Shown: positions 1 through 64,000, counted from the first letter of the stretch. The stretch is DNA of 64,000 nucleotides from Candidatus Poribacteria bacterium (GCA_965205015.1 OZ242029.1:2560001-2624000), one strand, 5' to 3'. Notes: a model not told the origin generated them from the letters alone. Numbers and translations: made by a program.

Positions 1-582
1 CTCAAATGCCGCTACCTTTGTATCGGGTTCAACAGTCGTTGTGGGCTGTACAAAATCGCGATTGACATCTATGAGCCTTGGTCCCTCATCGGTGCTGGGT
101 GTTGTGAGGTCCCCCGTCGTCTCAAGCCCCTGATGGATTGCAAATGCGTCATTTGATAGCGGCTGGTCAGTGATAGTCGTCACAGGTCGTTGAACACGGA
201 GTTGCTGTTGTTCCTGTTTTGCCTCATTAAACTTCGGTGCTTCCCTACGTATGAACCGGCGTCTGGTTTTTACCTCTTCTGTGACGATACTAATATCAAA
301 CGTCTCTTGTTCAAATTCGATCCGCTCGGCGATATAGAAGACCCCAATGATAATTGCTATAAGGGCATGAAACACCATCGCAACGACAAACGCGGCGGAA
401 CTGCGTCCGACGTGTATTTGTGTGATAGGATGCTTTGGCATGTTCGTTTGTGCCGTGGAAATATCGTGCTGCTGGTTGGCATCAAGCGAAACCTTTTTCA
501 ATGCGACAAAACGTTTCGGTTTTTTACGCTCTGCTCGGCGCTGCTGCATCTGACTGAGCATGCCGGAAGTTCTGCTATTCAT
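1..582 (-). CDS. Membrane-anchored protein, possibly TonB-family energy transducer (N-terminal part; runs off window)
   Basis: Not in ORF track. Manual translation from ATG 582 (RBS AGGAGG): MNSRTSGML...SAAFVVAMVFHALIAIIIGVFYI..., open to base 1. Single TM helix containing His; lies downstream of TonB-dependent receptors. Confidence 0.5.
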   Translation of the reverse strand, partial: MNSRTSGMLSQMQQRRAERKKPKRFVALKKVSLDANQQHDISTAQTNMPKHPITQIHVGRSSAAFVVAMVFHALIAIIIGVFYIAERIEFEQETFDISIVTEEVKTRRRFIRREAPKFNEAKQEQQQLRVQRPVTTITDQPLSNDAFAIHQGLETTGDLTTPSTDEGPRLIDVNRDFVQPTTTVEPDTKVAAFE

Positions 583-739
583 CTGTTTTTCCTCCTATGA
601 AACAAAAGAGGGAAGTCTCGGGCTCGACACATTGCTCGCTCGTGTTTCCTATATTAAGAGGTGGGCGAAAGTGCCATTAAAAAAATAGCTAATAATTATC
701 CACAACTCATGCGTCCTATTTTAGCATAAGCATACTCTA

Positions 740-768
740 ATTATAACACATTTCCAGTTTTGTGTCAA
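740..768 (-). promoter_or_regulatory. Sigma70-type promoter
   Basis: TTGACA-17 nt-TATAAT on minus strand upstream of the 582 start. Confidence 0.65.
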
Positions 769-799
769 TTTTTGTATCAAAGCAGGCTCGTTTCTCGGA

Positions 800-3061
800 T
801 TATGGGTTCCACCAATAGGTCATCTTTGCGACCACTGCCGAATCCAATAAGCGAGATCGAGTGGTGCCGTTCGTATCATACGTTTGATTGAAAACGAAGT
901 AGAAATCGCTTCCGGGACGATAAATATAATTGATGAGGAAGTTGGTGGAGACAACGTTTGTATCGGCATTCCACTGGGCAAATAGTTTTGCAAAGAGCCC
1001 CGTAGTGAAGGAATAGTCAAATCTACCTCTGAAAAGATTGACGTAAACAGGGCGCGGGTTTCCATCGGTGAAATAGGCTGTGGGCAGGTTAACCACCTGG
1101 TTAAATTGGTACTGGGCACTCACACTAATATGACCGTTCGGTTTAACCGTGGTTTGTATATATGCTCTGCGAACTTCACCTTCGTAGAAATCTTCAAGTC
1201 CACCGCCGAGCGTTGTACTAATCGGACGACTATCACTACTCGAGAGACGTACATGGTATGAGTTAGACGAGTAGTCGCCAATCGGAACCTCTACGCCATC
1301 CCTAAAATCGAAAACATCGTTCAGACGTTCAAAGGTGCGTCTTCCATTAAAAAGGATATAGTCTCCGCTGTCAAATTCGAACCAGTTGGTGTAAGAGATG
1401 TTCCACTCTTCCAATTCGTTGTCGTGATTGAGAATATAGTTGACTTCTGGACCGGTCCAAATTTGTCGGATTCCGAATCTTTGAGGCATAGGGACCCAGC
1501 GCGCCTCACCGCGGAATTGCCGGATACCGGTACGTCTTACATATCCGACGGCGGGGTTAAAATCCTCATCAATGTCGGTATACGAACCTTCCATGCGAAA
1601 ACGATTGCTCCGCCAATTGGAACCGATATACCATGCATTATTTCGTCCAGAGGCGTCGGGTTCAAACGTGCGAGACCACAATCCTCGGACATCCATATTG
1701 TCATTGGGACGGTATTCAAAGTCAAAGCCACCTGCGCGATTATAGTCGCCAATTTCATCTTTATTAACGGCGATCATGCCGATGCGCGAACCCGAGGCGA
1801 TGTCTTTCGTAATTCGCATCACAGAATAATTAGTGCGCGGAATGTCAAGTGGATCATCTTCCGTATCAGCATCATAGAATTCATCTGTTAGAACGTTGAG
1901 GAATCCTACGCCGTAAGAACCGATCTTACCGCTGGTTTTTCCCCCGAAGATAATCGGGATGGCGTTCCCTTCAGCGAGTCCAATCCGGCGGCTGTAGAAA
2001 AGGAGCATCGGTGGGGGGCGGCGGTAGCTGCTCCGCGGTATCCCAAAATCAAAGAGTCCGGCACCCTCCAAAAAGAAGGGACGCTTCTCAGGGAAAAAGA
2101 GGCTAAATCGGGTCAGGTTCACCTGTTCTTCGTCGGCTTCAACTTGTGCGAAGTCGGTGTTATAGGTGACATCTGCAGTGAGGTTTGATGTGATGCCGTA
2201 CTTGACATCGACACCCATCTTGAACTTTCCTGCCGTTTCAAGTCCTGCGTCATTCTCATTAATTTGGGTCACGCCGGGAAGGATATACGGAAGGACCTCT
2301 AAGTTCCGAGAGGGGGCAACGCCTGAGAGTCCCGTCAGTCTTCCGAGGTTAGCAGTTCGGTACTTTGCCATGCCGCCATAGGACGCTGGAACGGGGACCC
2401 AGATCATCTCTTCTTGATTTCGGGCGAGTTCGCGACCGGTATTCATACCCCATACGATCTGATCGCTCTGCTTGAAACGAAGTTGACTAAATGGGATACT
2501 CAGCTCGGACGTCCAATATGTGTCGTTGATTTTCGATTTACATTCTACAACGGCGTCCCAATCCCTGTTGAGCGTGTCCCCACTGTTCGTTACGGCTCTG
2601 TCCTGTATTGCGCCGAGAGCGTTCATACGGAAGAAGAAACCGCTCCGTTTGTCGTCATACGTATCCAATATCAGAAATACGGTGTCGTTTTCGTGCAAGT
2701 CCCGGGAGTCACGACGCATCTCATTGGCGACGAGTTTCGATATCTCCGAATCGAAGCAGGTAAAGCCGAAATAGATATTCTCGTTATCGTAGAGGACCCG
2801 AACCTCCATTGACTCGGAACCGATCTCGCCTTCATAGGGTTCAATCTGCACAAACTGGTCAATTGATTCGGCGTGTTTCCAATCCTCTTCCGTTAAATCA
2901 CCGTCAATCTCAATACTCTCATAAGTGCGATGTGCCTTGATCTGGTAATCGTGCGATTCGGCGTGTACGTTGGTGATAAAGGTATGCAACAGCACAATAA
3001 GGAGTAAATAGGGTGTGACTTTTTGAAATTTTGGTAAAGAAAATAATAGATAGTCGTCCAA
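800..3061 (-). CDS. Carbohydrate-binding family 9-like / DUF5916 outer-membrane protein
   Basis: N-terminal IDGDLTEEDW sugar-binding-like domain; NTDFAQVEADEEQVNLTRFSLFFPEKRPFFLEG motif; beta-barrel-like C-terminus. Confidence 0.8.
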   Translation of the reverse strand: MDDYLLFSLPKFQKVTPYLLLIVLLHTFITNVHAESHDYQIKAHRTYESIEIDGDLTEEDWKHAESIDQFVQIEPYEGEIGSESMEVRVLYDNENIYFGFTCFDSEISKLVANEMRRDSRDLHENDTVFLILDTYDDKRSGFFFRMNALGAIQDRAVTNSGDTLNRDWDAVVECKSKINDTYWTSELSIPFSQLRFKQSDQIVWGMNTGRELARNQEEMIWVPVPASYGGMAKYRTANLGRLTGLSGVAPSRNLEVLPYILPGVTQINENDAGLETAGKFKMGVDVKYGITSNLTADVTYNTDFAQVEADEEQVNLTRFSLFFPEKRPFFLEGAGLFDFGIPRSSYRRPPPMLLFYSRRIGLAEGNAIPIIFGGKTSGKIGSYGVGFLNVLTDEFYDADTEDDPLDIPRTNYSVMRITKDIASGSRIGMIAVNKDEIGDYNRAGGFDFEYRPNDNMDVRGLWSRTFEPDASGRNNAWYIGSNWRSNRFRMEGSYTDIDEDFNPAVGYVRRTGIRQFRGEARWVPMPQRFGIRQIWTGPEVNYILNHDNELEEWNISYTNWFEFDSGDYILFNGRRTFERLNDVFDFRDGVEVPIGDYSSNSYHVRLSSSDSRPISTTLGGGLEDFYEGEVRRAYIQTTVKPNGHISVSAQYQFNQVVNLPTAYFTDGNPRPVYVNLFRGRFDYSFTTGLFAKLFAQWNADTNVVSTNFLINYIYRPGSDFYFVFNQTYDTNGTTRSRLLDSAVVAKMTYWWNP

Positions 3062-3166
3062 AGAACGTCGCCTCCTTTTAAAAAAGGGATGTGATTAATA
3101 TTATTATTATTTAAAGACGTAAAAAGAGGCGAATTGGCATATATAAATTTTAATTGAACGGATACA

Positions 3167-5368
3167 TCAGAATTCCAACGTTATTGCAAGGAATGGAATA
3201 ATCGGCAATTGTGAAACGGGTGCCTCTTTTGTAAAGTTCCGACTGTAGCGAACTTCAAGTATGTTGTTGCGGTTATAAACGTTCCATACTTCAAGTGCCA
3301 CCCCCAATTCCCATCCTTGATCCTCTAAATCACCGAACAGTTGCAAGCGGAGACTTAGATCTAACCGATGATAGGGTGCGGTGCGCTTCCATTCTCCGTA
3401 GAGGGGTCGCCACTTTTTTTCCTTAGTGCGGAAGTTCGTGAAAGGCGTACGGCCTACTAAGGGTGCATAAAGGATACCGCTCTGGTATTGCCATTTTGCG
3501 CTTATATCCAATGCGTCGATAAGTGGCACGGAGAAAAGGAATTCTTGGGAAGCACTGTAACTCGTCGCGACAGTTAGGACATGCGGACTGTTGTAAGTAT
3601 AAAATCGATGGAATTCTTTAGGAGAATCGCGGCGTTTGGAGACGGTGTACGCATACGCCACCCACGCATCAAAAGTATCGGTTTCATGCCCTAATGAAAC
3701 TTCAAATCCACGGACAAATCCCGCCTGACCGTTCTGATATTGCTTGTCATCTTTATTGTAGATAATGAGGTCTCGGAGTGTCTTGTAATAACCTGCGATA
3801 TTCATTTGCATATCTAAGGGCAGTGTCTGTTTCAACTCAAGAACATAGTGCGTTGCGAGACTCTGTTCAAGGGCTGCGTTTGATGTTACCCCAAGCACAA
3901 ACTGATCTAATCTCGGGTTCTGTGCATAGCGACCATAATAAAAGGATAGAAATGCGCCCGGTGAAAGACTAAAACCGAGTTGTGCACGGGGCTGAAGGGA
4001 TAGATTATCTGTAAGGTTAAAGTAGCTCGCTCGGATGCCCAAGGTGCCTAAAACTTTAGGGGTAAATAGGTTCTGCCGAGCTTGGAGATATCCCTCTAAA
4101 CGATGGAGGTTTCGGGTCTCAGTGACGTTGACTTTTTTCTGGTTGTGCCAAATTCGGTATTCATAATCAGCATCCCCCTCTTCAACTCTGCGCGCCCCAT
4201 GACTCGTGACGGTTGAAGGGGTGCTTGAAAGTAGGTAGCCGAATTCTACAGCCTCATCCGTATTCTGCGAGGATGTGGTATAAGTGAAATCATTTCGGAG
4301 TGCGTAGACAGAGGCAGCCGTCCGGTAGTAGTACCCTTCACCGAAAGCGAGTTCATTTTCTGTGAACGAACGCGTAAATGAGAGGATAGATCTAAATCGC
4401 GGCAATAGTCGGGAATAGAAATGAATTCCTTGGACATCAAACGGGTTTTCCGAGATCAAGGGACCGTGGAGATCGCTGTCGTGGACTTCATCTGATCCGA
4501 GGTACAATTCGGATGCGTCATACGCTGTGACAGCGTTAAGCACCATTCCATGGGTTTCATTAAGTTTATAAACGCCCTTTAGCTGGTAGCTCCAAAAACG
4601 TGGCGACTCTCGAACCAGATCCTCGATATCTACTAATGTTGCAGCCAACTCGAAAAATGGTTCGAGATAGCTGCGTCTGCCGAAAGCGTACCAATAGCCT
4701 TGCCCGGTTGATGCTACGTTTTCTATGTACTCTTGGTCGGTGTTCGCTGATTTTTCGCGAGGTTCGTTGTCAGGTGGGTCGTCTGCGGGCAGAGCTTTGA
4801 AAGAGAAAGCCCCGCTGAGGAGGGCTTCCGAATAGATGAAACTCGGTTTTAGGGTGCCATCGAGCCGCCCCAAAGACCTTACATTTTTTGGGCGGGAATG
4901 GATATCAATCACCGCCTGTGAGTCCGCGCCGAATTCCGCGCCGAACCCACCTGGATGCACATCCACCTTTCCAATGACTTCGGAACTCACCACTGAGACG
5001 ATACCGAGCAGATGGTACGGGTATCCTAACGGCAATCGATCAAAGTAGTAAAGATTGTCACCGGGTGCCCCACCTCTTATGGAAAGGACCCCCAGGAAAT
5101 CGTTAACTGTACCGACGCTTGGGAGTCGGGCTATCCCGCGAATCGGATCACCGGCACTGCCTGTGGCACGTCTGAGTAAGTCTCCCCTCAACGTCCGTTG
5201 AGGACTTTTTTCAAATCGCTCTGCTTCGACCCTTATCTCTTCTAACGTGGTTACAGGTTGTGATGTCTCATCCTTTGTCGTGTCTGACTCAGTACCATTG
5301 ACTTCATCGGTCTGTCCGAAAGCCCCCGATGGTAATATGAGGATTAGGAGGATTAATATTTGCTTCAA
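3167..5368 (-). CDS. TonB-dependent receptor
   Basis: Plug motif SIRGG..DNLYYFD, YHRLDL, C-terminal Phe; probable TTG start at 5368 with GAGGAG RBS (ORF track extends to 5446). Confidence 0.85.
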   Translation of the reverse strand: MKQILILLILILPSGAFGQTDEVNGTESDTTKDETSQPVTTLEEIRVEAERFEKSPQRTLRGDLLRRATGSAGDPIRGIARLPSVGTVNDFLGVLSIRGGAPGDNLYYFDRLPLGYPYHLLGIVSVVSSEVIGKVDVHPGGFGAEFGADSQAVIDIHSRPKNVRSLGRLDGTLKPSFIYSEALLSGAFSFKALPADDPPDNEPREKSANTDQEYIENVASTGQGYWYAFGRRSYLEPFFELAATLVDIEDLVRESPRFWSYQLKGVYKLNETHGMVLNAVTAYDASELYLGSDEVHDSDLHGPLISENPFDVQGIHFYSRLLPRFRSILSFTRSFTENELAFGEGYYYRTAASVYALRNDFTYTTSSQNTDEAVEFGYLLSSTPSTVTSHGARRVEEGDADYEYRIWHNQKKVNVTETRNLHRLEGYLQARQNLFTPKVLGTLGIRASYFNLTDNLSLQPRAQLGFSLSPGAFLSFYYGRYAQNPRLDQFVLGVTSNAALEQSLATHYVLELKQTLPLDMQMNIAGYYKTLRDLIIYNKDDKQYQNGQAGFVRGFEVSLGHETDTFDAWVAYAYTVSKRRDSPKEFHRFYTYNSPHVLTVATSYSASQEFLFSVPLIDALDISAKWQYQSGILYAPLVGRTPFTNFRTKEKKWRPLYGEWKRTAPYHRLDLSLRLQLFGDLEDQGWELGVALEVWNVYNRNNILEVRYSRNFTKEAPVSQLPIIPFLAITLEF

Positions 5369-5393
5369 AGTTTTGTCTCCTCGGAAAGAGTTT

Positions 5394-7643
5394 TTAAAAT
5401 TCCGCTGTAATCCCCAGATAAGGGAGGATAGGCAACTGGTTAGCATCTTCTCGCTCTATGTTAACACCTCCCGACTCAATGTCGTCGGTATATCTGTATC
5501 TATAATCAAGTAAATTCTTTCGATTATAGGCGTTGAGGAGTTCCAAGAAGATCCCGAACTTCCATCCTGTAAACTGGAAGGTTTTACTGACACGCAGGTC
5601 CAATCTGTGATAGGGGGGCAATCGGTCGGAATAGGTTTCCGCATAGATAGGGATATAAATAGGTCGTCCGTTCTCTCTCGGGTCGATCCCTTTCGTAGCG
5701 TCTTCAACGGGTGTATAGGGGTTGCCGGTGCGGTACTGCCACTTCGCGCCAATCTCCCATGTAGGCGTGAGGTTGTAGCTCGCGGCGAACGTAGCGACGT
5801 GTGTCTGATCGAAGGAATAGGGGCGATAGGGTTCGCCAGGGCGGTCGCGGCGTTTAGAGAGGGCGTACGCGTAGGAGATCCATGCAAAAAATCTGTCGCT
5901 GCGGCGGTGTCGGAGAAACACCTCGGTACCTTGCGCGTACCCGACACCTTGATTGAGATACCCGGCTTCTTCGTCAACAGTCACCAAGTCGGCAAGGTTT
6001 TTGTAATACGCTGCCATTTTAATTTCTGTATCCTGTGAAAGTTGCTGTTTAAGTTCAAGGATGTAATGACTTGCTTGACTTGATTTCAACGCAGGGTTCC
6101 CGATACTCGGCGAGAGTTGTGGGGGTAGGGGGGTCTGATTGTAAATCCCATAGGCAAATTGGAGTTCAGAACTGTTGGGAAGTTCCACGAGTACACTGCC
6201 GCGCGGCTGGACAGACAGCTGATCAATGCGATTGAAATAATCAAACCGTAGCCCGAACACAACTGACAAAAACGGCAGGACGGTGTATCTGTCTTGCAAA
6301 TAGGCTTCGAGGCGTTGCCCACGCACAGACTCGTCTAAGTCGACTTTTTCTTCCAACCGGATGTCGTAGTCGGCTTCACCTTCGTCAGGGATCCGAGTGA
6401 AGGTGCCAGAGACTTGTCCGGGTTCAAATCCGAGGATTAACCCGGATTCGAGTCGGTGTTTCGGGTTTAACTCATAAATGAGATCCTCGCGAAGCACATA
6501 GTCGGGTGCATCAATTTCAAGTGAAAGTGTTGGGCCGAAATTGACATCGAATAGGAATTTTGAACGGGTCAGCGATAGATAGGAGGTGAGCCGTTCCGTC
6601 AGAAAGGAGCGGAGATGGATGCCTGCTCCCTCGAAACCGCTTTCAAAACTTGCGTTTCCTTGAAAATCTGTGTCTACGTTTTCACCATCGAGTTTCAGGG
6701 CGAACCGATCCCCAGAAGCAAAGATATTAAAAAAGAGTTGGTGCTTTTCGTTGAAGTCGTAGCCGGCCTTTAGTTGGTAGTCCCAGAAACGCGGAAAAGC
6801 CGTGATGGCTCCCGTCTCAAATGAAAAGGATCCGATGAAAAGGTCGATGTAACTCCTACGTCCCGCTGCATACCAGTAGCCTTTTTCGCCGACCTTGCCT
6901 TGAAGCAATCCCTCTGAGAAGAGGAGATTGAGATTAAATTTTCCGCGTAAATCTGCTGGACTGTTGTCTTGGGAATAGATATCAATTACGGCTTGAGAAT
7001 CGACACCGTACTCCGCGCCGTAGCCGCCAGCATAGACATCAATCCGGTCGATGATTTCGGAACTCAGGGATGAGACGATCCCACCGAAGTGGTAGGGGTA
7101 CCCGACAGGCACTCGATCGAAATAGTAGAGGTTGTCTTCATCGGAACCGCCGCGGATATAGAGGGCACCGCTAAAATCGTTTGCGACACCGATACCGGGA
7201 ATCGCTGGCAGCGCGCGAAGGGCATCACCGGCTGTACCGGGGAGGCGTGTAATTTCTTGTGCCTGAAGGCTTTTTTTACTGACAGTCTTCGGGGCAGTTT
7301 CGCCGGTTACCTCGACCTCTTCAAGCCGATACTGTGTTGTTTCGACATAGATTTCAGGTGCGAGTGTTTCTTCTGCCTTAATGACAATAGAGGTGCGTTG
7401 CAACACCTCGGTGTCGGGTACCGTGACAATTAAAGTATAGGTTCCTGCGGGAATAGTACTAACAACGAACTTTCCATTTTCATCGGTTTTCTGACGTGTG
7501 TCGATTTCAACGATAAAAACTTCTGCGCCTGCTAATGGTTCTTTCGTACTGTTGTTATAGACGGTCCCCTGAATTGTTCCTGTCTGAGAAAAGGCAACTG
7601 CCGGCATCCAAAATACCATCAGTAGGCAAAAAAATTTCTTCAT
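5394..7643 (-). CDS. TonB-dependent receptor with N-terminal carboxypeptidase-regulatory-like domain
   Basis: Signal peptide, GTIQGTV..PLAGAEV..TDENGKF domain, plug YIRGG, C-terminal Phe; paralogue of the downstream receptor. Confidence 0.88.
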   Translation of the reverse strand: MKKFFCLLMVFWMPAVAFSQTGTIQGTVYNNSTKEPLAGAEVFIVEIDTRQKTDENGKFVVSTIPAGTYTLIVTVPDTEVLQRTSIVIKAEETLAPEIYVETTQYRLEEVEVTGETAPKTVSKKSLQAQEITRLPGTAGDALRALPAIPGIGVANDFSGALYIRGGSDEDNLYYFDRVPVGYPYHFGGIVSSLSSEIIDRIDVYAGGYGAEYGVDSQAVIDIYSQDNSPADLRGKFNLNLLFSEGLLQGKVGEKGYWYAAGRRSYIDLFIGSFSFETGAITAFPRFWDYQLKAGYDFNEKHQLFFNIFASGDRFALKLDGENVDTDFQGNASFESGFEGAGIHLRSFLTERLTSYLSLTRSKFLFDVNFGPTLSLEIDAPDYVLREDLIYELNPKHRLESGLILGFEPGQVSGTFTRIPDEGEADYDIRLEEKVDLDESVRGQRLEAYLQDRYTVLPFLSVVFGLRFDYFNRIDQLSVQPRGSVLVELPNSSELQFAYGIYNQTPLPPQLSPSIGNPALKSSQASHYILELKQQLSQDTEIKMAAYYKNLADLVTVDEEAGYLNQGVGYAQGTEVFLRHRRSDRFFAWISYAYALSKRRDRPGEPYRPYSFDQTHVATFAASYNLTPTWEIGAKWQYRTGNPYTPVEDATKGIDPRENGRPIYIPIYAETYSDRLPPYHRLDLRVSKTFQFTGWKFGIFLELLNAYNRKNLLDYRYRYTDDIESGGVNIEREDANQLPILPYLGITAEF

Positions 7644-7783
7644 GAAAATTGGCAACTCCTATCCTAATCGTTTAAGAAAATTGTATGTGATGTGTTTTAG
7701 AAGTATACAATTTTTCTCTGGAGAATTGCCAAAGAAATGTAAGATTTTTCGTTTTTTGGAGAGGATGCGTATCCAATTTTCAG

Positions 7784-7813
7784 ACTCGGTACGGTTGGGA
7801 AACCGCACCTCCC
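7784..7813. repeat. Palindromic intergenic repeat (GGTGCGGTT...AACCGTAC family)
   Basis: Reverse complement closely matches 23508-23539 (ggtgcggtt...aaccgtac...cgagtctg). Confidence 0.55.
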
Positions 7814-7900
7814 TTGATTGGGAAACGGGCGAGGTCAGGAAAGCGTGCAGCGGATGCAGATGAAGGGCGAGCCGCGTTGCCCGCCCATTGGGTTTTCATG

Positions 7901-8749
7901 TTAGCGGGCGACTGCGTCAGAACCGAGGTTTTCCTGAATCCATGCGCGAAGTGGGACATCCTTTTCACTGGGGGATGTAAAGCCGTGTCCACCAGTGCTT
8001 TTACCCAAAATCTGTTGACGAATTGGGTCAGAGCCTTCCATGTAATGTTCCACGGTCATATCATCGCGTGGCTGCAGCCAGCGGTAACTGTAGCCGTAAA
8101 ACAACACTTTTCGAGTGATGTCGGAGCTATTCCGTCCTACGGCATGCCAGAGCCTGCGATCGAAAAAGACGGCTGTTCCCGGTTTAGCAAATACGGATAT
8201 CGCCCCGTCGGGATCCGCCGTAGGGTCATCGGGCATTTCTAATGTATTCGATTTTTGACTCCCCGGCACTACAGAGAAATTACCGCGTCCCGGCACGGAT
8301 GTGTCGGTGAGGAAAAATGCCACTTTCAACGATATCCGTGGTCGCGGCTCGCCCTCCAATTCAAAATTGAGCCTTCCGCTGTCTTGGTGCCAACCGAGGC
8401 GTTGGGTTTTATCGCGCTCTTCTGGGGGCAGCGGCGGTAGCACAATCAGATGTGAATGGTAAAGTTTGATGTTCCACCCCAAAATTCCCCAGACTTTCGG
8501 AAAGGTTGTGTGCCAATCGAGCAGCTCGATGAAGCTATCGTCTCTGCCGACAAAATCGAGGAGGTTGAAACGTGCATCGGACGGAAGTTCCTCTTTGCCC
8601 AGATGCTCTGCCCCGACTCGGTCAACAGCGGCGACCAACTTATCAACCATCTCCTGTGGGATGGCATCCTCAACCGCGAAGAAACCGTTGTCTTCAAATT
8701 GCTGTTTTTCTGTTTCGGTCAAACAGTGTTCCAAACATAGCGAGTCCAT
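7901..8749 (-). CDS. Phytanoyl-CoA dioxygenase (PhyH) family 2OG-Fe(II) oxygenase
   Basis: WHQD and distal WH iron ligands; VPGS motif. Confidence 0.88.
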   Translation of the reverse strand: MDSLCLEHCLTETEKQQFEDNGFFAVEDAIPQEMVDKLVAAVDRVGAEHLGKEELPSDARFNLLDFVGRDDSFIELLDWHTTFPKVWGILGWNIKLYHSHLIVLPPLPPEERDKTQRLGWHQDSGRLNFELEGEPRPRISLKVAFFLTDTSVPGRGNFSVVPGSQKSNTLEMPDDPTADPDGAISVFAKPGTAVFFDRRLWHAVGRNSSDITRKVLFYGYSYRWLQPRDDMTVEHYMEGSDPIRQQILGKSTGGHGFTSPSEKDVPLRAWIQENLGSDAVAR

Positions 8750-8843
8750 TTTTCTCCCCTTATAGAAGCGACCTTCGGTCGCGATGCTTGAGTTTGCATA
8801 AGTTTACACTGAATCTAAATTTTGGTCAACAGGAAAAATACCT

Positions 8844-9935
8844 CTAACGAGAAGGTAGGAAACTTTCGGATTCCACTTGCTTGGCTCGCGCGACCGCCCG
8901 CCATCTCCGCCAGAAATTCACGCTGGCACTGAAAAGAAATCCGACCCCAAGAATACCCGCTGTCGCAGCACCCAATATCAATTCAGGCTTTGCCACGATA
9001 CCGTAGATCGCGCCTCCGATGAGCAGGGCGGCGATGAAGGTATCTTTCAGACTGTTCTTTTCTGCCCGTTTTTGGAGGAGACGTAGATTCGCGAGTTTCC
9101 GTTGTTTTACATAGTCAGCGAGCGGTTCTATTGGAACATGCACCGACTCGACTTGTCCGGTTCGTCCCTCGCTCACACACCGAAAACCGATATTCCCGGC
9201 GGCATAGTCTGGCGGGGCATGTAAACGATTGGCACACCGAAAATAGCGTTCCGCTGTGCCGTCACGCACTTCTAACCATGACCCACCACGTAAGGTTTTC
9301 TGTTTATCCTCCACCCCGTGTTTAGGCGGTTTTGAATCAGGATAGGGTTGGTACCAATCGGCGGTCCATTCCCAGACATTTCCTGCGGCGTCGCCGACAC
9401 CGTAAGGGCTGACTGTGGCAGGGCGAACACCTACAGGGGTGAGATGCGCTGTTAGAATCTGTAAAGTTTCTGCTGGTGTTTCTGTAGCGTCAGATTCATC
9501 GGGAACGAAGACATTCCCCCACGGATAAATCCGTCCATCGGGACCGCGACAGGCTTTCTCCCATTCTGCTTCTGTCGGTAGCCGCTTGCCTGCCCAGTGG
9601 GCATACGCGTTACTATCATGCCAATTGACGTGAACAACGGGGAGGTTTGCCTCTTCGGGCGCAAAGTCGCCGTTTTTCCAATGTGGCGGTGGTGGATGGT
9701 TCGTTTCCTTTACAAAAACCGCATACTCGGCGTTGGTCACCGGGTACTGTTCAATCAGATATGCCCCCAGAAAGCGGACGTGCATTGGTGCCTCATCGAG
9801 TTTAGCATGCTCCGAATTGGCTAAGGCAGTCCCGTAGAATGCTTCAATATCGGTGCCCATGATGAACGCGCCCTGTGGAATAAGAATATTTTTAATTATA
9901 CCTTGCGGAGAAACGACGGCAGTTGCGGTTTTCAC
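8844..9935 (-). CDS. SUMF1/FGE-sulfatase domain protein with C-terminal TM helices
   Basis: RLPTEAEWEKACRG, GNVWEWT, RGGSW and GFRC motifs. Confidence 0.85.
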   Translation of the reverse strand: MKTATAVVSPQGIIKNILIPQGAFIMGTDIEAFYGTALANSEHAKLDEAPMHVRFLGAYLIEQYPVTNAEYAVFVKETNHPPPPHWKNGDFAPEEANLPVVHVNWHDSNAYAHWAGKRLPTEAEWEKACRGPDGRIYPWGNVFVPDESDATETPAETLQILTAHLTPVGVRPATVSPYGVGDAAGNVWEWTADWYQPYPDSKPPKHGVEDKQKTLRGGSWLEVRDGTAERYFRCANRLHAPPDYAAGNIGFRCVSEGRTGQVESVHVPIEPLADYVKQRKLANLRLLQKRAEKNSLKDTFIAALLIGGAIYGIVAKPELILGAATAGILGVGFLFSASVNFWRRWRAVARAKQVESESFLPSR

Positions 9936-10004
9936 GTGCGTTTCTTAAACCCGCCCTCCATTACATTACGGGCTAACGTTTCTGATGGTTTTTCCATTAG
10001 GTCT

Positions 10005-10787
10005 TCATCCAAAATTCCACGCGTTTGTAGCATACTTGGTTTCCGCCAAGGTTTCAGCCTGTGCACGTTCTGCCAGTGAGAGTTCTCCTGAATTAAACGC
10101 AATTCCGAGCGCAAATGTTTCGCGAATGGCTTGGATAAGCACATCCCTTGTGATAAAACGGCCATCTACATTAATGGCAGTCGATTTTTCGCGGATGCGC
10201 TGTTGAACCTCTGGATTCTTTGAAACGCGATCGAGAATAGAGTCGGGCGGCATATCCAATGAGATGTACCCTTGAAACATTATCCCGCCCCGATTACGTC
10301 TGACAGAAACACCTGCTAACTTCTTGTCGTCAGACATAACGTCATGTTCAGCAGGATTCGTCAAGCAGATATTTGGAGTGGCTTCGGGAGAGTCGGGGGA
10401 AGTGGCATAGCACTGCGCTGGGACACCGAGTTTCTGAAACGCCTTGGCGAGAGAGTGTCCAATGCGTTGATACGCCTCGGAGATGCCCATCCCTGCAACA
10501 GCGCGTGGGAGCACCAGTGTATAGGTCAGTTCCCATCCGTGCACGACAGTCCCACCGCCGGTCATCCGTTTCACCAATTCGATGCTGTCTGCGCGACACG
10601 CCTCTATGTCAACTTCCGAGGCAATATCTTGAAAATAGCCGAAACTGAAAGCTGGAGACGACCACTCATAAAACCGCAATGTCGGGTTCGGTTGCTCTTT
10701 CTGTGCGAGCAGAATTGCCTCGTCAATTGCCATATTCATCGCGGCGGGGTTCGTCCCCATATTTAAGAGTCGTCCGGCTGTTTGCAT
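10005..10787 (-). CDS. Lipoate-protein ligase A / octanoyltransferase family
   Basis: NMAIDEAIL, KRMTGGGTVVH, KKLAG; ATG 10787 overlaps the upstream TGA (TGATG). Confidence 0.85.
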   Translation of the reverse strand: MQTAGRLLNMGTNPAAMNMAIDEAILLAQKEQPNPTLRFYEWSSPAFSFGYFQDIASEVDIEACRADSIELVKRMTGGGTVVHGWELTYTLVLPRAVAGMGISEAYQRIGHSLAKAFQKLGVPAQCYATSPDSPEATPNICLTNPAEHDVMSDDKKLAGVSVRRNRGGIMFQGYISLDMPPDSILDRVSKNPEVQQRIREKSTAINVDGRFITRDVLIQAIRETFALGIAFNSGELSLAERAQAETLAETKYATNAWNFG

Positions 10788-11419
10788 CAAGATAATGCCA
10801 CGCGGCATACCTCAGTCGTATGTGCATCGCAGTACCAGAAATACCCATCCCAGTAGGTCATGCCGTGGGGTTCCGGATGTGGTTCCGGTATCTCGATTTT
10901 GTTCAGATGGCTGCCATCTTCTGGATTGAGATGGAAGATTGCGCGATGGTTCGTCTCAACACACCAGAGATCGTCGCCTATCCATGCGATACCGTGCGGT
11001 CGAATACCGGGTGCTGGCAGCGTGTGGATCACTTTGAACCCGTCTTCGACATCGACCTGATAGATGGTGGCAGAGGGGGGTACTGCTATCCAGAGTTTAT
11101 TGTCGCGCCATTCTAAGCCGTGTGCGCCTGTCTGCTCTGCGCCGGGTGTCTCGTAAGAAGCGAGCGTTTTGCCGCTTTCTGGATCGGTTGCAAGGATTTC
11201 GCAACTGTAGGTTGAGGCGAGCCAGAGCGTGTCGCCTGTATCCGTGATACCGCTCCCTCTATCGGAGCCGGTGGCGAGCGTCTTTTTCACATCGCCGTCA
11301 TAGGAGACGAGATGCACTTCGTTGGTCTGTTGATCGAGGATCCAGAGTCCGTCTTCGGTGGCTTGCATTCCGTTGGGTTGTGGACCTGGGGTGTTAAAAA
11401 CTTTTTCGATTGCGGGCAT
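10787..11419 (-). CDS. Beta-propeller protein (glutamine cyclotransferase/NHL-like)
   Basis: Repeated P-H/N-G-(I/L/M)-x-W blades. Confidence 0.55.
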   Translation of the reverse strand: MPAIEKVFNTPGPQPNGMQATEDGLWILDQQTNEVHLVSYDGDVKKTLATGSDRGSGITDTGDTLWLASTYSCEILATDPESGKTLASYETPGAEQTGAHGLEWRDNKLWIAVPPSATIYQVDVEDGFKVIHTLPAPGIRPHGIAWIGDDLWCVETNHRAIFHLNPEDGSHLNKIEIPEPHPEPHGMTYWDGYFWYCDAHTTEVCRVALS

Positions 11420-11575
11420 GAGAAACCTCCGCAGAAAAATATCTTATTGAGGCTTTATTTTATGAGGTTTTGGAAAGGATGTCAAGGATTTTTTTGGACG
11501 GCTCACTATGAGTGCGTAGGAGCGCAATTCGTTGTGCCTCTTACATTCGCTTTCATAATGACGCTGAAAAAAAGG

Positions 11576-11604
11576 TTGTCCTTGAGGGGGATCGCGTGTA
11601 TAAT
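11576..11604 (+). promoter_or_regulatory. Sigma70-type promoter
   Basis: TTGTCC-17 nt-TATAAT upstream of the Uma2 gene. Confidence 0.55.
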
Positions 11605-11691
11605 AATAAGGAGCGTGTCTGAGCGTTTTGAAAAAAGTGGGTGTGTGGTGCGATGTTTCCACAGGCACTGCATTTAACAAGGAGAATCGGG

Positions 11692-12546
11692 ATGGCGATG
11701 TATAAAAAGGGGGCGCACCTGAGTTCTGCCCCGACCCAAGAAAGTAGCCTTTACCCAGAAACGGATGGAAAACCGATGGCGGCGAGTGATGATCATAGAC
11801 GTGTCCTAATGCGGGTCTTACGGGTTCTTGAAGCGTTTTTTAGGGAGACTCCGGATGTGTATGTTTCTGGGGATCTCATGATGTATTATGTTCAGGGGGA
11901 TCCACGGAAAGTTGTGTCCCCGGATGTGCTGGTCTCTTTCGGGATAGGTCAGAAGGCGCGACGGACGTATCAGGTCTGGGTGGAGGGCAAACCGCCAGAT
12001 TTTGTGCTGGAGTTGTCAAGTAAAAGCACGTACCAAAAAGACTTGCGGGAGAAGAAGGAACTTTATGCGGGTCTGGGGATTACGGACTACTTCTTATGCG
12101 ATATAGAGGGTCTGTATTTACCGGAGCCTCTGATGGGGTGGACGTTAGTTGATGGGAGTTATCAAGCGATTACGCCGTTGAACGGGGGAGGGTTTGCTTC
12201 TTCGGTGCTTGGGTTAGAGGTGCACCTACTTCCTGGGGATTTACAGTTTTATGACCCGGCCACAGAGCGGTGGCTTCAGACTCCTGAAGAGGCAGCCGAA
12301 GCCCATGCTGCGCAGGAGGGTCTTGCCCGCCAGCAAGCGGAAACCCGTGCGGCGGCAGAAGCGGAGCGTGCTGCGCAGGAGGGTCTTGCCCGCCAGCAAG
12401 CGGAAACCCGTGCGGCGGCGGAAGCGGAACGTGCTGCGCAGGAGGGTCTTGCCCGCCAGCAAGCGGAAACCCGTGCGGCGGCGGCGGAAGCGGAAGCCGC
12501 AGACCTGCGCTCCGAACTGGCACGTTTGCGGGGCAACCTCCCATAG
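11692..12546 (+). CDS. Uma2 family PD-(D/E)xK endonuclease with coiled-coil tail
   Basis: YPETDGKPMA, SPDVLV, PDFVLELSSKST motifs; RBS AAGGAG before ATG 11692. Confidence 0.88.
   Translation: MAMYKKGAHLSSAPTQESSLYPETDGKPMAASDDHRRVLMRVLRVLEAFFRETPDVYVSGDLMMYYVQGDPRKVVSPDVLVSFGIGQKARRTYQVWVEGKPPDFVLELSSKSTYQKDLREKKELYAGLGITDYFLCDIEGLYLPEPLMGWTLVDGSYQAITPLNGGGFASSVLGLEVHLLPGDLQFYDPATERWLQTPEEAAEAHAAQEGLARQQAETRAAAEAERAAQEGLARQQAETRAAAEAERAAQEGLARQQAETRAAAAEAEAADLRSELARLRGNLP
12307..12492 (+). repeat. In-frame 63-bp tandem repeat, about 3 copies
   Basis: Copies start at 12307, 12370 and 12433; encode AAQEGLARQQAETRAAAEAER. Confidence 0.95.
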
Positions 12547-12598
12547 ATTTCCCCGCAGCCTTCGGAAACCTCTGTCTTTTGCCACGACCTTCTCACCG

Positions 12599-12711
12599 TG
12601 TCCCCTCACCACAAGGCGATAAATCGCCTTACTACGAACCTGAACCTGTCCAATCCCATCCCTTTCCATAATCCCGCACCGGATATGTTCGCCAGAGATC
12701 CCGCAGCCATT
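12599..12711 (+). repeat. 113-bp direct repeat, copy 1 (REP + RAYT 3' end)
   Basis: Identical by eye to 16231-16343. Confidence 0.92.
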
Positions 12712-12916
12712 CAATCCCAAAATGTTTTTCATACCAATGTAAACTTGAGCATGTCGAATCTTTCGGTTTTTGCACGTAGTTATGCTTTGTCGGATTGTAG
12801 TGGATATAGTTCAAGGTTGTATAGTAATGTCTTTCGCTGCGAATCTGTCGATCACTGAAACGATACCAAACTTGCCGTCCAGATAGCGCTTCGCGACGAT
12901 TTAACTCACGTGCTGT
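12632..12916 (-). pseudogene. REP-associated tyrosine transposase (RAYT), C-terminal fragment
   Basis: TARELNRRE...VWYRFSDRQIRSERHYYTTLNYIHYNPTKH; N-terminal HUH half missing; GTAG-headed palindromes at both ends. Confidence 0.75.
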
Positions 12917-12989
12917 AGGGGCATGAACGCGGCGCCAGGGATACTGCTTTTGAAAAATACACGTATTTCCGAGGTATATCTGTTTATGA

Positions 12990-13105
12990 ATTAATGCTAT
13001 GATATGCGTTTTTATGCTATAATTGTGGTATATTGTGCATAATTATGCGTTTTTATGCTATAATTGTGGTATATTGTGCATGTTTTTGATATATTTCGCA
13101 ATAAT
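12990..13105 (+). repeat. AT-rich ~10-bp-periodic repeat array (41-bp higher-order repeat) upstream of mod1
   Basis: tatgcgtttttatgctataattgtggtatattgtgcat at 13003 and 13044; contains TGnTATAAT twice. Confidence 0.85.
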
Positions 13106-13128
13106 ATAAGATTTTTTTAGGAATCCCT

Positions 13129-14826
13129 ATGCCCTCACTCGATTTCAAAGGTAAACAGTTCATTTATGGACATCACCTCACCGTTCCCATCAGTACTATA
13201 GAGATAGATGCAGATAAATCCTTTACTGGCGAAAACGATCCATCCCTAAATGACAACCTGATTATCCACGGCGACAACCTACATGTGTTGAAGGCGCTGC
13301 TCCCCAAATACGCTGGCAAAATCAAGTGTATCTATATTGATCCTCCCTATAACACTGGCAACGAAAAATGGGTCTATAACGACAATGTTAACAATCCGCT
13401 GATGCAAGCGTGGTTGGAGAAACACAGTCCGGTTGATAATGAAGACTTGGAACGTCACGATAAGTGGCTGTGTATGATGTGGCCCCGACTCCATTTATTG
13501 CATGAATTACTGTCCGATGATGGCGTTATTTTTATCTCAATTGATGATAATGAAGTACACAATTTACATTTGCTGATGGATGAGATTTTCGATGGGCTGA
13601 ATTTTATTGCCTGTTTGCCGACTGTTATGAATCTTAAAGGTAACAATGATGAATTTGGATTTGCCGGAACCCATGAATATACTTTCTGCTGGGCGAAGGA
13701 CAAGCAACTTGCCCAAGTTGGCGAGTTTGAATTGGATGAGGAAGAACTAACAGCGTGGTTGGAAGATGATTATGGATATTACAAAAAAGGAGCTAATCTG
13801 AAATCTACTGGCGTGAACGCTCCGAGAGCTAAGAGACCTAATTTGTACTATCCAATATATGTCAATCAGAATAATGAATTGATAGTGACTGAAGATTTAT
13901 CTAAGAATAAGAATTATGAAAAATTATTCCCGATTACAGGTGGAGAAGAGATGAGTTGGCGGTGGAGTAAAGAAAAGGTATCAGCTGAATCTCACAATAT
14001 TATAGTGGAGCGGACGAAATCTGGAATCAGTTTGTTAAAGAAACAGAGGCCTGGTCTCGGTGACTTACCAACTAAAAAGCCGAAGTCTTTGTTTTATAAG
14101 CCTGAATACAGCAGTGGTAATGGAACCGCCGTATTGAAGCAAATATTTGGAAACAGGGAAGTTTTTAATAACCCGAAGCCAGTTCAGCTGCTGAAGGATT
14201 TGATTGGTCTCACTATCAAACAGGACGACATCGTTCTTGACTCCTTCGCTGGCTCAGGTACCACCGCCCACGCTGTCCTCGCACTCAACAAAGAGGATGG
14301 CGGTAATCGAAAATTTATCCTCGTTGAATGCCAAGATTACGCGGACACGGTCACCGCTGAACGCGTCCGCCGTGTTATCAACGGCGTTGAAAATGCCAAA
14401 GATGAGACACTTCAGAACGGCTTAGGTGGCTCCTTCACCTACTGCACCCTCGGTGAACCTATTGACGAGGAAGGCATGCTCACTGGCGAAAATCTTCCGA
14501 CCTACGAGGCTTTAGCGGACTATATCGCCTATACTGCCACCGGGAGTGCGTTGACTTCCATGGCAAAGCCGGAAGATTATTACTTCGGCGAAACTAACAA
14601 CATCCGTTTCTATCTCATCTATGAACCGACGTTAGAATTTTTAGAAAGTGATAAATCTGCGTTAGATGGGGCGCGTGCAGAGCAGATCGCCAAGGTGTGC
14701 AAGGAGACGGGTAAAAAGGCTTACGTCTATGCGCCTCAAAAATTCATCAGCCAGAAAGAGTTAACCGACATAGGGATCACCTTTTGCCAGCTGCCCTACA
14801 ACATCCATCGCATTGCAGATGCGTAG
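13129..14826 (+). CDS. mod: Type III RM adenine methyltransferase Mod, copy 1
   Basis: IYIDPPYNTG then VLDSFAGSGTT (beta-class order) with central TRD; res gene downstream. Confidence 0.9.
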   Translation: MPSLDFKGKQFIYGHHLTVPISTIEIDADKSFTGENDPSLNDNLIIHGDNLHVLKALLPKYAGKIKCIYIDPPYNTGNEKWVYNDNVNNPLMQAWLEKHSPVDNEDLERHDKWLCMMWPRLHLLHELLSDDGVIFISIDDNEVHNLHLLMDEIFDGLNFIACLPTVMNLKGNNDEFGFAGTHEYTFCWAKDKQLAQVGEFELDEEELTAWLEDDYGYYKKGANLKSTGVNAPRAKRPNLYYPIYVNQNNELIVTEDLSKNKNYEKLFPITGGEEMSWRWSKEKVSAESHNIIVERTKSGISLLKKQRPGLGDLPTKKPKSLFYKPEYSSGNGTAVLKQIFGNREVFNNPKPVQLLKDLIGLTIKQDDIVLDSFAGSGTTAHAVLALNKEDGGNRKFILVECQDYADTVTAERVRRVINGVENAKDETLQNGLGGSFTYCTLGEPIDEEGMLTGENLPTYEALADYIAYTATGSALTSMAKPEDYYFGETNNIRFYLIYEPTLEFLESDKSALDGARAEQIAKVCKETGKKAYVYAPQKFISQKELTDIGITFCQLPYNIHRIADA

Positions 14827-14849
14827 TGAACGGTTTGTGTTGTTCATAT

Positions 14850-14881
14850 GTCATCCAATAGGATGAAGGCTGGTGGATTGG
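14850..14881 (+). pseudogene. 32-bp relic of hicB
   Basis: gtcatccaataggatgaaggctggtggattgg matches hicB 23310-23341 with 3 mismatches. Confidence 0.7.
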
Positions 14882-14933
14882 TGACGTTTTCATACAATTC
14901 TGCGATGAGTCACCGCGAAAATGAAGGAGAACT

Positions 14934-15395
14934 ATGGAAGAAAAAGTTTCGCAAAAAGTGTTCATTGTCCATGGGCATGACGAGGCAACCAAGTCCGCTG
15001 TTGCAAGGTTCGTAGAAAGACTTGATTTAGAGGCAGTCGTGCTTGCTGAACAGCCCAGTGAGGGTTTGACGATTATTGAAAAGTTTGAAAAATACGCTAC
15101 AAGTGCCGACTTTGCGATTGTCCTGATAACTCCCGACGATGTTGGTGCCTCTATTCAAAAGAAGAGCGATCTCAAACTCAGAGCACGGCAGAACGTTATC
15201 TTTGAACTTGGGTATTTCTTCCATGCGTTAGGGCGTAAAGGCGTTTGTGCTCTCTACAAAGAAGGCGTTGAGCTCCCTTCGGATATTTACGGTGTTGTTT
15301 ATGTCCTTATTGATGAGTTTGATGCATGGCAACTGACACTGGCGAGAGAAATGAGGCAGGCGGGACTATTTTTCGATGCAAACAAACTTTTATAG
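14934..15395 (+). CDS. Stand-alone TIR-like nucleotide-binding protein (Cap12/Pycsar effector TIR type), TIR1
   Basis: KVFIVHGHD, TIIEKFE, FAIVLITPDD, RARQNVIFELG, ELPSDI. Confidence 0.88.
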   Translation: MEEKVSQKVFIVHGHDEATKSAVARFVERLDLEAVVLAEQPSEGLTIIEKFEKYATSADFAIVLITPDDVGASIQKKSDLKLRARQNVIFELGYFFHALGRKGVCALYKEGVELPSDIYGVVYVLIDEFDAWQLTLAREMRQAGLFFDANKLL

Positions 15396-15557
15396 AACAT
15401 GGAATGTGAAACTCTTGGTAGGATTCTTGTAAGATTGTCCTTCCAAAATTGGGTTTGACGCTACCAACGGATTAATGTTATCATCAATATAGGGTTCTCA
15501 TCTTATACGAGCGGAGGTCTCTCCGCACTGTATCGGCATAAGAATGGAGGAAAAATC

Positions 15558-16016
15558 ATGAACACGAAAAATCGGCGGAACGTTTTTATCTCCCATGGAC
15601 ATGACGAGGAAGCTATAACAACTGTTGCTAAGTTCGTAGAGACATTAGGTGTAAAGGTAACCGTTCTTGACGAACAACCTAAGAAAGGACAAACAATCAT
15701 TGATAGGTTTGAGGAACAGGTAGATGAGGCGGGCTTCGCAATCGTCCTATTGACTCCCGACGATGTTGGTTCCTCAAAAGCCACAGGAAAACGCAAGCCC
15801 AGAGCCCGTCAAAATGTTATCTTTGAACTTGGTTATCTCCTGGGGGGTTTGGGCAGTGAAAGAGTGTGTGCCCTCTATAAAGAAGGCGTTGAGTTACCAT
15901 CCGATATTCGTGATGTAGCCTATATACCCATGGATAGTGCCGATGATTGGAAACTAAAACTCAGTCAGGGCATGCGAAAAGCGGGACTGCCTATTGATAT
16001 GAACTGGGGCAGTTGA
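15558..16016 (+). CDS. Stand-alone TIR-like nucleotide-binding protein, TIR2
   Basis: VFISHGHD, FAIVLLTPDD, RARQNVIFELG; paralogue of TIR1; possible own promoter (TTGACG...TATCAT) at about 15455-15484. Confidence 0.88.
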   Translation: MNTKNRRNVFISHGHDEEAITTVAKFVETLGVKVTVLDEQPKKGQTIIDRFEEQVDEAGFAIVLLTPDDVGSSKATGKRKPRARQNVIFELGYLLGGLGSERVCALYKEGVELPSDIRDVAYIPMDSADDWKLKLSQGMRKAGLPIDMNWGS

Positions 16017-16050
16017 AGAAATAGACCCATGGTGAAATAGAGGAGGAACT

Positions 16051-16130
16051 ATGGAAGAGAAAACATTACCAAAGTTTCTTGTGAGCAGAGAAGAAAATAT
16101 AAGAACGAATTAATAAAGGTCAACAACTCC
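16051..16130 (+). pseudogene. Truncated relic of a TIR3-like N-terminal domain
   Basis: RBS GAGGAGG + MEEKTLPK..., then (shifted) ERINKGQQL, homologous to TIR3 MEEEILPK...ERIYKGQQF. Confidence 0.7.
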
Positions 16131-16154
16131 ATTGCTTGATTGCACCATTGGTTT

Positions 16155-16206
16155 GTAGTCGCGCAATTCATTGCGCATAGAAGCAGGCGATAAATCGCCT
16201 TACTAC
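16155..16206. repeat. Inverted doublet of GTAG-headed REP palindromes
   Basis: GTAG-tc-GCGCAATtcATTGCGC ... AGGCGATaaATCGCCT-ta-CTAC; related units at 11516, 12613 and 16245. Confidence 0.7.
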
Positions 16207-16230
16207 GAAACTGTATCCCAACATTCACCT

Positions 16231-16343
16231 TGTCCCCTCACCACAAGGCGATAAATCGCCTTACTACGAACCTGAACCTGTCCAATCCCATCCCTTTCCA
16301 TAATCCCGCACCGGATATGTTCGCCAGAGATCCCGCAGCCATT
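16231..16343 (+). repeat. 113-bp direct repeat, copy 2 (REP + RAYT 3' end)
   Basis: Identical to 12599-12711; ends exactly at the TA of the following MITE. Confidence 0.92.
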
Positions 16344-16459
16344 AGGGTAAAGTCCAAAAACATGTGAACACAATTCGGACCTGATACTTCACCGCCGCTG
16401 GCGAGGTTTCCTAACCTCGCCGACTCCTAAGTGTCCATTTAATTGTAGGCTTTACTATA
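16343..16459. mobile_element. IS630-type MITE with internal hairpin
   Basis: TA-bounded; ends TAGGGTAAAGTCCAAAAA and (revcomp) TATAGTAAAGCCTACAATTAAATGGACAC resemble the termini of the IS630 at 19750-20665; internal GGCGAGGTT-tcct-AACCTCGCC-like hairpin. Confidence 0.65.
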
Positions 16460-16580
16460 AACCTAAAGAAACTATCCTTATAAAAATCGGCTAATGTTCT
16501 CGCTTAGCATAGTTTGGCTGTACTTCGTTAATGAACTTTGTTGACCCATTACCTTCGGTCGCTAATTCTTTCATTGATCC

Positions 16581-16711
16581 ATTAATGCTATGATATGCGT
16601 TTTTATGCTATAATTGTGGTATATTATGCGTAATTATGCAATTTATGCTATAATTGTGGTATATTATGCGTAATTATGCTATAATATGATGTATTATGAT
16701 GTAATGTTATG
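16581..16711 (+). repeat. Second AT-rich ~10-bp-periodic repeat array, upstream of TIR3
   Basis: Begins with the same attaatgctatgatatgcgtttttatgctataattgtggtatatt as 12990; 40-bp higher-order period; three TGnTATAAT. Confidence 0.85.
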
Positions 16712-16777
16712 TTCTAATTTCATATTAACAGGGATGTTTTTGAAGTGCCGCGTCGCCACAAAAATGGAGGGAAGATT

Positions 16778-17647
16778 ATGGATGGGAAAAATCGGCGGAA
16801 AGTATTTATGGAAGAGGAAATTCTACCAAAGTTACCAAAACTACACGAAAGTAAAGAAGTAGCACGTCAGAAAATACAAGAGCGAATTTATAAGGGGCAG
16901 CAATTCCGCGACCGACAGATAGATACAAAGGATGAATTGGAAAATGCCGTAGAAAAATGTGAAAGATGGTCAGCATATAACGAATGCCTCTTATCTAACC
17001 TATTTGATAAAATGCCAAGAAGGGGTTATTATTCTGGCTTCTCTGGTCGGGGTATTACTTACTTTGGCACTGGTCTCGGATTGCCTGTGCGTGAACCTGC
17101 TTTTTCACAGAAATTGGACAAATATCGGAAATCTATGAAATCCAGCATTGTTAGTTTGGAAGGGATCCTTGACCTACTTGAGCTATGTAGCGAACCATTA
17201 GACATCGCCCTGCGCACTTCGGGTAACACTGAGCCCTACGTTTTTATCGGACATGGGCGTTCACAGAATTGGCGAGAGCTCAAAGATTTTATAAGCGATG
17301 AACTGAAACTGCCTTGGGATGAATTCAACCGAGTTCCAGTTGCTGGTGTAACCAATATTGCACGCCTTGATGAAATGTTGGGGCAGGCGTGTATGGCATT
17401 CCTTGTGATGACAGCTGAGGATGAACAAGCTGATGGCAAATTACGCGCCCGTGAAAATGTGGTTCATGAAGCTGGTCTGTTTCAAGGTAGACTTGGTTTT
17501 GAAAGGGCAATTGTTTTACTTGAAGAGGGCTGTCAGGAATTTAGCAACATTCAGGGGCTTGGTCAGATTCGCTTTCCTAAAGGGAATATAAAGGCAGCCT
17601 TTGAGGAAATTCGTCAAGTCTTAGACCGGGAAGGAATAATCCGATAA
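16778..17647 (+). CDS. TIR-like nucleotide-binding protein with unknown N-terminal domain, TIR3
   Basis: C-terminal VFIGHGRS, AFLVMTAEDE, RARENVVHEAG, EEG..EFSNIQG; RBS GGAGG before ATG 16778. Confidence 0.85.
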   Translation: MDGKNRRKVFMEEEILPKLPKLHESKEVARQKIQERIYKGQQFRDRQIDTKDELENAVEKCERWSAYNECLLSNLFDKMPRRGYYSGFSGRGITYFGTGLGLPVREPAFSQKLDKYRKSMKSSIVSLEGILDLLELCSEPLDIALRTSGNTEPYVFIGHGRSQNWRELKDFISDELKLPWDEFNRVPVAGVTNIARLDEMLGQACMAFLVMTAEDEQADGKLRARENVVHEAGLFQGRLGFERAIVLLEEGCQEFSNIQGLGQIRFPKGNIKAAFEEIRQVLDREGIIR

Positions 17648-17727
17648 CTCAATAGAGGTTTCCCAATTTAAACCGCGCAATAATTTCCTTGATACATTAA
17701 GTCTATATTTTTCTTAAGGATTCCTTA

Positions 17728-19422
17728 ATGCCCACACTCGATTTCAAAGGTAAACAGTTCATTTACGGACACCACCTCACCGTTCCCATCAGTACTATAG
17801 AGATAGATGCAGATAAATCCTTTACTGGCGAAAACGAGCCATCACTCAATGATAACCTTATTATCCACAGTGACAACCTACACGCCCTGAAAGCACTTCT
17901 CCCGAAATACGCTGGCAAAATCAAGTGTATCTACATCGATCCTCCGTATAATACCGGCAACGAAAGTTGGGTCTATAACGACAACGTCAACAGTCCCTTA
18001 ATGCAAGCGTGGTTGGAGAAACACAGCCCGATTGATAACGAAGACTTGGAACGTCATGATAAATGGTTGTGTATGATGTGGCCCCGACTCCACTTATTGC
18101 ATGAATTGCTGTCCGATGATGGTGTTATTTTTATCTCAATTGATGACAATGAACAACATCGCTTGCAGATGCTGATGGACGAGATTTTTGGATTAGAGAA
18201 TTCTATTGCACAAATAGTTGTACAGACAAATCCACGTGGACGTTCTTTGAAACAATATATCGCGCAAACTCACGAATATGTTCTAATGTACGCTAAAGAT
18301 ATAAAGATGACGGAAGTTTATAAAATTCCGAAAACAGAAAAATCTCTTTCAGAATACAATAAAGAGGATAAGGACGGTTCCTATCGTCTTTTACGTTTAC
18401 GAAATACTGGAGTCCAATTTTTCAATCGGAAGACCCGCCCTAATTTATTTTTTCCTATCTATGTCAACCCAATAACTGGAGATACTTCTCTTATTCCGAG
18501 TGTGGATTTTTCTATTGAAGTTTTGCCAATAACTGACGATGGAGTGGAAGGGTGTTGGACTTGGGGCAAAGAAAAAATTAACGAAGCTCCAGGGTTGATT
18601 GTGGCTCAAAAAGTCCAAAATGGTAAATGGCGGATTTACCGTAAAGACTATTTAAAAGGCGAAAGTCTGCTGACGATGCCTAAATCTCTTTTGACCGGTA
18701 CAGAGGTTAATCATGAGGTTGGTAAGGAAATGCTAAGGAAATTATTTTCCGCTGCTCCTTTTGCGTATCCCAAATCAACAGAACTTATAGCAAATTTAGT
18801 ACGGATCGCTTGTAAGGATGATGCGATTGTTCTTGATTCCTTTGCAGGCAGCGGCACCACCGCTCATGCTGTCCTCGCACTTAACAAAGAGGATGGTGGA
18901 AACCGAAAGTTTATCCTCGTTGAATGCGAAGACTATGCAGACACCATCACCGCTGAACGCGTCCGCCGTGTTATCAACGGCGTTGAAAATGCCAAAGATG
19001 AGACACTTCAGAACGGCTTAGGTGGTTCCTTCACCTACTGCACCCTCGGTGAACCTATTGACGAGGAAGGCATGCTCACTGGCGAAAATCTTCCGACCTA
19101 CGAGGCTTTAGCGGACTATATCGCCTATACTGCCACCGGGAGTGCGTTGACTTCCATGGCAAAACGGGAAGATTATTACTTCGGCGAAACTAACAACATC
19201 CGTTTCTATCTCATCTATGAACCGACACTACAATTTCTGGAGAGCAATAGGTCTGCGTTAGATGGCGAACGTGCAGAGCAGATCGCCAAGGTGTGCAAAG
19301 AGAGGGGTAAAAAGGCTTACGTCTATGCACCGCAGAAGTTCATCAGTCAGAAAGAGTTGACAGATATGGGGATTACCTTCTGCCAGCTGCCCTACAACAT
19401 CCATCGCCTTGCCGACGTGTAG
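17728..19422 (+). CDS. mod: Type III RM adenine methyltransferase Mod, copy 2
   Basis: DPPY and FAGSGTT motifs; N/C termini closely match copy 1, central TRD different. Confidence 0.9.
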   Translation: MPTLDFKGKQFIYGHHLTVPISTIEIDADKSFTGENEPSLNDNLIIHSDNLHALKALLPKYAGKIKCIYIDPPYNTGNESWVYNDNVNSPLMQAWLEKHSPIDNEDLERHDKWLCMMWPRLHLLHELLSDDGVIFISIDDNEQHRLQMLMDEIFGLENSIAQIVVQTNPRGRSLKQYIAQTHEYVLMYAKDIKMTEVYKIPKTEKSLSEYNKEDKDGSYRLLRLRNTGVQFFNRKTRPNLFFPIYVNPITGDTSLIPSVDFSIEVLPITDDGVEGCWTWGKEKINEAPGLIVAQKVQNGKWRIYRKDYLKGESLLTMPKSLLTGTEVNHEVGKEMLRKLFSAAPFAYPKSTELIANLVRIACKDDAIVLDSFAGSGTTAHAVLALNKEDGGNRKFILVECEDYADTITAERVRRVINGVENAKDETLQNGLGGSFTYCTLGEPIDEEGMLTGENLPTYEALADYIAYTATGSALTSMAKREDYYFGETNNIRFYLIYEPTLQFLESNRSALDGERAEQIAKVCKERGKKAYVYAPQKFISQKELTDMGITFCQLPYNIHRLADV

Positions 19423-19449
19423 TAAGCGGTTTGCATTGTGTCTATTTAC

Positions 19450-19478
19450 TTGACCTCACTATAAATTTATGCTATACT
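19450..19478 (+). promoter_or_regulatory. Sigma70-type promoter of the PIN gene
   Basis: TTGACC-17 nt-TATACT with extended -10 TG. Confidence 0.65.
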
Positions 19479-19751
19479 TATTAGTAGCATCTACTTAAAG
19501 GAGGACGGGACTGATCGGAAAGCAAAGAATTTATGAAAACTAAGCCCCGTATTTACGTAGAAACTTCGGTCATTAGTTATCTCACTTCAAGAGCAAGTCG
19601 TGATTTTATTGTCTCTATGTGTCAGCAGATAACTCGCTATTGGTGGGACAACGTCGCGAATCGAAAATTTGAGCTCGTTTCTTCAGCAGTTGTTAGACAG
19701 GAAATCAGTCGGGGAAATACAGACGCAGCACAACAGCGTCTTGACATATTA

Positions 19752-20663
19752 TAGTAAAGTCGATAATTAGTTATACACTTTTATAATTTGTTCAATAGAT
19801 GTTTCAGGGGTGTATTGATAGCGTCGCTTAATGTTAGCAAAGTCCTTCTCAATGGGGTTCAACTCCGGAGAATACGGCGGCAAAAATAATAAACTCGTCC
19901 CCGTTTGGGCAATCAACTGTGCTGTCTCCGACCCCTTGTGGAAGGAGGCATTATCCATAATCACGACGTGTTTCTCATCAAGCAAAGGACATAACTGATG
20001 CTCTAACCACGCATTGAAGGCAAGCGTATCAGAGGCACCTTGAAAAAGCACAGGAGCGGTAAAACGATCTCCAATGCGTGCGGCAATCAAAGAGGTAGAT
20101 TCATACCGATGTGAACCCGATATTTTATCCCTGACGCAGACGCCCCTCGGGGCGTAAGCATACCGACGGATATCTGAAGTCGGGAAACCGCTTTCATCAA
20201 TATAAACGGGCGTTTTCCCCCCGACCCGAACTTCAGCATCAAACGCATCAAAATAGACTTGGCGTTTTTCGACAGACTGTTCTTTATACGTTAGTGTCTT
20301 TTTTTTCGCGTGATGTTGAGTTTGCCAAGCGCATAGTTGATACAACTCTTGGAAATCCCAAAGTGGGTAGCACGTTCGAGTTGGGTGTGGTCAGGAAAAT
20401 CAGCGACATGTTGCCGAAGGGCGTTGTAGTCAAGTCGATGAGGCCCCCGGGGCCCCGGCTTTCGACGACTCAACGGGTCTTCGGCAGCTAACCATTTATA
20501 GATACACGTCCGAGACACCTTATAGGTGCGTGAGGCTTCGGATTTACTGCCACCATCACTGAGAAAATCAAGCACGCATTTGCGTAAATCTGATGAATAA
20601 CTCATAAGACTTAGAGTCTTACATTCACTCAAAAATATGTCAACTTATTTTTCGACTTCACTA
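19752..20663 (-). mobile_element. IS630-family insertion sequence
   Basis: TA duplication at 19750-51 and 20664-65; imperfect TIRs TAGTAAAGTCGA / TAGTGAAGTCGA. Confidence 0.92.
19767..20605 (-). CDS. IS630 transposase (HTH ORF + DDE ORF, probably joined by -1 frameshift)
   Basis: MSYSSDLRK HTH; A8G run at 20299-20306; YIDESG, IMDNASFH, PELNPIE. Confidence 0.88.
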
Positions 20664-20689
20664 TAAAAGCAATCACCGTATTAGAAACC

Positions 20690-20900
20690 GTTGTGTAGGA
20701 CTTATACAAATCTCACAAATATGGTAAAATGTATACGAATCTATACACATCTGACATATTTGCTTGAGTGTTGCCATACTTCCTGCTTCGTCGTTTCGTG
20801 CCTCTCTATTGAGGTCTTACCGAAACTCGACAGGCGTTTAGCGTCTCCGCGCAACTCGTGGCGACGTGTGAAGGTCAAGCGGGACAGAGATTGATTGCAG
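20690..20900 (-). ncRNA. Putative TnpB omega/reRNA scaffold
   Basis: Non-coding right end downstream of tnpB with GTAAGACC...GGCA...GAAGCAGGAA pattern; position as in known TnpB loci; 5' boundary approximate. Confidence 0.55.
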
Positions 20901-21972
20901 CGTTCAAATCACGGTCCATATCCATACCACAGACGTCGCAGTGATATTGCCTATCTGAAAGCGTTAGGTCTTTTTTCTTCTGTCCACAACGGCTACAGGT
21001 CTTACTCGAAGCAAAGAATCTATCTGCTTCGGTTATCGGTATCCCGCGTCTCTCTGCTTTATATTTCAGCATAGTTAGAAAGCGAGAGAGTGCCGAGTCT
21101 GAGAGGGCTTTAGCAAGTTTCCGATTACGTAGAAGTCCGCTGATATTCAGCATTTCTATACCGATAGCACTGGACCTGCGGACGATCTTTGTCGTCGCTT
21201 GGTGGTGAGCGTCTTCACGGATATTAGAGATGCGATGATGCACACCGCCAAGTCGTTTTTTGGCTTTATACCAGTTCTTTGACCCAAGCACCTTACGCGA
21301 TAATGACCGATTCGCACGTGCTAACTTTCGCTCATATCGCTTCAGGGGGCGTGGATTCTCGTAGGTATCACCATTAGAACAGGTCGCCAGTGTATTGATA
21401 CCTACATCAATACCCATCGGTGCTTTCTCTTGTTTTTCAAAGAGAGAGGGTTGGTGTTTGTAGTTGTTGCTATCGCACCGCACGAGAAGAGAGGCATACC
21501 ATTTATCGTTGCGTCTTGAGATAGACACTCTCGTGATTTCGCCTGTGTATCGGAGGTCCTCACGCATGCGGACCCACCCGATTTTCGGCAGGTGGATACG
21601 CTTTTTGTGGACTTCTACAGTTCCGGCTCCATTGTCTGCTTGGTATGAACATTTACCACTTCGTTTCTTACGGACGGGGAACCTGTTTTGTCCTTTTTTC
21701 CAGCGGGTGAGGGCGTCTCCGAAGTTGTGGATAGCATTCTTGGAGGCATTTTGGGATAACTCTGAACACCAAGGGAACAAATCACGCTTGACGGCATTGA
21801 ACTCACGCTTTATATCCACATGGCTGCGCCATTCGCCTTGTTTCTGTCCCGATTGGAAAGACGACGCGGCGAAGTTATACGCAACACGAGCATAGCCAGC
21901 GTGCTGTGCCATGAGCGTCGATTGTTTGTTATTCGGATTCAGTTCTATCTGCTGGGCTCGGAGAACTTCCAA
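20875..21972 (-). CDS. tnpB: RNA-guided endonuclease TnpB
   Basis: RuvC GIDVG / IGIEML / DRDLNAAINL; zinc finger CSRC..CDVC. Confidence 0.93.
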   Translation of the reverse strand: MEVLRAQQIELNPNNKQSTLMAQHAGYARVAYNFAASSFQSGQKQGEWRSHVDIKREFNAVKRDLFPWCSELSQNASKNAIHNFGDALTRWKKGQNRFPVRKKRSGKCSYQADNGAGTVEVHKKRIHLPKIGWVRMREDLRYTGEITRVSISRRNDKWYASLLVRCDSNNYKHQPSLFEKQEKAPMGIDVGINTLATCSNGDTYENPRPLKRYERKLARANRSLSRKVLGSKNWYKAKKRLGGVHHRISNIREDAHHQATTKIVRRSSAIGIEMLNISGLLRNRKLAKALSDSALSRFLTMLKYKAERRGIPITEADRFFASSKTCSRCGQKKKDLTLSDRQYHCDVCGMDMDRDLNAAINLCPA

Positions 21973-22603
21973 AACTTAACTCCAGTTGCGATTTTGCTTC
22001 TGCTACGATATTCTCTATTTGCTCTGCCATTTTCTTTGACTTATGGGAACGACGCCCATAAAGTTTGGCACAAAACACTGTCATGATTTCCATGACATCA
22101 TCAGTGAGTTCTTCTTCAAAAGAAGGGGGTTCGCCTTTATTGATAATCACAATCTCAATACCTTTGAGTTCACAGATACGAAATATCAAGTCCGCACCAA
22201 AGCGTAAAAGACGGTCTTTGTGAGTTAGCACAAGTCGTGACATTTTACCCTGCACAATCAGGTCTAAAAGGCGTACTAAGCCTTTATTGTTGTAGTTCAT
22301 ACCACTGCCAAGGTCTCTTATGATTTCAGTCTGCCACCCCTTCTTATTGCAAAACGCTTCAAGGACGGCGTGCTGACGCTCTAAATCCTCCTTCTGATCG
22401 CTACTGGAGACTCTGGCATAAGCAATGGTAGGATAGGAGTCGTCTTTAGCCCCTAATAACTCTTGGAGACTGTAGAGGCGAGTGCCTTTCGGAGTTCGCT
22501 TAAATGGCTTAATAACACCACCATCTTCCCAACGCCGGAGCGTTTGAGGATTCACACCGAGTATTTTAGCAGCTTCGCCAATCTTCACAAATCTGTCATT
22601 CAT
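21929..22603 (-). CDS. tnpA: IS607 serine transposase TnpA
   Basis: MerR-like HTH IGEAAKILGV..TLRRW; YARVSS; DLGSGMN; DRLLRFG; LYGRRS. Confidence 0.93.
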   Translation of the reverse strand: MNDRFVKIGEAAKILGVNPQTLRRWEDGGVIKPFKRTPKGTRLYSLQELLGAKDDSYPTIAYARVSSSDQKEDLERQHAVLEAFCNKKGWQTEIIRDLGSGMNYNNKGLVRLLDLIVQGKMSRLVLTHKDRLLRFGADLIFRICELKGIEIVIINKGEPPSFEEELTDDVMEIMTVFCAKLYGRRSHKSKKMAEQIENIVAEAKSQLELSFGSSPSPADRTESE

Positions 22604-22610
22604 ACTAATT

Positions 22611-22639
22611 ATTATAGTATTTTTACAAAGCTTTGTCAA
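22611..22639 (-). promoter_or_regulatory. tnpA promoter
   Basis: TTGACA-17 nt-TATAAT. Confidence 0.7.
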
Positions 22640-22973
22640 GAGAAAAATATCAATGTATAGATGTGAATAAGAATGTATAGATTTGACTATATTTTACTAT
22701 ATTTTTCGCTGCTGCAACTTGCCCCTTTAGCGGAGATGTATCCTCTTGCGGAGGATTTGGTTGCTGCCGGGGCTGTCCCGCTAAGAGCAAAAACAGACGC
22801 ACTTCATATTGCGATTGCGGCGATTCATGGTGTGGAATATCTGGCGACATGGAATTTTAAGCATATCGCGAACACAAACAAGTTACCTTTAATACACAAG
22901 GTGTGTGAAACCGCAGGTTATACGCCTACAACTATTTGCACCCCTTTGGAATTTTTGTGGGAGGCTTTTTGAA

Positions 22974-23204
22974 ATGTTCAAGGACCCAATTATTGAGGAA
23001 ATCCACCGGATCCGTGACGAATGGGCGGCTTCTTTCCAGTACGATTTACGGGCACTCTGTGAGGACATCAAACGGCAAGAGAAACGGGACTTTCTCACCG
23101 ATGAACACGGAAACTTCATAAAAAACGAAAAAGGAGGCTTGATTCTTAAGTCTAAAGTTGTTCGCGGGAAAACCTCCGGTTTCGAGAAGAAGCACCGTAG
23201 TTAA
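22974..23204 (+). CDS. Small protein following the PIN gene (putative antitoxin partner)
   Basis: MFKDPIIEEIHRIRDE; starts immediately after the PIN stop codon. Confidence 0.55.
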   Translation: MFKDPIIEEIHRIRDEWAASFQYDLRALCEDIKRQEKRDFLTDEHGNFIKNEKGGLILKSKVVRGKTSGFEKKHRS

Positions 23205-23288
23205 CCGACGTTGCTGCTTAGCGAATTCTAAACCCTAAGAATATAGAATTTTCTTCGTTGCATGTCTGCAAAAAGGAGGACGGAATCG

Positions 23289-23504
23289 GTGACACAAACC
23301 TACACCGCAGTCATCCAACAGGACGAAGGCTGGTGGATCGGGTGGATACAGGAAATTCCCGGTGTAAACGGCCAAGAACGGACGAAGGACGAATTGCTTG
23401 AATCGCTGCGAATTACGCTCCTCGAAATGATAGAATACAATCGCGAAGAGGCAATTCGCCGAACAGAGAGTGAGACTTTTGAGGAAGTTACGATCGCGCT
23501 ATGA
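23289..23504 (+). CDS. hicB: HicB-family antitoxin (short form)
   Basis: YTAVIQQDEGWWIGWIQEIPGVNGQERTKDELLESL; GTG start with AGGAGG RBS. Confidence 0.8.
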   Translation: MTQTYTAVIQQDEGWWIGWIQEIPGVNGQERTKDELLESLRITLLEMIEYNREEAIRRTESETFEEVTIAL

Positions 23505-23580
23505 AAGGGTGCGGTTAGGAAACCGTACTACCGAGTCTGGAGATTTGTGAATTTGAAAATTTACTGTAGGTGATGAAATA

Positions 23581-26223
23581 ATGGAACTGAAAGAGTACCA
23601 ACAACAGGCATTGGATGCGTTGGACCGCTATCTGGAGGCACTCAAGGAAGCACACCAACAAGCGGATAAAGCCACCGCATACCTTGCATCAGAGGGGATT
23701 CCGGACTTCCTGATAGAGCAGGCGGAGAATTTAGCAAGACAAGCAGAGGATTACCCACACATTGCTTGGGAAAGTTTACGACAAGCCGCTATATTGCCGG
23801 GCATCACGGATGCACAAGGACAGGACCGAATTCCAGAACACATCTCTCGTGAGAGTGCCGCCGGTGAACCGATTCCGCATGTCTGCTTAAAAGTCCCGAC
23901 GGGGGGTGGGAAGACTCTATTAGGTGTAGAGGCGGTGCGCCACTTGAAACTCGGTACAGGTTTTGTGCTATGGCTTGTCCCGACCAAAGCCATCTATACG
24001 CAAACGTGGGACGCTTTTCGCAACAAAGAACATCCGTATCGGCAAATTTTGGAACGTGCCTCCGGCGGTCGCGTTAAGCTCCTCGAAAAAGACGATAGGT
24101 TCACGAAGCAGGATATTGAGAATCATCTCTGTGTGATGCTCCTTATGCTCCCTGCCGCAAATCGGAACCGAAACAAAGAGTTCCTGAAGATTTTTCGAGA
24201 TAGTAGCGGTTATGCCTCGTTCTTTCCTGTCGAGGACGACGTGCGAGAGCATCAGGCACTCTCAGAAAAACATCCCGACCTTGAAACAGCAGAAGATGAT
24301 CAAACCGCACAACCCCGGCTCGCCAGAAACCCCAAAGACGCACTCATCAAACAGAGTCTTTTTAACGTCCTGAAGTTACTCCGTCCAACCGTGATTTTAG
24401 ATGAGGCGCATAAGGCTTACGGAAGTCCTGACATGGTCCGCAATAAAGGCTTTGTGGAAGCGGTAAATCGACTCAATCCTCGCTTCGTGTTGGAACTCTC
24501 CGCCACACCGAAACTCGGTATCAGCAACATCCTCGTCAATATCTCCGGTCTCACCCTGAAAGAAGAGGAGATGATGAAACTCCCGATTCAACTCCGAAAT
24601 TTCCCGAATTCCGATTGGAGATATACGCTCGGACAGACGAAAATAGAGCGCGATAGACTTGAAGGGGTAGCAAAGCAATTTCAGCAAACAGAGGACCGCT
24701 ATATCCGACCGATTGCTGTGATTCGTGTCGATCGGACCGGCAAAAACCAACGCGACGGTACGAAGGTCCATGCCGAGGATGCTCGTGAAGAACTCATTGA
24801 GGCATTAGGAGTGCCAGCGGAACAGATCAAGGTGAAATCATCAGAACAAGATGAACTCACAGGAATAGACCTCATGAGTCCCTTCTGTCCTGTCCGTTAT
24901 ATCATTACCAAAGATGCCTTGAAAGAGGGGTGGGACTGTCCGTTTGCTTACCTGCTTGCCCTTCTTGACAACACCACCGCACCGACAGCAATGACGCAGC
25001 TCATCGGGAGGGTGATGCGCCAACCCTACGCCCGTGTCACAAACCGACCGGAACTCGATAGTTGTTATATCTTCTGTTACAATCAGGAGGTCAAAGGGGC
25101 AGTAGAGAACGTCAAGAAAGGATTAGAGGCAGAAGGGTTGACAGAATTAGGCGACTTTGTTGAGGGGACGGGTGTGGAGCGCGTGCAGCGAACCATCGAA
25201 CGTAAACAGGAATACCGTGAGATAGACATCTTTCTACCGCGTGTTCTGCATAAGCAGGGACGAGGGTGGCGGGAACTCAATTATGAGCGGGACATCCTGA
25301 AGGCAATTGACTGGCATCAACTCGGTCCGGTAGCCCCTATCAACTTCGACGAGACGGCACCACTTCAAGAGATCCGTGCCACTATCCATCTCCAAGACGA
25401 AGCGGTAATTCATAAGAAATTGCAAGAGAGCGCGGCACATAACTTGGAGGTAGCGTTTTTCGTTCGGCGACTCGGCGATGTGCTGCCGAATCCGTGGCAC
25501 GCTGCACGCATCGTGAAAGCCACACTTGCTGCTTACCGGGAAGAAGGCGTTGGCGAAGATACGTTGTATACACACCGGTTGTATCTCTCCGAGCATTTGA
25601 AACGCTGTTTGCGCGATCGCATTGATAAGTTTGCTGAAGCCGTTTTTCGAGAGAAGTTGAAAGCCGGAGAAATCCAGTTTAACCTGGAAACAGATGTGGC
25701 GTTAAACTACCAACTGGAAAAAACGATTGCGATCAGTCTCACACCTGAAGCAAGGCCGATGATACATCCACACGGCGATCCGTTACAACTCAACCTTTTT
25801 GAACAGGTGTTTGAAGCGGAATTTAACAACTTGGAAACGGATTTTGCACTCTATTTGGACAAACAGAACGCGATTCAGTGGTGGCATCGCATTGCCGTGA
25901 AGCAGGGGTATTTCTTGCAAGGGTGGCGACGCGACCGCGTCTATCCCGATTTTATTGCGTGTCTCCAAAGGAGTGAAACGGGATCCCAACGGCTCTGTCT
26001 CTTTGAAACCAAAGGGCAGCACCTTGAAGGGAATCGGGACACTACGTATAAACAGCAGCTCATTGAAACGTTAGAGACAGCCTACCGAAACGCCACGCAA
26101 CACGGCACGATGAATATCACGGTGTCTAATAACAAAACGATGTCTTTCCGTATGTTATTTGAAGATTCGTGGTATGAAACGGTGAATGAAACCATCGCTG
26201 ATGTTTATAAGCAGAGTTCATGA
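23581..26223 (+). CDS. res: Type III restriction endonuclease Res (SF2 helicase + PD-(D/E)xK nuclease)
   Basis: PTGGGKT, DEAH, EGWDCP, QLIGRVMRQP, YPDFI...ETKG. Confidence 0.9.
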   Translation: MELKEYQQQALDALDRYLEALKEAHQQADKATAYLASEGIPDFLIEQAENLARQAEDYPHIAWESLRQAAILPGITDAQGQDRIPEHISRESAAGEPIPHVCLKVPTGGGKTLLGVEAVRHLKLGTGFVLWLVPTKAIYTQTWDAFRNKEHPYRQILERASGGRVKLLEKDDRFTKQDIENHLCVMLLMLPAANRNRNKEFLKIFRDSSGYASFFPVEDDVREHQALSEKHPDLETAEDDQTAQPRLARNPKDALIKQSLFNVLKLLRPTVILDEAHKAYGSPDMVRNKGFVEAVNRLNPRFVLELSATPKLGISNILVNISGLTLKEEEMMKLPIQLRNFPNSDWRYTLGQTKIERDRLEGVAKQFQQTEDRYIRPIAVIRVDRTGKNQRDGTKVHAEDAREELIEALGVPAEQIKVKSSEQDELTGIDLMSPFCPVRYIITKDALKEGWDCPFAYLLALLDNTTAPTAMTQLIGRVMRQPYARVTNRPELDSCYIFCYNQEVKGAVENVKKGLEAEGLTELGDFVEGTGVERVQRTIERKQEYREIDIFLPRVLHKQGRGWRELNYERDILKAIDWHQLGPVAPINFDETAPLQEIRATIHLQDEAVIHKKLQESAAHNLEVAFFVRRLGDVLPNPWHAARIVKATLAAYREEGVGEDTLYTHRLYLSEHLKRCLRDRIDKFAEAVFREKLKAGEIQFNLETDVALNYQLEKTIAISLTPEARPMIHPHGDPLQLNLFEQVFEAEFNNLETDFALYLDKQNAIQWWHRIAVKQGYFLQGWRRDRVYPDFIACLQRSETGSQRLCLFETKGQHLEGNRDTTYKQQLIETLETAYRNATQHGTMNITVSNNKTMSFRMLFEDSWYETVNETIADVYKQSS

Positions 26224-26251
26224 AACTTTCTGTCCTATAAATTCTTAAAAT

Positions 26252-26365
26252 TATGGTAAACCCGAAAAATAAAGACCTTTCAGTGGAACAGTCCCCTTGT
26301 ACCACTGGCGAGGTTTCCTAACCTCGCCGACGCAAAGGGTTTAATTAATTCTAATATCTACCCTA
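26252..26365. mobile_element. IS630-type MITE with internal hairpin
   Basis: TATGGTAAACCCGAAAAATAA resembles the IS630 end TATAGTGAAGTCGAAAAATAA; same GGCGAGGTTTCCTAACCTCGCC hairpin; TA-bounded. Confidence 0.6.
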
Positions 26366-26394
26366 AATGACCCTATTCAATCGCCTATTTTGAT

Positions 26395-26423
26395 TTGACA
26401 TCACTGCGAATTCGTGCTATACT
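26395..26423 (+). promoter_or_regulatory. Sigma70-type promoter
   Basis: TTGACA-17 nt-TATACT with extended -10 TG. Confidence 0.7.
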
Positions 26424-26452
26424 TTTTTCATCGTCTCAAAGGAGGAAAACAG

Positions 26453-27064
26453 ATGGCATTTACGGATTTCAAATCCATTGCACAAGTTCAGGAAACTTTT
26501 GACATTAGATATAGCGAAGCGGACTACATCCAATACACCCCTAATATTGAACCCTCCTCGGCGTTTTTGGAAGAGTTTACATTTAGCCGGGAACATATCG
26601 ACGTATTTGCCTCAGAGACCTCCCGGTGTGAGAATGTGATCTACCCGATTCTCAGAGATGTTTACAAAAGGTATGTAGACTGTTTTTCATTGTGGAGCCA
26701 TAAATCTATCGCTTACGACGCGCAACTGAGTGGTGCGCCTGATTACCTTATCTCAACAAGATCGGCATTAGGAAAAACCGTGCTTGGGACTCCGATCATT
26801 GTTGTCGTGGAAGCAAAACGGAACGATTTTATCGAAGGATGGGGGCAGTGTCTGGCGGAATTGGTTGCAATTCAAAAAATTAAAGATGATGACATCAGCC
26901 CTGTTTATGGCATTGTAACCGATGGTGAGTTGTGGCAATTCGGGAGGTTAACGAAGGATTTGTTTACACGGCACAAGACAGCACTTTCCATCGGCGAGTT
27001 AGAACGAGTGTTTGGCGCGATAGCGTATTTAATGCAGACCCATTTACCGGAGGCGACGGCATAA
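26453..27064 (+). CDS. PD-(D/E)xK fold protein (HsdR N-terminal-like)
   Basis: GAPDY...VVEAK...GQCLAEL...YGIVTDGELWQF. Confidence 0.65.
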   Translation: MAFTDFKSIAQVQETFDIRYSEADYIQYTPNIEPSSAFLEEFTFSREHIDVFASETSRCENVIYPILRDVYKRYVDCFSLWSHKSIAYDAQLSGAPDYLISTRSALGKTVLGTPIIVVVEAKRNDFIEGWGQCLAELVAIQKIKDDDISPVYGIVTDGELWQFGRLTKDLFTRHKTALSIGELERVFGAIAYLMQTHLPEATA

Positions 27065-27104
27065 TTCTGTCCTATCTTAAAATACAATACCTTGGAGATT
27101 ACTT

Positions 27105-28343
27105 TTGAACATTGATACATTAAAAGGAAAAACGGTTGGAGCTGCCGTCTCAGGTGGTTTAGATAGTTGCACCATCACGAAGTGGTTGGTCGATAACGGG
27201 GTCAAGGTCGTCTGTTTTACGGCGGACCTCGGACAACCTGACGAACGGGACGTTTCTGAAATCCGGGAACGGATGTTGGCATGCGGTGCTGAAGACGCCA
27301 TTATTGTCGACGCGAAAGACGCACTTGCGGAAGCGGGTATCCGCCTCGTCCAGTGTCAAGCCATGTATGAAGGCGGGTATTGGAATACAACTGGCATCGC
27401 GCGACATGTCACCGTGAAAGCACTCCTGCCGGAGATGGAAAGACGCGGTATCACCATCTTAACACACGGTGCCACGGGTCGAGGCAACGATCAGGTGCGG
27501 TTTCAACTCGCCACCAATATGCTCAATCCACATTTTTCTGTCTACGCACCGTGGCGGGATCCGAGCTTCCTCAAAATCTTCGGTGGCAGGAAAGAGATGA
27601 TAGACTTCTGCCAAGCACATCACCTACCGATTACTGCGACACACGAGAAACCGTATTCAACCGACGCGAACCTGTTGGGACTCACACATGAAGCCGGACG
27701 GCTCGAATCGTTGAAAACCCCGGCAGGATTTATCAGCCCCGGTATGGGCGTGCATCCGAAAGACGCCCCTGATGACGTGGAGCACTTTACGGTTACCTTT
27801 GCACGTGGGACACCTGTTGAGGTTAACGGGAGCCCTGTTACACCGCTCCAGGGTCTGTTAGAGGCGAATCGTATCGGTGGACGAAATGGGATTGGGATCG
27901 GTATTCACACCGTTGAAAACCGGTTCGTCGGGATTAAGAGTCGTGGTGTTTATGAATCTCCGGGGATGGAATTGCTTGGGAAGTGTTACGAGTTTCTGCT
28001 CCAGTTGATTTTAGATAGACGCGCACGCCGACACTTTGAGGGGGTAGCCACCACGATTGCGGAGCAGATATATCAAGGGTACTGGTTCGATGCTGCGACG
28101 CAAGCATTACTCTCTTCTATTGAACCGCTCACGAACTTAGCGAGTGGAACGATCACAGTGGCACTCTACAAGGGGAATGTCGCCTTCTATACTGCTGGTG
28201 GTGTCCCACACTCGCTCTACTCCGAAGAGACCGCCTCTATGGAGGCGATTGGTGACTTCGATCACGCGGATTCAGAAGGGTTTTTAGCAGTGCTTGGGGT
28301 TGGTGCACGTGCCTCAGCTGTTGCTGGGCAGACAGAGGCATAG
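27105..28343 (+). CDS. argG: Argininosuccinate synthase
   Basis: SGGLDS, HGATGRGNDQVRF, YSTDANLLGLTHE, ENRFVGIKSRGVYE. Confidence 0.95.
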   Translation: MNIDTLKGKTVGAAVSGGLDSCTITKWLVDNGVKVVCFTADLGQPDERDVSEIRERMLACGAEDAIIVDAKDALAEAGIRLVQCQAMYEGGYWNTTGIARHVTVKALLPEMERRGITILTHGATGRGNDQVRFQLATNMLNPHFSVYAPWRDPSFLKIFGGRKEMIDFCQAHHLPITATHEKPYSTDANLLGLTHEAGRLESLKTPAGFISPGMGVHPKDAPDDVEHFTVTFARGTPVEVNGSPVTPLQGLLEANRIGGRNGIGIGIHTVENRFVGIKSRGVYESPGMELLGKCYEFLLQLILDRRARRHFEGVATTIAEQIYQGYWFDAATQALLSSIEPLTNLASGTITVALYKGNVAFYTAGGVPHSLYSEETASMEAIGDFDHADSEGFLAVLGVGARASAVAGQTEA

Positions 28344-28346
28344 AGG

Positions 28347-29342
28347 TTAAGGCACTTCAATCTTCGCGAACACTTGCGCAATGATGCTTTCGACCTCGCG
28401 TCCGTCCGCCTCTGCTTCGTAACTGATGATGACTCTGTGTCTCAGGACATCCATGCCGACTGCGTGAATGTCTTCAGGCGTAACGTAACCGCGTTGCGAG
28501 AGGAACGCCCGCGCCCGCGCAGCAAACGCCAGAAAGATGGTCGCACGCGGTGAGGCACCGTATTCAATGAGAGTGCTGAGTTCCTCCAACTGATACGCTT
28601 CCGGCGTGCGCGTCGCACACACCAAATCGACGATATAATTCTCCAACTGCTCTGCCATATAGATATTTCGGACCACCCCTCGGAATCGGATAATATCTTC
28701 CGGGGAAATCACCGGTTGAATCGCGGAGAGCTCTTCGGTTGTCATTCGTCGGAGAATTTGCAATTCCTCTGCATGCGAAGGGTAGTCAACCTTAATCTTG
28801 AGCATAAATCTATCGACTTGCGCTTCGGGGAGCGGATAGGTGCCTTCATGCTCAATCGGGTTTTGCGTCGCCAGGACGAGAAACGGGTCGTCAAGCGGAT
28901 AAGTCGTCCCACCGATCGTCACCTGACGCTCCTGCATCGCTTCAAGTAAGGCGCTTTGCACTTTGGCGGGTGCGCGATTGATTTCATCCGCGAGGATAAT
29001 GTTGGCGAAAATCGGTCCTTTTTTCGTGTAAAAATCACCCTTCTGTTGATCGTAGATGAGCGTACCGACGAGGTCGGCGGGAAGTAGATCGGGTGTAAAC
29101 TGAAGGCGATTGAAAGAAGCGTCTATCGTCTGAGCGAGTGCACTCACAGCCGTCGTCTTGGCGAGTCCGGGTACCCCTTCAAGGAGGATATGCCCGTTGC
29201 AGAGTAAACCTATCACCAAACCCTCTAACAGGGCGCTTTGCCCGACTATGACTTTCCCTGTCTCTGTGAGAATCTGCTGTATAAGCCCACTATCTGCTTG
29301 GATGCGAGCATTCATCGTTTCTAAATCGTAATTTTTTTCCAT
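28347..29342 (-). CDS. moxR: MoxR-family AAA+ ATPase
   Basis: EGVPGLAKT, QFTPDLLPAD, DEINRAPAKVQSALLE, ATQNPIE. Confidence 0.93.
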   Translation of the reverse strand: MEKNYDLETMNARIQADSGLIQQILTETGKVIVGQSALLEGLVIGLLCNGHILLEGVPGLAKTTAVSALAQTIDASFNRLQFTPDLLPADLVGTLIYDQQKGDFYTKKGPIFANIILADEINRAPAKVQSALLEAMQERQVTIGGTTYPLDDPFLVLATQNPIEHEGTYPLPEAQVDRFMLKIKVDYPSHAEELQILRRMTTEELSAIQPVISPEDIIRFRGVVRNIYMAEQLENYIVDLVCATRTPEAYQLEELSTLIEYGASPRATIFLAFAARARAFLSQRGYVTPEDIHAVGMDVLRHRVIISYEAEADGREVESIIAQVFAKIEVP

Positions 29343-29384
29343 ACGTCTGAATCAGGATTATAGGATTACCAGGATAAGGGTGTC

Positions 29385-29406
29385 GCGATTCGGAGATCGC
29401 TCCTAC
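29385..29406. repeat. REP-like palindrome ending in CTAC
   Basis: GCGAT-tcggag-ATCGC-tc-CTAC; related to GGGAA-tcggag-TTCCC-tc-CTAC at 54013-54034. Confidence 0.55.
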
Positions 29407-29421
29407 CGTGAAGACAGGGTG

Positions 29422-30780
29422 CTACACGAAAAATGGACCTGTTTCGCCCTCTTGGAAGGACTGCTCAAGCCACGGATCCTCGGTTTTCTGACGGAATTCG
29501 ATAACCTTTTGGCGCATTTCGTTGGCTATGTCTTGTAACGCCGGCACATCAATGAGGTTTTGCGATTCCGCTGGATCGTTCTGCATATCAAATAACGCCT
29601 CACGGCTCTGCTGTAGAAAATCGGTTCGCTGTCGATCACCGAGGTGCTGAACGTTGTCGTTCCGCACGGCTGTCCATGAGATTGAACGGAACAGATCGCT
29701 GGGGAGTGGTGTCTCCAATTGGTATGCCAGATTGCGAACGTACTTATACCGTCTGCCCCGTAACACGCGATATGGATAGTAGTTTGTCACCTCGTGGAAA
29801 CAGTGGGAAAAATACGTCTCCTCCCAGTTCCCGTTGCCGGGCTGTGGACTATCGTCCTCCAAGACGGTGAGCAGCGATCTACCCGGAAGTGCCTCTGCTC
29901 CGTCGGGATGTTTAACATCGCACCACGCTAACATTGTTGGGCAAAAGTCTACCCAGTTGACGAGTGCCTGATTGTGGAAACCGCGTTTCTGTTGCGTCGG
30001 GCTGGCGATAAGGAGTGGGCAGTGGTGTCCGCTATCAAAACTGGATGCCTTCGCCCCCGGAAACGGCATTGCGTGGTCGGTCGTAACAAAGACGAGGGTT
30101 TCATCTGCGCGTCCAGAAGCGTCAAGTGCTTCCAAAACCGCACCGACTACAGCGTCCCACCGTGAAACACTTTCGTAATAATCAGCGAGGTCTTCACGGA
30201 CAGCCGGCACGTCCGGTAAAAAATTCGGTACAATGACTTCGTCAGGTGCGTAAGGAGAGGGTTCAATACCAGGGTGCGTTCGATCATTTCCGAAGCCTTT
30301 ACCCGCTCTATGCGGATAACTGCTACCGATGTGGAGATAGAAGGGTGTCTCTGCATTCTCATCGAGAAATTGGGTAACCTTCGCCGCCATGTCCACAGGA
30401 CTCCGGGGATCGACTTTCGGTTCAAAATCGAAAGGGTAAACGCTTTCGGGTTCAACGTGTTTCTTTCCGAGGCACGCCGTAGCAAATCCGTGTGCTTTCA
30501 GAATTTTCGGCACCGATTGCATATATTCATGTGTGCGGAATCCGTGAATACCGTGGCAGTGTCCGTATTGTCCGTGCGTGTGGCTGTGTTGTCCCGTGAG
30601 AATACAGGCGCGACTCACGGCGCATGAGGGACTTGTACAGAATGCGTAGTCAAACACAACGCCGCGTTCGGCAAACGCATCGATATGCGGGGTTCGGATG
30701 ACCTCATTTCCGTAGCATTTCGCGATACGGCTCCAGTCATCAGCAATGACGAACATAACGCTTTTATGGGAATTGTTCAT
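29422..30780 (-). CDS. Sulfatase (sulfamidase-like)
   Basis: IADD, SCAVSR..ILTG, GKKHV, PHR, TDHA motifs. Confidence 0.88.
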   Translation of the reverse strand: MNNSHKSVMFVIADDWSRIAKCYGNEVIRTPHIDAFAERGVVFDYAFCTSPSCAVSRACILTGQHSHTHGQYGHCHGIHGFRTHEYMQSVPKILKAHGFATACLGKKHVEPESVYPFDFEPKVDPRSPVDMAAKVTQFLDENAETPFYLHIGSSYPHRAGKGFGNDRTHPGIEPSPYAPDEVIVPNFLPDVPAVREDLADYYESVSRWDAVVGAVLEALDASGRADETLVFVTTDHAMPFPGAKASSFDSGHHCPLLIASPTQQKRGFHNQALVNWVDFCPTMLAWCDVKHPDGAEALPGRSLLTVLEDDSPQPGNGNWEETYFSHCFHEVTNYYPYRVLRGRRYKYVRNLAYQLETPLPSDLFRSISWTAVRNDNVQHLGDRQRTDFLQQSREALFDMQNDPAESQNLIDVPALQDIANEMRQKVIEFRQKTEDPWLEQSFQEGETGPFFV

Positions 30781-30828
30781 AGTTTTCCTTATGTGCGGAA
30801 GTGTAACAAAAAAATCGCCTCAACGCAA

Positions 30829-31395
30829 CTACTCGAAAAGTTGCGAGACAGGACATGTAAATCCCGGCACAACATCCTCACCTGTGAGTGTATCTTCGCG
30901 CGTGAACAGCCCGATGTCGCTTTCAGAACGATAAACCGTCACCGTTTTAGAGCGGGGATCCAGAACCCAAACGAGGCGTGTGCCTGCATTCAGATAAGCA
31001 AATGCTTTGTCTACAACACGCCACTGAACGTCTGATGGCGAAACAACCTCAATCGCCAGATCGGGCGGTATCGGAAACCCTGTGTTTTCGTCTCCATCCA
31101 ACCGCGGCGTTGAAACGAACGCCACGTCTGGTTTCAGTCCACGTTCACCGACCTGAAACGTTGCCTTTACGTGTACCTCCCCTAACTGATTCTCATCCAC
31201 ATACCGATCCAAATGCCGGATAACATTAACACTAATCTTACTATGTATCCTTGTTGGTGGGGACCTCGGCACTAACTCTCCTTTAACGTATTCATATCCG
31301 TCTATATCGTTCTCAAGAAATTCCGCCAACGTCATGGAGACCTGTTCAGGTGCGAGAGTCCCTTCCGCGATTTCGTGGAGTTCTTGTTGTGTCAT
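30829..31395 (-). CDS. Uma2 family endonuclease
   Basis: YEYVKGEL, KPDVAFV, PDLAIEVVSPS, LVWVLDP. Confidence 0.9.
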   Translation of the reverse strand: MTQQELHEIAEGTLAPEQVSMTLAEFLENDIDGYEYVKGELVPRSPPTRIHSKISVNVIRHLDRYVDENQLGEVHVKATFQVGERGLKPDVAFVSTPRLDGDENTGFPIPPDLAIEVVSPSDVQWRVVDKAFAYLNAGTRLVWVLDPRSKTVTVYRSESDIGLFTREDTLTGEDVVPGFTCPVSQLFE

Positions 31396-31455
31396 ACCTT
31401 TAAAACCTCGTTTGATGTTTTATAGCGAATTTTCCATAAAAATTATCGCTTTCTG

Positions 31456-33873
31456 CTAAATCAATCCACCCCGTTTCCGCAAAAACCACTCGAACCCAAG
31501 CAACGCGATAACCAATCCGAAAATTAAGGGCATATCCCAAATGTCAACATCCGTAATCTTTGACGTTGCACTTTCGACGAGCGGAATCTGATTTACAAGC
31601 TGCGGTGCCTCTTCCAGGGTGTAGTACTTTCCGCCGCTCCCTTCAGCAAGCGTCTTGAGAAGTGAGACATTAAGTTCAGCATTACTAAATTCGGCGTAAG
31701 ATGTTTTTACCTCAAAAAGGGTTTGCTGTTCGCCTAAATTTTCGCCATTAAGGGTCCCGGTTGCGGTAACCGTGTATTCGCCGTAACGGTTGGGAATAAA
31801 ACGCCCCGTATAAAGTCCATCCTTACCGAGGACCTGTTCAAGTTTTAACGCCCTGCGTTTCCCCGACGCATCAAGAATCACGGCTCGGATTTTCGCGTTG
31901 TTGGTCAACTGAAACTCTGGATCCGTAGCGGTAACCTCAATGACGACAGGTTCTTTCAAGGCGTAAGCCGTTTTTGCGACATCGAGTTTAATATGTTCCT
32001 TCGGTGCGGTCGTCAGCCACTTCGCAACCTGTCGCCAGAACCGTTCTGGACTATCCTCTTGATGCCAGAAGCGTTGATCTCCCTCTTCGTGGGAAGGTAG
32101 CATCTGCCAACGCCAAGAGGTATGCGGTGTGAATACCATGACGCGCCCAGCATTGTAATTGTGCGTTGCGATAAGAATTCGCTTGCCGAATTCATTTCGA
32201 TCGGTTGGGTGTTCCGCCAAAACAAGTGCGCCTGCTTTGGCACGTTTTACCTTACTGTACCCCTTCAATGTCGGCAAGATCCGCCAGCGTTCCAAATTCT
32301 CGGCAGGCAGATCCGCCAAAGCCATCAAAGTTTCGACTTTCCCCTCCGGTGTGAGTTGCAATTTATAGTCCTTGTCTCCAGTAGACTGCGAACTCCTGAC
32401 TGACCTACCGGTTCGCCTCGGTGCTAATGGAGGTGGCGGGGATCCAAGCTCCAATTCTACGGGGAGACATTGCGCAATCGGCGTGTTGATATAGGACCCA
32501 GAAAGTTCGTGGTTCCCTAAAGAGCTGGAACCCCCTAACATAAGCAGTCCACCGCCTCGAGTGCGTACGAACTCAACTGTATTCTCCAGTTGCGCAGGTG
32601 TAAATTGGGATGCATCCACGTTGCCTAAAATGATGGCATCAAAGTCAAAAAGCATCTCCTTATCGTCCGGATAAAATTGAAAATCGTGTGATGCCTCGGC
32701 GCGAGTGCCGCCGTATGTTGGACGTCCCTCAGTGAAACCTTTCAAAAACCGATCGGTTAATTGGATGTTCGGATCGTTTTTCAAGGCACGCTTTATAAAA
32801 CCGAGTTCATAACGCGGTCTACCATCAACAAACAGGATTTTTACACGTTTGGTCGGGGCTACCTTGAGTAAGAACGTTTTTGTGTTGTTTTGTGGAACGG
32901 CTTCCGTTTCTTCTAACGCTGCGTGCACTTCAAATTTTTGTGTGCCGGCTTCACGGGGGGTAAATTTAAGCAGGATGCGTTTTGTCTTGGGGACGGAAGC
33001 TGCATCTGTCCCGCTCAGCTGCGACATCCAAGAGACCCCTTCGTCCATATCAACGGACTCCGTTTTCAGGACTCGTCCATTGTGTGTTAGCTGGACGTTC
33101 ACCTTTTCCCCTTTGAATCCCTTGCGTTGCAGCGTTACCCATACCTCAACAGGAAAATCCTCTTCTGCGGTTCGGGGCACATCGACCTTGATAAGTTCCA
33201 AGTCCGGATTTCCCTCTTCAGCCCCGATGCCAACCGTATGGATAGGCAGTTTCCGTTCACGGATTTGCATTGCGAACTTTGCGACATCAAGACCACTTCT
33301 GTCTACACCGTCAGTTAGCAGGACAGCCCCGGAGAGTGGAATTCCCTGCAAGTCATCAAGTGCTTCGTTTAACGCTTGTGGAATATCCGTACTTTCCCCT
33401 TCAGCACTGGTCAACGCCTCGCTTGGAACCCGTTTTGCCGTCGTGTCAAACGCAAAGAGTCTAACTTTGAATTTAGCGTCCAGTTTTTCAAGGAGTCCTT
33501 CTTTTTCTGGAAAGAGGAGGTTATTGGCGCGGTCCAACCGTGTCGTTGAATCCTCGGCATCGGTAATCTGCATGCTTTTGGACCTATCGATCATCACCAA
33601 CAGATAGGAATCATCGGGGTTTGTTTGATAAATTGTCAGAAAGGGTTTAAGGAGGCAGAAGGCAAGCAGACAGAGTACAATCGTACGGAGGAAGATGAGA
33701 AAGCCCCGGAAGACGCGTTGCGTGCGTCCTTGCGTGCTCCGATATGCCCATATTGTAGCAGCAAACAGTGCGACGAGTAGAACGGCTATAAGAAGCCCTG
33801 GCAATGGCACCCCAAACGAGAAATTCCCCTCTCGGAAAACGTCAATGGGGTACTTCATCATTTTTTCAAACAT
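31456..33873 (-). CDS. Membrane-anchored VWA / glutamine-amidotransferase-like domain protein
   Basis: DRSKS MIDAS motif, LLTDG, GGGLLMLGG, C-terminal EWFLRKRGGL. Confidence 0.75.
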   Translation of the reverse strand: MFEKMMKYPIDVFREGNFSFGVPLPGLLIAVLLVALFAATIWAYRSTQGRTQRVFRGFLIFLRTIVLCLLAFCLLKPFLTIYQTNPDDSYLLVMIDRSKSMQITDAEDSTTRLDRANNLLFPEKEGLLEKLDAKFKVRLFAFDTTAKRVPSEALTSAEGESTDIPQALNEALDDLQGIPLSGAVLLTDGVDRSGLDVAKFAMQIRERKLPIHTVGIGAEEGNPDLELIKVDVPRTAEEDFPVEVWVTLQRKGFKGEKVNVQLTHNGRVLKTESVDMDEGVSWMSQLSGTDAASVPKTKRILLKFTPREAGTQKFEVHAALEETEAVPQNNTKTFLLKVAPTKRVKILFVDGRPRYELGFIKRALKNDPNIQLTDRFLKGFTEGRPTYGGTRAEASHDFQFYPDDKEMLFDFDAIILGNVDASQFTPAQLENTVEFVRTRGGGLLMLGGSSSLGNHELSGSYINTPIAQCLPVELELGSPPPPLAPRRTGRSVRSSQSTGDKDYKLQLTPEGKVETLMALADLPAENLERWRILPTLKGYSKVKRAKAGALVLAEHPTDRNEFGKRILIATHNYNAGRVMVFTPHTSWRWQMLPSHEEGDQRFWHQEDSPERFWRQVAKWLTTAPKEHIKLDVAKTAYALKEPVVIEVTATDPEFQLTNNAKIRAVILDASGKRRALKLEQVLGKDGLYTGRFIPNRYGEYTVTATGTLNGENLGEQQTLFEVKTSYAEFSNAELNVSLLKTLAEGSGGKYYTLEEAPQLVNQIPLVESATSKITDVDIWDMPLIFGLVIALLGFEWFLRKRGGLI

Positions 33874-33882
33874 ATTTTTAAC

Positions 33883-34296
33883 TCAGAGTTGGTCTTCAAT
33901 CCACTCATTATCGTGGTCGGGATTATAGGTGAGCCCTTTTCTAATATCAAGACAGAGATCAAGCATCTCTAAAACCATGTGCCCGACGAGAACAGGCACA
34001 TTTTCTGGTAATTCTGTTATCTCCAGCGTCCCTGACCGCTCCAAAACCGTAAAGCGAACCTCTGAATAGATGAAGCGATCGACAATGCCGTTTGTCGTCC
34101 GTGCCCTTGTTCTCCCGATGGGTGTTAAACCGAGTTGTTCAATCACCGGTTTCGGCAGCGATAAACGTGTTGCCCCGGTATCAACGATTGCGTCGTCAAC
34201 GATGATACACCGAACGTCTTCAGACTTCATAACGCCTGCTTCTGCCAAAAGCATATCTTTTCGATTCACGAGTTCAATTGTCGTTGTATGTCGCAT
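33883..34296 (-). CDS. Clan AA aspartyl protease-like protein
   Basis: AIVDTGAT and VLVG motifs. Confidence 0.8.
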   Translation of the reverse strand: MRHTTTIELVNRKDMLLAEAGVMKSEDVRCIIVDDAIVDTGATRLSLPKPVIEQLGLTPIGRTRARTTNGIVDRFIYSEVRFTVLERSGTLEITELPENVPVLVGHMVLEMLDLCLDIRKGLTYNPDHDNEWIEDQL

Positions 34297-34327
34297 TTTG
34301 TGCCTCTAATAGATAGTTCGAAAAATG

Positions 34328-35329
34328 TTAGTCCACTTTGCGACTTTGACCCGTGTGTGCGGATTCGTGTAATGCGTCAATGACACGCATATTTCCGAGC
34401 GCATCCGATATCGGTAAGTGCGTTGGACCACCAGTCTCCACGGCTCGACAGAGGTCCAAAATCTCAGCGGCGTAAGGATTCACACCGTTAGCAACACGAA
34501 TAGTTTCGCCGTTTACAATAAAATGGGATTCACCTTCCGAATTGCCCCAGGCGCTCTGAACAAAGAGCGTGCCCTCCGTCCCAGCGACCTCATAAGATTC
34601 GCGCCACGTCCATCCAAAACTACAATCCAATTGCGCGGTAATCCCATCACCAAAGTCCAAAGTTCCAATCAGCGTTTCCCAGACGTTGTTAATCGGTTCA
34701 AACTTGCCCGTTGCCCAGACGGACTGTGGTTCTCGCCCAACGAGATAACGGATGATATTGATGCAATAACAGCCTAAATCCATGACGGCACCCCCGCCGA
34801 GATCGCCTCTTAATCGCCAATTCTGCCGGTCTGTGAGTCCCGTTGAAAAGGTAGAACGGGCATAGCGGACCTCTCCGATCGCGCCCGCTTCTATTTTCTG
34901 TTTCACGGCAAGCGTCAACGGATGATGTCGGTACATGAAGGCTTCCATTAATCGGATGTCAGCACGCTCTGTAACCTGGATCATTTGCTCTAATTGCGTC
35001 GTGTTAACCGCGATCGGTTTCTCAACGAGAATACCTGTGACGCCGCACCGCACTGCCTCCAAGACATTTTTGAGGTGGTTTGAGGGCCATGTTGCAATCA
35101 CTAAGACCTCGGGTTGCTGTTTCTCCAGCATCTGTCGGAGGTCGTTGTAGGTGTTCTGAACGTTATATTCTGTAGCAAAACGCTTGAGGGGTTCAAATTT
35201 CTCGTCACAGGCACCTACAATTTCAATTTCTGGTAGATTCCGCCACGCGTTGCCGTGTTGCTGAGAAATACCACCACACCCGACGATGGCGACACGATAT
35301 TTTGGGGACGTTTGTGAGTCACGAGACAT
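34328..35329 (-). CDS. Gfo/Idh/MocA oxidoreductase
   Basis: GCGGIS, EKPIA, GGGAVMDLGCY. Confidence 0.9.
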   Translation of the reverse strand: MSRDSQTSPKYRVAIVGCGGISQQHGNAWRNLPEIEIVGACDEKFEPLKRFATEYNVQNTYNDLRQMLEKQQPEVLVIATWPSNHLKNVLEAVRCGVTGILVEKPIAVNTTQLEQMIQVTERADIRLMEAFMYRHHPLTLAVKQKIEAGAIGEVRYARSTFSTGLTDRQNWRLRGDLGGGAVMDLGCYCINIIRYLVGREPQSVWATGKFEPINNVWETLIGTLDFGDGITAQLDCSFGWTWRESYEVAGTEGTLFVQSAWGNSEGESHFIVNGETIRVANGVNPYAAEILDLCRAVETGGPTHLPISDALGNMRVIDALHESAHTGQSRKVD

Positions 35330-35416
35330 AACTGACTCCTTTTACGGAACAAGTCTGAACTATGATTTAACGGATTGAAGGCTTACCCTGATGAGTGGTA
35401 AATCACTGATGAGAAA

Positions 35417-36400
35417 TCAGGGCGTGGTCAAAATTTCTGAAATGGTGATGGGTCTGTTTTCTTGGGCAGATTGGTTGGCTGCCAGCGATATTGCGAGGGT
35501 TTTGACTGCATCGCTATAAGGACTTAAGATTGAAGACGCATCACCGCGTCGCACGGCGTCCACGAAGACCTCATCAATTGTTGGGCTCGGTTCTGTTTTA
35601 TCCACCCATTCGCCATTTTCTTGGACCAAGACCCTTGATGGATTCCAATTCAACAACTCGTCTTCATACAATAAATCCAGGACATTTGCGTTTGACCAGT
35701 CCCCTGCGTAAGCCCAGGTAGCCGTCAACGAACCGACGGCGCCACTCTCAAATTGGAGAGCGACACTATTGGCATCGGGACAATCCGTCTCTTTGAGAAA
35801 CCGGTTCGCCTGCATGGCATAGACGGTTTCCACTTCTCCGCCCATGTAACGCATCATGTCGATCGTATGTGTGGCTTGTTCGACGAGTTGACCCCCGGAT
35901 TTACCTATCTGCCGGAGCCATGCGTTTGGATCACCGTGCCCAGTGCTGCACCAGTACTTGCCGACGACCATATTAATTGTTCTTCCCTGCAGGATCTGCT
36001 GCGTTATTTTTGTCGAACCGAGGTAACGGAGCTGATAGCCTACACACGTTATGAGTCCAGCGTTCGCCACTGCGGCTTCAACCTCACGGGCAATCTCCAT
36101 ATTGATAGCAACAGGCTTTTCAACAAAAAAGGGTAAGCCTCGTTCAATAACGTCAAGTTCTGGCTGTCCATGCGCAAAAACTGGGAGGCTCAGATAGACG
36201 GCATCCAAGTCATCCCGTTCGAGGAGGGCTTGATGTGCGGTGTAGGGATCAGCATTGTGGTTCTCGGCGGCGCTTTGGGCGCGTTCGGCTTGAACGTCGC
36301 ACACGGCTACAACCCTTGCGCCTTCGATGCTGGTTAATTGGTTCATGTGCCCATTCGCATTGCCGCCGCATCCGATAAATCCGATTTTAATTTCTGTCAT
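35417..36400 (-). CDS. Gfo/Idh/MocA oxidoreductase
   Basis: GCGGNA, EKPVA, SGGQLVEQATHTID. Confidence 0.9.
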   Translation of the reverse strand: MTEIKIGFIGCGGNANGHMNQLTSIEGARVVAVCDVQAERAQSAAENHNADPYTAHQALLERDDLDAVYLSLPVFAHGQPELDVIERGLPFFVEKPVAINMEIAREVEAAVANAGLITCVGYQLRYLGSTKITQQILQGRTINMVVGKYWCSTGHGDPNAWLRQIGKSGGQLVEQATHTIDMMRYMGGEVETVYAMQANRFLKETDCPDANSVALQFESGAVGSLTATWAYAGDWSNANVLDLLYEDELLNWNPSRVLVQENGEWVDKTEPSPTIDEVFVDAVRRGDASSILSPYSDAVKTLAISLAANQSAQENRPITISEILTTP

Positions 36401-36447
36401 TCTTTACCTCTATAAACACCTAAGAATTATTGCCAACTTTACTTTTG

Positions 36448-37662
36448 CTAACGCGCTTTGAAATTCACTTGTAATGCTTTTTCAATATCCGCGCGGGGGT
36501 GAACGCCAAATTGGATTTCAAAATCTCGATCAAAAGCCTCTTCTTCAGCGGGGTCAGGTTGAAGCGGGAGTTGAATGGGTTGCCGATTCATCTGAATTGA
36601 TCGATGTGCGGCAATCACCATCTCTTGATCTGCTCTGCCCATTTCGCCTGTCCATAGTGGCTGCGTATCTTCTCGAACGGCGCGTGCGATACCATCAAGC
36701 ATCGTTGCCAGTGAAATGCCCGTTTCTGAAATATCTGTCCGCCGATAAGGATTCACCCACTCTACAGTGCCCCCTAAAGACGCAGGGAGTTCCACAAAGA
36801 TACGTTGCAAAGTGCCACTGTCACTATATTCCCTCTGGAATTCATAAGTCTGTGCCCTGCCGCTGTTTAACGTGAGGTCTTCATCCGTGCAAACGTTGAC
36901 GGTTTCACCACCGGTAGCACCCTGGTTCCCGTTGGTGATAATTGTGCCGCGCTCCCCACACGTCTCGAAACCGACAAGTTTATTCCGTCCGAGGCATCCG
37001 TTCTTATTGCCTACCATAGCGATACCGATGCCGCCATTCTCAAAATCTATGGCGTAAAACTCAAGACCTTCCCGATTGTGATCCCGTTTTGCCCTGTCAA
37101 CGTAGGGCGAAACAGGCATCGTATGTCCGATACTGCTAACGGTTTTGGGAGCGGCATCCATACGGCACCGTATGGCGGCGAGTCCATGATAGCCGGTTGT
37201 AGAAAAAAGTCGGTAACACTTGTGGACGTTCCCGATTACGTCTTCCTTAATGAGTTTACACACAAACTGTTCCACAGGAACGAACGGAAAATTCTCCGAT
37301 GTCTGGAGTTTTACACCATTCTCGTCAGCGTCAGTTATCATCATATCCATCAAACCGAGTGTTGGTGCAAGCCCAGTCTCAACGTTATGCGGGATACCGC
37401 ATCGGGACAGGTAACAGGAAACGACGTGATGTAGTGGCACGGGGACAACGACGTCGCAAACATCAGGGGATATTTCATCAATCATTTTCCGGACATCGGT
37501 ATAGGCTTTAACGCCGTATTTCGCCGCGCCTATTTCTGCGGATTCCGCATGGGCATCACACACGGCAACGATGTCGAAGGTGTCCTTTAATGTAGCGGCT
37601 GTTGACAGGTGCGCTGCACCGCGTCTACCGTGGCCAATTAAGGCGTATTTTAGACGTGACAT
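36448..37662 (-). CDS. Gfo/Idh/MocA oxidoreductase (divergent)
   Basis: IGHGRRG Rossmann start; ETG in place of EKP. Confidence 0.75.
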   Translation of the reverse strand: MSRLKYALIGHGRRGAAHLSTAATLKDTFDIVAVCDAHAESAEIGAAKYGVKAYTDVRKMIDEISPDVCDVVVPVPLHHVVSCYLSRCGIPHNVETGLAPTLGLMDMMITDADENGVKLQTSENFPFVPVEQFVCKLIKEDVIGNVHKCYRLFSTTGYHGLAAIRCRMDAAPKTVSSIGHTMPVSPYVDRAKRDHNREGLEFYAIDFENGGIGIAMVGNKNGCLGRNKLVGFETCGERGTIITNGNQGATGGETVNVCTDEDLTLNSGRAQTYEFQREYSDSGTLQRIFVELPASLGGTVEWVNPYRRTDISETGISLATMLDGIARAVREDTQPLWTGEMGRADQEMVIAAHRSIQMNRQPIQLPLQPDPAEEEAFDRDFEIQFGVHPRADIEKALQVNFKAR

Positions 37663-37824
37663 TTTTTAATTTTTCCTTGCGGTTAAACAACGTGTGCCTC
37701 GGATTTCACGTTCCCTTCTCGAATCCGCTCTCCCATTTCATTACGAGCTACGGTTCTGAGCATATAGGGCGAGGACCCTTGAAAAAACACCCAGGCAACC
37801 CCGCCATACATTACGGGTTCAGTT

Positions 37825-38805
37825 TTAATGAACGCACTGATAACCGGTCTCTTCAAGACGCGTTCGGATTTTATCGACTTCACCTGCGGACAATTGACGA
37901 AGCGGACGGCGCATCGTCATTGCGGGGAATCTGCCCATCAACCAACGGGCACATTTCATTCGCTGATGCGCGTCGCTGCTCGGTTCACCGAAGTTATAGA
38001 CGATGCGTGCGAGCGCGTCTACTTGACTGCGCGCCTTCCGTGCACCGATAAGATCGTTGTTGAGTGCTGCGTGGACGACATCCACCATTAACTCTGGAAC
38101 AAAACCCGCGAACCCGATGAGTGCGCCATCGCTTCCTTCGAGTAGGGAGGCGAGCAGATATTCATCATGACAGGTCAGAATAGGTACGTCGGGAGCGGCT
38201 TCTTTCAGTTGTTCATAGTCCCACCGCCAGCGTGCCATGTCACGGGTGCCCATTTTAATGCAGATAACCTGTGGGATCTTCACCATTTCTAACATCTCTT
38301 CAAGGCTGTATCCTGCCTTTGTCCATGCGGGGTACTGGTGAACAATAATCGGTATATCTGCGCCTTCGGCGACATCCTGAAAGTAACCGACTGCGGTTTC
38401 AGGTGTCCTTCCAAAACGCAACCAGTGATGTGCGGGCATTAACAGTATGGCATCCGCCCCGGCTTCCTTCGCCGCGAGTGCGTCATCGATCGCTGGGAGG
38501 CTCCCTTCTGCACTCACCCCTGAGACGACTTTCACTCGGTCGCCAACGGCTTCAGCGGTAATTTGCGTAACGCGCTGTCTTTCAGGCAAGCGGAGAGACA
38601 TGATTTCGCCGGTGTGTCCATTACAGACGACGCCTTTTATTCCTGGAACGCTTGCGAGTTCCTGCATGTATTGACGCAATCCGACTTCGTCAATCGATTC
38701 ATCTTCATGAAAAGGACAAAGCGTCGCCGGAAATACACCTGCCCACGGATGATGTTGCCAATTTATTTTCATCTGTTTTCCTGTTTGTTTATCTAATTTG
38801 TTCAC
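37825..38805 (-). CDS. Dihydrodipicolinate synthase / N-acetylneuraminate lyase family aldolase
   Basis: GHTGE, GADAILL, Schiff-base Lys in IKMG. Confidence 0.85.
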   Translation of the reverse strand: MNKLDKQTGKQMKINWQHHPWAGVFPATLCPFHEDESIDEVGLRQYMQELASVPGIKGVVCNGHTGEIMSLRLPERQRVTQITAEAVGDRVKVVSGVSAEGSLPAIDDALAAKEAGADAILLMPAHHWLRFGRTPETAVGYFQDVAEGADIPIIVHQYPAWTKAGYSLEEMLEMVKIPQVICIKMGTRDMARWRWDYEQLKEAAPDVPILTCHDEYLLASLLEGSDGALIGFAGFVPELMVDVVHAALNNDLIGARKARSQVDALARIVYNFGEPSSDAHQRMKCARWLMGRFPAMTMRRPLRQLSAGEVDKIRTRLEETGYQCVH

Positions 38806-38945
38806 TCTTTTATTTGGAATTCTGCACGATCCTTCAAATTAAATTCTATTTTAACTTGATTTTGCGTGTAAAATCAAGTATTATTTTAAAGAGAAGGCTT
38901 CATCTTGCCAGTACGGTTGAAAATCACGTTTACGGGGTTTCGTGA

Positions 38946-39407
38946 ATGGAGGAGGTCCAAGTGCGAAAACAGAGAAGGCTTAAAGTGATTGCGGCGAGCG
39001 TCATTTTGTTATGTGGTATGGCACTTTTAGTATGGGTTGGAATTCAAAGAACAAGTGTTCGGCACTTCACGCCCGCTGCGCTTGTGGCAGACGGCAACAG
39101 AATGAACAATCAACAGGTCCAGGTTGATGGGCTCATTGCAGAAGGCAGCGCCGAATGGGATGCTGCTAATTTTAAGCTCACCTTTGCTGTGCGTGACCGC
39201 GAAACTGCAGCAACAGTCAACGTGATTTACAAAGATCGACTGAAACCGGACAATTTTACGGACGGTGGTAGCGTTTTCGTAGAAGGTAAGTACGACGCAA
39301 CGCAGAACCGCATTGTCGCCTCTAAACTCATGACGAAGTGTGCCTCGAAATACGAGGGGGCAGAAAGTGCCACACCTACAGATGAGACCTCTTATATCTC
39401 GGAGTAA
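38946..39407 (+). CDS. ccmE: Cytochrome c maturation heme chaperone CcmE (CxxxY variant)
   Basis: N-terminal TM, PDNF, VEG, KCASKY. Confidence 0.88.
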   Translation: MEEVQVRKQRRLKVIAASVILLCGMALLVWVGIQRTSVRHFTPAALVADGNRMNNQQVQVDGLIAEGSAEWDAANFKLTFAVRDRETAATVNVIYKDRLKPDNFTDGGSVFVEGKYDATQNRIVASKLMTKCASKYEGAESATPTDETSYISE

Positions 39408-39468
39408 AGGATAAACAACACCTTAACAATATGTTCAACACCACTATTTTAAGGAGGCACAGCAACGA

Positions 39469-41493
39469 ATGACTGCGGAAATTGGACAAGCCGCTATATT
39501 TCTCTCTGTGTTCTCTGGCTTGTGGGCGATTGGTTTTCTCTGCCTTGGACTACGCACGCGAACTCAGAACGCCATCCGGAGCGGCAGGAACGCCGTCGTT
39601 GCCACCTTCATTCTCATCAGTATCGCAACCGGTGCCTTAATCTACGGTTTTGTAACCGACGATTTCTCGATGCGCTATGTCGTTGAGGTCTCAAGTGCCG
39701 CGCAACCCCTACTCTATAAAATCACAGCCCTCTGGGGACGCATGTCAGGCTCCCTTTTATTCTGGCTTTGGTTACTGACGGTTGCAGGCGCGATTGTCGT
39801 CTGGCAAAATCACCGGCGCACTAAAGAAACAAATGATACGCTTTCGGATTATGCCCTTATTCCGATTGTAGTCGTACAACTGTTTTTCATTATACTCGTC
39901 ACTGGCTTAGTCGAAGGCGTTTATAATCCACTCGAACGATTCCCCAATGGACAGATGGCACCTGATGGTGCCGGTATGAACCCACTTCTCCAGACGCCAA
40001 GCATGGCATTCCATCCTCCGACGTTATATATCGGTTGGATTGCCCTGACGGTGCCGTTTGCGTTTGCCGTTGGCGCACTTGCATCCGGTAGAGTTAGCAG
40101 CGAGTGGATCGTGCGTTCACGTCGGTGGACGCTCTTCTCGTGGATCGTCTTGACGATCGGTATCACGCTCGGTGGCAATTGGGCATATCGCGAGCTTGGC
40201 TGGGGCGGTTATTGGGCGTGGGATCCGGTTGAAAACGCCTCTTTTATGCCGTGGCTCCTCGGCACTGCTTATCTACACTCCGTGATGATTCAAGAGAAGC
40301 GGAATATGCTCAAACTGTGGAATATCCTCCTGATTACCCTCGCGTTCCAGTTCACACTCTTGGGAACCTTCATCACACGTAGTGGAATTATCACATCGGT
40401 ACATGCCTTCGCACAATCTGATATTGGCGGATATTTCCTCGGTTTCATCTTAGCCTCGACCGCAGGCGTCATCGGACTCATCATCTATCGTTGGAAGCGG
40501 TTAAAGAGTGCCAATCGTTTGGAATCCCTGCTCTCTCGTGAGAGTGCGTTTGTTCTGAATAATTGGCTTCTTGTCGGGTTAACGCTAATTATCCTCTGGG
40601 GCACGTTATGGCCGATTATCTCCGAGGCGATTAACGGTCAAAAGTCCTCTGTCCCCGAAGCATTTTTCAATCAAGTCGTTATTATTCCGGGGTTATTCCT
40701 TCTTTTCCTCACAGGGGCGGGTCCAATTGTCTCATGGAAAAAAATAACTGTTAACAACTTCCAGCGGATGTTTCTGTGGCCGCTTGTTATCGGTTTAGTC
40801 GCAGGCGCATTGACATGGGGATTTCTCACATTAATAAAAGTGGAGGCGTTTCCGCTCTATTCGGTCCTCTGCGTCGCCGTAGGTACCTTCGTGGTTGTAG
40901 CAATCTTTGCTGAATTTTATCGCGGCGCGAAGCTCCGCGCGAGACGACAGGAGACATCTTTCCTCAACGGTTTGAATCTCCTTATCCAACGGAATAAAAG
41001 ACGATATGGCGGTTACATCATCCATATCGGTATCGTTATACTCTATATAGGTATTATGGGATCGAAAGGCTATTCTCTGCTTGAATCCAAAAGTTTGAGG
41101 ATCGGAGAATCGATGGAGGTTGGCCAATTTCAACTCACAATGAAAGATTCATTTGAGAAAGAATTCGCTAACTATCGTCGAACGGGTGTTGTTTTCGATG
41201 TCGCTAAGAACGGGAAACAGATAGGGACGATGGAGCCCGCGCGCCACTTCTATTACAAAACTGGACAGGGAGAACAGGATACGATTGAATCTGCCATCCG
41301 ACACTTTGGGGTGAACGATTTCTATATCGCCCTCGGTAGCATCCCGCCGGATGTTAAGACAGGCGGTGTTGTGAACGTCCAAGCGTATTACAATCCTCTT
41401 ATCGGTGTCGTGTGGATCGGCGTTGCTATAATGGTGCTGGGTGGAATTGTCGCTATAGTTGAAAAGGTTGAACGCGGTAAAGACTCTGAATAG
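39469..41493 (+). CDS. ccmF: Cytochrome c heme lyase CcmF
   Basis: MNPLLQ, FHPP, WAYRELGWGGYWAWDPVENAS, SVHAF. Confidence 0.95.
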   Translation: MTAEIGQAAIFLSVFSGLWAIGFLCLGLRTRTQNAIRSGRNAVVATFILISIATGALIYGFVTDDFSMRYVVEVSSAAQPLLYKITALWGRMSGSLLFWLWLLTVAGAIVVWQNHRRTKETNDTLSDYALIPIVVVQLFFIILVTGLVEGVYNPLERFPNGQMAPDGAGMNPLLQTPSMAFHPPTLYIGWIALTVPFAFAVGALASGRVSSEWIVRSRRWTLFSWIVLTIGITLGGNWAYRELGWGGYWAWDPVENASFMPWLLGTAYLHSVMIQEKRNMLKLWNILLITLAFQFTLLGTFITRSGIITSVHAFAQSDIGGYFLGFILASTAGVIGLIIYRWKRLKSANRLESLLSRESAFVLNNWLLVGLTLIILWGTLWPIISEAINGQKSSVPEAFFNQVVIIPGLFLLFLTGAGPIVSWKKITVNNFQRMFLWPLVIGLVAGALTWGFLTLIKVEAFPLYSVLCVAVGTFVVVAIFAEFYRGAKLRARRQETSFLNGLNLLIQRNKRRYGGYIIHIGIVILYIGIMGSKGYSLLESKSLRIGESMEVGQFQLTMKDSFEKEFANYRRTGVVFDVAKNGKQIGTMEPARHFYYKTGQGEQDTIESAIRHFGVNDFYIALGSIPPDVKTGGVVNVQAYYNPLIGVVWIGVAIMVLGGIVAIVEKVERGKDSE

Positions 41494-41508
41494 ACGAAGG
41501 ACAAGCTC

Positions 41509-42078
41509 ATGAAAACTGGAAGAATTGAACATGCTGCAATCCCCAACAACACTGTAATTCCTAATTGTATGCGGGTTGTTGTACTTTTCATGGCTTGCTG
41601 CGTTATCGTCACCGTGCACGCGCAGACAGAAACACCCCGCACAGCAGAACCGAAAGATGTGAAGGATGCCACAGTTGCGTCGGATTTAAAAGAGTTGCTA
41701 ACGACAGTCTACTGTTACTGCGGTTGTACGCGAGAGACAATTGAGGTCTGTGTCTGCGACACGGCAGCCATGATTGAAAAGGATTTCCGTAACCGATTGC
41801 TGGCGGGTCAAACCGTTGAGCAGATTCGCACGAATTACCTGGATACGTTCGGACCACAGTATTACGCAGTCATGCCAGCGGAGGGTATTAATCTACTCGC
41901 CTACATTATGCCAGCCGTCATTCTTGTCCTCATCGGGGGTGTTGCCTTTTTCGCGCTGCGCAGATTCAAGCAGCAACCCGTAACAAGTGATGTGCCTGAA
42001 GAACCAAACCAACAGGTCTCCGATACAACCGTGAAACAGGTCGAAGTTGAATTGGAAAGGTTCAAACAGCAAAACTAA
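41509..42078 (+). CDS. ccmH: CcmH-like protein
   Basis: Follows ccmF; Cys cluster CYCGC...CVC; GQTVEQIR..Y...FG; C-terminal TM. Confidence 0.7.
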   Translation: MKTGRIEHAAIPNNTVIPNCMRVVVLFMACCVIVTVHAQTETPRTAEPKDVKDATVASDLKELLTTVYCYCGCTRETIEVCVCDTAAMIEKDFRNRLLAGQTVEQIRTNYLDTFGPQYYAVMPAEGINLLAYIMPAVILVLIGGVAFFALRRFKQQPVTSDVPEEPNQQVSDTTVKQVEVELERFKQQN

Positions 42079-42134
42079 GCGCGGCGATTTTTTGAGTAGG
42101 ATAGGCACTCCGTGCTCTTCAGGAAAGGTGTTTC

Positions 42135-42482
42135 ATGTCTTTTCTCGTGATTTTATGGATGATAATTCTTGGAATTGCACTGCTTGTGTATCTGAGCATT
42201 CCAATTTTTTCAAAGACAGGTTCACAGTTTGCTGCAACGTCCGACGATCTCATTGAGGAACGGCGACAAACCCTTTTTCAGGAACGCGAACGCAGCTACA
42301 CCGCACTGGCAGATCTCGATGAAGATTACGAAACTGGGAAACTTTCAGATGCCGACTACCAAGAGTTGCGCGAGGAACTCCTGCAAGAGACTGCGCGCGT
42401 CATCATGCAACTCGAAAATGAATCACTGTCGGATGTAGAAGCAGAAATTGAAAGGTTCAAACAGCAACAACGTGGAACGTAA
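42135..42482 (+). CDS. CcmI/CycH N-terminal-like membrane protein
   Basis: TM helix then LADLDEDYETGKLSDADYQELR. Confidence 0.6.
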   Translation: MSFLVILWMIILGIALLVYLSIPIFSKTGSQFAATSDDLIEERRQTLFQERERSYTALADLDEDYETGKLSDADYQELREELLQETARVIMQLENESLSDVEAEIERFKQQQRGT

Positions 42483-42483
42483 C

Positions 42484-43809
42484 ATGTACACGAATATATC
42501 CTCATATAACACATCGACGGTCAATCCGCAGATTCACTCTATCACTATAGGGGGGATATGTAGTCTATTAGCGGTTGCCTTGATGTTTCTTTTTCCACTT
42601 TCCACTCCGTATGCACAAACAACAGAATCGGGCGATATTCAAGGCGCGGTTATTGATAGAAATCGGGACAAACCGCTCATCGCGCAGCCTATAGTCCTTA
42701 CTATCCATAAGGGGGACGCTACTGAGACCCAAGAAACGGTGACGGATGAAAATGGAACCTATCATTTTGGGAATCTTCCACTCGATCCTCTTGTCCACTA
42801 TACAGTTTCTACGGTTCATGAAGGAACCGACTACACTGAGAAGGACGTAGTTTTATCCACGTGGGTTTCGCGCATCAAAATTGACTTTGAGATCGGGGGA
42901 TTTACAGATGACAAAACGCAAATTCGTGTGAATTCACATAGTTTCGTCATTACCCCTCCACCTCCCGATCACGCCCCAGATGGTGCCGTCACAATTATGG
43001 AAGCAATTGGGATTGAAAACCTGAGCGACCTCCCTTTTCAAACAACGCACGGCACGCAGACAGTCGGACTGCATTTATCCCTTCCAAAAGGGACCGAGGG
43101 TTTTCAGCCACATCAGACAACAGAACTCGCAATAAATCCTGCTACCAATCAAGCCATCCGCATGACACCCTTGCCAGCAGGAGAAACGCATTTAGGCTAT
43201 ACTTATATTTTTCACGTCGAAAAAGATAAATTGGATTTATCGCGTCGCTTGAATTTTGCGACGACGGAATTCTTATTCTTTGTCCCCGAAGGTATCAACT
43301 TTGCGCCGCGTGCGAAGTTTTTCGGCGCGCCAAAGCGCGAACAGATTCACGGTAATATTTATCTTATATATCAAAGCACTGCGCCAGAAGCGTTTGCTGC
43401 TGGTACAACAGTTGATTTGGCACTGAATGTAAACATGGGTTCCGCCCGTGGTGCCTTACCGGGACAAACATCTTCTAACCTGGGGCAATTGATACTTATT
43501 GCTGTCGCAGCAGCATTGACCGGTGGATTCTTCGTCGCCGCTCTCTTTAAACTGCGCACAGCAAACACCAGTAACACGTCTGACCCCGATGATAACACCA
43601 CAACACCCTCAGACGCAGGCTGGCTCCGTAAACTGAGTCCAGAGGATCACGAGCATGTCCGCGTCGCAAGACTTGAATTTATTACGCATCTTGATGATAA
43701 GTATGAGAAGCAAGAGATTTCGGCGCGTGTCTATAAACGATTGCGCCGAGAACAAACCGAACGCCTTACGACACTCCTCGAAGAACAAACAAGGAGAACC
43801 GATGCATAG
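42484..43809 (+). CDS. Exported/membrane protein with carboxypeptidase-regulatory-like domain (ccm-associated)
   Basis: VTDENGTYHFGNL; late TM helix; C-terminal LDDKYEKQEISARVYKRLR; start uncertain. Confidence 0.55.
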   Translation: MYTNISSYNTSTVNPQIHSITIGGICSLLAVALMFLFPLSTPYAQTTESGDIQGAVIDRNRDKPLIAQPIVLTIHKGDATETQETVTDENGTYHFGNLPLDPLVHYTVSTVHEGTDYTEKDVVLSTWVSRIKIDFEIGGFTDDKTQIRVNSHSFVITPPPPDHAPDGAVTIMEAIGIENLSDLPFQTTHGTQTVGLHLSLPKGTEGFQPHQTTELAINPATNQAIRMTPLPAGETHLGYTYIFHVEKDKLDLSRRLNFATTEFLFFVPEGINFAPRAKFFGAPKREQIHGNIYLIYQSTAPEAFAAGTTVDLALNVNMGSARGALPGQTSSNLGQLILIAVAAALTGGFFVAALFKLRTANTSNTSDPDDNTTTPSDAGWLRKLSPEDHEHVRVARLEFITHLDDKYEKQEISARVYKRLRREQTERLTTLLEEQTRRTDA

Positions 43810-44197
43810 CAAACACCACATCGCTGATCTGATCGTCATGTTGGGTCATATAGACGAAAACGTTCGAGATACCGCCAAAGCGGAATTGATCGCCATAGGC
43901 AAACCGGCTATTCCACAACTCATTGATGTGCTGACGCAGGAATGTTGGCATATCTCTGGGTACGGCGCCGAGTTTTATACCCACGTTGAAGAATCCGCCA
44001 TTCCTGTTTATATGGAGCAGATGGCGAATCATGCTGCGGAGGTATTGGCAAAAATCGGTGAATCGACCGTCCCCGCACTTACGGCGGAACTCACCAGAGC
44101 CGAACGTGAGTTTTCCGAATGGTTTTATAAGTACTTGCGACCCGAGCAAACCGACCGTCTTATCACAATGTTGGCGTATGTTAAAAAAGGTGAGTAG
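43802..44197 (+). CDS. HEAT-repeat protein (short)
   Basis: ATG 43802 with AGGAG RBS; LIAIGKPAIPQLID; paralogous to the next gene. Confidence 0.7.
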   Translation: MHSKHHIADLIVMLGHIDENVRDTAKAELIAIGKPAIPQLIDVLTQECWHISGYGAEFYTHVEESAIPVYMEQMANHAAEVLAKIGESTVPALTAELTRAEREFSEWFYKYLRPEQTDRLITMLAYVKKGE

Positions 44198-44809
44198 ATG
44201 GACAACGAACACGTCATAGCCGACTTGATTGATGCGTTGTCGGATGTGGAGGATGATGTCCGAGACGCCGCAAGAAAGGAATTGGTCGCTATCGGCGACC
44301 CCGCGATTCCACAACTCATTGAGGCGCTTTCAGAAAATTTGTGGGATGTTCCCGACCAAGCGGCGGACATTTTGGCAGAGATCGGTGCTTCCGCAGTGCC
44401 AGCACTTATGGAAGAATTGGCAATAGCTGAACGACATCACGCCCTCTGCATAAGCGATACGTTAGGTAGAATTGGAGCCCCCGCTATCCCGGCACTGCGC
44501 GAAGCCTTACAGGATTTAGATGAACAACTCCGTGAATATGCTGTTCGGGCATTGGGTAACATGGGATCAGGGGCAATTGGGGCGATACCGGTTCTCATTG
44601 AAGCCTTAAGCGACCCAGAGGAAGAGGTTCGGACCTATAGTGCGTATGCAATCTCAAACCTTGAGGCAGCTGCCGCGGCGGCTGTACCTGCGTTAATCAA
44701 GGCATTATCGGACGATTCCGAGCGGGTTCAACATCATGTAGCGTATGCGTTGGATAAAATCGGAACTCCGGAAGCGAAACAGGCGCTCATGGCACTCAGT
44801 CAAGCGTAG
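44198..44809 (+). CDS. HEAT-repeat (PBS lyase-like) protein
   Basis: Repeated AIPxLIEAL.D....VR..AA.AL units. Confidence 0.88.
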   Translation: MDNEHVIADLIDALSDVEDDVRDAARKELVAIGDPAIPQLIEALSENLWDVPDQAADILAEIGASAVPALMEELAIAERHHALCISDTLGRIGAPAIPALREALQDLDEQLREYAVRALGNMGSGAIGAIPVLIEALSDPEEEVRTYSAYAISNLEAAAAAAVPALIKALSDDSERVQHHVAYALDKIGTPEAKQALMALSQA

Positions 44810-44978
44810 GACAAAAATTTTATACGCCCTGAAATGGTTACGAAGCATCAAGTATTCCCATATTTTGATGTGTATTCATGGTTACAGAATTCGCTGAAAA
44901 TCTGTTTTGGATAGATTGAATTCATAGAAATTCGTGTCTGATAAACGTTGTGGTAAATTCTCCAAAACTTAAAAAAAC

Positions 44979-45007
44979 TTGAAAAATTGCATCAAATGTA
45001 GTATAAT
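44979..45007 (+). promoter_or_regulatory. Sigma70-type promoter of korAB
   Basis: TTGAAA-17 nt-TATAAT. Confidence 0.6.
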
Positions 45008-45201
45008 TAAAAAAAGAAAAATGTTTTATCTGTTCATGAATATTAAGAATAAAGGCGCGAATATCGCAATGTAACTAACAAACGAATCCATTTGCTTATT
45101 TGTCTACTATTCTGGTGTCGTCAGGTTTATCGAACTGTGGCGTATCTTCGGTGAATTCGCTACACCGGAATGGAGTACAAAAAGTTAGAAAGGGAGCCAA
45201 G

Positions 45202-46986
45202 ATGGCAAAATACGATTTTGTAATCGCTGTAGGAGGGGCACCCGGACAGGGAATAGACTCCGTCGGTCAGGTTTTGACGCGGATCTGTGCCCGGCACGGT
45301 TTGCATGTCTTTACCTACAGTGCCTACCAATCCCTCATCCGTGGCGGTCACACCTTCCTTACTGCCAGAATCAGTTCTGAACCGGTCGCGAACCAAGGCG
45401 ACAAGCTTGATCTGGTGATTGCCTTAGACCGGAATAGCTTAGAAACCCACCTTCCACATGTTGCCCCGGGCGGTACACTCATCTATAATAGCGATGATGT
45501 CAAGCAAGCACCAGAACGCGATGATATACAACTCGCACCTCTGTCCTATCAAGAGCTGTCTAACAACACCGATAGAAAAAAGATAATGCTAAACGTCTGT
45601 ATGCTCGGTGCGGCGCTGAAACTTGTAGGCGGAGATTTAAAGGTGTTTGAGGATATGCTCACGATTCAATTCCTCAAACGCAAAGGCCAGGCGATGGTAG
45701 ATGCGAACATTGGTGTCGCACGCGCTGGCTATAATCACGCAGCTGAAAACTTCACAGCATTCGATACCCAATTTGAGAAACAGGAACCAGCCCTCGCTGT
45801 GGTTGACGGTAATTCGGCAATGGCAATGGGCGGGGCAGCGGCAGGCGTCAAATTTTACGCCGCCTATCCGATGAGCCCCTCAACCGGTGTTCTCCACTGG
45901 ATGGCAAACAACGCTCGCGATCTCAGCATTATGGTACGCCAGTGCGAAGACGAAATTAGCGTTGTTAACATGGTTATTGGAGCAGCACACGCCGGGTGCC
46001 GCGCAATGTGCGCGACATCAGGTGGTGGATTCGCTCTCATGTCGGAAGCCATCGGTAGTGCCGGCATGATGGAAATTCCTATCGTCGTTATCAACGTCCA
46101 ACGCGGTGGTCCCTCCACAGGTTTGCCGACAAAGACGGAGCAGGGCGATCTATGGCAGATCCTCGGTGCCAGCCAGGGCGATTTCCCCAAGGTTGTTGTC
46201 GCACCGACGAGCATTATGGACGGCTTTGATGTTATCCCTGAAGTCTTCAATCTCGCGGACAAATTCCAGTGTCCCGCCATGGTCCTCTCTGATCTCACAT
46301 TGTCCATGGGGTTCACGACGTTCGAGCCAGATTCCATCAATTGGCAACCCGAAATAGACCGAGGTTCGCTCATTAATGGAGCCGAGCAGCCCGAAGGTAA
46401 ATACCTCCGCTACGAAATCACCGACAGCGGCATCTCACCGCGAGCGATTCCTGGCACACCGGGGCACGTTCACGTCGTCGCAACGGATGACCATGATGAA
46501 GACGGCACGCTGATTAGCGACGAATTCACGAACCCGCACAAACGCCGCGACATCATGGAGAAACGGCAACGGAAGATGGACGGTATCCTCGAACGCCTCC
46601 CGCCCCCAACGCTTGAAGGACCCGAAGATGCCGAAGTCACCCTGATTGGTTGGGGCTCCACACATAGTGTGATTGGCGAAGCCGCGCAACTCCTAACGGA
46701 AGCCGGTATTGCCACCAACCACATCCATTTCAAGTGGCTCTATCCCATAGACGAGGATGCGGTCAACGAAGTACTCGGCAAAGCCGGGCGTTCAATTATC
46801 GTTGAGTGTAACTACACCGGTCAATTCGCACGATTCCTGCGCGGTGAAACAGGCTTTAAGGCTGACGGTCAAATCCGCAAATATGACGGTGAGCCATTTA
46901 TGCCGCACCACATCGTTGACGGCGCCCGTGAATTCTTAGCAGGTAAGACCGACTTCTACGTGCCGTATCAAGAAATTGTCGTGTAA
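45202..46986 (+). CDS. korA: 2-oxoacid:ferredoxin oxidoreductase alpha subunit
   Basis: GGAPGQG, IRGGH, YPMSPS, EDEIS, TSGGGF, QRGGPSTGLPT; substrate not determinable from sequence. Confidence 0.9.
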   Translation: MAKYDFVIAVGGAPGQGIDSVGQVLTRICARHGLHVFTYSAYQSLIRGGHTFLTARISSEPVANQGDKLDLVIALDRNSLETHLPHVAPGGTLIYNSDDVKQAPERDDIQLAPLSYQELSNNTDRKKIMLNVCMLGAALKLVGGDLKVFEDMLTIQFLKRKGQAMVDANIGVARAGYNHAAENFTAFDTQFEKQEPALAVVDGNSAMAMGGAAAGVKFYAAYPMSPSTGVLHWMANNARDLSIMVRQCEDEISVVNMVIGAAHAGCRAMCATSGGGFALMSEAIGSAGMMEIPIVVINVQRGGPSTGLPTKTEQGDLWQILGASQGDFPKVVVAPTSIMDGFDVIPEVFNLADKFQCPAMVLSDLTLSMGFTTFEPDSINWQPEIDRGSLINGAEQPEGKYLRYEITDSGISPRAIPGTPGHVHVVATDDHDEDGTLISDEFTNPHKRRDIMEKRQRKMDGILERLPPPTLEGPEDAEVTLIGWGSTHSVIGEAAQLLTEAGIATNHIHFKWLYPIDEDAVNEVLGKAGRSIIVECNYTGQFARFLRGETGFKADGQIRKYDGEPFMPHHIVDGAREFLAGKTDFYVPYQEIVV

Positions 46987-46995
46987 TAAAGGAGA

Positions 46996-47913
46996 ATGAA
47001 TCAGATGGCGAAACGAGAGCGATCTACTCGAAAAGAAAGACCCGTTAAGGGCGCGCCTACGGCGAAAGACTTTCAAGGGGATGTGCGTCCGGATTGGTGC
47101 CCAGGCTGTGGTGATTATGGGGTCCTGAGTTCCCTACAAAGTGCTTATGCCAAACTCGGCAAAGGGAATCATGAACACCTCACCGTGAGCGGCATTGGAT
47201 GTTCCTCTAACCTGCCAGGTTACATCGAAACGTATGGGATGCACACGCTCCATGGACGTTCTCTGGCTGTAGCTACCGGTGCGAAACTTGCCAATCACGA
47301 GATGAATGTGGTTGTTACCGGGGGCGATGGAGACGGATACGGTATCGGTGGAAACCATTTTGTGCACACGATGCGGAAGAATATTGATCTTCTCTATATC
47401 GTGATGAACAACCAGATTTATGGGCTCACCATCGGTCAAGCTTCTCCCACCAGCATGCTCGGAATGGCAACCAAAAGCACACCCTTCGGGAACATAGAAG
47501 CACCCCTTAACCCGATTGCTATGGCGATTGTCACGGGGGCGACCTATGTTGCCAGGGGATTTAGTGGCAACCCAAGACAGCTGACGGAATTGATGTACAA
47601 CGGCATGCAACACAGGGGATTTGCTCTTATTGATGTGTTTAGCCCCTGTATCACCTTTAATAAGGATAACACGAGTGCCTTTTTCAAACAGCGTGTCCTG
47701 GAGCTGGAAGGTCATGATCCAAGCGATAAGACCACGGCACTTGAACAAGCCGTCAAGTGGGGAGACGAGATCCCGATCGGACTGTTCTATCAAGATACAA
47801 GCCGTCCCGCTTTGGATGAAATGGAACCCGTTTTGGAAAACGGTCCCATGGCGCGTCAATCGCTCGGTATTACCCAAGAACAGGGCGACGCGATTGTTCA
47901 GCGTATGATGTAA
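46996..47913 (+). CDS. korB: 2-oxoacid:ferredoxin oxidoreductase beta subunit
   Basis: WCPGCGD, SGIGCSS, GGDGDGYGIG, NNQIYGLT. Confidence 0.92.
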   Translation: MNQMAKRERSTRKERPVKGAPTAKDFQGDVRPDWCPGCGDYGVLSSLQSAYAKLGKGNHEHLTVSGIGCSSNLPGYIETYGMHTLHGRSLAVATGAKLANHEMNVVVTGGDGDGYGIGGNHFVHTMRKNIDLLYIVMNNQIYGLTIGQASPTSMLGMATKSTPFGNIEAPLNPIAMAIVTGATYVARGFSGNPRQLTELMYNGMQHRGFALIDVFSPCITFNKDNTSAFFKQRVLELEGHDPSDKTTALEQAVKWGDEIPIGLFYQDTSRPALDEMEPVLENGPMARQSLGITQEQGDAIVQRMM

Positions 47914-48049
47914 AGACGAAAGAAAGACGGAAGGATGGAAGTGCCCTCGCAATCTTCCAACCTTCCCGTCTTCCAAAACGATAGACGGACGGGAGGATGG
48001 GAGATGGAAGAACTTCCACTTTTCCAGTCAGTATGGAATCATTGACATC

Positions 48050-48769
48050 ATGCGCCTTCGTGCTTCCCAACTCACAAAGGACTTCGGACATCGCACGATT
48101 GTCAAAGGTGCTACACTCTCCGTTCAGCCCGGAGAGGTGGTTACGATTTTCGGTCCCAACGGTGCCGGTAAGACAACGCTCATCAAAATTCTCGCAACTC
48201 TCCTGAAACCGACCTCTGGAAAACTTGAGATTGAAGGTACGGATGCAATCGCAGATGACTCGGACGTCCGTCGCAGGTTGGGGGTCGTTATTCATGAAAA
48301 TCTCGCCTACCCAGCGTTCAGTCCCTATGAGAACCTCAAGTTTTTCGGACAGATGTACGGCATTAAGCAGTTGGAACATCGTGCGACAACACTGCTTACT
48401 GAAGTCGGGTTACAGCGTTTTTTGCATGAACCCCTTCGTATCTTCTCTCGCGGCATGACGCAGCGTTTCATGATCGCGAAAGCCCTTCTCCATGCCCCCT
48501 CAGTGTTGTTACTCGATGAACCCTTCTCCGGACTGGATGCTGCTGCCAGACAGTTTGTCCTTGATCGTATCGCGCAAGAACGCCGAAAAGGCACAGGCAT
48601 CGTCATTACAACACACAACACGGAGTTGGGGTATCTTGCTGGCATACGGTTCCTCTTCATGATAAATGGGGAATTGGAAGAGATTGCAGAGAAAAATGAA
48701 ATCAAAGCAGAGACATTACTGCGCATGTATGAGAAACGGCTAACACACAACGCTCCGAGAGGACTATAG
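48050..48769 (+). CDS. ccmA: Heme ABC exporter ATPase CcmA
   Basis: GPNGAGKTT, FSRGM, LLLDEP; adjacent to ccmB. Confidence 0.82.
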   Translation: MRLRASQLTKDFGHRTIVKGATLSVQPGEVVTIFGPNGAGKTTLIKILATLLKPTSGKLEIEGTDAIADDSDVRRRLGVVIHENLAYPAFSPYENLKFFGQMYGIKQLEHRATTLLTEVGLQRFLHEPLRIFSRGMTQRFMIAKALLHAPSVLLLDEPFSGLDAAARQFVLDRIAQERRKGTGIVITTHNTELGYLAGIRFLFMINGELEEIAEKNEIKAETLLRMYEKRLTHNAPRGL

Positions 48770-48795
48770 AGCGTCTCTTTCAAAACGAGATAAAT

Positions 48796-49488
48796 ATGAA
48801 GGCATTCCGTCAGATTGGCGTGTTGATTCGTAAGGATCTTGGACTTCAATTCCGTTCAAAGGAGACGTTGGTATTAATCTTTGTTTTCAGCGTCCTGGTT
48901 GTCCTCATCTTCGCTTTTGCGTTCGGTCCGATTTTTCCTGAAAAGGTAGAACGCGGTAAATTAACCGCCAGTGTCCTCTGGGCGGCGTTCGTTTTCGCAG
49001 GAATTATTAGTTTGAACCGCTCATTCACCTTAGAACGTTCGCACGGCGCGATAGACGGGATTCGGCTCACCGGCGTTGATGCGAGTAACCTCTACCTCTC
49101 CAAAGTCGTTAGCAACGTCGTATTTCTGTTTCTGCTGGAAATTGTCATCACGCCCATCGCACTTCAATTCTTGGATCTGCTCGACGTAGTGACGCTGGGC
49201 ATATTATTGAAACTCTTCGGCGTGCTGAGTGTCGGCACGCTCGGTTTTTGCGCTGTTGGTGTCCTGTTAGCGGGCATGTCTACAAGCGCAAATGGCGGTG
49301 AAAGTCTGCTTTCCGTCATTCTACTTCCGCTCGTGATTCCCATCATTATAGGGGGTGCGAAATGCACTGTTTCACTGCTGGTAACCGGTGGATTAGAGGG
49401 CGGGTTCTGGCTGAAATTGATCGCCGCATATAGTTTAATCTTTTTAGCCGCTGCGTATCTACTCGCAGATGCCGTTATTGAAGAATAG
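48796..49488 (+). CDS. ccmB: Heme exporter permease CcmB
   Basis: LNRSFTLER, LYLSK, LLSVILLPLVIP; multi-TM. Confidence 0.88.
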   Translation: MKAFRQIGVLIRKDLGLQFRSKETLVLIFVFSVLVVLIFAFAFGPIFPEKVERGKLTASVLWAAFVFAGIISLNRSFTLERSHGAIDGIRLTGVDASNLYLSKVVSNVVFLFLLEIVITPIALQFLDLLDVVTLGILLKLFGVLSVGTLGFCAVGVLLAGMSTSANGGESLLSVILLPLVIPIIIGGAKCTVSLLVTGGLEGGFWLKLIAAYSLIFLAAAYLLADAVIEE

Positions 49489-49523
49489 TGCCTGTCAGTT
49501 ATTAAAGAAGGCAGTCATTATAA

Positions 49524-50840
<1,317 letters not shown>

Positions 50841-50906
50841 ATCCTTGTATCCACATAGGGACAGCCTTCACGTTGTCCCAAAGTATCGCCATCAAAGGGA
50901 TGCCTT

Positions 50907-51194
50907 ATGAGAGTTTTTCGCCCAATCTTGTTCTTGATCGCGCTTGCCTTACTTCTCGTGAGTGTCAAGCAATTTATGAACGGTTACAGTGACTGGCAGC
51001 AAGCGCAGCTTGCCGAGAAAGCCTACCGTGCTGAGATACGGGCATTGGAGGCGGAACGCGATCGGTTTAAGCAACGCGTCGAAATGCTACAGAACGACCG
51101 CTTAACAAAGGAACGCCTCGCCAGAAAACGCCTCGGTTATATCAAGCCGGGGGAACTCAGATTTAAAGTTGTGAAACCCGATGTGGTTCAATAA
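50907..51194 (+). CDS. ftsB: Septum formation initiator FtsB/DivIC
   Basis: TM + coiled coil + ERLARKRLGYIKPGE; follows eno. Confidence 0.85.
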   Translation: MRVFRPILFLIALALLLVSVKQFMNGYSDWQQAQLAEKAYRAEIRALEAERDRFKQRVEMLQNDRLTKERLARKRLGYIKPGELRFKVVKPDVVQ

Positions 51195-51391
51195 TTTATA
51201 TTGGATTCACAAATCCACTTAAATTTTTCTTTGATTTTTTTGAGCGTTGTGCTATAATAACGCGAAATTTCGCATGGTAGGCAACGGCACCTGTTGTGCC
51301 GATGATGTTATTAAGTCAACATTTTAAGGGAGGAGAAGATGTGAAATCCTCGATTTTTACAAATCTCTTTCGGAAAAAAGGAGAAAAGCGA

Positions 51392-51823
51392 ATGGCAGGG
51401 ATGATTCCGACAATTAGTTCTGGGGTTGCAGGACCGCTCGGCGTGTTACACCTCCCCCGATTCTGGTCGAAAGTGCTAATGGATGCTAAAGGTCAGCTGC
51501 ATGAGGATTATCCAGCATGCGGAGCAGGTTTCGATCAAATGGTGTTAGATGGACTCGGATTGGACAAAGACACTACACTGGCATACATCAGTGACAATTC
51601 TCCCACCTACCCACAGTTTGAAGCGTGGGTTTCGGAAAACGGAAGTTTTGACGATGCGGCAGTTGCTGACCTGAACGCTGCGATTTCAGGCTATAATCAC
51701 GACGATGATACCCGGGGGGGCATCCTGGGTGCAAGCGGCATTTCGGACGACGGCTCCATCTTAGATGCTGTTAATCTCAACAACCTTGATGACTGGTATG
51801 AATTGCACGCCAGTTTAGGATAG
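51392..51823 (+). CDS. DUF5069-like protein
   Basis: GVLHLPRFW.K, GFDQMVLDGLGLD; RBS AAGGAG. Confidence 0.6.
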   Translation: MAGMIPTISSGVAGPLGVLHLPRFWSKVLMDAKGQLHEDYPACGAGFDQMVLDGLGLDKDTTLAYISDNSPTYPQFEAWVSENGSFDDAAVADLNAAISGYNHDDDTRGGILGASGISDDGSILDAVNLNNLDDWYELHASLG

Positions 51824-51833
51824 ACCTTTGGAA

Positions 51834-51889
51834 CGTTTCGTGTAGGCGCGACGGAAAGACGCTCCTACACGAAACGCGCCTCTTTTTTT
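51834..51889 (+). terminator. Long hairpin (REP doublet) with T-tract; probable terminator
   Basis: CGTTTCGTGTAGG...CCTACACGAAACG followed by T7. Confidence 0.6.
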
Positions 51890-51933
51890 CCTTCCGAATT
51901 ATCTGTTCTTTCTGCCGTTAGTTTGATAACCTC

Positions 51934-53022
51934 TTAGCAACAGTCCGAGGATGAACAATTTCCACAATTGTCTGCCTCTGTTGTGAGTTCGATTGCCCTC
52001 CCCGCCTCAGAAGATTCGAGACCTGCGAGCAAAATCTCGGTGACATGCCGCGCCGTGTACGCGTTTGAGAGCGGCGGTTGTGTTCCGTCACGGATACATT
52101 CCGCGAAATGTTCGTGCATTCCGCTCGGTGCTGCATCCGAACAGTCGATCGCTTTGACATCGACCGGAGCATGTTCACGCGTATAAGAGGTGGGTGTCCA
52201 TTGACTGAGCGTCGCGCCATCTTTACCGGGCATCGTGAATTTGCCGGCTGTGCCGTGGACACTCGCTTCACCTGTACGCGCGGGATCGCACCAGCTCGTC
52301 TCTGCTGTGACAATTCCGCCCGATTGCATCTCAAGCACAAGCGTCGCGACGTCCTCTAATTCTGTCGGTTTGTCGAAGGTAGAAACGAAACCGGTCACCC
52401 GTTTGAAGGTGCCAAGCATCGCGACGAGCCCCGAAACGGCATAAACGCCCATGTCGAAAAGGGCGCCGACGCTTGCCTGTTTTGCATCGAAGAACCACAA
52501 ATCATCGCCAGATTCACCGAAGATGTCCCGAATCTCCGCGTAGTAGATCTCGGGACCGCCATGACTGCTCCGCATTCTTGCGCCCGACACCCGTCCAATC
52601 GCATCCTCCGCAATCAATTGGCGGATTTTATAGATAGCGGCGTTGAAATGTGGAAGACACATCACCGTTTTGCCACTCGCTTCGGTTGCCGCGACAAATT
52701 GATTCGCCTCATCCATATCACCACAGAGCGGTTTTTGCATAAGGACGTGTTTGCCGGCTTCCAATGCCTTGATACCCCACGAAACGTGTAAGGGGTGTGG
52801 GGTCCCGACAAGTATCGCATCAAGTGTGTCATCAGCGATAATTGCGTCGTAATCCTGTGTCCAGTGGGGTATGTCGAATTCTTGACATTGATGTCTCAGG
52901 CGGTGTTCGCGTCTGCCGCCGATGACACTCACTTCAAAATCGTTACCTTGTGCGAGGTCAGGCAGGTGCATCCGGCAAACGATACCGCCTGCACCGATAA
53001 CACCAAGTTTCAGTTTTTGCAT
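51934..53022 (-). CDS. Gfo/Idh/MocA oxidoreductase
   Basis: GVIGAGGI, KHVLMQKP, GALFDMGVY. Confidence 0.9.
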   Translation of the reverse strand: MQKLKLGVIGAGGIVCRMHLPDLAQGNDFEVSVIGGRREHRLRHQCQEFDIPHWTQDYDAIIADDTLDAILVGTPHPLHVSWGIKALEAGKHVLMQKPLCGDMDEANQFVAATEASGKTVMCLPHFNAAIYKIRQLIAEDAIGRVSGARMRSSHGGPEIYYAEIRDIFGESGDDLWFFDAKQASVGALFDMGVYAVSGLVAMLGTFKRVTGFVSTFDKPTELEDVATLVLEMQSGGIVTAETSWCDPARTGEASVHGTAGKFTMPGKDGATLSQWTPTSYTREHAPVDVKAIDCSDAAPSGMHEHFAECIRDGTQPPLSNAYTARHVTEILLAGLESSEAGRAIELTTEADNCGNCSSSDCC

Positions 53023-53164
53023 AACAATTCCTTTTTTTAATTTACTTTGCAGAGTCAGAGAGGGTGTTAAGTCCATTGCGTGCGTTTATGTCCATCCGTC
53101 CTCCATTTCATTACGGACTACGGATTTGGATGGAAGAACAGACTCCAAAACCCGTAGCCTGCAA

Positions 53165-53241
53165 CAATACGCAGAAATACCCAAGCAAAGACACCAAGCA
53201 AAGACACCAAGCAATACGCAGAAATACCCAAGCAAAAACAC
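53165..53241 (+). repeat. Nested intergenic tandem repeat
   Basis: caatacgcagaaatacccaagcaaa(g/a)acac twice at 47-bp spacing, with an internal caagcaaagacac duplication. Confidence 0.85.
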
Positions 53242-53305
53242 GCAGGCAGATTTGAGGAGGGCACGTCCACGATTCGAATTCATAGCGTTTCTCCGCAAGG
53301 TATAA

Positions 53306-53974
53306 TTAAAAAGTGGATTTCAACACAACGTTGCGAAAGGCAACAGGTCCATGGTCGCCTTGCAACATTAACGGACCTGTAGCGGCTTCATCTTCAATCA
53401 TTGCCCCGCGTGTGCAACCCACTACCTCAACATCTTCATGGATGATCTGTCCATTCCACACGACTTTGACGAAGGTAGCATTGGCAATTTTATTACCATC
53501 GGCATCGAATTTTGGGGCACGGAAGGTGATGTCGTAGGTCTGCCACTCACCGGGGGGTTTACTGGCATTGACGCGCGGCGGTACGCCATCTACGGGTTGG
53601 TTGTCGATCCAACGGCAATATACACCGCCACAGGTCCCATAGCGGAGTTCCGTTTCACCCCAGCTGTCCAATATCTGGAGCTCGTATCTCCCCATGAGAT
53701 AAACACCAGAATTAGAGCCTTGTGGTACCATAAATTCTACGTGGAGTTCACAATCACCGTGCTCAGCCTCAGTGTAGATATCAACAGTGCGTCCAGTCGC
53801 ACCGTTGTAAAAAATTCCTTCGCCTGCTGCTGTTGTCAGCAGTTTGCTATCGTCGGGGTTGAGGGCGACGCTGCCAGCAGCATCCCATTCATGTTCTGGG
53901 GCGCCGCCGCGAGCGAGCCAACCCTCCGTATTTTTACCGTTAAAAAGGTTAATTTCGTTTCCGAATTGAGACAT
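53306..53974 (-). CDS. DUF1080 / 3-keto-disaccharide hydrolase family
   Basis: LFNGK, NSGVYL..RYELQILDS, GEWQTYDI, LQGDHG.VAFRN. Confidence 0.88.
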   Translation of the reverse strand: MSQFGNEINLFNGKNTEGWLARGGAPEHEWDAAGSVALNPDDSKLLTTAAGEGIFYNGATGRTVDIYTEAEHGDCELHVEFMVPQGSNSGVYLMGRYELQILDSWGETELRYGTCGGVYCRWIDNQPVDGVPPRVNASKPPGEWQTYDITFRAPKFDADGNKIANATFVKVVWNGQIIHEDVEVVGCTRGAMIEDEAATGPLMLQGDHGPVAFRNVVLKSTF

Positions 53975-54084
53975 TAATGTCCCTCCTATATCGGTTATCA
54001 GTCGTCAGCGTCGGGAATCGGAGTTCCCTCCTACCCACAGAAGATTTCAGGGAGAACTCAGTACCCCAGCCCTACAACAAAGTG

Positions 54085-54113
54085 TTGACATATTTCACAA
54101 AATCAGGTATCAT
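54085..54113 (+). promoter_or_regulatory. Sigma70-type promoter
   Basis: TTGACA-17 nt-TATCAT. Confidence 0.65.
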
Positions 54114-54191
54114 ATCAATCATAAAGGTTATTCAGCAAGTAAGATAACCCAATGATGTAAAAGAGAAATTGAATGAGGACAAATTAAACTT

Positions 54192-55097
54192 ATGAAACAG
54201 ACTTTCTTATTTTTGGGGATGTCCCTACTGATGGGGACGGTTGTGCTTTTCGCACTTTATGGTTACGATACAACTGCGATATCGCACGCGGCACCTGTAG
54301 AGGCTGCTACGCCTAACACGACAACTCCCTTTGCTGAAGGATGCATCAAGTGTCACGGCACTGAACCTGCCTATCAAGAATGGAAGCAAGCGGGGCATTC
54401 GCATGCCCTTGTCAACCTAATTGAGGGTCCGTATGAGTTGCAAACCTCGTGCCTGAGCTGCCACTCTTCTGGCTATGAAGTTTTCAGTGATCGGGTCTAC
54501 CCAGGACATACCTATAACATAAAGACAGCAGTAAATGCCGTTGCCTGCTCCTCCTGTCATTCACACAACAGTAGATCAGAACACTTATTGGTGAAGCCTG
54601 CCAAAAAATTATGCGTCAGCTGCCACAAAATGGACTGTGGTTGTGCGGGTGCGGGTATCGTCCACCAATCGCAATCGGAGATGTTCCTCGGACGCGAAGG
54701 GGCCGGTGTGAAACGGATGCCCTCACCCCACGTGCGCGCAATGAAGAAACGATGTGTGCACTGCCACATGGCAAAAGAGGACCCAGAGACCGTCGCGCAA
54801 CACGGGGGACACACATTCAAAGCGGATTTCTCGACATGTAGCACTGCAGGATGTCACGACAGTGCCGATAACAGTATGGAGACGAAGTTACCGCAATACC
54901 GTGCCGAGATTGAGGCAAAGATGCAAGCCGTCAAAACGATGCTTGATGCTGCGCCTAACAAAACTTCGCAAGCCTATCTGGACGCAAAGTTGAACTACGA
55001 TATGGTTAAAGGCGACAGCGGATATGGACTTCACAACATACCGTATGCCAACGCACTGCTCGACTACAGCCTTTCGCTCAAAAGCGAACTTGAATAG
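54192..55097 (+). CDS. Multiheme c-type cytochrome
   Basis: Signal/TM; CIKCH, CLSCH, CSSCH, CVSCH, CVHCH plus CSTAGCH; c552-like C-terminal DSGYGLHNIPY. Confidence 0.88.
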   Translation: MKQTFLFLGMSLLMGTVVLFALYGYDTTAISHAAPVEAATPNTTTPFAEGCIKCHGTEPAYQEWKQAGHSHALVNLIEGPYELQTSCLSCHSSGYEVFSDRVYPGHTYNIKTAVNAVACSSCHSHNSRSEHLLVKPAKKLCVSCHKMDCGCAGAGIVHQSQSEMFLGREGAGVKRMPSPHVRAMKKRCVHCHMAKEDPETVAQHGGHTFKADFSTCSTAGCHDSADNSMETKLPQYRAEIEAKMQAVKTMLDAAPNKTSQAYLDAKLNYDMVKGDSGYGLHNIPYANALLDYSLSLKSELE

Positions 55098-55107
55098 GGA
55101 GTCGCTT

Positions 55108-55148
55108 GGGCAGGTACAAGACTGGGCAGGTACAAGACCTGCCCCTAC
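55108..55148. repeat. REP-like palindrome with partial tandem duplication
   Basis: gggcaggtacaagac twice, then ctgccc-ctac. Confidence 0.6.
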
Positions 55149-55984
55149 ACCTGTCCATCATCGAGTAATGTCCGCAGCGGGACGTCTTGTTCCTTGGGTA
55201 GATAATAACTGAGAGGATCACTGACGACCCCAATCAACTGCTTCTGAATTGGGTTACACTTAGCGACCAGTTCATCAGGCATCGTGATGTAATCCATCGG
55301 TTTGACCCAGCGGTAAGCGTATCCCATAAAAATGGTTTTGCGTGGCATGCCGGACCAGTTGTGTCCAATGCCGTGCCATGTGCGCTGTTCAAAGAGGAAT
55401 GCATCACCGGCGTTGACGTTCATAGAGATAGCCCCGCGTGCCGAACCTGTATCCGGGTCGAGTGGAGGTCTGCCCGTCAATCGGTTACTCCCCGGGACCA
55501 GCACGGTCGCCCCGGAAGCGGGGTCGGACTGGTCGCTAATGGCGTAGGCAATCTTGAGCATGATGCGAGGATGGGGTTCCTGCATCTCGGCATGTGACGT
55601 GCCACCGTCGCGGTGTAAGCCGATCCGGTTCTTTACCTCAGGCGGCGGTTCCTCTTTTGAGGGGAGTACAATGAGGTGAGACGTAATCATCTGGACGTTC
55701 CAATTGAGAACCCCATAGGCGAGCGGCACGGTTTTTTGCCAATCAAGGAGTTGAAGAAACGCCTCGTGATGCGTAATGCAGTTACGGAGGTTTAATTTAC
55801 CACCATTTTCAAGTCTGCCTGCGGCTTCCTCTTTGGCATAAACCTCATCAACGGCAGCATCAATTTCCGCGACGACATCAGGAGATAGGGCGTTTTTAAT
55901 CAGCAGATACCCATTGTTTTCAACAAATTCCCTATGCGCCGGTGTAAAGACTGCGGCTTGATTAAGATCTGTTATAGTATCCAT
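55145..55984 (-). CDS. Phytanoyl-CoA dioxygenase (PhyH) family oxygenase
   Basis: LHRD, VPGS, RTWH; paralogue of 7901-8749. Confidence 0.88.
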   Translation of the reverse strand: MDTITDLNQAAVFTPAHREFVENNGYLLIKNALSPDVVAEIDAAVDEVYAKEEAAGRLENGGKLNLRNCITHHEAFLQLLDWQKTVPLAYGVLNWNVQMITSHLIVLPSKEEPPPEVKNRIGLHRDGGTSHAEMQEPHPRIMLKIAYAISDQSDPASGATVLVPGSNRLTGRPPLDPDTGSARGAISMNVNAGDAFLFEQRTWHGIGHNWSGMPRKTIFMGYAYRWVKPMDYITMPDELVAKCNPIQKQLIGVVSDPLSYYLPKEQDVPLRTLLDDGQV

Positions 55985-56216
55985 AGCGTTTATCCTTTAG
56001 CGTGCTGAAGTAGCCTGAATTGTTAATCGAGATTCAAATCGTATTATGCATTATACAGGACACACCGAAAAAATTTCAAAGTAATTTTATGTTCACGATC
56101 GGTAAAAATACACGTGTTGGAAGGAAAAGTGTCCGACGGGATCCGCAACGAAGGACTCTGTTTAATCTCCATCCAAGCGCGAACAGGCGTGTCATAGACA
56201 GAAAGTATCACGTAAT

Positions 56217-58142
56217 TTGAAAAGTGAATTAACCTCAGAACCTCATAGATTCAGGGAACCCTCCAAATATGGAGCATCATGGCGAGCGATTCTACTCGGT
56301 ACAGTCCTTATTATCCCGAACATGTACTGGATTCTGGACTCTGCTGGGCAAGGGTATCCGACGACTATCTCCCTCTACTTTAACGTCATTTTCTGTGTTT
56401 TCGTTATCATAGGGGTTAATCTCTTTTTAGTCCGGATAGCCCCGCGGATAGCAATGCAGCAAGGCGAATTGCTGACGATTTATGTCATGTTGGCGATCGC
56501 TTCCTCACTCGCGGGCCACGATGTCCTTCGCGTGTTGATTCCGATGATTCCGTATGCGTTCTGGTATGCGACCCCAGAAAATGACTGGGTAGACCTGTTT
56601 CATCGGTATATCCCCGATTGGATGGCTGTCAAGGACAAATCTTTCTTAACGGAATATTATCGCGGTGAAACAACCCTTTACCAATGGGAAACTGTCCAAG
56701 GATGGTTGACAACGACTTTTGTCTGGGGAGGCTTCCTATGTGCAATGGTCTTCCTGATGGTGTGTATTAACAGTCTCGTTCGGAAACAGTGGACAGAACA
56801 CGAGAAACTGAGTTACCCCATCATCCAACTGCCGCTTGAGTTGACAAGTGGCGGTAGAACGAACTTACTGACGAATAAGATGATGTGGCTCGGTTTCGGC
56901 ATCGCCGGTGCCATTGACATCCTCAATGGCCTCCACTACCTCTACCCTACCGTACCGAGTTTGGGGGGCAGACTCTACGATTTACGTCCGTTCTTTACAC
57001 AGAAACCGTGGAGTGCCGTTGGATGGAGTCCGATAGCCGTGTTCCCGTTTGCGGTAGGCATTGCTTTCTTTATTCCGCTGGATTTATCATTCTCCTGCTG
57101 GTTTTTCTATCTCTTCTGGAAAGCAGAACGGATTTTCGGGGATGCCTTAGGGGTCCGCGGCATGCCGAATTTCCCGTTCACCGATGAACAATCTTTCGGG
57201 GCATATCTCGGCTTGTTCGTCATCGCGATTGTGGCGACGCGAAAACACCTCGCACAAGTCGGGCGGAAGTTATTTAGAAACGATCCGCGTGTTGATGACG
57301 CAGACGAACCGATGTCCTATCGTGTGACGGTTTTGGGGCTCATCGCGAGTCTTGCCTTTATCGTTGGTTTCTGTAAAACGGCGGGGATGTCTATCTGGGT
57401 GGTTCTCGTGTTTTTTGGGATCTATTATGCCATCTCTACGGCGGTGACCCGAATGCGTGCGGAACTCGGATCGCCTGTCCACGATTTGCACTTCATTGGA
57501 CCTGATGAGATGATGCCTCGTATTTTCGGGACGCGCCTGCTCGGTCCACACAACTTAACCATAATGGCATACCTGTTCTTCTTCAATCGTGCCTATCGTG
57601 GGCATCCGATGCCACACATCTTGGAGGGCTTTAAATTAGCGGAACGGACCGGAATTTCCAATCGACGGTTGCTCATCGCAATGTGTATTGCGATTGTTAT
57701 CGGGACATTTGCCTCATTTTGGGCATTCTATCATATCTCTTACATCGAAGGGGCGCGGGACTGGTTTGCGGGGAGACCTTTCAACCGGCTCCAGAGTTGG
57801 CTGACCTCACCGAGAACTCCAGATGTACCCGCAATCGTCGCAATGTGTATTGGTTTTCTCATCACCGGTTTCCTGATGGTGATGCGGATGCAGCTCTTTT
57901 GGTGGCCCTTTCATCCCGCTGGTTTCGCTATCTCCAGCAGTTGGTCGATGAATGTATTTTGGTTTTCGATTTTAGTGAGCTCGGTCATCAAATGGATTAT
58001 TCTTCGGCACGGGGGTGTGAGTGCACACCGCAAATTGATTCCGCTTTTCCTTGGTCTGATTTTAGGTGAATTCATCGTCGGTAGTGTGTGGAGCCTCATC
58101 GGAATTACAACAAATCAACCGATGTATCGGTTCCTATTTTAA
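56217..58142 (+). CDS. Polytopic membrane protein (DUF6785/DUF6784-like putative transporter)
   Basis: Many TMs; QWTEHEKLSYPI, RMRAELG, WWPFHPAG, PLFLGLILGE. Confidence 0.6.
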   Translation: MKSELTSEPHRFREPSKYGASWRAILLGTVLIIPNMYWILDSAGQGYPTTISLYFNVIFCVFVIIGVNLFLVRIAPRIAMQQGELLTIYVMLAIASSLAGHDVLRVLIPMIPYAFWYATPENDWVDLFHRYIPDWMAVKDKSFLTEYYRGETTLYQWETVQGWLTTTFVWGGFLCAMVFLMVCINSLVRKQWTEHEKLSYPIIQLPLELTSGGRTNLLTNKMMWLGFGIAGAIDILNGLHYLYPTVPSLGGRLYDLRPFFTQKPWSAVGWSPIAVFPFAVGIAFFIPLDLSFSCWFFYLFWKAERIFGDALGVRGMPNFPFTDEQSFGAYLGLFVIAIVATRKHLAQVGRKLFRNDPRVDDADEPMSYRVTVLGLIASLAFIVGFCKTAGMSIWVVLVFFGIYYAISTAVTRMRAELGSPVHDLHFIGPDEMMPRIFGTRLLGPHNLTIMAYLFFFNRAYRGHPMPHILEGFKLAERTGISNRRLLIAMCIAIVIGTFASFWAFYHISYIEGARDWFAGRPFNRLQSWLTSPRTPDVPAIVAMCIGFLITGFLMVMRMQLFWWPFHPAGFAISSSWSMNVFWFSILVSSVIKWIILRHGGVSAHRKLIPLFLGLILGEFIVGSVWSLIGITTNQPMYRFLF

Positions 58143-58272
58143 TGAAGTTGCTACTTAAACCGGATTGCGAATTAACCAAAAAACCTGTCCGAAATAAAAT
58201 AGAGGGGTTTTTGATTAAGAAACGTCCAAGCAAAAACGGTATTTCTTTAGTCCAGGAGGTTATAAATAAAAA

Positions 58273-59316
58273 ATGATTCGTGAAGCGATTCAGCAGGTTA
58301 TGGCAGGCGATGCCTTAACCGAAGCAGAGATGATGGATACCATGAACGAAATCATGGAAGGTAAGACGACGGACGCTCAGATCGCCTGTTTTCTTACCGC
58401 GCTGCGGCTTAAAGGCGAGACAATAGAGGAAATGACGGGGGCAACGCGTGCCATGCGCGCCAAAGCTACACCTGTTCCGACACGTCATACGCCTGATTTG
58501 CAGGCTACACCGAAGGTCCCACGACTTGTCGATACATGTAGCACGGGTGGCACAGGTTTAAACCATTTCAATATCTCAACAACTTCTGCCATTGTTACCG
58601 CCGGAGCGGGTGTGCCGGTCGCAAAGCACGGCAATCGAGGTGTAACGCGCCAGAGCGGTAGCGCGAATGTGCTTATGGCATTAGGTGTAAATATTGAAAT
58701 TGGTCCTGAACACGTCGGACGTTGCATTGACGAGGTCGGCATCGGTTTTCTATTCGCACCAACGCTGCACGGTGCGATGAAATACGCTATCGGACCGCGG
58801 CGAGAAATCGGGATTCGGACGATTTTTAATGCTATAGCCCCTCTGACCAATCCGGCGGGACCCCAGGCGCAAGTGATCGGTGTTTATGCGCCAGAACTGA
58901 CTGAGGCGCATGCGAACGCTCTGGATAACCTCGGATGTCAGCATGCATTTATCGTGCGCGGGAATGACGGTTTGGACGACATCACAACGACGACGACCTC
59001 ACGCGTTTCCGAACTCCGAAACGGCACTGTGGAAACCTATACGCTTGATCCGACGGCGCTCGGCATTCCGAGAGCGGAGCCTGAAGCACTTCTCGGGGGC
59101 GCGCCGGAGGAGAACGCTAAAATCGTAGTCAATCTCCTGAAGGGTGAGAAGGGACCCAAACGCGATATTGTCGTACTAAACGCTGGCGCAGCGATTACTG
59201 CGAGCGGGAAAGTGGATAGTCTTGATGCGGGTATTGAACTTGCCTCAGAATCCATTGACTCAGGGGCGGCACTCGCGAAGTTAGAAGGGTTAAAGGCCGT
59301 TTCAAATAATTTTTAA
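58273..59316 (+). CDS. trpD: Anthranilate phosphoribosyltransferase
   Basis: DTCSTGG, FNIST, VAKHGNR, RTIFN, GLDD. Confidence 0.95.
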   Translation: MIREAIQQVMAGDALTEAEMMDTMNEIMEGKTTDAQIACFLTALRLKGETIEEMTGATRAMRAKATPVPTRHTPDLQATPKVPRLVDTCSTGGTGLNHFNISTTSAIVTAGAGVPVAKHGNRGVTRQSGSANVLMALGVNIEIGPEHVGRCIDEVGIGFLFAPTLHGAMKYAIGPRREIGIRTIFNAIAPLTNPAGPQAQVIGVYAPELTEAHANALDNLGCQHAFIVRGNDGLDDITTTTTSRVSELRNGTVETYTLDPTALGIPRAEPEALLGGAPEENAKIVVNLLKGEKGPKRDIVVLNAGAAITASGKVDSLDAGIELASESIDSGAALAKLEGLKAVSNNF

Positions 59317-59332
59317 AGGTAAAAGTAAAAAA

Positions 59333-60109
59333 TTGATACTCGATACTATCATTGCCCATAAACAGAAGGAACTTGCAGCCGAACAGGCGCAGGTGCCGAT
59401 TGTTGAATTGGAAACTCAGATCGCGAATCTTCCACCAACGCAGGATTTTCGCGATGCCATTACAGAGAACGGGACGGTTAACCTTATTGCAGAAGTGAAG
59501 AAAAAGTCGCCCAGCAAAGGCATTATCCGTGAAGATTTCGATCCAGTCGCAATTGCCAAAACCTACGTCGAAAACGGTGCGGCTGCGATCTCTGTGTTAA
59601 CAGACAAACATTTTTTCGCAGGCGAACTTAACTATCTGCACGCAATTCGGGACATCGTTGATGTGCCGCTCCTCCGAAAAGACTTCACAATTGATCCGTA
59701 TCACATCTACCAAGCCCGCGTCGCCGGGGCAGATGCCGTCTTACTGATCGTGGCAGTGCTGACAGCGGAAGAATTACGGACGTTCATGGATGTTGCAGCG
59801 TCGTTGTCCCTGGCCTGTCTGGTGGAGGTACACACACGAGAAGAGTTGACGGTCGCGTTGGATGTGGATGCACAGATTATCGGTATCAATAACCGAGATT
59901 TGTGGACCTTTCACACTGATATTGCCACAACATTTCGATTGCGTGAAGCGATTCCAGCGGATAAGGTTGTGGTGAGCGAGAGTGGTATCTATTCGCGTGA
60001 AGACGTTATGCGGCTACAGGAGGCGGGTGTGCAGGCGATGCTTGTCGGTGAGTCATTGATGCGGAGCCCTGACATTGGCGAACAGGTCCGGCATCTTTTA
60101 AACGATTAA
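59333..60109 (+). CDS. trpC: Indole-3-glycerol phosphate synthase
   Basis: IAEVKKKSPSKG, ISVLTD, LRKDF, GINNRDL, SESGI. Confidence 0.96.
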   Translation: MILDTIIAHKQKELAAEQAQVPIVELETQIANLPPTQDFRDAITENGTVNLIAEVKKKSPSKGIIREDFDPVAIAKTYVENGAAAISVLTDKHFFAGELNYLHAIRDIVDVPLLRKDFTIDPYHIYQARVAGADAVLLIVAVLTAEELRTFMDVAASLSLACLVEVHTREELTVALDVDAQIIGINNRDLWTFHTDIATTFRLREAIPADKVVVSESGIYSREDVMRLQEAGVQAMLVGESLMRSPDIGEQVRHLLND

Positions 60110-60200
60110 AGTAAAGTCGAAAAATAAGTTGGCATTTTAGGAAGTAGCAGCACCGTCCCACGCCCCGCTGGCGAGGTTTGTAACCTCGCCTCAGTGTTCA
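60107..60200. mobile_element. Truncated IS630-type MITE
   Basis: TAAAGTAAAGTCGAAAAATAAGTTGGCAT vs IS630 end TATAGTGAAGTCGAAAAATAAGTTGACAT; GGCGAGGTT-tgt-AACCTCGCC hairpin. Confidence 0.65.
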
Positions 60201-60635
60201 CATGGAGGTAACGGTAATACCGTGTCGTTTCAGGAGGGCAGTGGTTACGCCGTCCCCAGGCGTGAGGGTCCCCGAAAAAGTGCCATCGTAAATGTCGTCA
60301 CAACCACAGGATGGACTCCTTGCTTTCAGAACCACGTGTGTCGCTTTGTTTGATTGCGCAACTTCCAAAGCGTGGTAGGCACCTTTCAAATAGGCTTCCG
60401 TTACGTCTGTCCCGTCCGCGGTCATAACCTTTGCTTTGCCATCTAAGACATCATCGCCATCGCCGCCAACAATCTCTGCAGGTGGACGCGGCGTTGGCAA
60501 CCCACCCGATTCTTCCGGACAGACAGGAATGAGTTCGTACTTCTGCCCTTGTTTTATTGCTGTTTCGTTTCGACTGTCCCCGCCGTCGTATCGGCAGGGG
60601 ACGCCAAGGAGACAGGCACTAATGACGACTTTCAT
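60198..60635 (-). CDS. DUF523 / 2-thiouracil desulfurase family protein
   Basis: SACLLG..CRYDG, PVCPE, LKARSPSCG. Confidence 0.88.
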   Translation of the reverse strand: MKVVISACLLGVPCRYDGGDSRNETAIKQGQKYELIPVCPEESGGLPTPRPPAEIVGGDGDDVLDGKAKVMTADGTDVTEAYLKGAYHALEVAQSNKATHVVLKARSPSCGCDDIYDGTFSGTLTPGDGVTTALLKRHGITVTSM

Positions 60636-61278
60636 GTTCTCGCAAAGCCTCAAACTGGTTCATGATTAAATCCGTCTCACCCGCCTTCAGTTGCAGGTAA
60701 CGCTTTTCCAATTGGCAGAGTATATCACATAACAGCGCGACACGGCAGATTTCAAAGTTTCGATTTTCCGAGAGCGGATGCGCCATACGCACGGAGGTCG
60801 CGGTTCCACGCAATTCAGGCGGAAAATCCTCCAAGACGTTATTGACATTCACACCGAAACCCAAAACAAAAAAAGGTTGATGTTCTTGGTCATAGGCGAG
60901 TTCTGTTAGGACGCCCGCAACCTTCTTCCTTTCGATCCTGACATCGTTAGGCACCTTAATCCGAGCGTCAAGTCCATGCGTTGTGCGAATTGCCGCTGCT
61001 ATTGCCATCGCACCGATGAGGTTGGGAAGTGTAACCTCATCGCGAAGGAGCCGATGTTTAAGAACGACGGACACAAGGAGACCTTTTCCCGACGGTGCCT
61101 CCCAGTGCCTACCGTATCTACCGCGTCCAGCGGTTTGGTGTTCTGCAATGATGAGTGTTCCTTCTGCTGCACAGGTCTTGCCACGAGCAAGGGCGATGTT
61201 GTTGGTAGAATCAACTTGTGAGTAGTGTTCAATCTGGCAGCCGATAAGTGAAGTGTGGATTGGCATTTTAAAAGTCAT
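60619..61278 (-). CDS. birA: Biotin-protein ligase (catalytic domain only)
   Basis: DSTN, QTAGRGRYGRHW, K.PND, KKVAGVL, GVNVN. Confidence 0.88.
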   Translation of the reverse strand: MTFKMPIHTSLIGCQIEHYSQVDSTNNIALARGKTCAAEGTLIIAEHQTAGRGRYGRHWEAPSGKGLLVSVVLKHRLLRDEVTLPNLIGAMAIAAAIRTTHGLDARIKVPNDVRIERKKVAGVLTELAYDQEHQPFFVLGFGVNVNNVLEDFPPELRGTATSVRMAHPLSENRNFEICRVALLCDILCQLEKRYLQLKAGETDLIMNQFEALREHESRH

Positions 61279-61363
61279 AAGAATTATAAGTTCTTGTCCA
61301 TTTGCAATTTACTTTCCAGCTATTCCTTGACCAGCATATTAACCAGTGGGACGATCACGTTGT

Positions 61364-62294
61364 TCATCTCTGATTCAGGAGTGCATCGATTCCTGACAAT
61401 ATCTTTTCCAAGGCATCAATAAGATAAGGTTCACCGCCCGGATCTGTATCCCTCACCAATGCTCTTAACCTTTTGAGTTCCGCGTTTATGGATTCTTCAT
61501 CCCTTTCTTCTTGGAAAATTTTAAAAAAGTTCAACCAATGTTCTGCTCTGATTCCACATAACAACTCTCTTTTTGCTATCTCCAAATAGCTATCCATTAT
61601 TCCCGTTCGTGCAAATCTTCCGAAGTTATTTCCATGATCGGATACAGGCTTATCAGAAATTTTATCGCTTTTTTGCGGATACGGAGAAACATTTTCCGCG
61701 ATCATGATTTCTACACTCGACTTTGTTTTCCGAATACATTCCCACCAGTAATTTCGATATTCTGACGCGTACTTTGCTAATTCCACATAAGGTGAAAATA
61801 TTTTGGGATAGCCTGAAATCACATTACTGAGTGCCCAAGGGATTACTACGATTAAGTCCTGTTTGGCACAAGCGGCGGGAGTTACTTGGAATCGAAAACT
61901 CGGTTCTCCTTCTTTTGCTAATAAATACCAACTCTTTAGTTCAATACCCAACAGGATTTCACTTTCATGTCCCACTGTTCCGCTTGCGTGTCTTCTCAGC
62001 AGAACGTCTGGAAATGTCTGCGGTTGTCTTGACAAACCTATAATACATAAACTGCTCATCGGGATCCCAAACTTCTCGCATCCGATTCAGAGTTGAAACG
62101 ACTTGGTCTTCAATAGTTGCCCCGAATGCAGCATTTAAGGTAAAGATATCAGTCGCTAATATTCCTTCTATAGAAGTATCTGACTGAAAATAGGTCGGAA
62201 GTGCAAAGAGTGCCTCACGGACACGTTCATACACTTTATACACGCCCTCTTTGCTCTGTGGTGGGTTTCTTTTAGGTTCGACTGGAATTGTCAT
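61364..62294 (-). pseudogene. Putative type II restriction endonuclease, frameshifted
   Basis: Two ORFs join as YRFV-RQPQTFPDVLL...GIELK if one T at 62029-30 is removed; PD..ExK motif; coupled to the MTase. Confidence 0.7.
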
Positions 62295-63318
62295 AAAATG
62301 TGAACTCCTGTAGAGGGTCGTAATTTGAGAGTCTTTCAACGGCTATTTTAAAATAATCGGGATGGATCTCGGCTGCGTAACATTTCCGCTTCAGTTGATG
62401 GGAAGCGATCGCTGCCGAGCAGAGACCCCCGAAAGGTTCCCATACGACATCCCCTATGTCACTACTCGATCGGATACATAAATTCATGAGTTTTAGGGGT
62501 TTTTGGTTGTTATGTAAACTTTTGGACCGCTTTTTTAATCGCTCGGTTCCGCGAACAGCCGGTTCCTGCCAAACGTTTGTAATGCCGTTCTCAAAGTAAA
62601 ACTTGGCTCTCATATTTGCCCATTCTTTGCCTGTAATGGGTGCTATACCATTTACAGAGAAATAGGGTTTTCCCTCCTCATTTCCGTGTCTGTTTGCATA
62701 CTCGGCAATCTTTTCAAACGCTTCAGGTGGAGGGTAGTACCAGAGGTGGTCTTTCGTGAAATACTTCCTCGTGGCAGCACTTTTCACCCCACAGACTTCA
62801 TTAGTTTTGGAAAATGGAAGTCCTGTCCGTTCCCATTCATACCGAAGCCACCTTTGCATATCCATTTTTGTACCGTTGACGTAGAACAAGGCTTTTTTTA
62901 TATACTGCACACACACTTCCGTCGTTACGGGGAATTTTCTAAGGGTTTTGCCATTTGAGTTACCCGCGATGTGCGCGATTCCCTTATTCCAGACATGACA
63001 ACTTCGGTACTCCCAACCATGTTTGGCTAACAGGGGATGCACGTTTGCCCACCCAAGCTCTGTATTCCAAAACCAAAGGGTTGTCATAGGCGTTGCGCGT
63101 TCCGACCACTTAACTATATGTGGCTCATAAGAATCGGCTAATTCCTCTGGGGTGGGTGGGTCACCCGGATAGCTCCCAATACCATACGGACCATCCGAGA
63201 CAATAACGATTGGAGATTCCCATTTATCATACCAGTTAAGGGCATCCCCTCTGTATAGAAATATCCCATCTCTCTCATGATATTCCACAATCAGTTCCTT
63301 TTTATCTAATCGTTTCAT
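62272..63318 (-). CDS. Beta-class N6A/N4C DNA methyltransferase
   Basis: VSDGPYG, H.NQKP, VWEPFGGLCS, AEIH. Confidence 0.88.
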   Translation of the reverse strand: MKRLDKKELIVEYHERDGIFLYRGDALNWYDKWESPIVIVSDGPYGIGSYPGDPPTPEELADSYEPHIVKWSERATPMTTLWFWNTELGWANVHPLLAKHGWEYRSCHVWNKGIAHIAGNSNGKTLRKFPVTTEVCVQYIKKALFYVNGTKMDMQRWLRYEWERTGLPFSKTNEVCGVKSAATRKYFTKDHLWYYPPPEAFEKIAEYANRHGNEEGKPYFSVNGIAPITGKEWANMRAKFYFENGITNVWQEPAVRGTERLKKRSKSLHNNQKPLKLMNLCIRSSSDIGDVVWEPFGGLCSAAIASHQLKRKCYAAEIHPDYFKIAVERLSNYDPLQEFTFYDNSSRT

Positions 63319-63416
63319 ATTTCGTTTTGATTGTTAATTGTTAGTATTCAGTTGCCCGTGGAAAAAAGATGAACTGCTAACTGACCACCGAAACTGATAG
63401 CTAAAGGCTAATAATG

Positions 63417-64000
63417 CTACTGGCTCAGATGCCGCTCCGCTTCAATCCGCCATTGTTCCGGTGGATTGAGTTCAAGGAAACGTTGCCATTGCATTCTTGC
63501 CTCTTCACGCTTTTCCCTGTATTCATACATGAGCGCGAGGTTGTAATTCGCAGTTAAGTTGCGGGGTTCGAGTTGTATCACCCGTTCAAACTGTTCCGTT
63601 GCTGCGCCGAGCAGGTCCATACTGAAAAGGTTGTTGGCATGATTGAGTAGTGTCGGGACATGTGTGTCGTCCAAAGCGAGTGCCTTTTCCAGGGTCTCTT
63701 TCGCAGCGTTGTAATCCAAAGCATGGGCATAGTAAAGATCGCCGAGGCGTTGATACGTTTTGATGGCAATAGCGTCGCCTTCTTCGACGGGTTGTTGAAT
63801 GAGTGCAGCCTCGGCTTCATAATGTTGAATCGCCTGTTTCCACGCCTGTTCCCATTCCGCAATCTGCCCCAGATACAAGTGGATACCCCTATATTTTGGC
63901 GCATAAGAGAGCATATTTTCAAAAACCTCTTTGGCGAGACGATGCCGATCGATTTCGAGATAAAGGACCCCGAGCTGGTAGTTCGCCTCGCTATTTCTCG
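63417..64000 (-). CDS. Tetratricopeptide-repeat protein (5' end outside window)
   Basis: Frame open to base 64000 (ANYQLGVLY...); TPR units such as ANYNLALMY. Confidence 0.85.
   Translation of the reverse strand, partial: RNSEANYQLGVLYLEIDRHRLAKEVFENMLSYAPKYRGIHLYLGQIAEWEQAWKQAIQHYEAEAALIQQPVEEGDAIAIKTYQRLGDLYYAHALDYNAAKETLEKALALDDTHVPTLLNHANNLFSMDLLGAATEQFERVIQLEPRNLTANYNLALMYEYREKREEARMQWQRFLELNPPEQWRIEAERHLSQ

Follow-up and report, generated by a model that had tools for sequence, protein, structure and literature searches.

Organization of the locus

The DNA analysed here (the window) is a 64,000-nucleotide stretch from a Candidatus Poribacteria bacterium, in which the subunits of a type III restriction-modification (RM) system are encoded together with three TIR-domain proteins by six intact genes, all on the plus strand: mod1 (13129-14826, 565 aa), TIR1 (14934-15395, 153 aa), TIR2 (15558-16016, 152 aa), TIR3 (16778-17647, 289 aa from the ATG at 16778), mod2 (17728-19422, 564 aa) and res (23581-26223, 880 aa). 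The co-oriented order described in the initial annotation, including a relic between TIR2 and TIR3, is borne out, but that description overlooked two minus-strand insertion sequences lying between mod2 and the open reading frame it had labeled "PIN". The first is an IS630-family transposase gene in two overlapping frames (19767-20632), and the second is an IS607-type element (20875-22639) encoding TnpB (20875-21972, with OrfB_IS605 and a Cas12f-like TNB domain) and the serine-recombinase TnpA (21929-22639).

Both methyltransferases match PF01555 (E 3e-34 each) and the PADLOC MTase_III model (E 1e-161 for mod1 and 1e-166 for mod2) and contain the DPPY and FAGSGTT motifs of a type III Mod subunit. 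They are 69% identical overall, with near-identical N- and C-ends and a differing central recognition region. The res product matches PADLOC REase_III over residues 1-867 of 880 (E 8e-232) as well as PF04851 (E 3e-13), and has the helicase region of a type III Res together with a C-terminal motif (YPDF...FETKG) resembling what we take to be the PD...ExK nuclease motif. Two Mods with one Res should provide two methylation and restriction specificities. In relatives, mod and res are either 3-8 bp apart or have a hicB gene between them; in the window, 4.1 kb containing the two opposite-strand insertion sequences separates mod2 from res, and this split makes it doubtful that the whole unit is transcribed together here.

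Upstream of res on the plus strand are two small overlapping open reading frames without a family match (22673-23204), whose labels serve as leads only, and a HicB-like small gene (23262-23504), which occupies the position directly upstream of res in many relatives. The "PIN" label on the first open reading frame (22673-22972, 99 aa) is backed by neither a Pfam nor an NCBIfam match at a cut-off as loose as E 5; its sole lead comes from an Atlas cluster in which 11% of members carry PF01850, and the open reading frame is possibly a PIN-like C-terminal fragment cut by the insertion sequence. The second is found also in another locus (L080). For the "hicB" gene, the likeness holds only as a sub-threshold UPF0150-like match (E 0.016).

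Several small plus-strand elements lie between and upstream of the genes. The relic after TIR2 is a 20-codon open reading frame (16051-16113) resembling the 5' end of full-length TIR3-type genes, and shares 80% identity with the beginning of the third TIR gene of L003/L076. It is followed by REP-like hairpin repeats (16185-16343), of which the portion at 16225-16343 is 100% identical to 12595-12713. A promoter-like block, P, is present upstream of mod1 (copy 1, 12993-13094) and upstream of TIR3 (copy 2, 16583-16684). Copy 1 contains two tandem 21-mers (13013 and 13054), each with TGCTATAAT, an extended -10-like box, and copy 2 contains the 21-mers at 16604 and 16644, giving four occurrences in the window compared to zero in shuffles; a stretch related to block P also directly precedes mod in L005 and L118. 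Downstream of mod1, a 32-nt hicB-like relic (14850-14881), 91% identical to 23310-23341, abuts the native TIR1 leader, and this boundary is a putative recombination joint. The leader and first codons of TIR3 are a copy from a TIR2-like gene.

The three TIR proteins

TIR1 and TIR2, which share 56% identity, are bare PF10137 domains (E 5e-39 and 8e-37, respectively), and the motifs reported for the three proteins (RARQNVIFELG in TIR1 and TIR2, RARENVVHEAG in TIR3) are found as claimed. The catalytic-glutamate motif is retained in 117 of 128 distinct TIR1/TIR2-like matches, and the TIR genes are under purifying selection, with dN/dS values versus orthologues of 0.07-0.19 for TIR1 (6 pairs), 0.14-0.27 for TIR2 (5 pairs) and 0.22 for TIR3. 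The nearest solved relatives are Cap12/TIR-STING proteins (9lmq, E 2.8e-9; 7un8, E 1.6e-5), with PycTIR further away (8jsj, E 0.018), and the top Foldseek match is 7un8_A (E 1.8e-6). This agrees with the original assignment to the Cap12/Pycsar type, with the catalytic glutamate kept and neither a cyclase nor a fused known sensor; NADase activity of TIR1-3 is a prediction from family membership. No sensor of their own is visible in bare TIR1 and TIR2.

The longest reading of the TIR3 open reading frame (16745-17647) starts at the GTG at 16745 and places PF10137 at residues 166-277 (E 5e-21). Its N-terminus had been described as unrecognised, and yet it aligns with the N-half of the PADLOC candidate model PDC-S35 (PDLC05005), the TIR3 match being weak (E 1e-13) and spanning positions 22-244 of 264. 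TIR3, which was also aligned with 28 relatives, is alone of the three in having the PDC-S35 layout of an N-domain followed by a PF10137 TIR. The predicted structure shows an N-domain of three long helices (mean pLDDT 83.7), then a linker and the TIR domain, and all 120 listed proteins (of 191 matches) with a TIR3-type N-domain have PF10137 as their sole Pfam domain. By these profile comparisons, TIR3 is a full-length member of a catalogued candidate family, and the proposal of a candidate new defence system gives way to that placement. A full-text literature search returned no paper naming PDC-S35.

The matches of TIR1 and TIR2 to the same model are confined to profile positions 115-262 of 264, its TIR half (E 1e-62 to 1e-68), and the gaps upstream of them (107 and 162 bp) are too short for an N-domain. 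The two are paralogues, conserved as a pair and truncated at the N-terminus by loss of this domain. Arrays of two bare TIRs and one full-length TIR recur (in the window, L003/L076, L008/L085, L083, L086, L087, L096 and L078), and the best-matching solved Cap12/TIR-STING entries were deposited as fibres according to their titles, which would fit a role of the bare pair as regulators co-assembling with full-length PDC-S35-type TIRs, either by capping or inhibiting filaments in an antitoxin-like manner or by amplifying them. Against this, the bare pair provides the only two PF10137 matches of genomes G001, G002 and G004, where a full-length gene is absent, and both paralogues keep the catalytic glutamate under purifying selection; we regard such a regulatory role as improbable.

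As the initial annotation had noted, no cyclase, CD-NTase, SAVED, STING or ThsA is present among the families listed for the other 50 window open reading frames that reach 90 aa or more. The listing comprises 25 of 74 Pfam families and 25 of 54 PADLOC families, the remaining PADLOC families having a best E weaker than 2e-11. With respect to CBASS, there is no fused STING and no CD-NTase among the listed window families, and the scores for the NCBIfam Cap12 equivalogs, 31-40 bits, fall below the cut-off of 450. With respect to Pycsar, PADLOC PycTIR matches are limited to the TIR part (E 9e-9 to 2e-13), with no cyclase among the listed families. No signal-responsive effector of the Thoeris kind (ThsA, Macro, SLOG etc.) was found in the window, and none consistently in relatives. 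A Thoeris-like scheme, in which an effector encoded elsewhere responds to a cyclic ADP-ribose-type signal made by at least one of the TIRs, could draw on the existence of multi-TIR Thoeris types and the inclusion of PF10137 among the Pfams screened, both from the accessible part of Yirmiya et al. 2025, and on a weak TIR_2 match in TIR2 (E 4e-8). The lack of an effector-like gene consistently adjacent in the window or its relatives speaks against it, as does the fact that solved and annotated PF10137 members (Cap12, PycTIR) are NAD+-depleting effectors, and we consider it very unlikely.

Linkage of TIR genes and type III RM across genomes

The linkage seen in the window recurs strongly in related Poribacteria genomes, with at least 24 of 50 Res genes of the window's clade having a PF10137 gene within 10 kb. 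Among the matches listed, this is the case for 24/50 Res proteins sharing 65% identity or more with that of the window versus 9/95 of those less than 55% identical. Counted from the other side, at least 34 of 111 TIR clusters lie no more than 10 kb from a listed Res and 77 do not among the matches listed, and the linked fraction is a lower bound as 52 Res and 25 TIR matches lie outside the listing. By our own rough estimate, about two Res genes per 5.5-Mb genome would put less than 1% of positions within 10 kb of a Res by chance, versus the 31% of TIR clusters observed. As the linkage is far above chance and found with one Res clade in several chromosomal contexts, functional coupling, and not just joint inheritance, could lie behind it.

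The usual Poribacteria form is TIR(s)-mod-res, with TIR-mod spacers of 20-57 bp in 16 loci. The nesting of TIR genes between two mods, on which the initial annotation had focused, is present, with the effectors embedded in the RM locus, and is seen also in L009, L088 and L076, but it is a derived, composite arrangement compared to this usual form. Outside Poribacteria the linkage is rare (3/34 loci), N6_N4 methylases make up 3 of the 98 neighbours of 34 non-pair loci, and the PF10137 family is standalone in most other taxa.

The initial annotation proposed a PrrC-like guard. In such a scheme, Mod/Res would bind and restrain the TIRs until a phage anti-restriction protein frees them to deplete NAD+, making the RM enzyme the missing sensor of the bare TIRs. 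The short spacers, with TIR genes abutting mod in several chromosomal contexts, and the specificity for a single Res clade speak for such a guard, as does the absence of a sensor in the bare TIRs. An independent mod-TIR-ABC ATPase-181 aa-res junction occurs in two Caldilineaceae genomes, with a mod only 24-33% identical to the window's, and PrrC in EcoprrI provides the precedent of an embedded effector restrained by an RM enzyme (Payne et al. 2024 and a review, in their accessible parts).

The same comparative data also contain the evidence against such a guard. At the site between a 210-aa gene and argG, RM alone is found in L115-L118, L121 and L124, TIRs alone in L002, L089, L104 and L114, and both in the window, L005 and L009; in L002 the bare pair occupies this site without any RM. 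Genomes G004, G075 and G127 have the TIR pair with no listed Res at least 65% identical, and G075 is without any Res match at E 1e-20. In 14 loci, Mod co-varies with Res (Mantel r 0.68, p 0.0002), whereas the TIRs co-vary with neither Mod nor Res (r 0.02-0.06, p 0.22-0.40, with TIR paralogues mixed). The slot before mod accommodates at least five different N-domain architectures, and relatives elsewhere mostly stand alone. Taken on sequence comparison, the data lean against an obligate TIR-RM tie, and we judge the guard unlikely. A narrower version, in which bare TIR1 and TIR2 together form a heteromeric NADase without a sensor of its own and the Mod/Res complex does the sensing for it, seems to us more doubtful still. 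If it were true, TIR-mod-res of these sponge symbionts would be one restriction-plus-suicide system, a TIR counterpart of PrrC/EcoprrI firing on blocked restriction.

The closest relatives all come from sponge-associated lineages, Poribacteria and Caldilineaceae, and bacterial TIR proteins acting on animal hosts are known, so that the TIRs of a sponge symbiont might instead interfere with animal TIR signaling. The domain is however of the prokaryotic immune-effector type, and the genes reside in defence islands beside RM, ABC-ATPase and SIR2-like genes; we give a host-directed role almost no weight.

Proposed origin and function

The explanation we favor, at slightly better than an even chance, is that the TIRs are NADase modules acting autonomously in abortive infection, which lie within a type III RM system of two specificities and are inherited along with it. 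The locus would be a composite type III RM occupying a variable hot spot for defence genes in a Poribacteria-type genome. Judging from the relics, it may have arisen by the joining of two cassettes, [P-mod1-hicB-res] and [TIR1-TIR2-P-(TIR3)-mod2-hicB-res], with subsequent loss of the first res and most of the first hicB. The TIRs would be NAD+-consuming abortive-infection effectors activated on oligomerisation like TIR-STING, and infection would be sensed by the TIRs themselves, by TIR3 through its N-domain and by the pair through a separate route, with neither the RM enzyme nor a cyclase signal involved. Transcribed from a shared, duplicated promoter block and passed on jointly with mod and res, the TIRs would form an embedded second layer behind restriction.

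Comparison with known systems

Compared to CBASS Cap12 and Pycsar PycTIR, which provide the best sequence and structure matches, the TIRs here share the PF10137 subfamily and the catalytic glutamate in the same motif, but differ in having no STING or cNMP-binding domain and no CD-NTase or cyclase among the families listed for the window. Compared to PDC-S35, TIR3 matches both halves of the model and TIR1 and TIR2 its TIR half; the differences are the missing N-domain of TIR1 and TIR2, with none of the best 150 cluster representatives being so short, and the residence of these genes in a type III locus.

Canonical type III RM systems form Mod2Res complexes, for example EcoP15I. The window shares with them the N6_N4 methylase Mod, the ResIII helicase and nuclease-motif Res, and, in relatives, the mod-res operon. 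It differs in having two mods with differing recognition domains per one res (likewise in L131 and L132) and accessory genes and insertion sequences inside the locus.

In the accessible part of Payne et al. 2024 (bioRxiv 10.1101/2024.01.29.577857), what defines the PADLOC PDC candidates is their location inside BREX, DISARM or type I RM systems, and type III RM is outside the host systems surveyed. As in such embedded defence systems and in PrrC of EcoprrI, same-strand abortive-infection-type genes lie among or beside RM genes and are co-inherited with them. The effector here is however a TIR, where PrrC is an anticodon nuclease, the host system is type III, and the functional RM dependence that defines PrrC is comparatively disfavoured for these TIRs. 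The locus is a lineage-specific variant of the nesting of defence genes in other defence operons, and not a new kind of system.

Organization of the island

The locus is a PDC-S35 candidate, from a PADLOC phage-defence candidate family, together with a truncated TIR pair; these lie inside a composite type III restriction-modification (RM) system with two Mods, at a variable defence hot spot. Its core (13129-26223) carries mod1, TIR1, TIR2, a spacer, TIR3, mod2 and res, every one on the + strand. The methyltransferase genes mod1 (13129-14826, 565 aa) and mod2 (17728-19422, 564 aa) each match PF01555 (E 3e-34) and PADLOC MTase_III (E 1e-161 and 1e-166, respectively), and the 880-aa product of res, located 4.1 kb beyond mod2, matches REase_III over its whole length (E 8e-232). 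PF10137 TIR domains were detected in TIR1 (153 aa, E 5e-39), in TIR2 (152 aa, E 8e-37) and, across a spacer of 730 bp, in TIR3 (300-aa ORF, E 5e-21), which probably starts at the ATG at 16778, preceded by GGAGG, to give a protein of 289 aa.

Between mod2 and res, within 19767-22639, an IS630-family element with its transposase in two frames is followed by an IS607-type element encoding a serine recombinase TnpA and a TnpB that matches Cas12f models, both elements being on the - strand. The IS607-type element adjoins a truncated small ORF. The arrangement described in the initial annotation is real, and the motifs it cited, which hold the catalytic Glu, are present in all three TIRs, but its gene order was incomplete, having left out these two insertion sequences between mod2 and the small ORFs ahead of res. 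Its label “PIN” belongs to an ORF with no family match in Pfam or NCBIfam, as is also true of the partner ORF beside it, and its “hicB” has a UPF0150-like match that is sub-threshold (E 0.016). Neither a cyclase, whose absence had been stated, nor an effector family is among the families shown for window ORFs. Outside the island, the window holds housekeeping genes.

Other genes were observed at the edges of this core. Downstream of res, a 216-aa ORF (26414-27064) has no Pfam or NCBIfam match, and an 82% identical copy lies directly before res in L009, one of the fetched loci of relatives (L-numbers). A Uma2-family gene (11641-12546), with a putative restriction endonuclease fold, borders the island upstream, and two window ORFs match PADLOC PDC-S03.

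The TIR proteins

TIR1 and TIR2 match PDC-S35 strongly (E 1e-62 to 1e-68) in its C-terminal half only (profile 115-262 of 264), and TIR3 has a weak match that spans the two halves (E 1e-13). The nearest solved relatives of the TIRs are Cap12/TIR-STING and PycTIR, with an alignment that spans the Glu motif. An AF2 model of TIR3 (29-row alignment, mean pLDDT 83.7) predicts long helices at 26-45, 51-75 and 109-134, then a disordered linker, then the TIR domain. Foldseek against the PDB gave a specific match to the TIR half alone (best 7un8_A, E 1.8e-6) and no informative match to the three-helix N-domain, and a word-based search with the N-domain by itself returned nothing but TIR3. A profile search with the N-domain recovered 191 longer proteins, and the 120 of these that were listed are all 242-331 aa and all carry PF10137 with no further Pfam domain, which argues that the N-domain is a fixed part of the family and no swappable sensor.

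With TIR1 as the phmmer query, 11,313 of 1.84 billion cluster representatives matched (E up to 0.001). The bare form is exceptional, as each of the best 150 has a length of 193-459 aa and a C-terminal TIR; among the fetched loci, only the Poribacteria pair and three short gammaproteobacterial proteins are bare. The pair is under constraint by dN/dS (0.07-0.19 for TIR1 and 0.14-0.27 for TIR2), and the Glu motif is kept in 117 of 128 distinct TIR1/TIR2-like matches. Four of the 11 without the pattern are close TIR2 orthologues whose sole change is Asn to Asp, with the Glu kept. By these sequence criteria the pair is functional. Decay of the TIRs into relics was ruled out by three intact ORFs, the kept Glu and dN/dS of 0.07-0.27. 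A conserved, selected TIR-only pair without a sensor domain offers a clean case for how a bare bacterial TIR gets activated.

Linkage of TIR and type III genes in relatives

The closest relatives of TIR1 are in Candidatus Poribacteria MAGs (82-89% identity), and in a phylum sample of 150 genomes PF10137 was found in 88 and a Res homologue in 100. Positions were cross-referenced for 150 listed matches each of Res and TIR, with 25 TIR and 52 Res matches falling outside this set. The initial annotation had made recurrence of the linkage in other genomes one test of its proposal, and within the phylum it does recur: among the matches listed, PF10137 lies within 10 kb of 24 of 50 Res at least 65% identical to the window Res (11/23 at 80% or above and 13/27 at 65-79%), of 1/5 at 55-64% and of 9/95 below 55%. 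Seen from the other side, 34 of 111 TIR clusters among the matches listed have a Res no more than 10 kb away. Re-examination of 20 Res loci scored as TIR-less revealed a TIR3-like gene or fragment in two.

In 40 chosen TIR regions (27 tandem clusters and 13 top singles), mod and/or res, or fragments of them, were present in 22 and absent from 18. Usually the genes are co-oriented as TIR(s)-mod-(hicB)-res, and in 16 loci 20-57 bp separate TIR from mod; a mod ahead of the TIRs, giving the nested arrangement, was found in the window, L009, L076 and L088. PF10137 TIRs with several unrelated N-terminal regions occupy the same slot in L085, L086, L087, L100, L079, L090, L103, L114, L094 and L098, the variants including tandem repeats of short peptides and, in proteins of ~415 aa, an N-terminal stretch of ~270 aa.

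Beyond the phylum the linkage is scarce: among 34 other loci (98 neighbours), methylase neighbours were seen just in L010 and L011 (Caldilineaceae) and in L021 (divergent Poribacteria). In L010 (6993-14448) and L011 the order is mod, PF10137 TIR (270 aa), AAA_15/AAA_21 ATPase (483 aa), a 181-aa ORF and ResIII; the L010 mod is just 24% identical to the window mod, and in L011 mod and res are each matched in two pieces. Here a TIR came to lie inside a type III-like locus independently. A wider Chloroflexota link was not found: the L010-type TIR is present in 2 of 151 genomes across their class, and two further copies (L135, L136) lack mod and res in their vicinity.

Bare pairs were also observed near other large genes: an 885-aa ABC/SMC-type ATPase and a 409-aa protein in L005 (5711-9687), a 926-aa SIR2_2 and HATPase_c_4 protein with a 494-aa partner in L081 (10823-15041), and a 927-aa WD40 protein in L004 (11376-16982). 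In L127 and L130, a gene pair encoding ~927 aa and ~495 aa adjoins mod.

Two mods and a proposed composite origin

Mod1 and Mod2 are 69% identical overall, with the first ~150 and last ~210 residues nearly identical and the centre unrelated. Recent duplication was ruled out: since the conserved ends are just 89% identical in DNA, with dS of 0.45-0.59, the two are old alleles or paralogues. A two-mod/one-res layout without TIRs also occurs in L131 and L132. With different central recognition domains and a single res, the two could give a type III system of dual specificity, in which Mod heterodimers may form, and such a natural system could show how specificities are combined by type III enzymes.

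Repeats and relics mark the junctions. A 21-mer with TGCTATAAT, an extended -10-like box, has exactly four window copies (chance expectation 0), in tandem before mod1 (13013, 13054) and before TIR3 (16604, 16644), and may be a common promoter or operator; a general promoter/terminator scan was uninformative (35 promoter-like sites, 22.5 expected). A REP-like hairpin element, core AGGCGATAAATCGCCT, has three window copies (12595-12713, 16185-16343), including a 115-bp block 100% identical between 12595-12713 and 16225-16343, and is also intergenic in related loci (L005, L076, L103, L114, L118). A minus-strand ORF adjoining the element (12241-12732) has no family match. Two relics are present: 32 nt of a hicB-like gene persist between mod1 and the leader native to TIR1, and 20 codons of a TIR3-type start persist immediately 3' of TIR2. 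The TIR3 ORF itself opens with a duplicate of the ribosome-binding site and initial codons of TIR2. L005 is arranged as TIR1-TIR2-REP-REP-P-mod-res, where P is the promoter-like block found ahead of mod1 and TIR3. The locus would have originated by the joining of a P-mod1-hicB-res cassette to a TIR1-TIR2-P-(TIR3)-mod2-hicB-res cassette, after which the first res would have been lost.

Coupling or co-residence

The island lies between a 210-aa conserved gene (10787-11419) and argG (27105-28343). In relatives this site carries RM alone (L115, L116, L117, L118, L121, L124), TIR genes alone (L002, with the bare pair, L089, L104, L114) or, as in the window, both (L005, L009 and L079, whose mod is decayed), which argues against an obligate TIR-RM tie. 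The same is indicated by three sampled genomes (G001, G002, G004) that have the bare pair as their only PF10137 genes, with no full-length one, and by three (G004, G075, G127) that have the pair and no Res of the window's clade among the matches listed.

A guard function, in which the TIRs would watch over Mod/Res in the manner of PrrC, would draw support from the Res-clade enrichment and from a junction kept in several chromosomal contexts, which exceed what loose island clustering would be expected to give. Set against this are the separable island contents, the at least five N-domain architectures in the slot ahead of mod, and the lack of co-variation of TIR with Mod or Res (Mantel r 0.06 and 0.02; p 0.22 and 0.40) across 14 TIR-mod-res loci in which TIR paralogues are mixed; Mod and Res identities co-vary in the same 14 loci (Mantel r 0.68, p 0.0002). 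A Mod2-TIR3 complex prediction (scores 0.19 and 0.00, mark 0.32) carries no weight either way. We regard such a guard as unlikely and lean, modestly, towards the TIRs acting autonomously, as NADase modules of abortive infection that are inherited along with RM and, in relatives, share its transcription. Roles for the TIRs as regulators, in signalling or directed at the host share what likelihood is left. As a natural experiment, a hot spot varying between RM only, TIR only and both can help to tell co-inheritance from functional coupling.

Comparison with known systems

The interpretation in the initial annotation stands as to recurrent linkage and falls as to a new defence system, in place of which there is a catalogued candidate, PDC-S35, with a truncated paralogue pair. 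A literature search for PDC-S35 by name found no paper, one for Poribacteria and TIR domains found unrelated papers only, and the term “TIR” is absent from a 2025 EcoSal RM review. The accessible text of an E. coli TIR survey (PMC11350192) reports defence by 12 of 32 TIR proteins tested and does not treat the PF10137-type subfamily of this locus. PADLOC PDC candidates are predictions, defined by their location inside BREX, DISARM or type I RM systems in a guilt-by-embedding survey that did not cover type III RM loci (Payne et al. 2024). In sponge symbionts at least, type III RM loci would also host embedded genes for abortive infection, as the EcoprrI RM locus hosts its effector PrrC.
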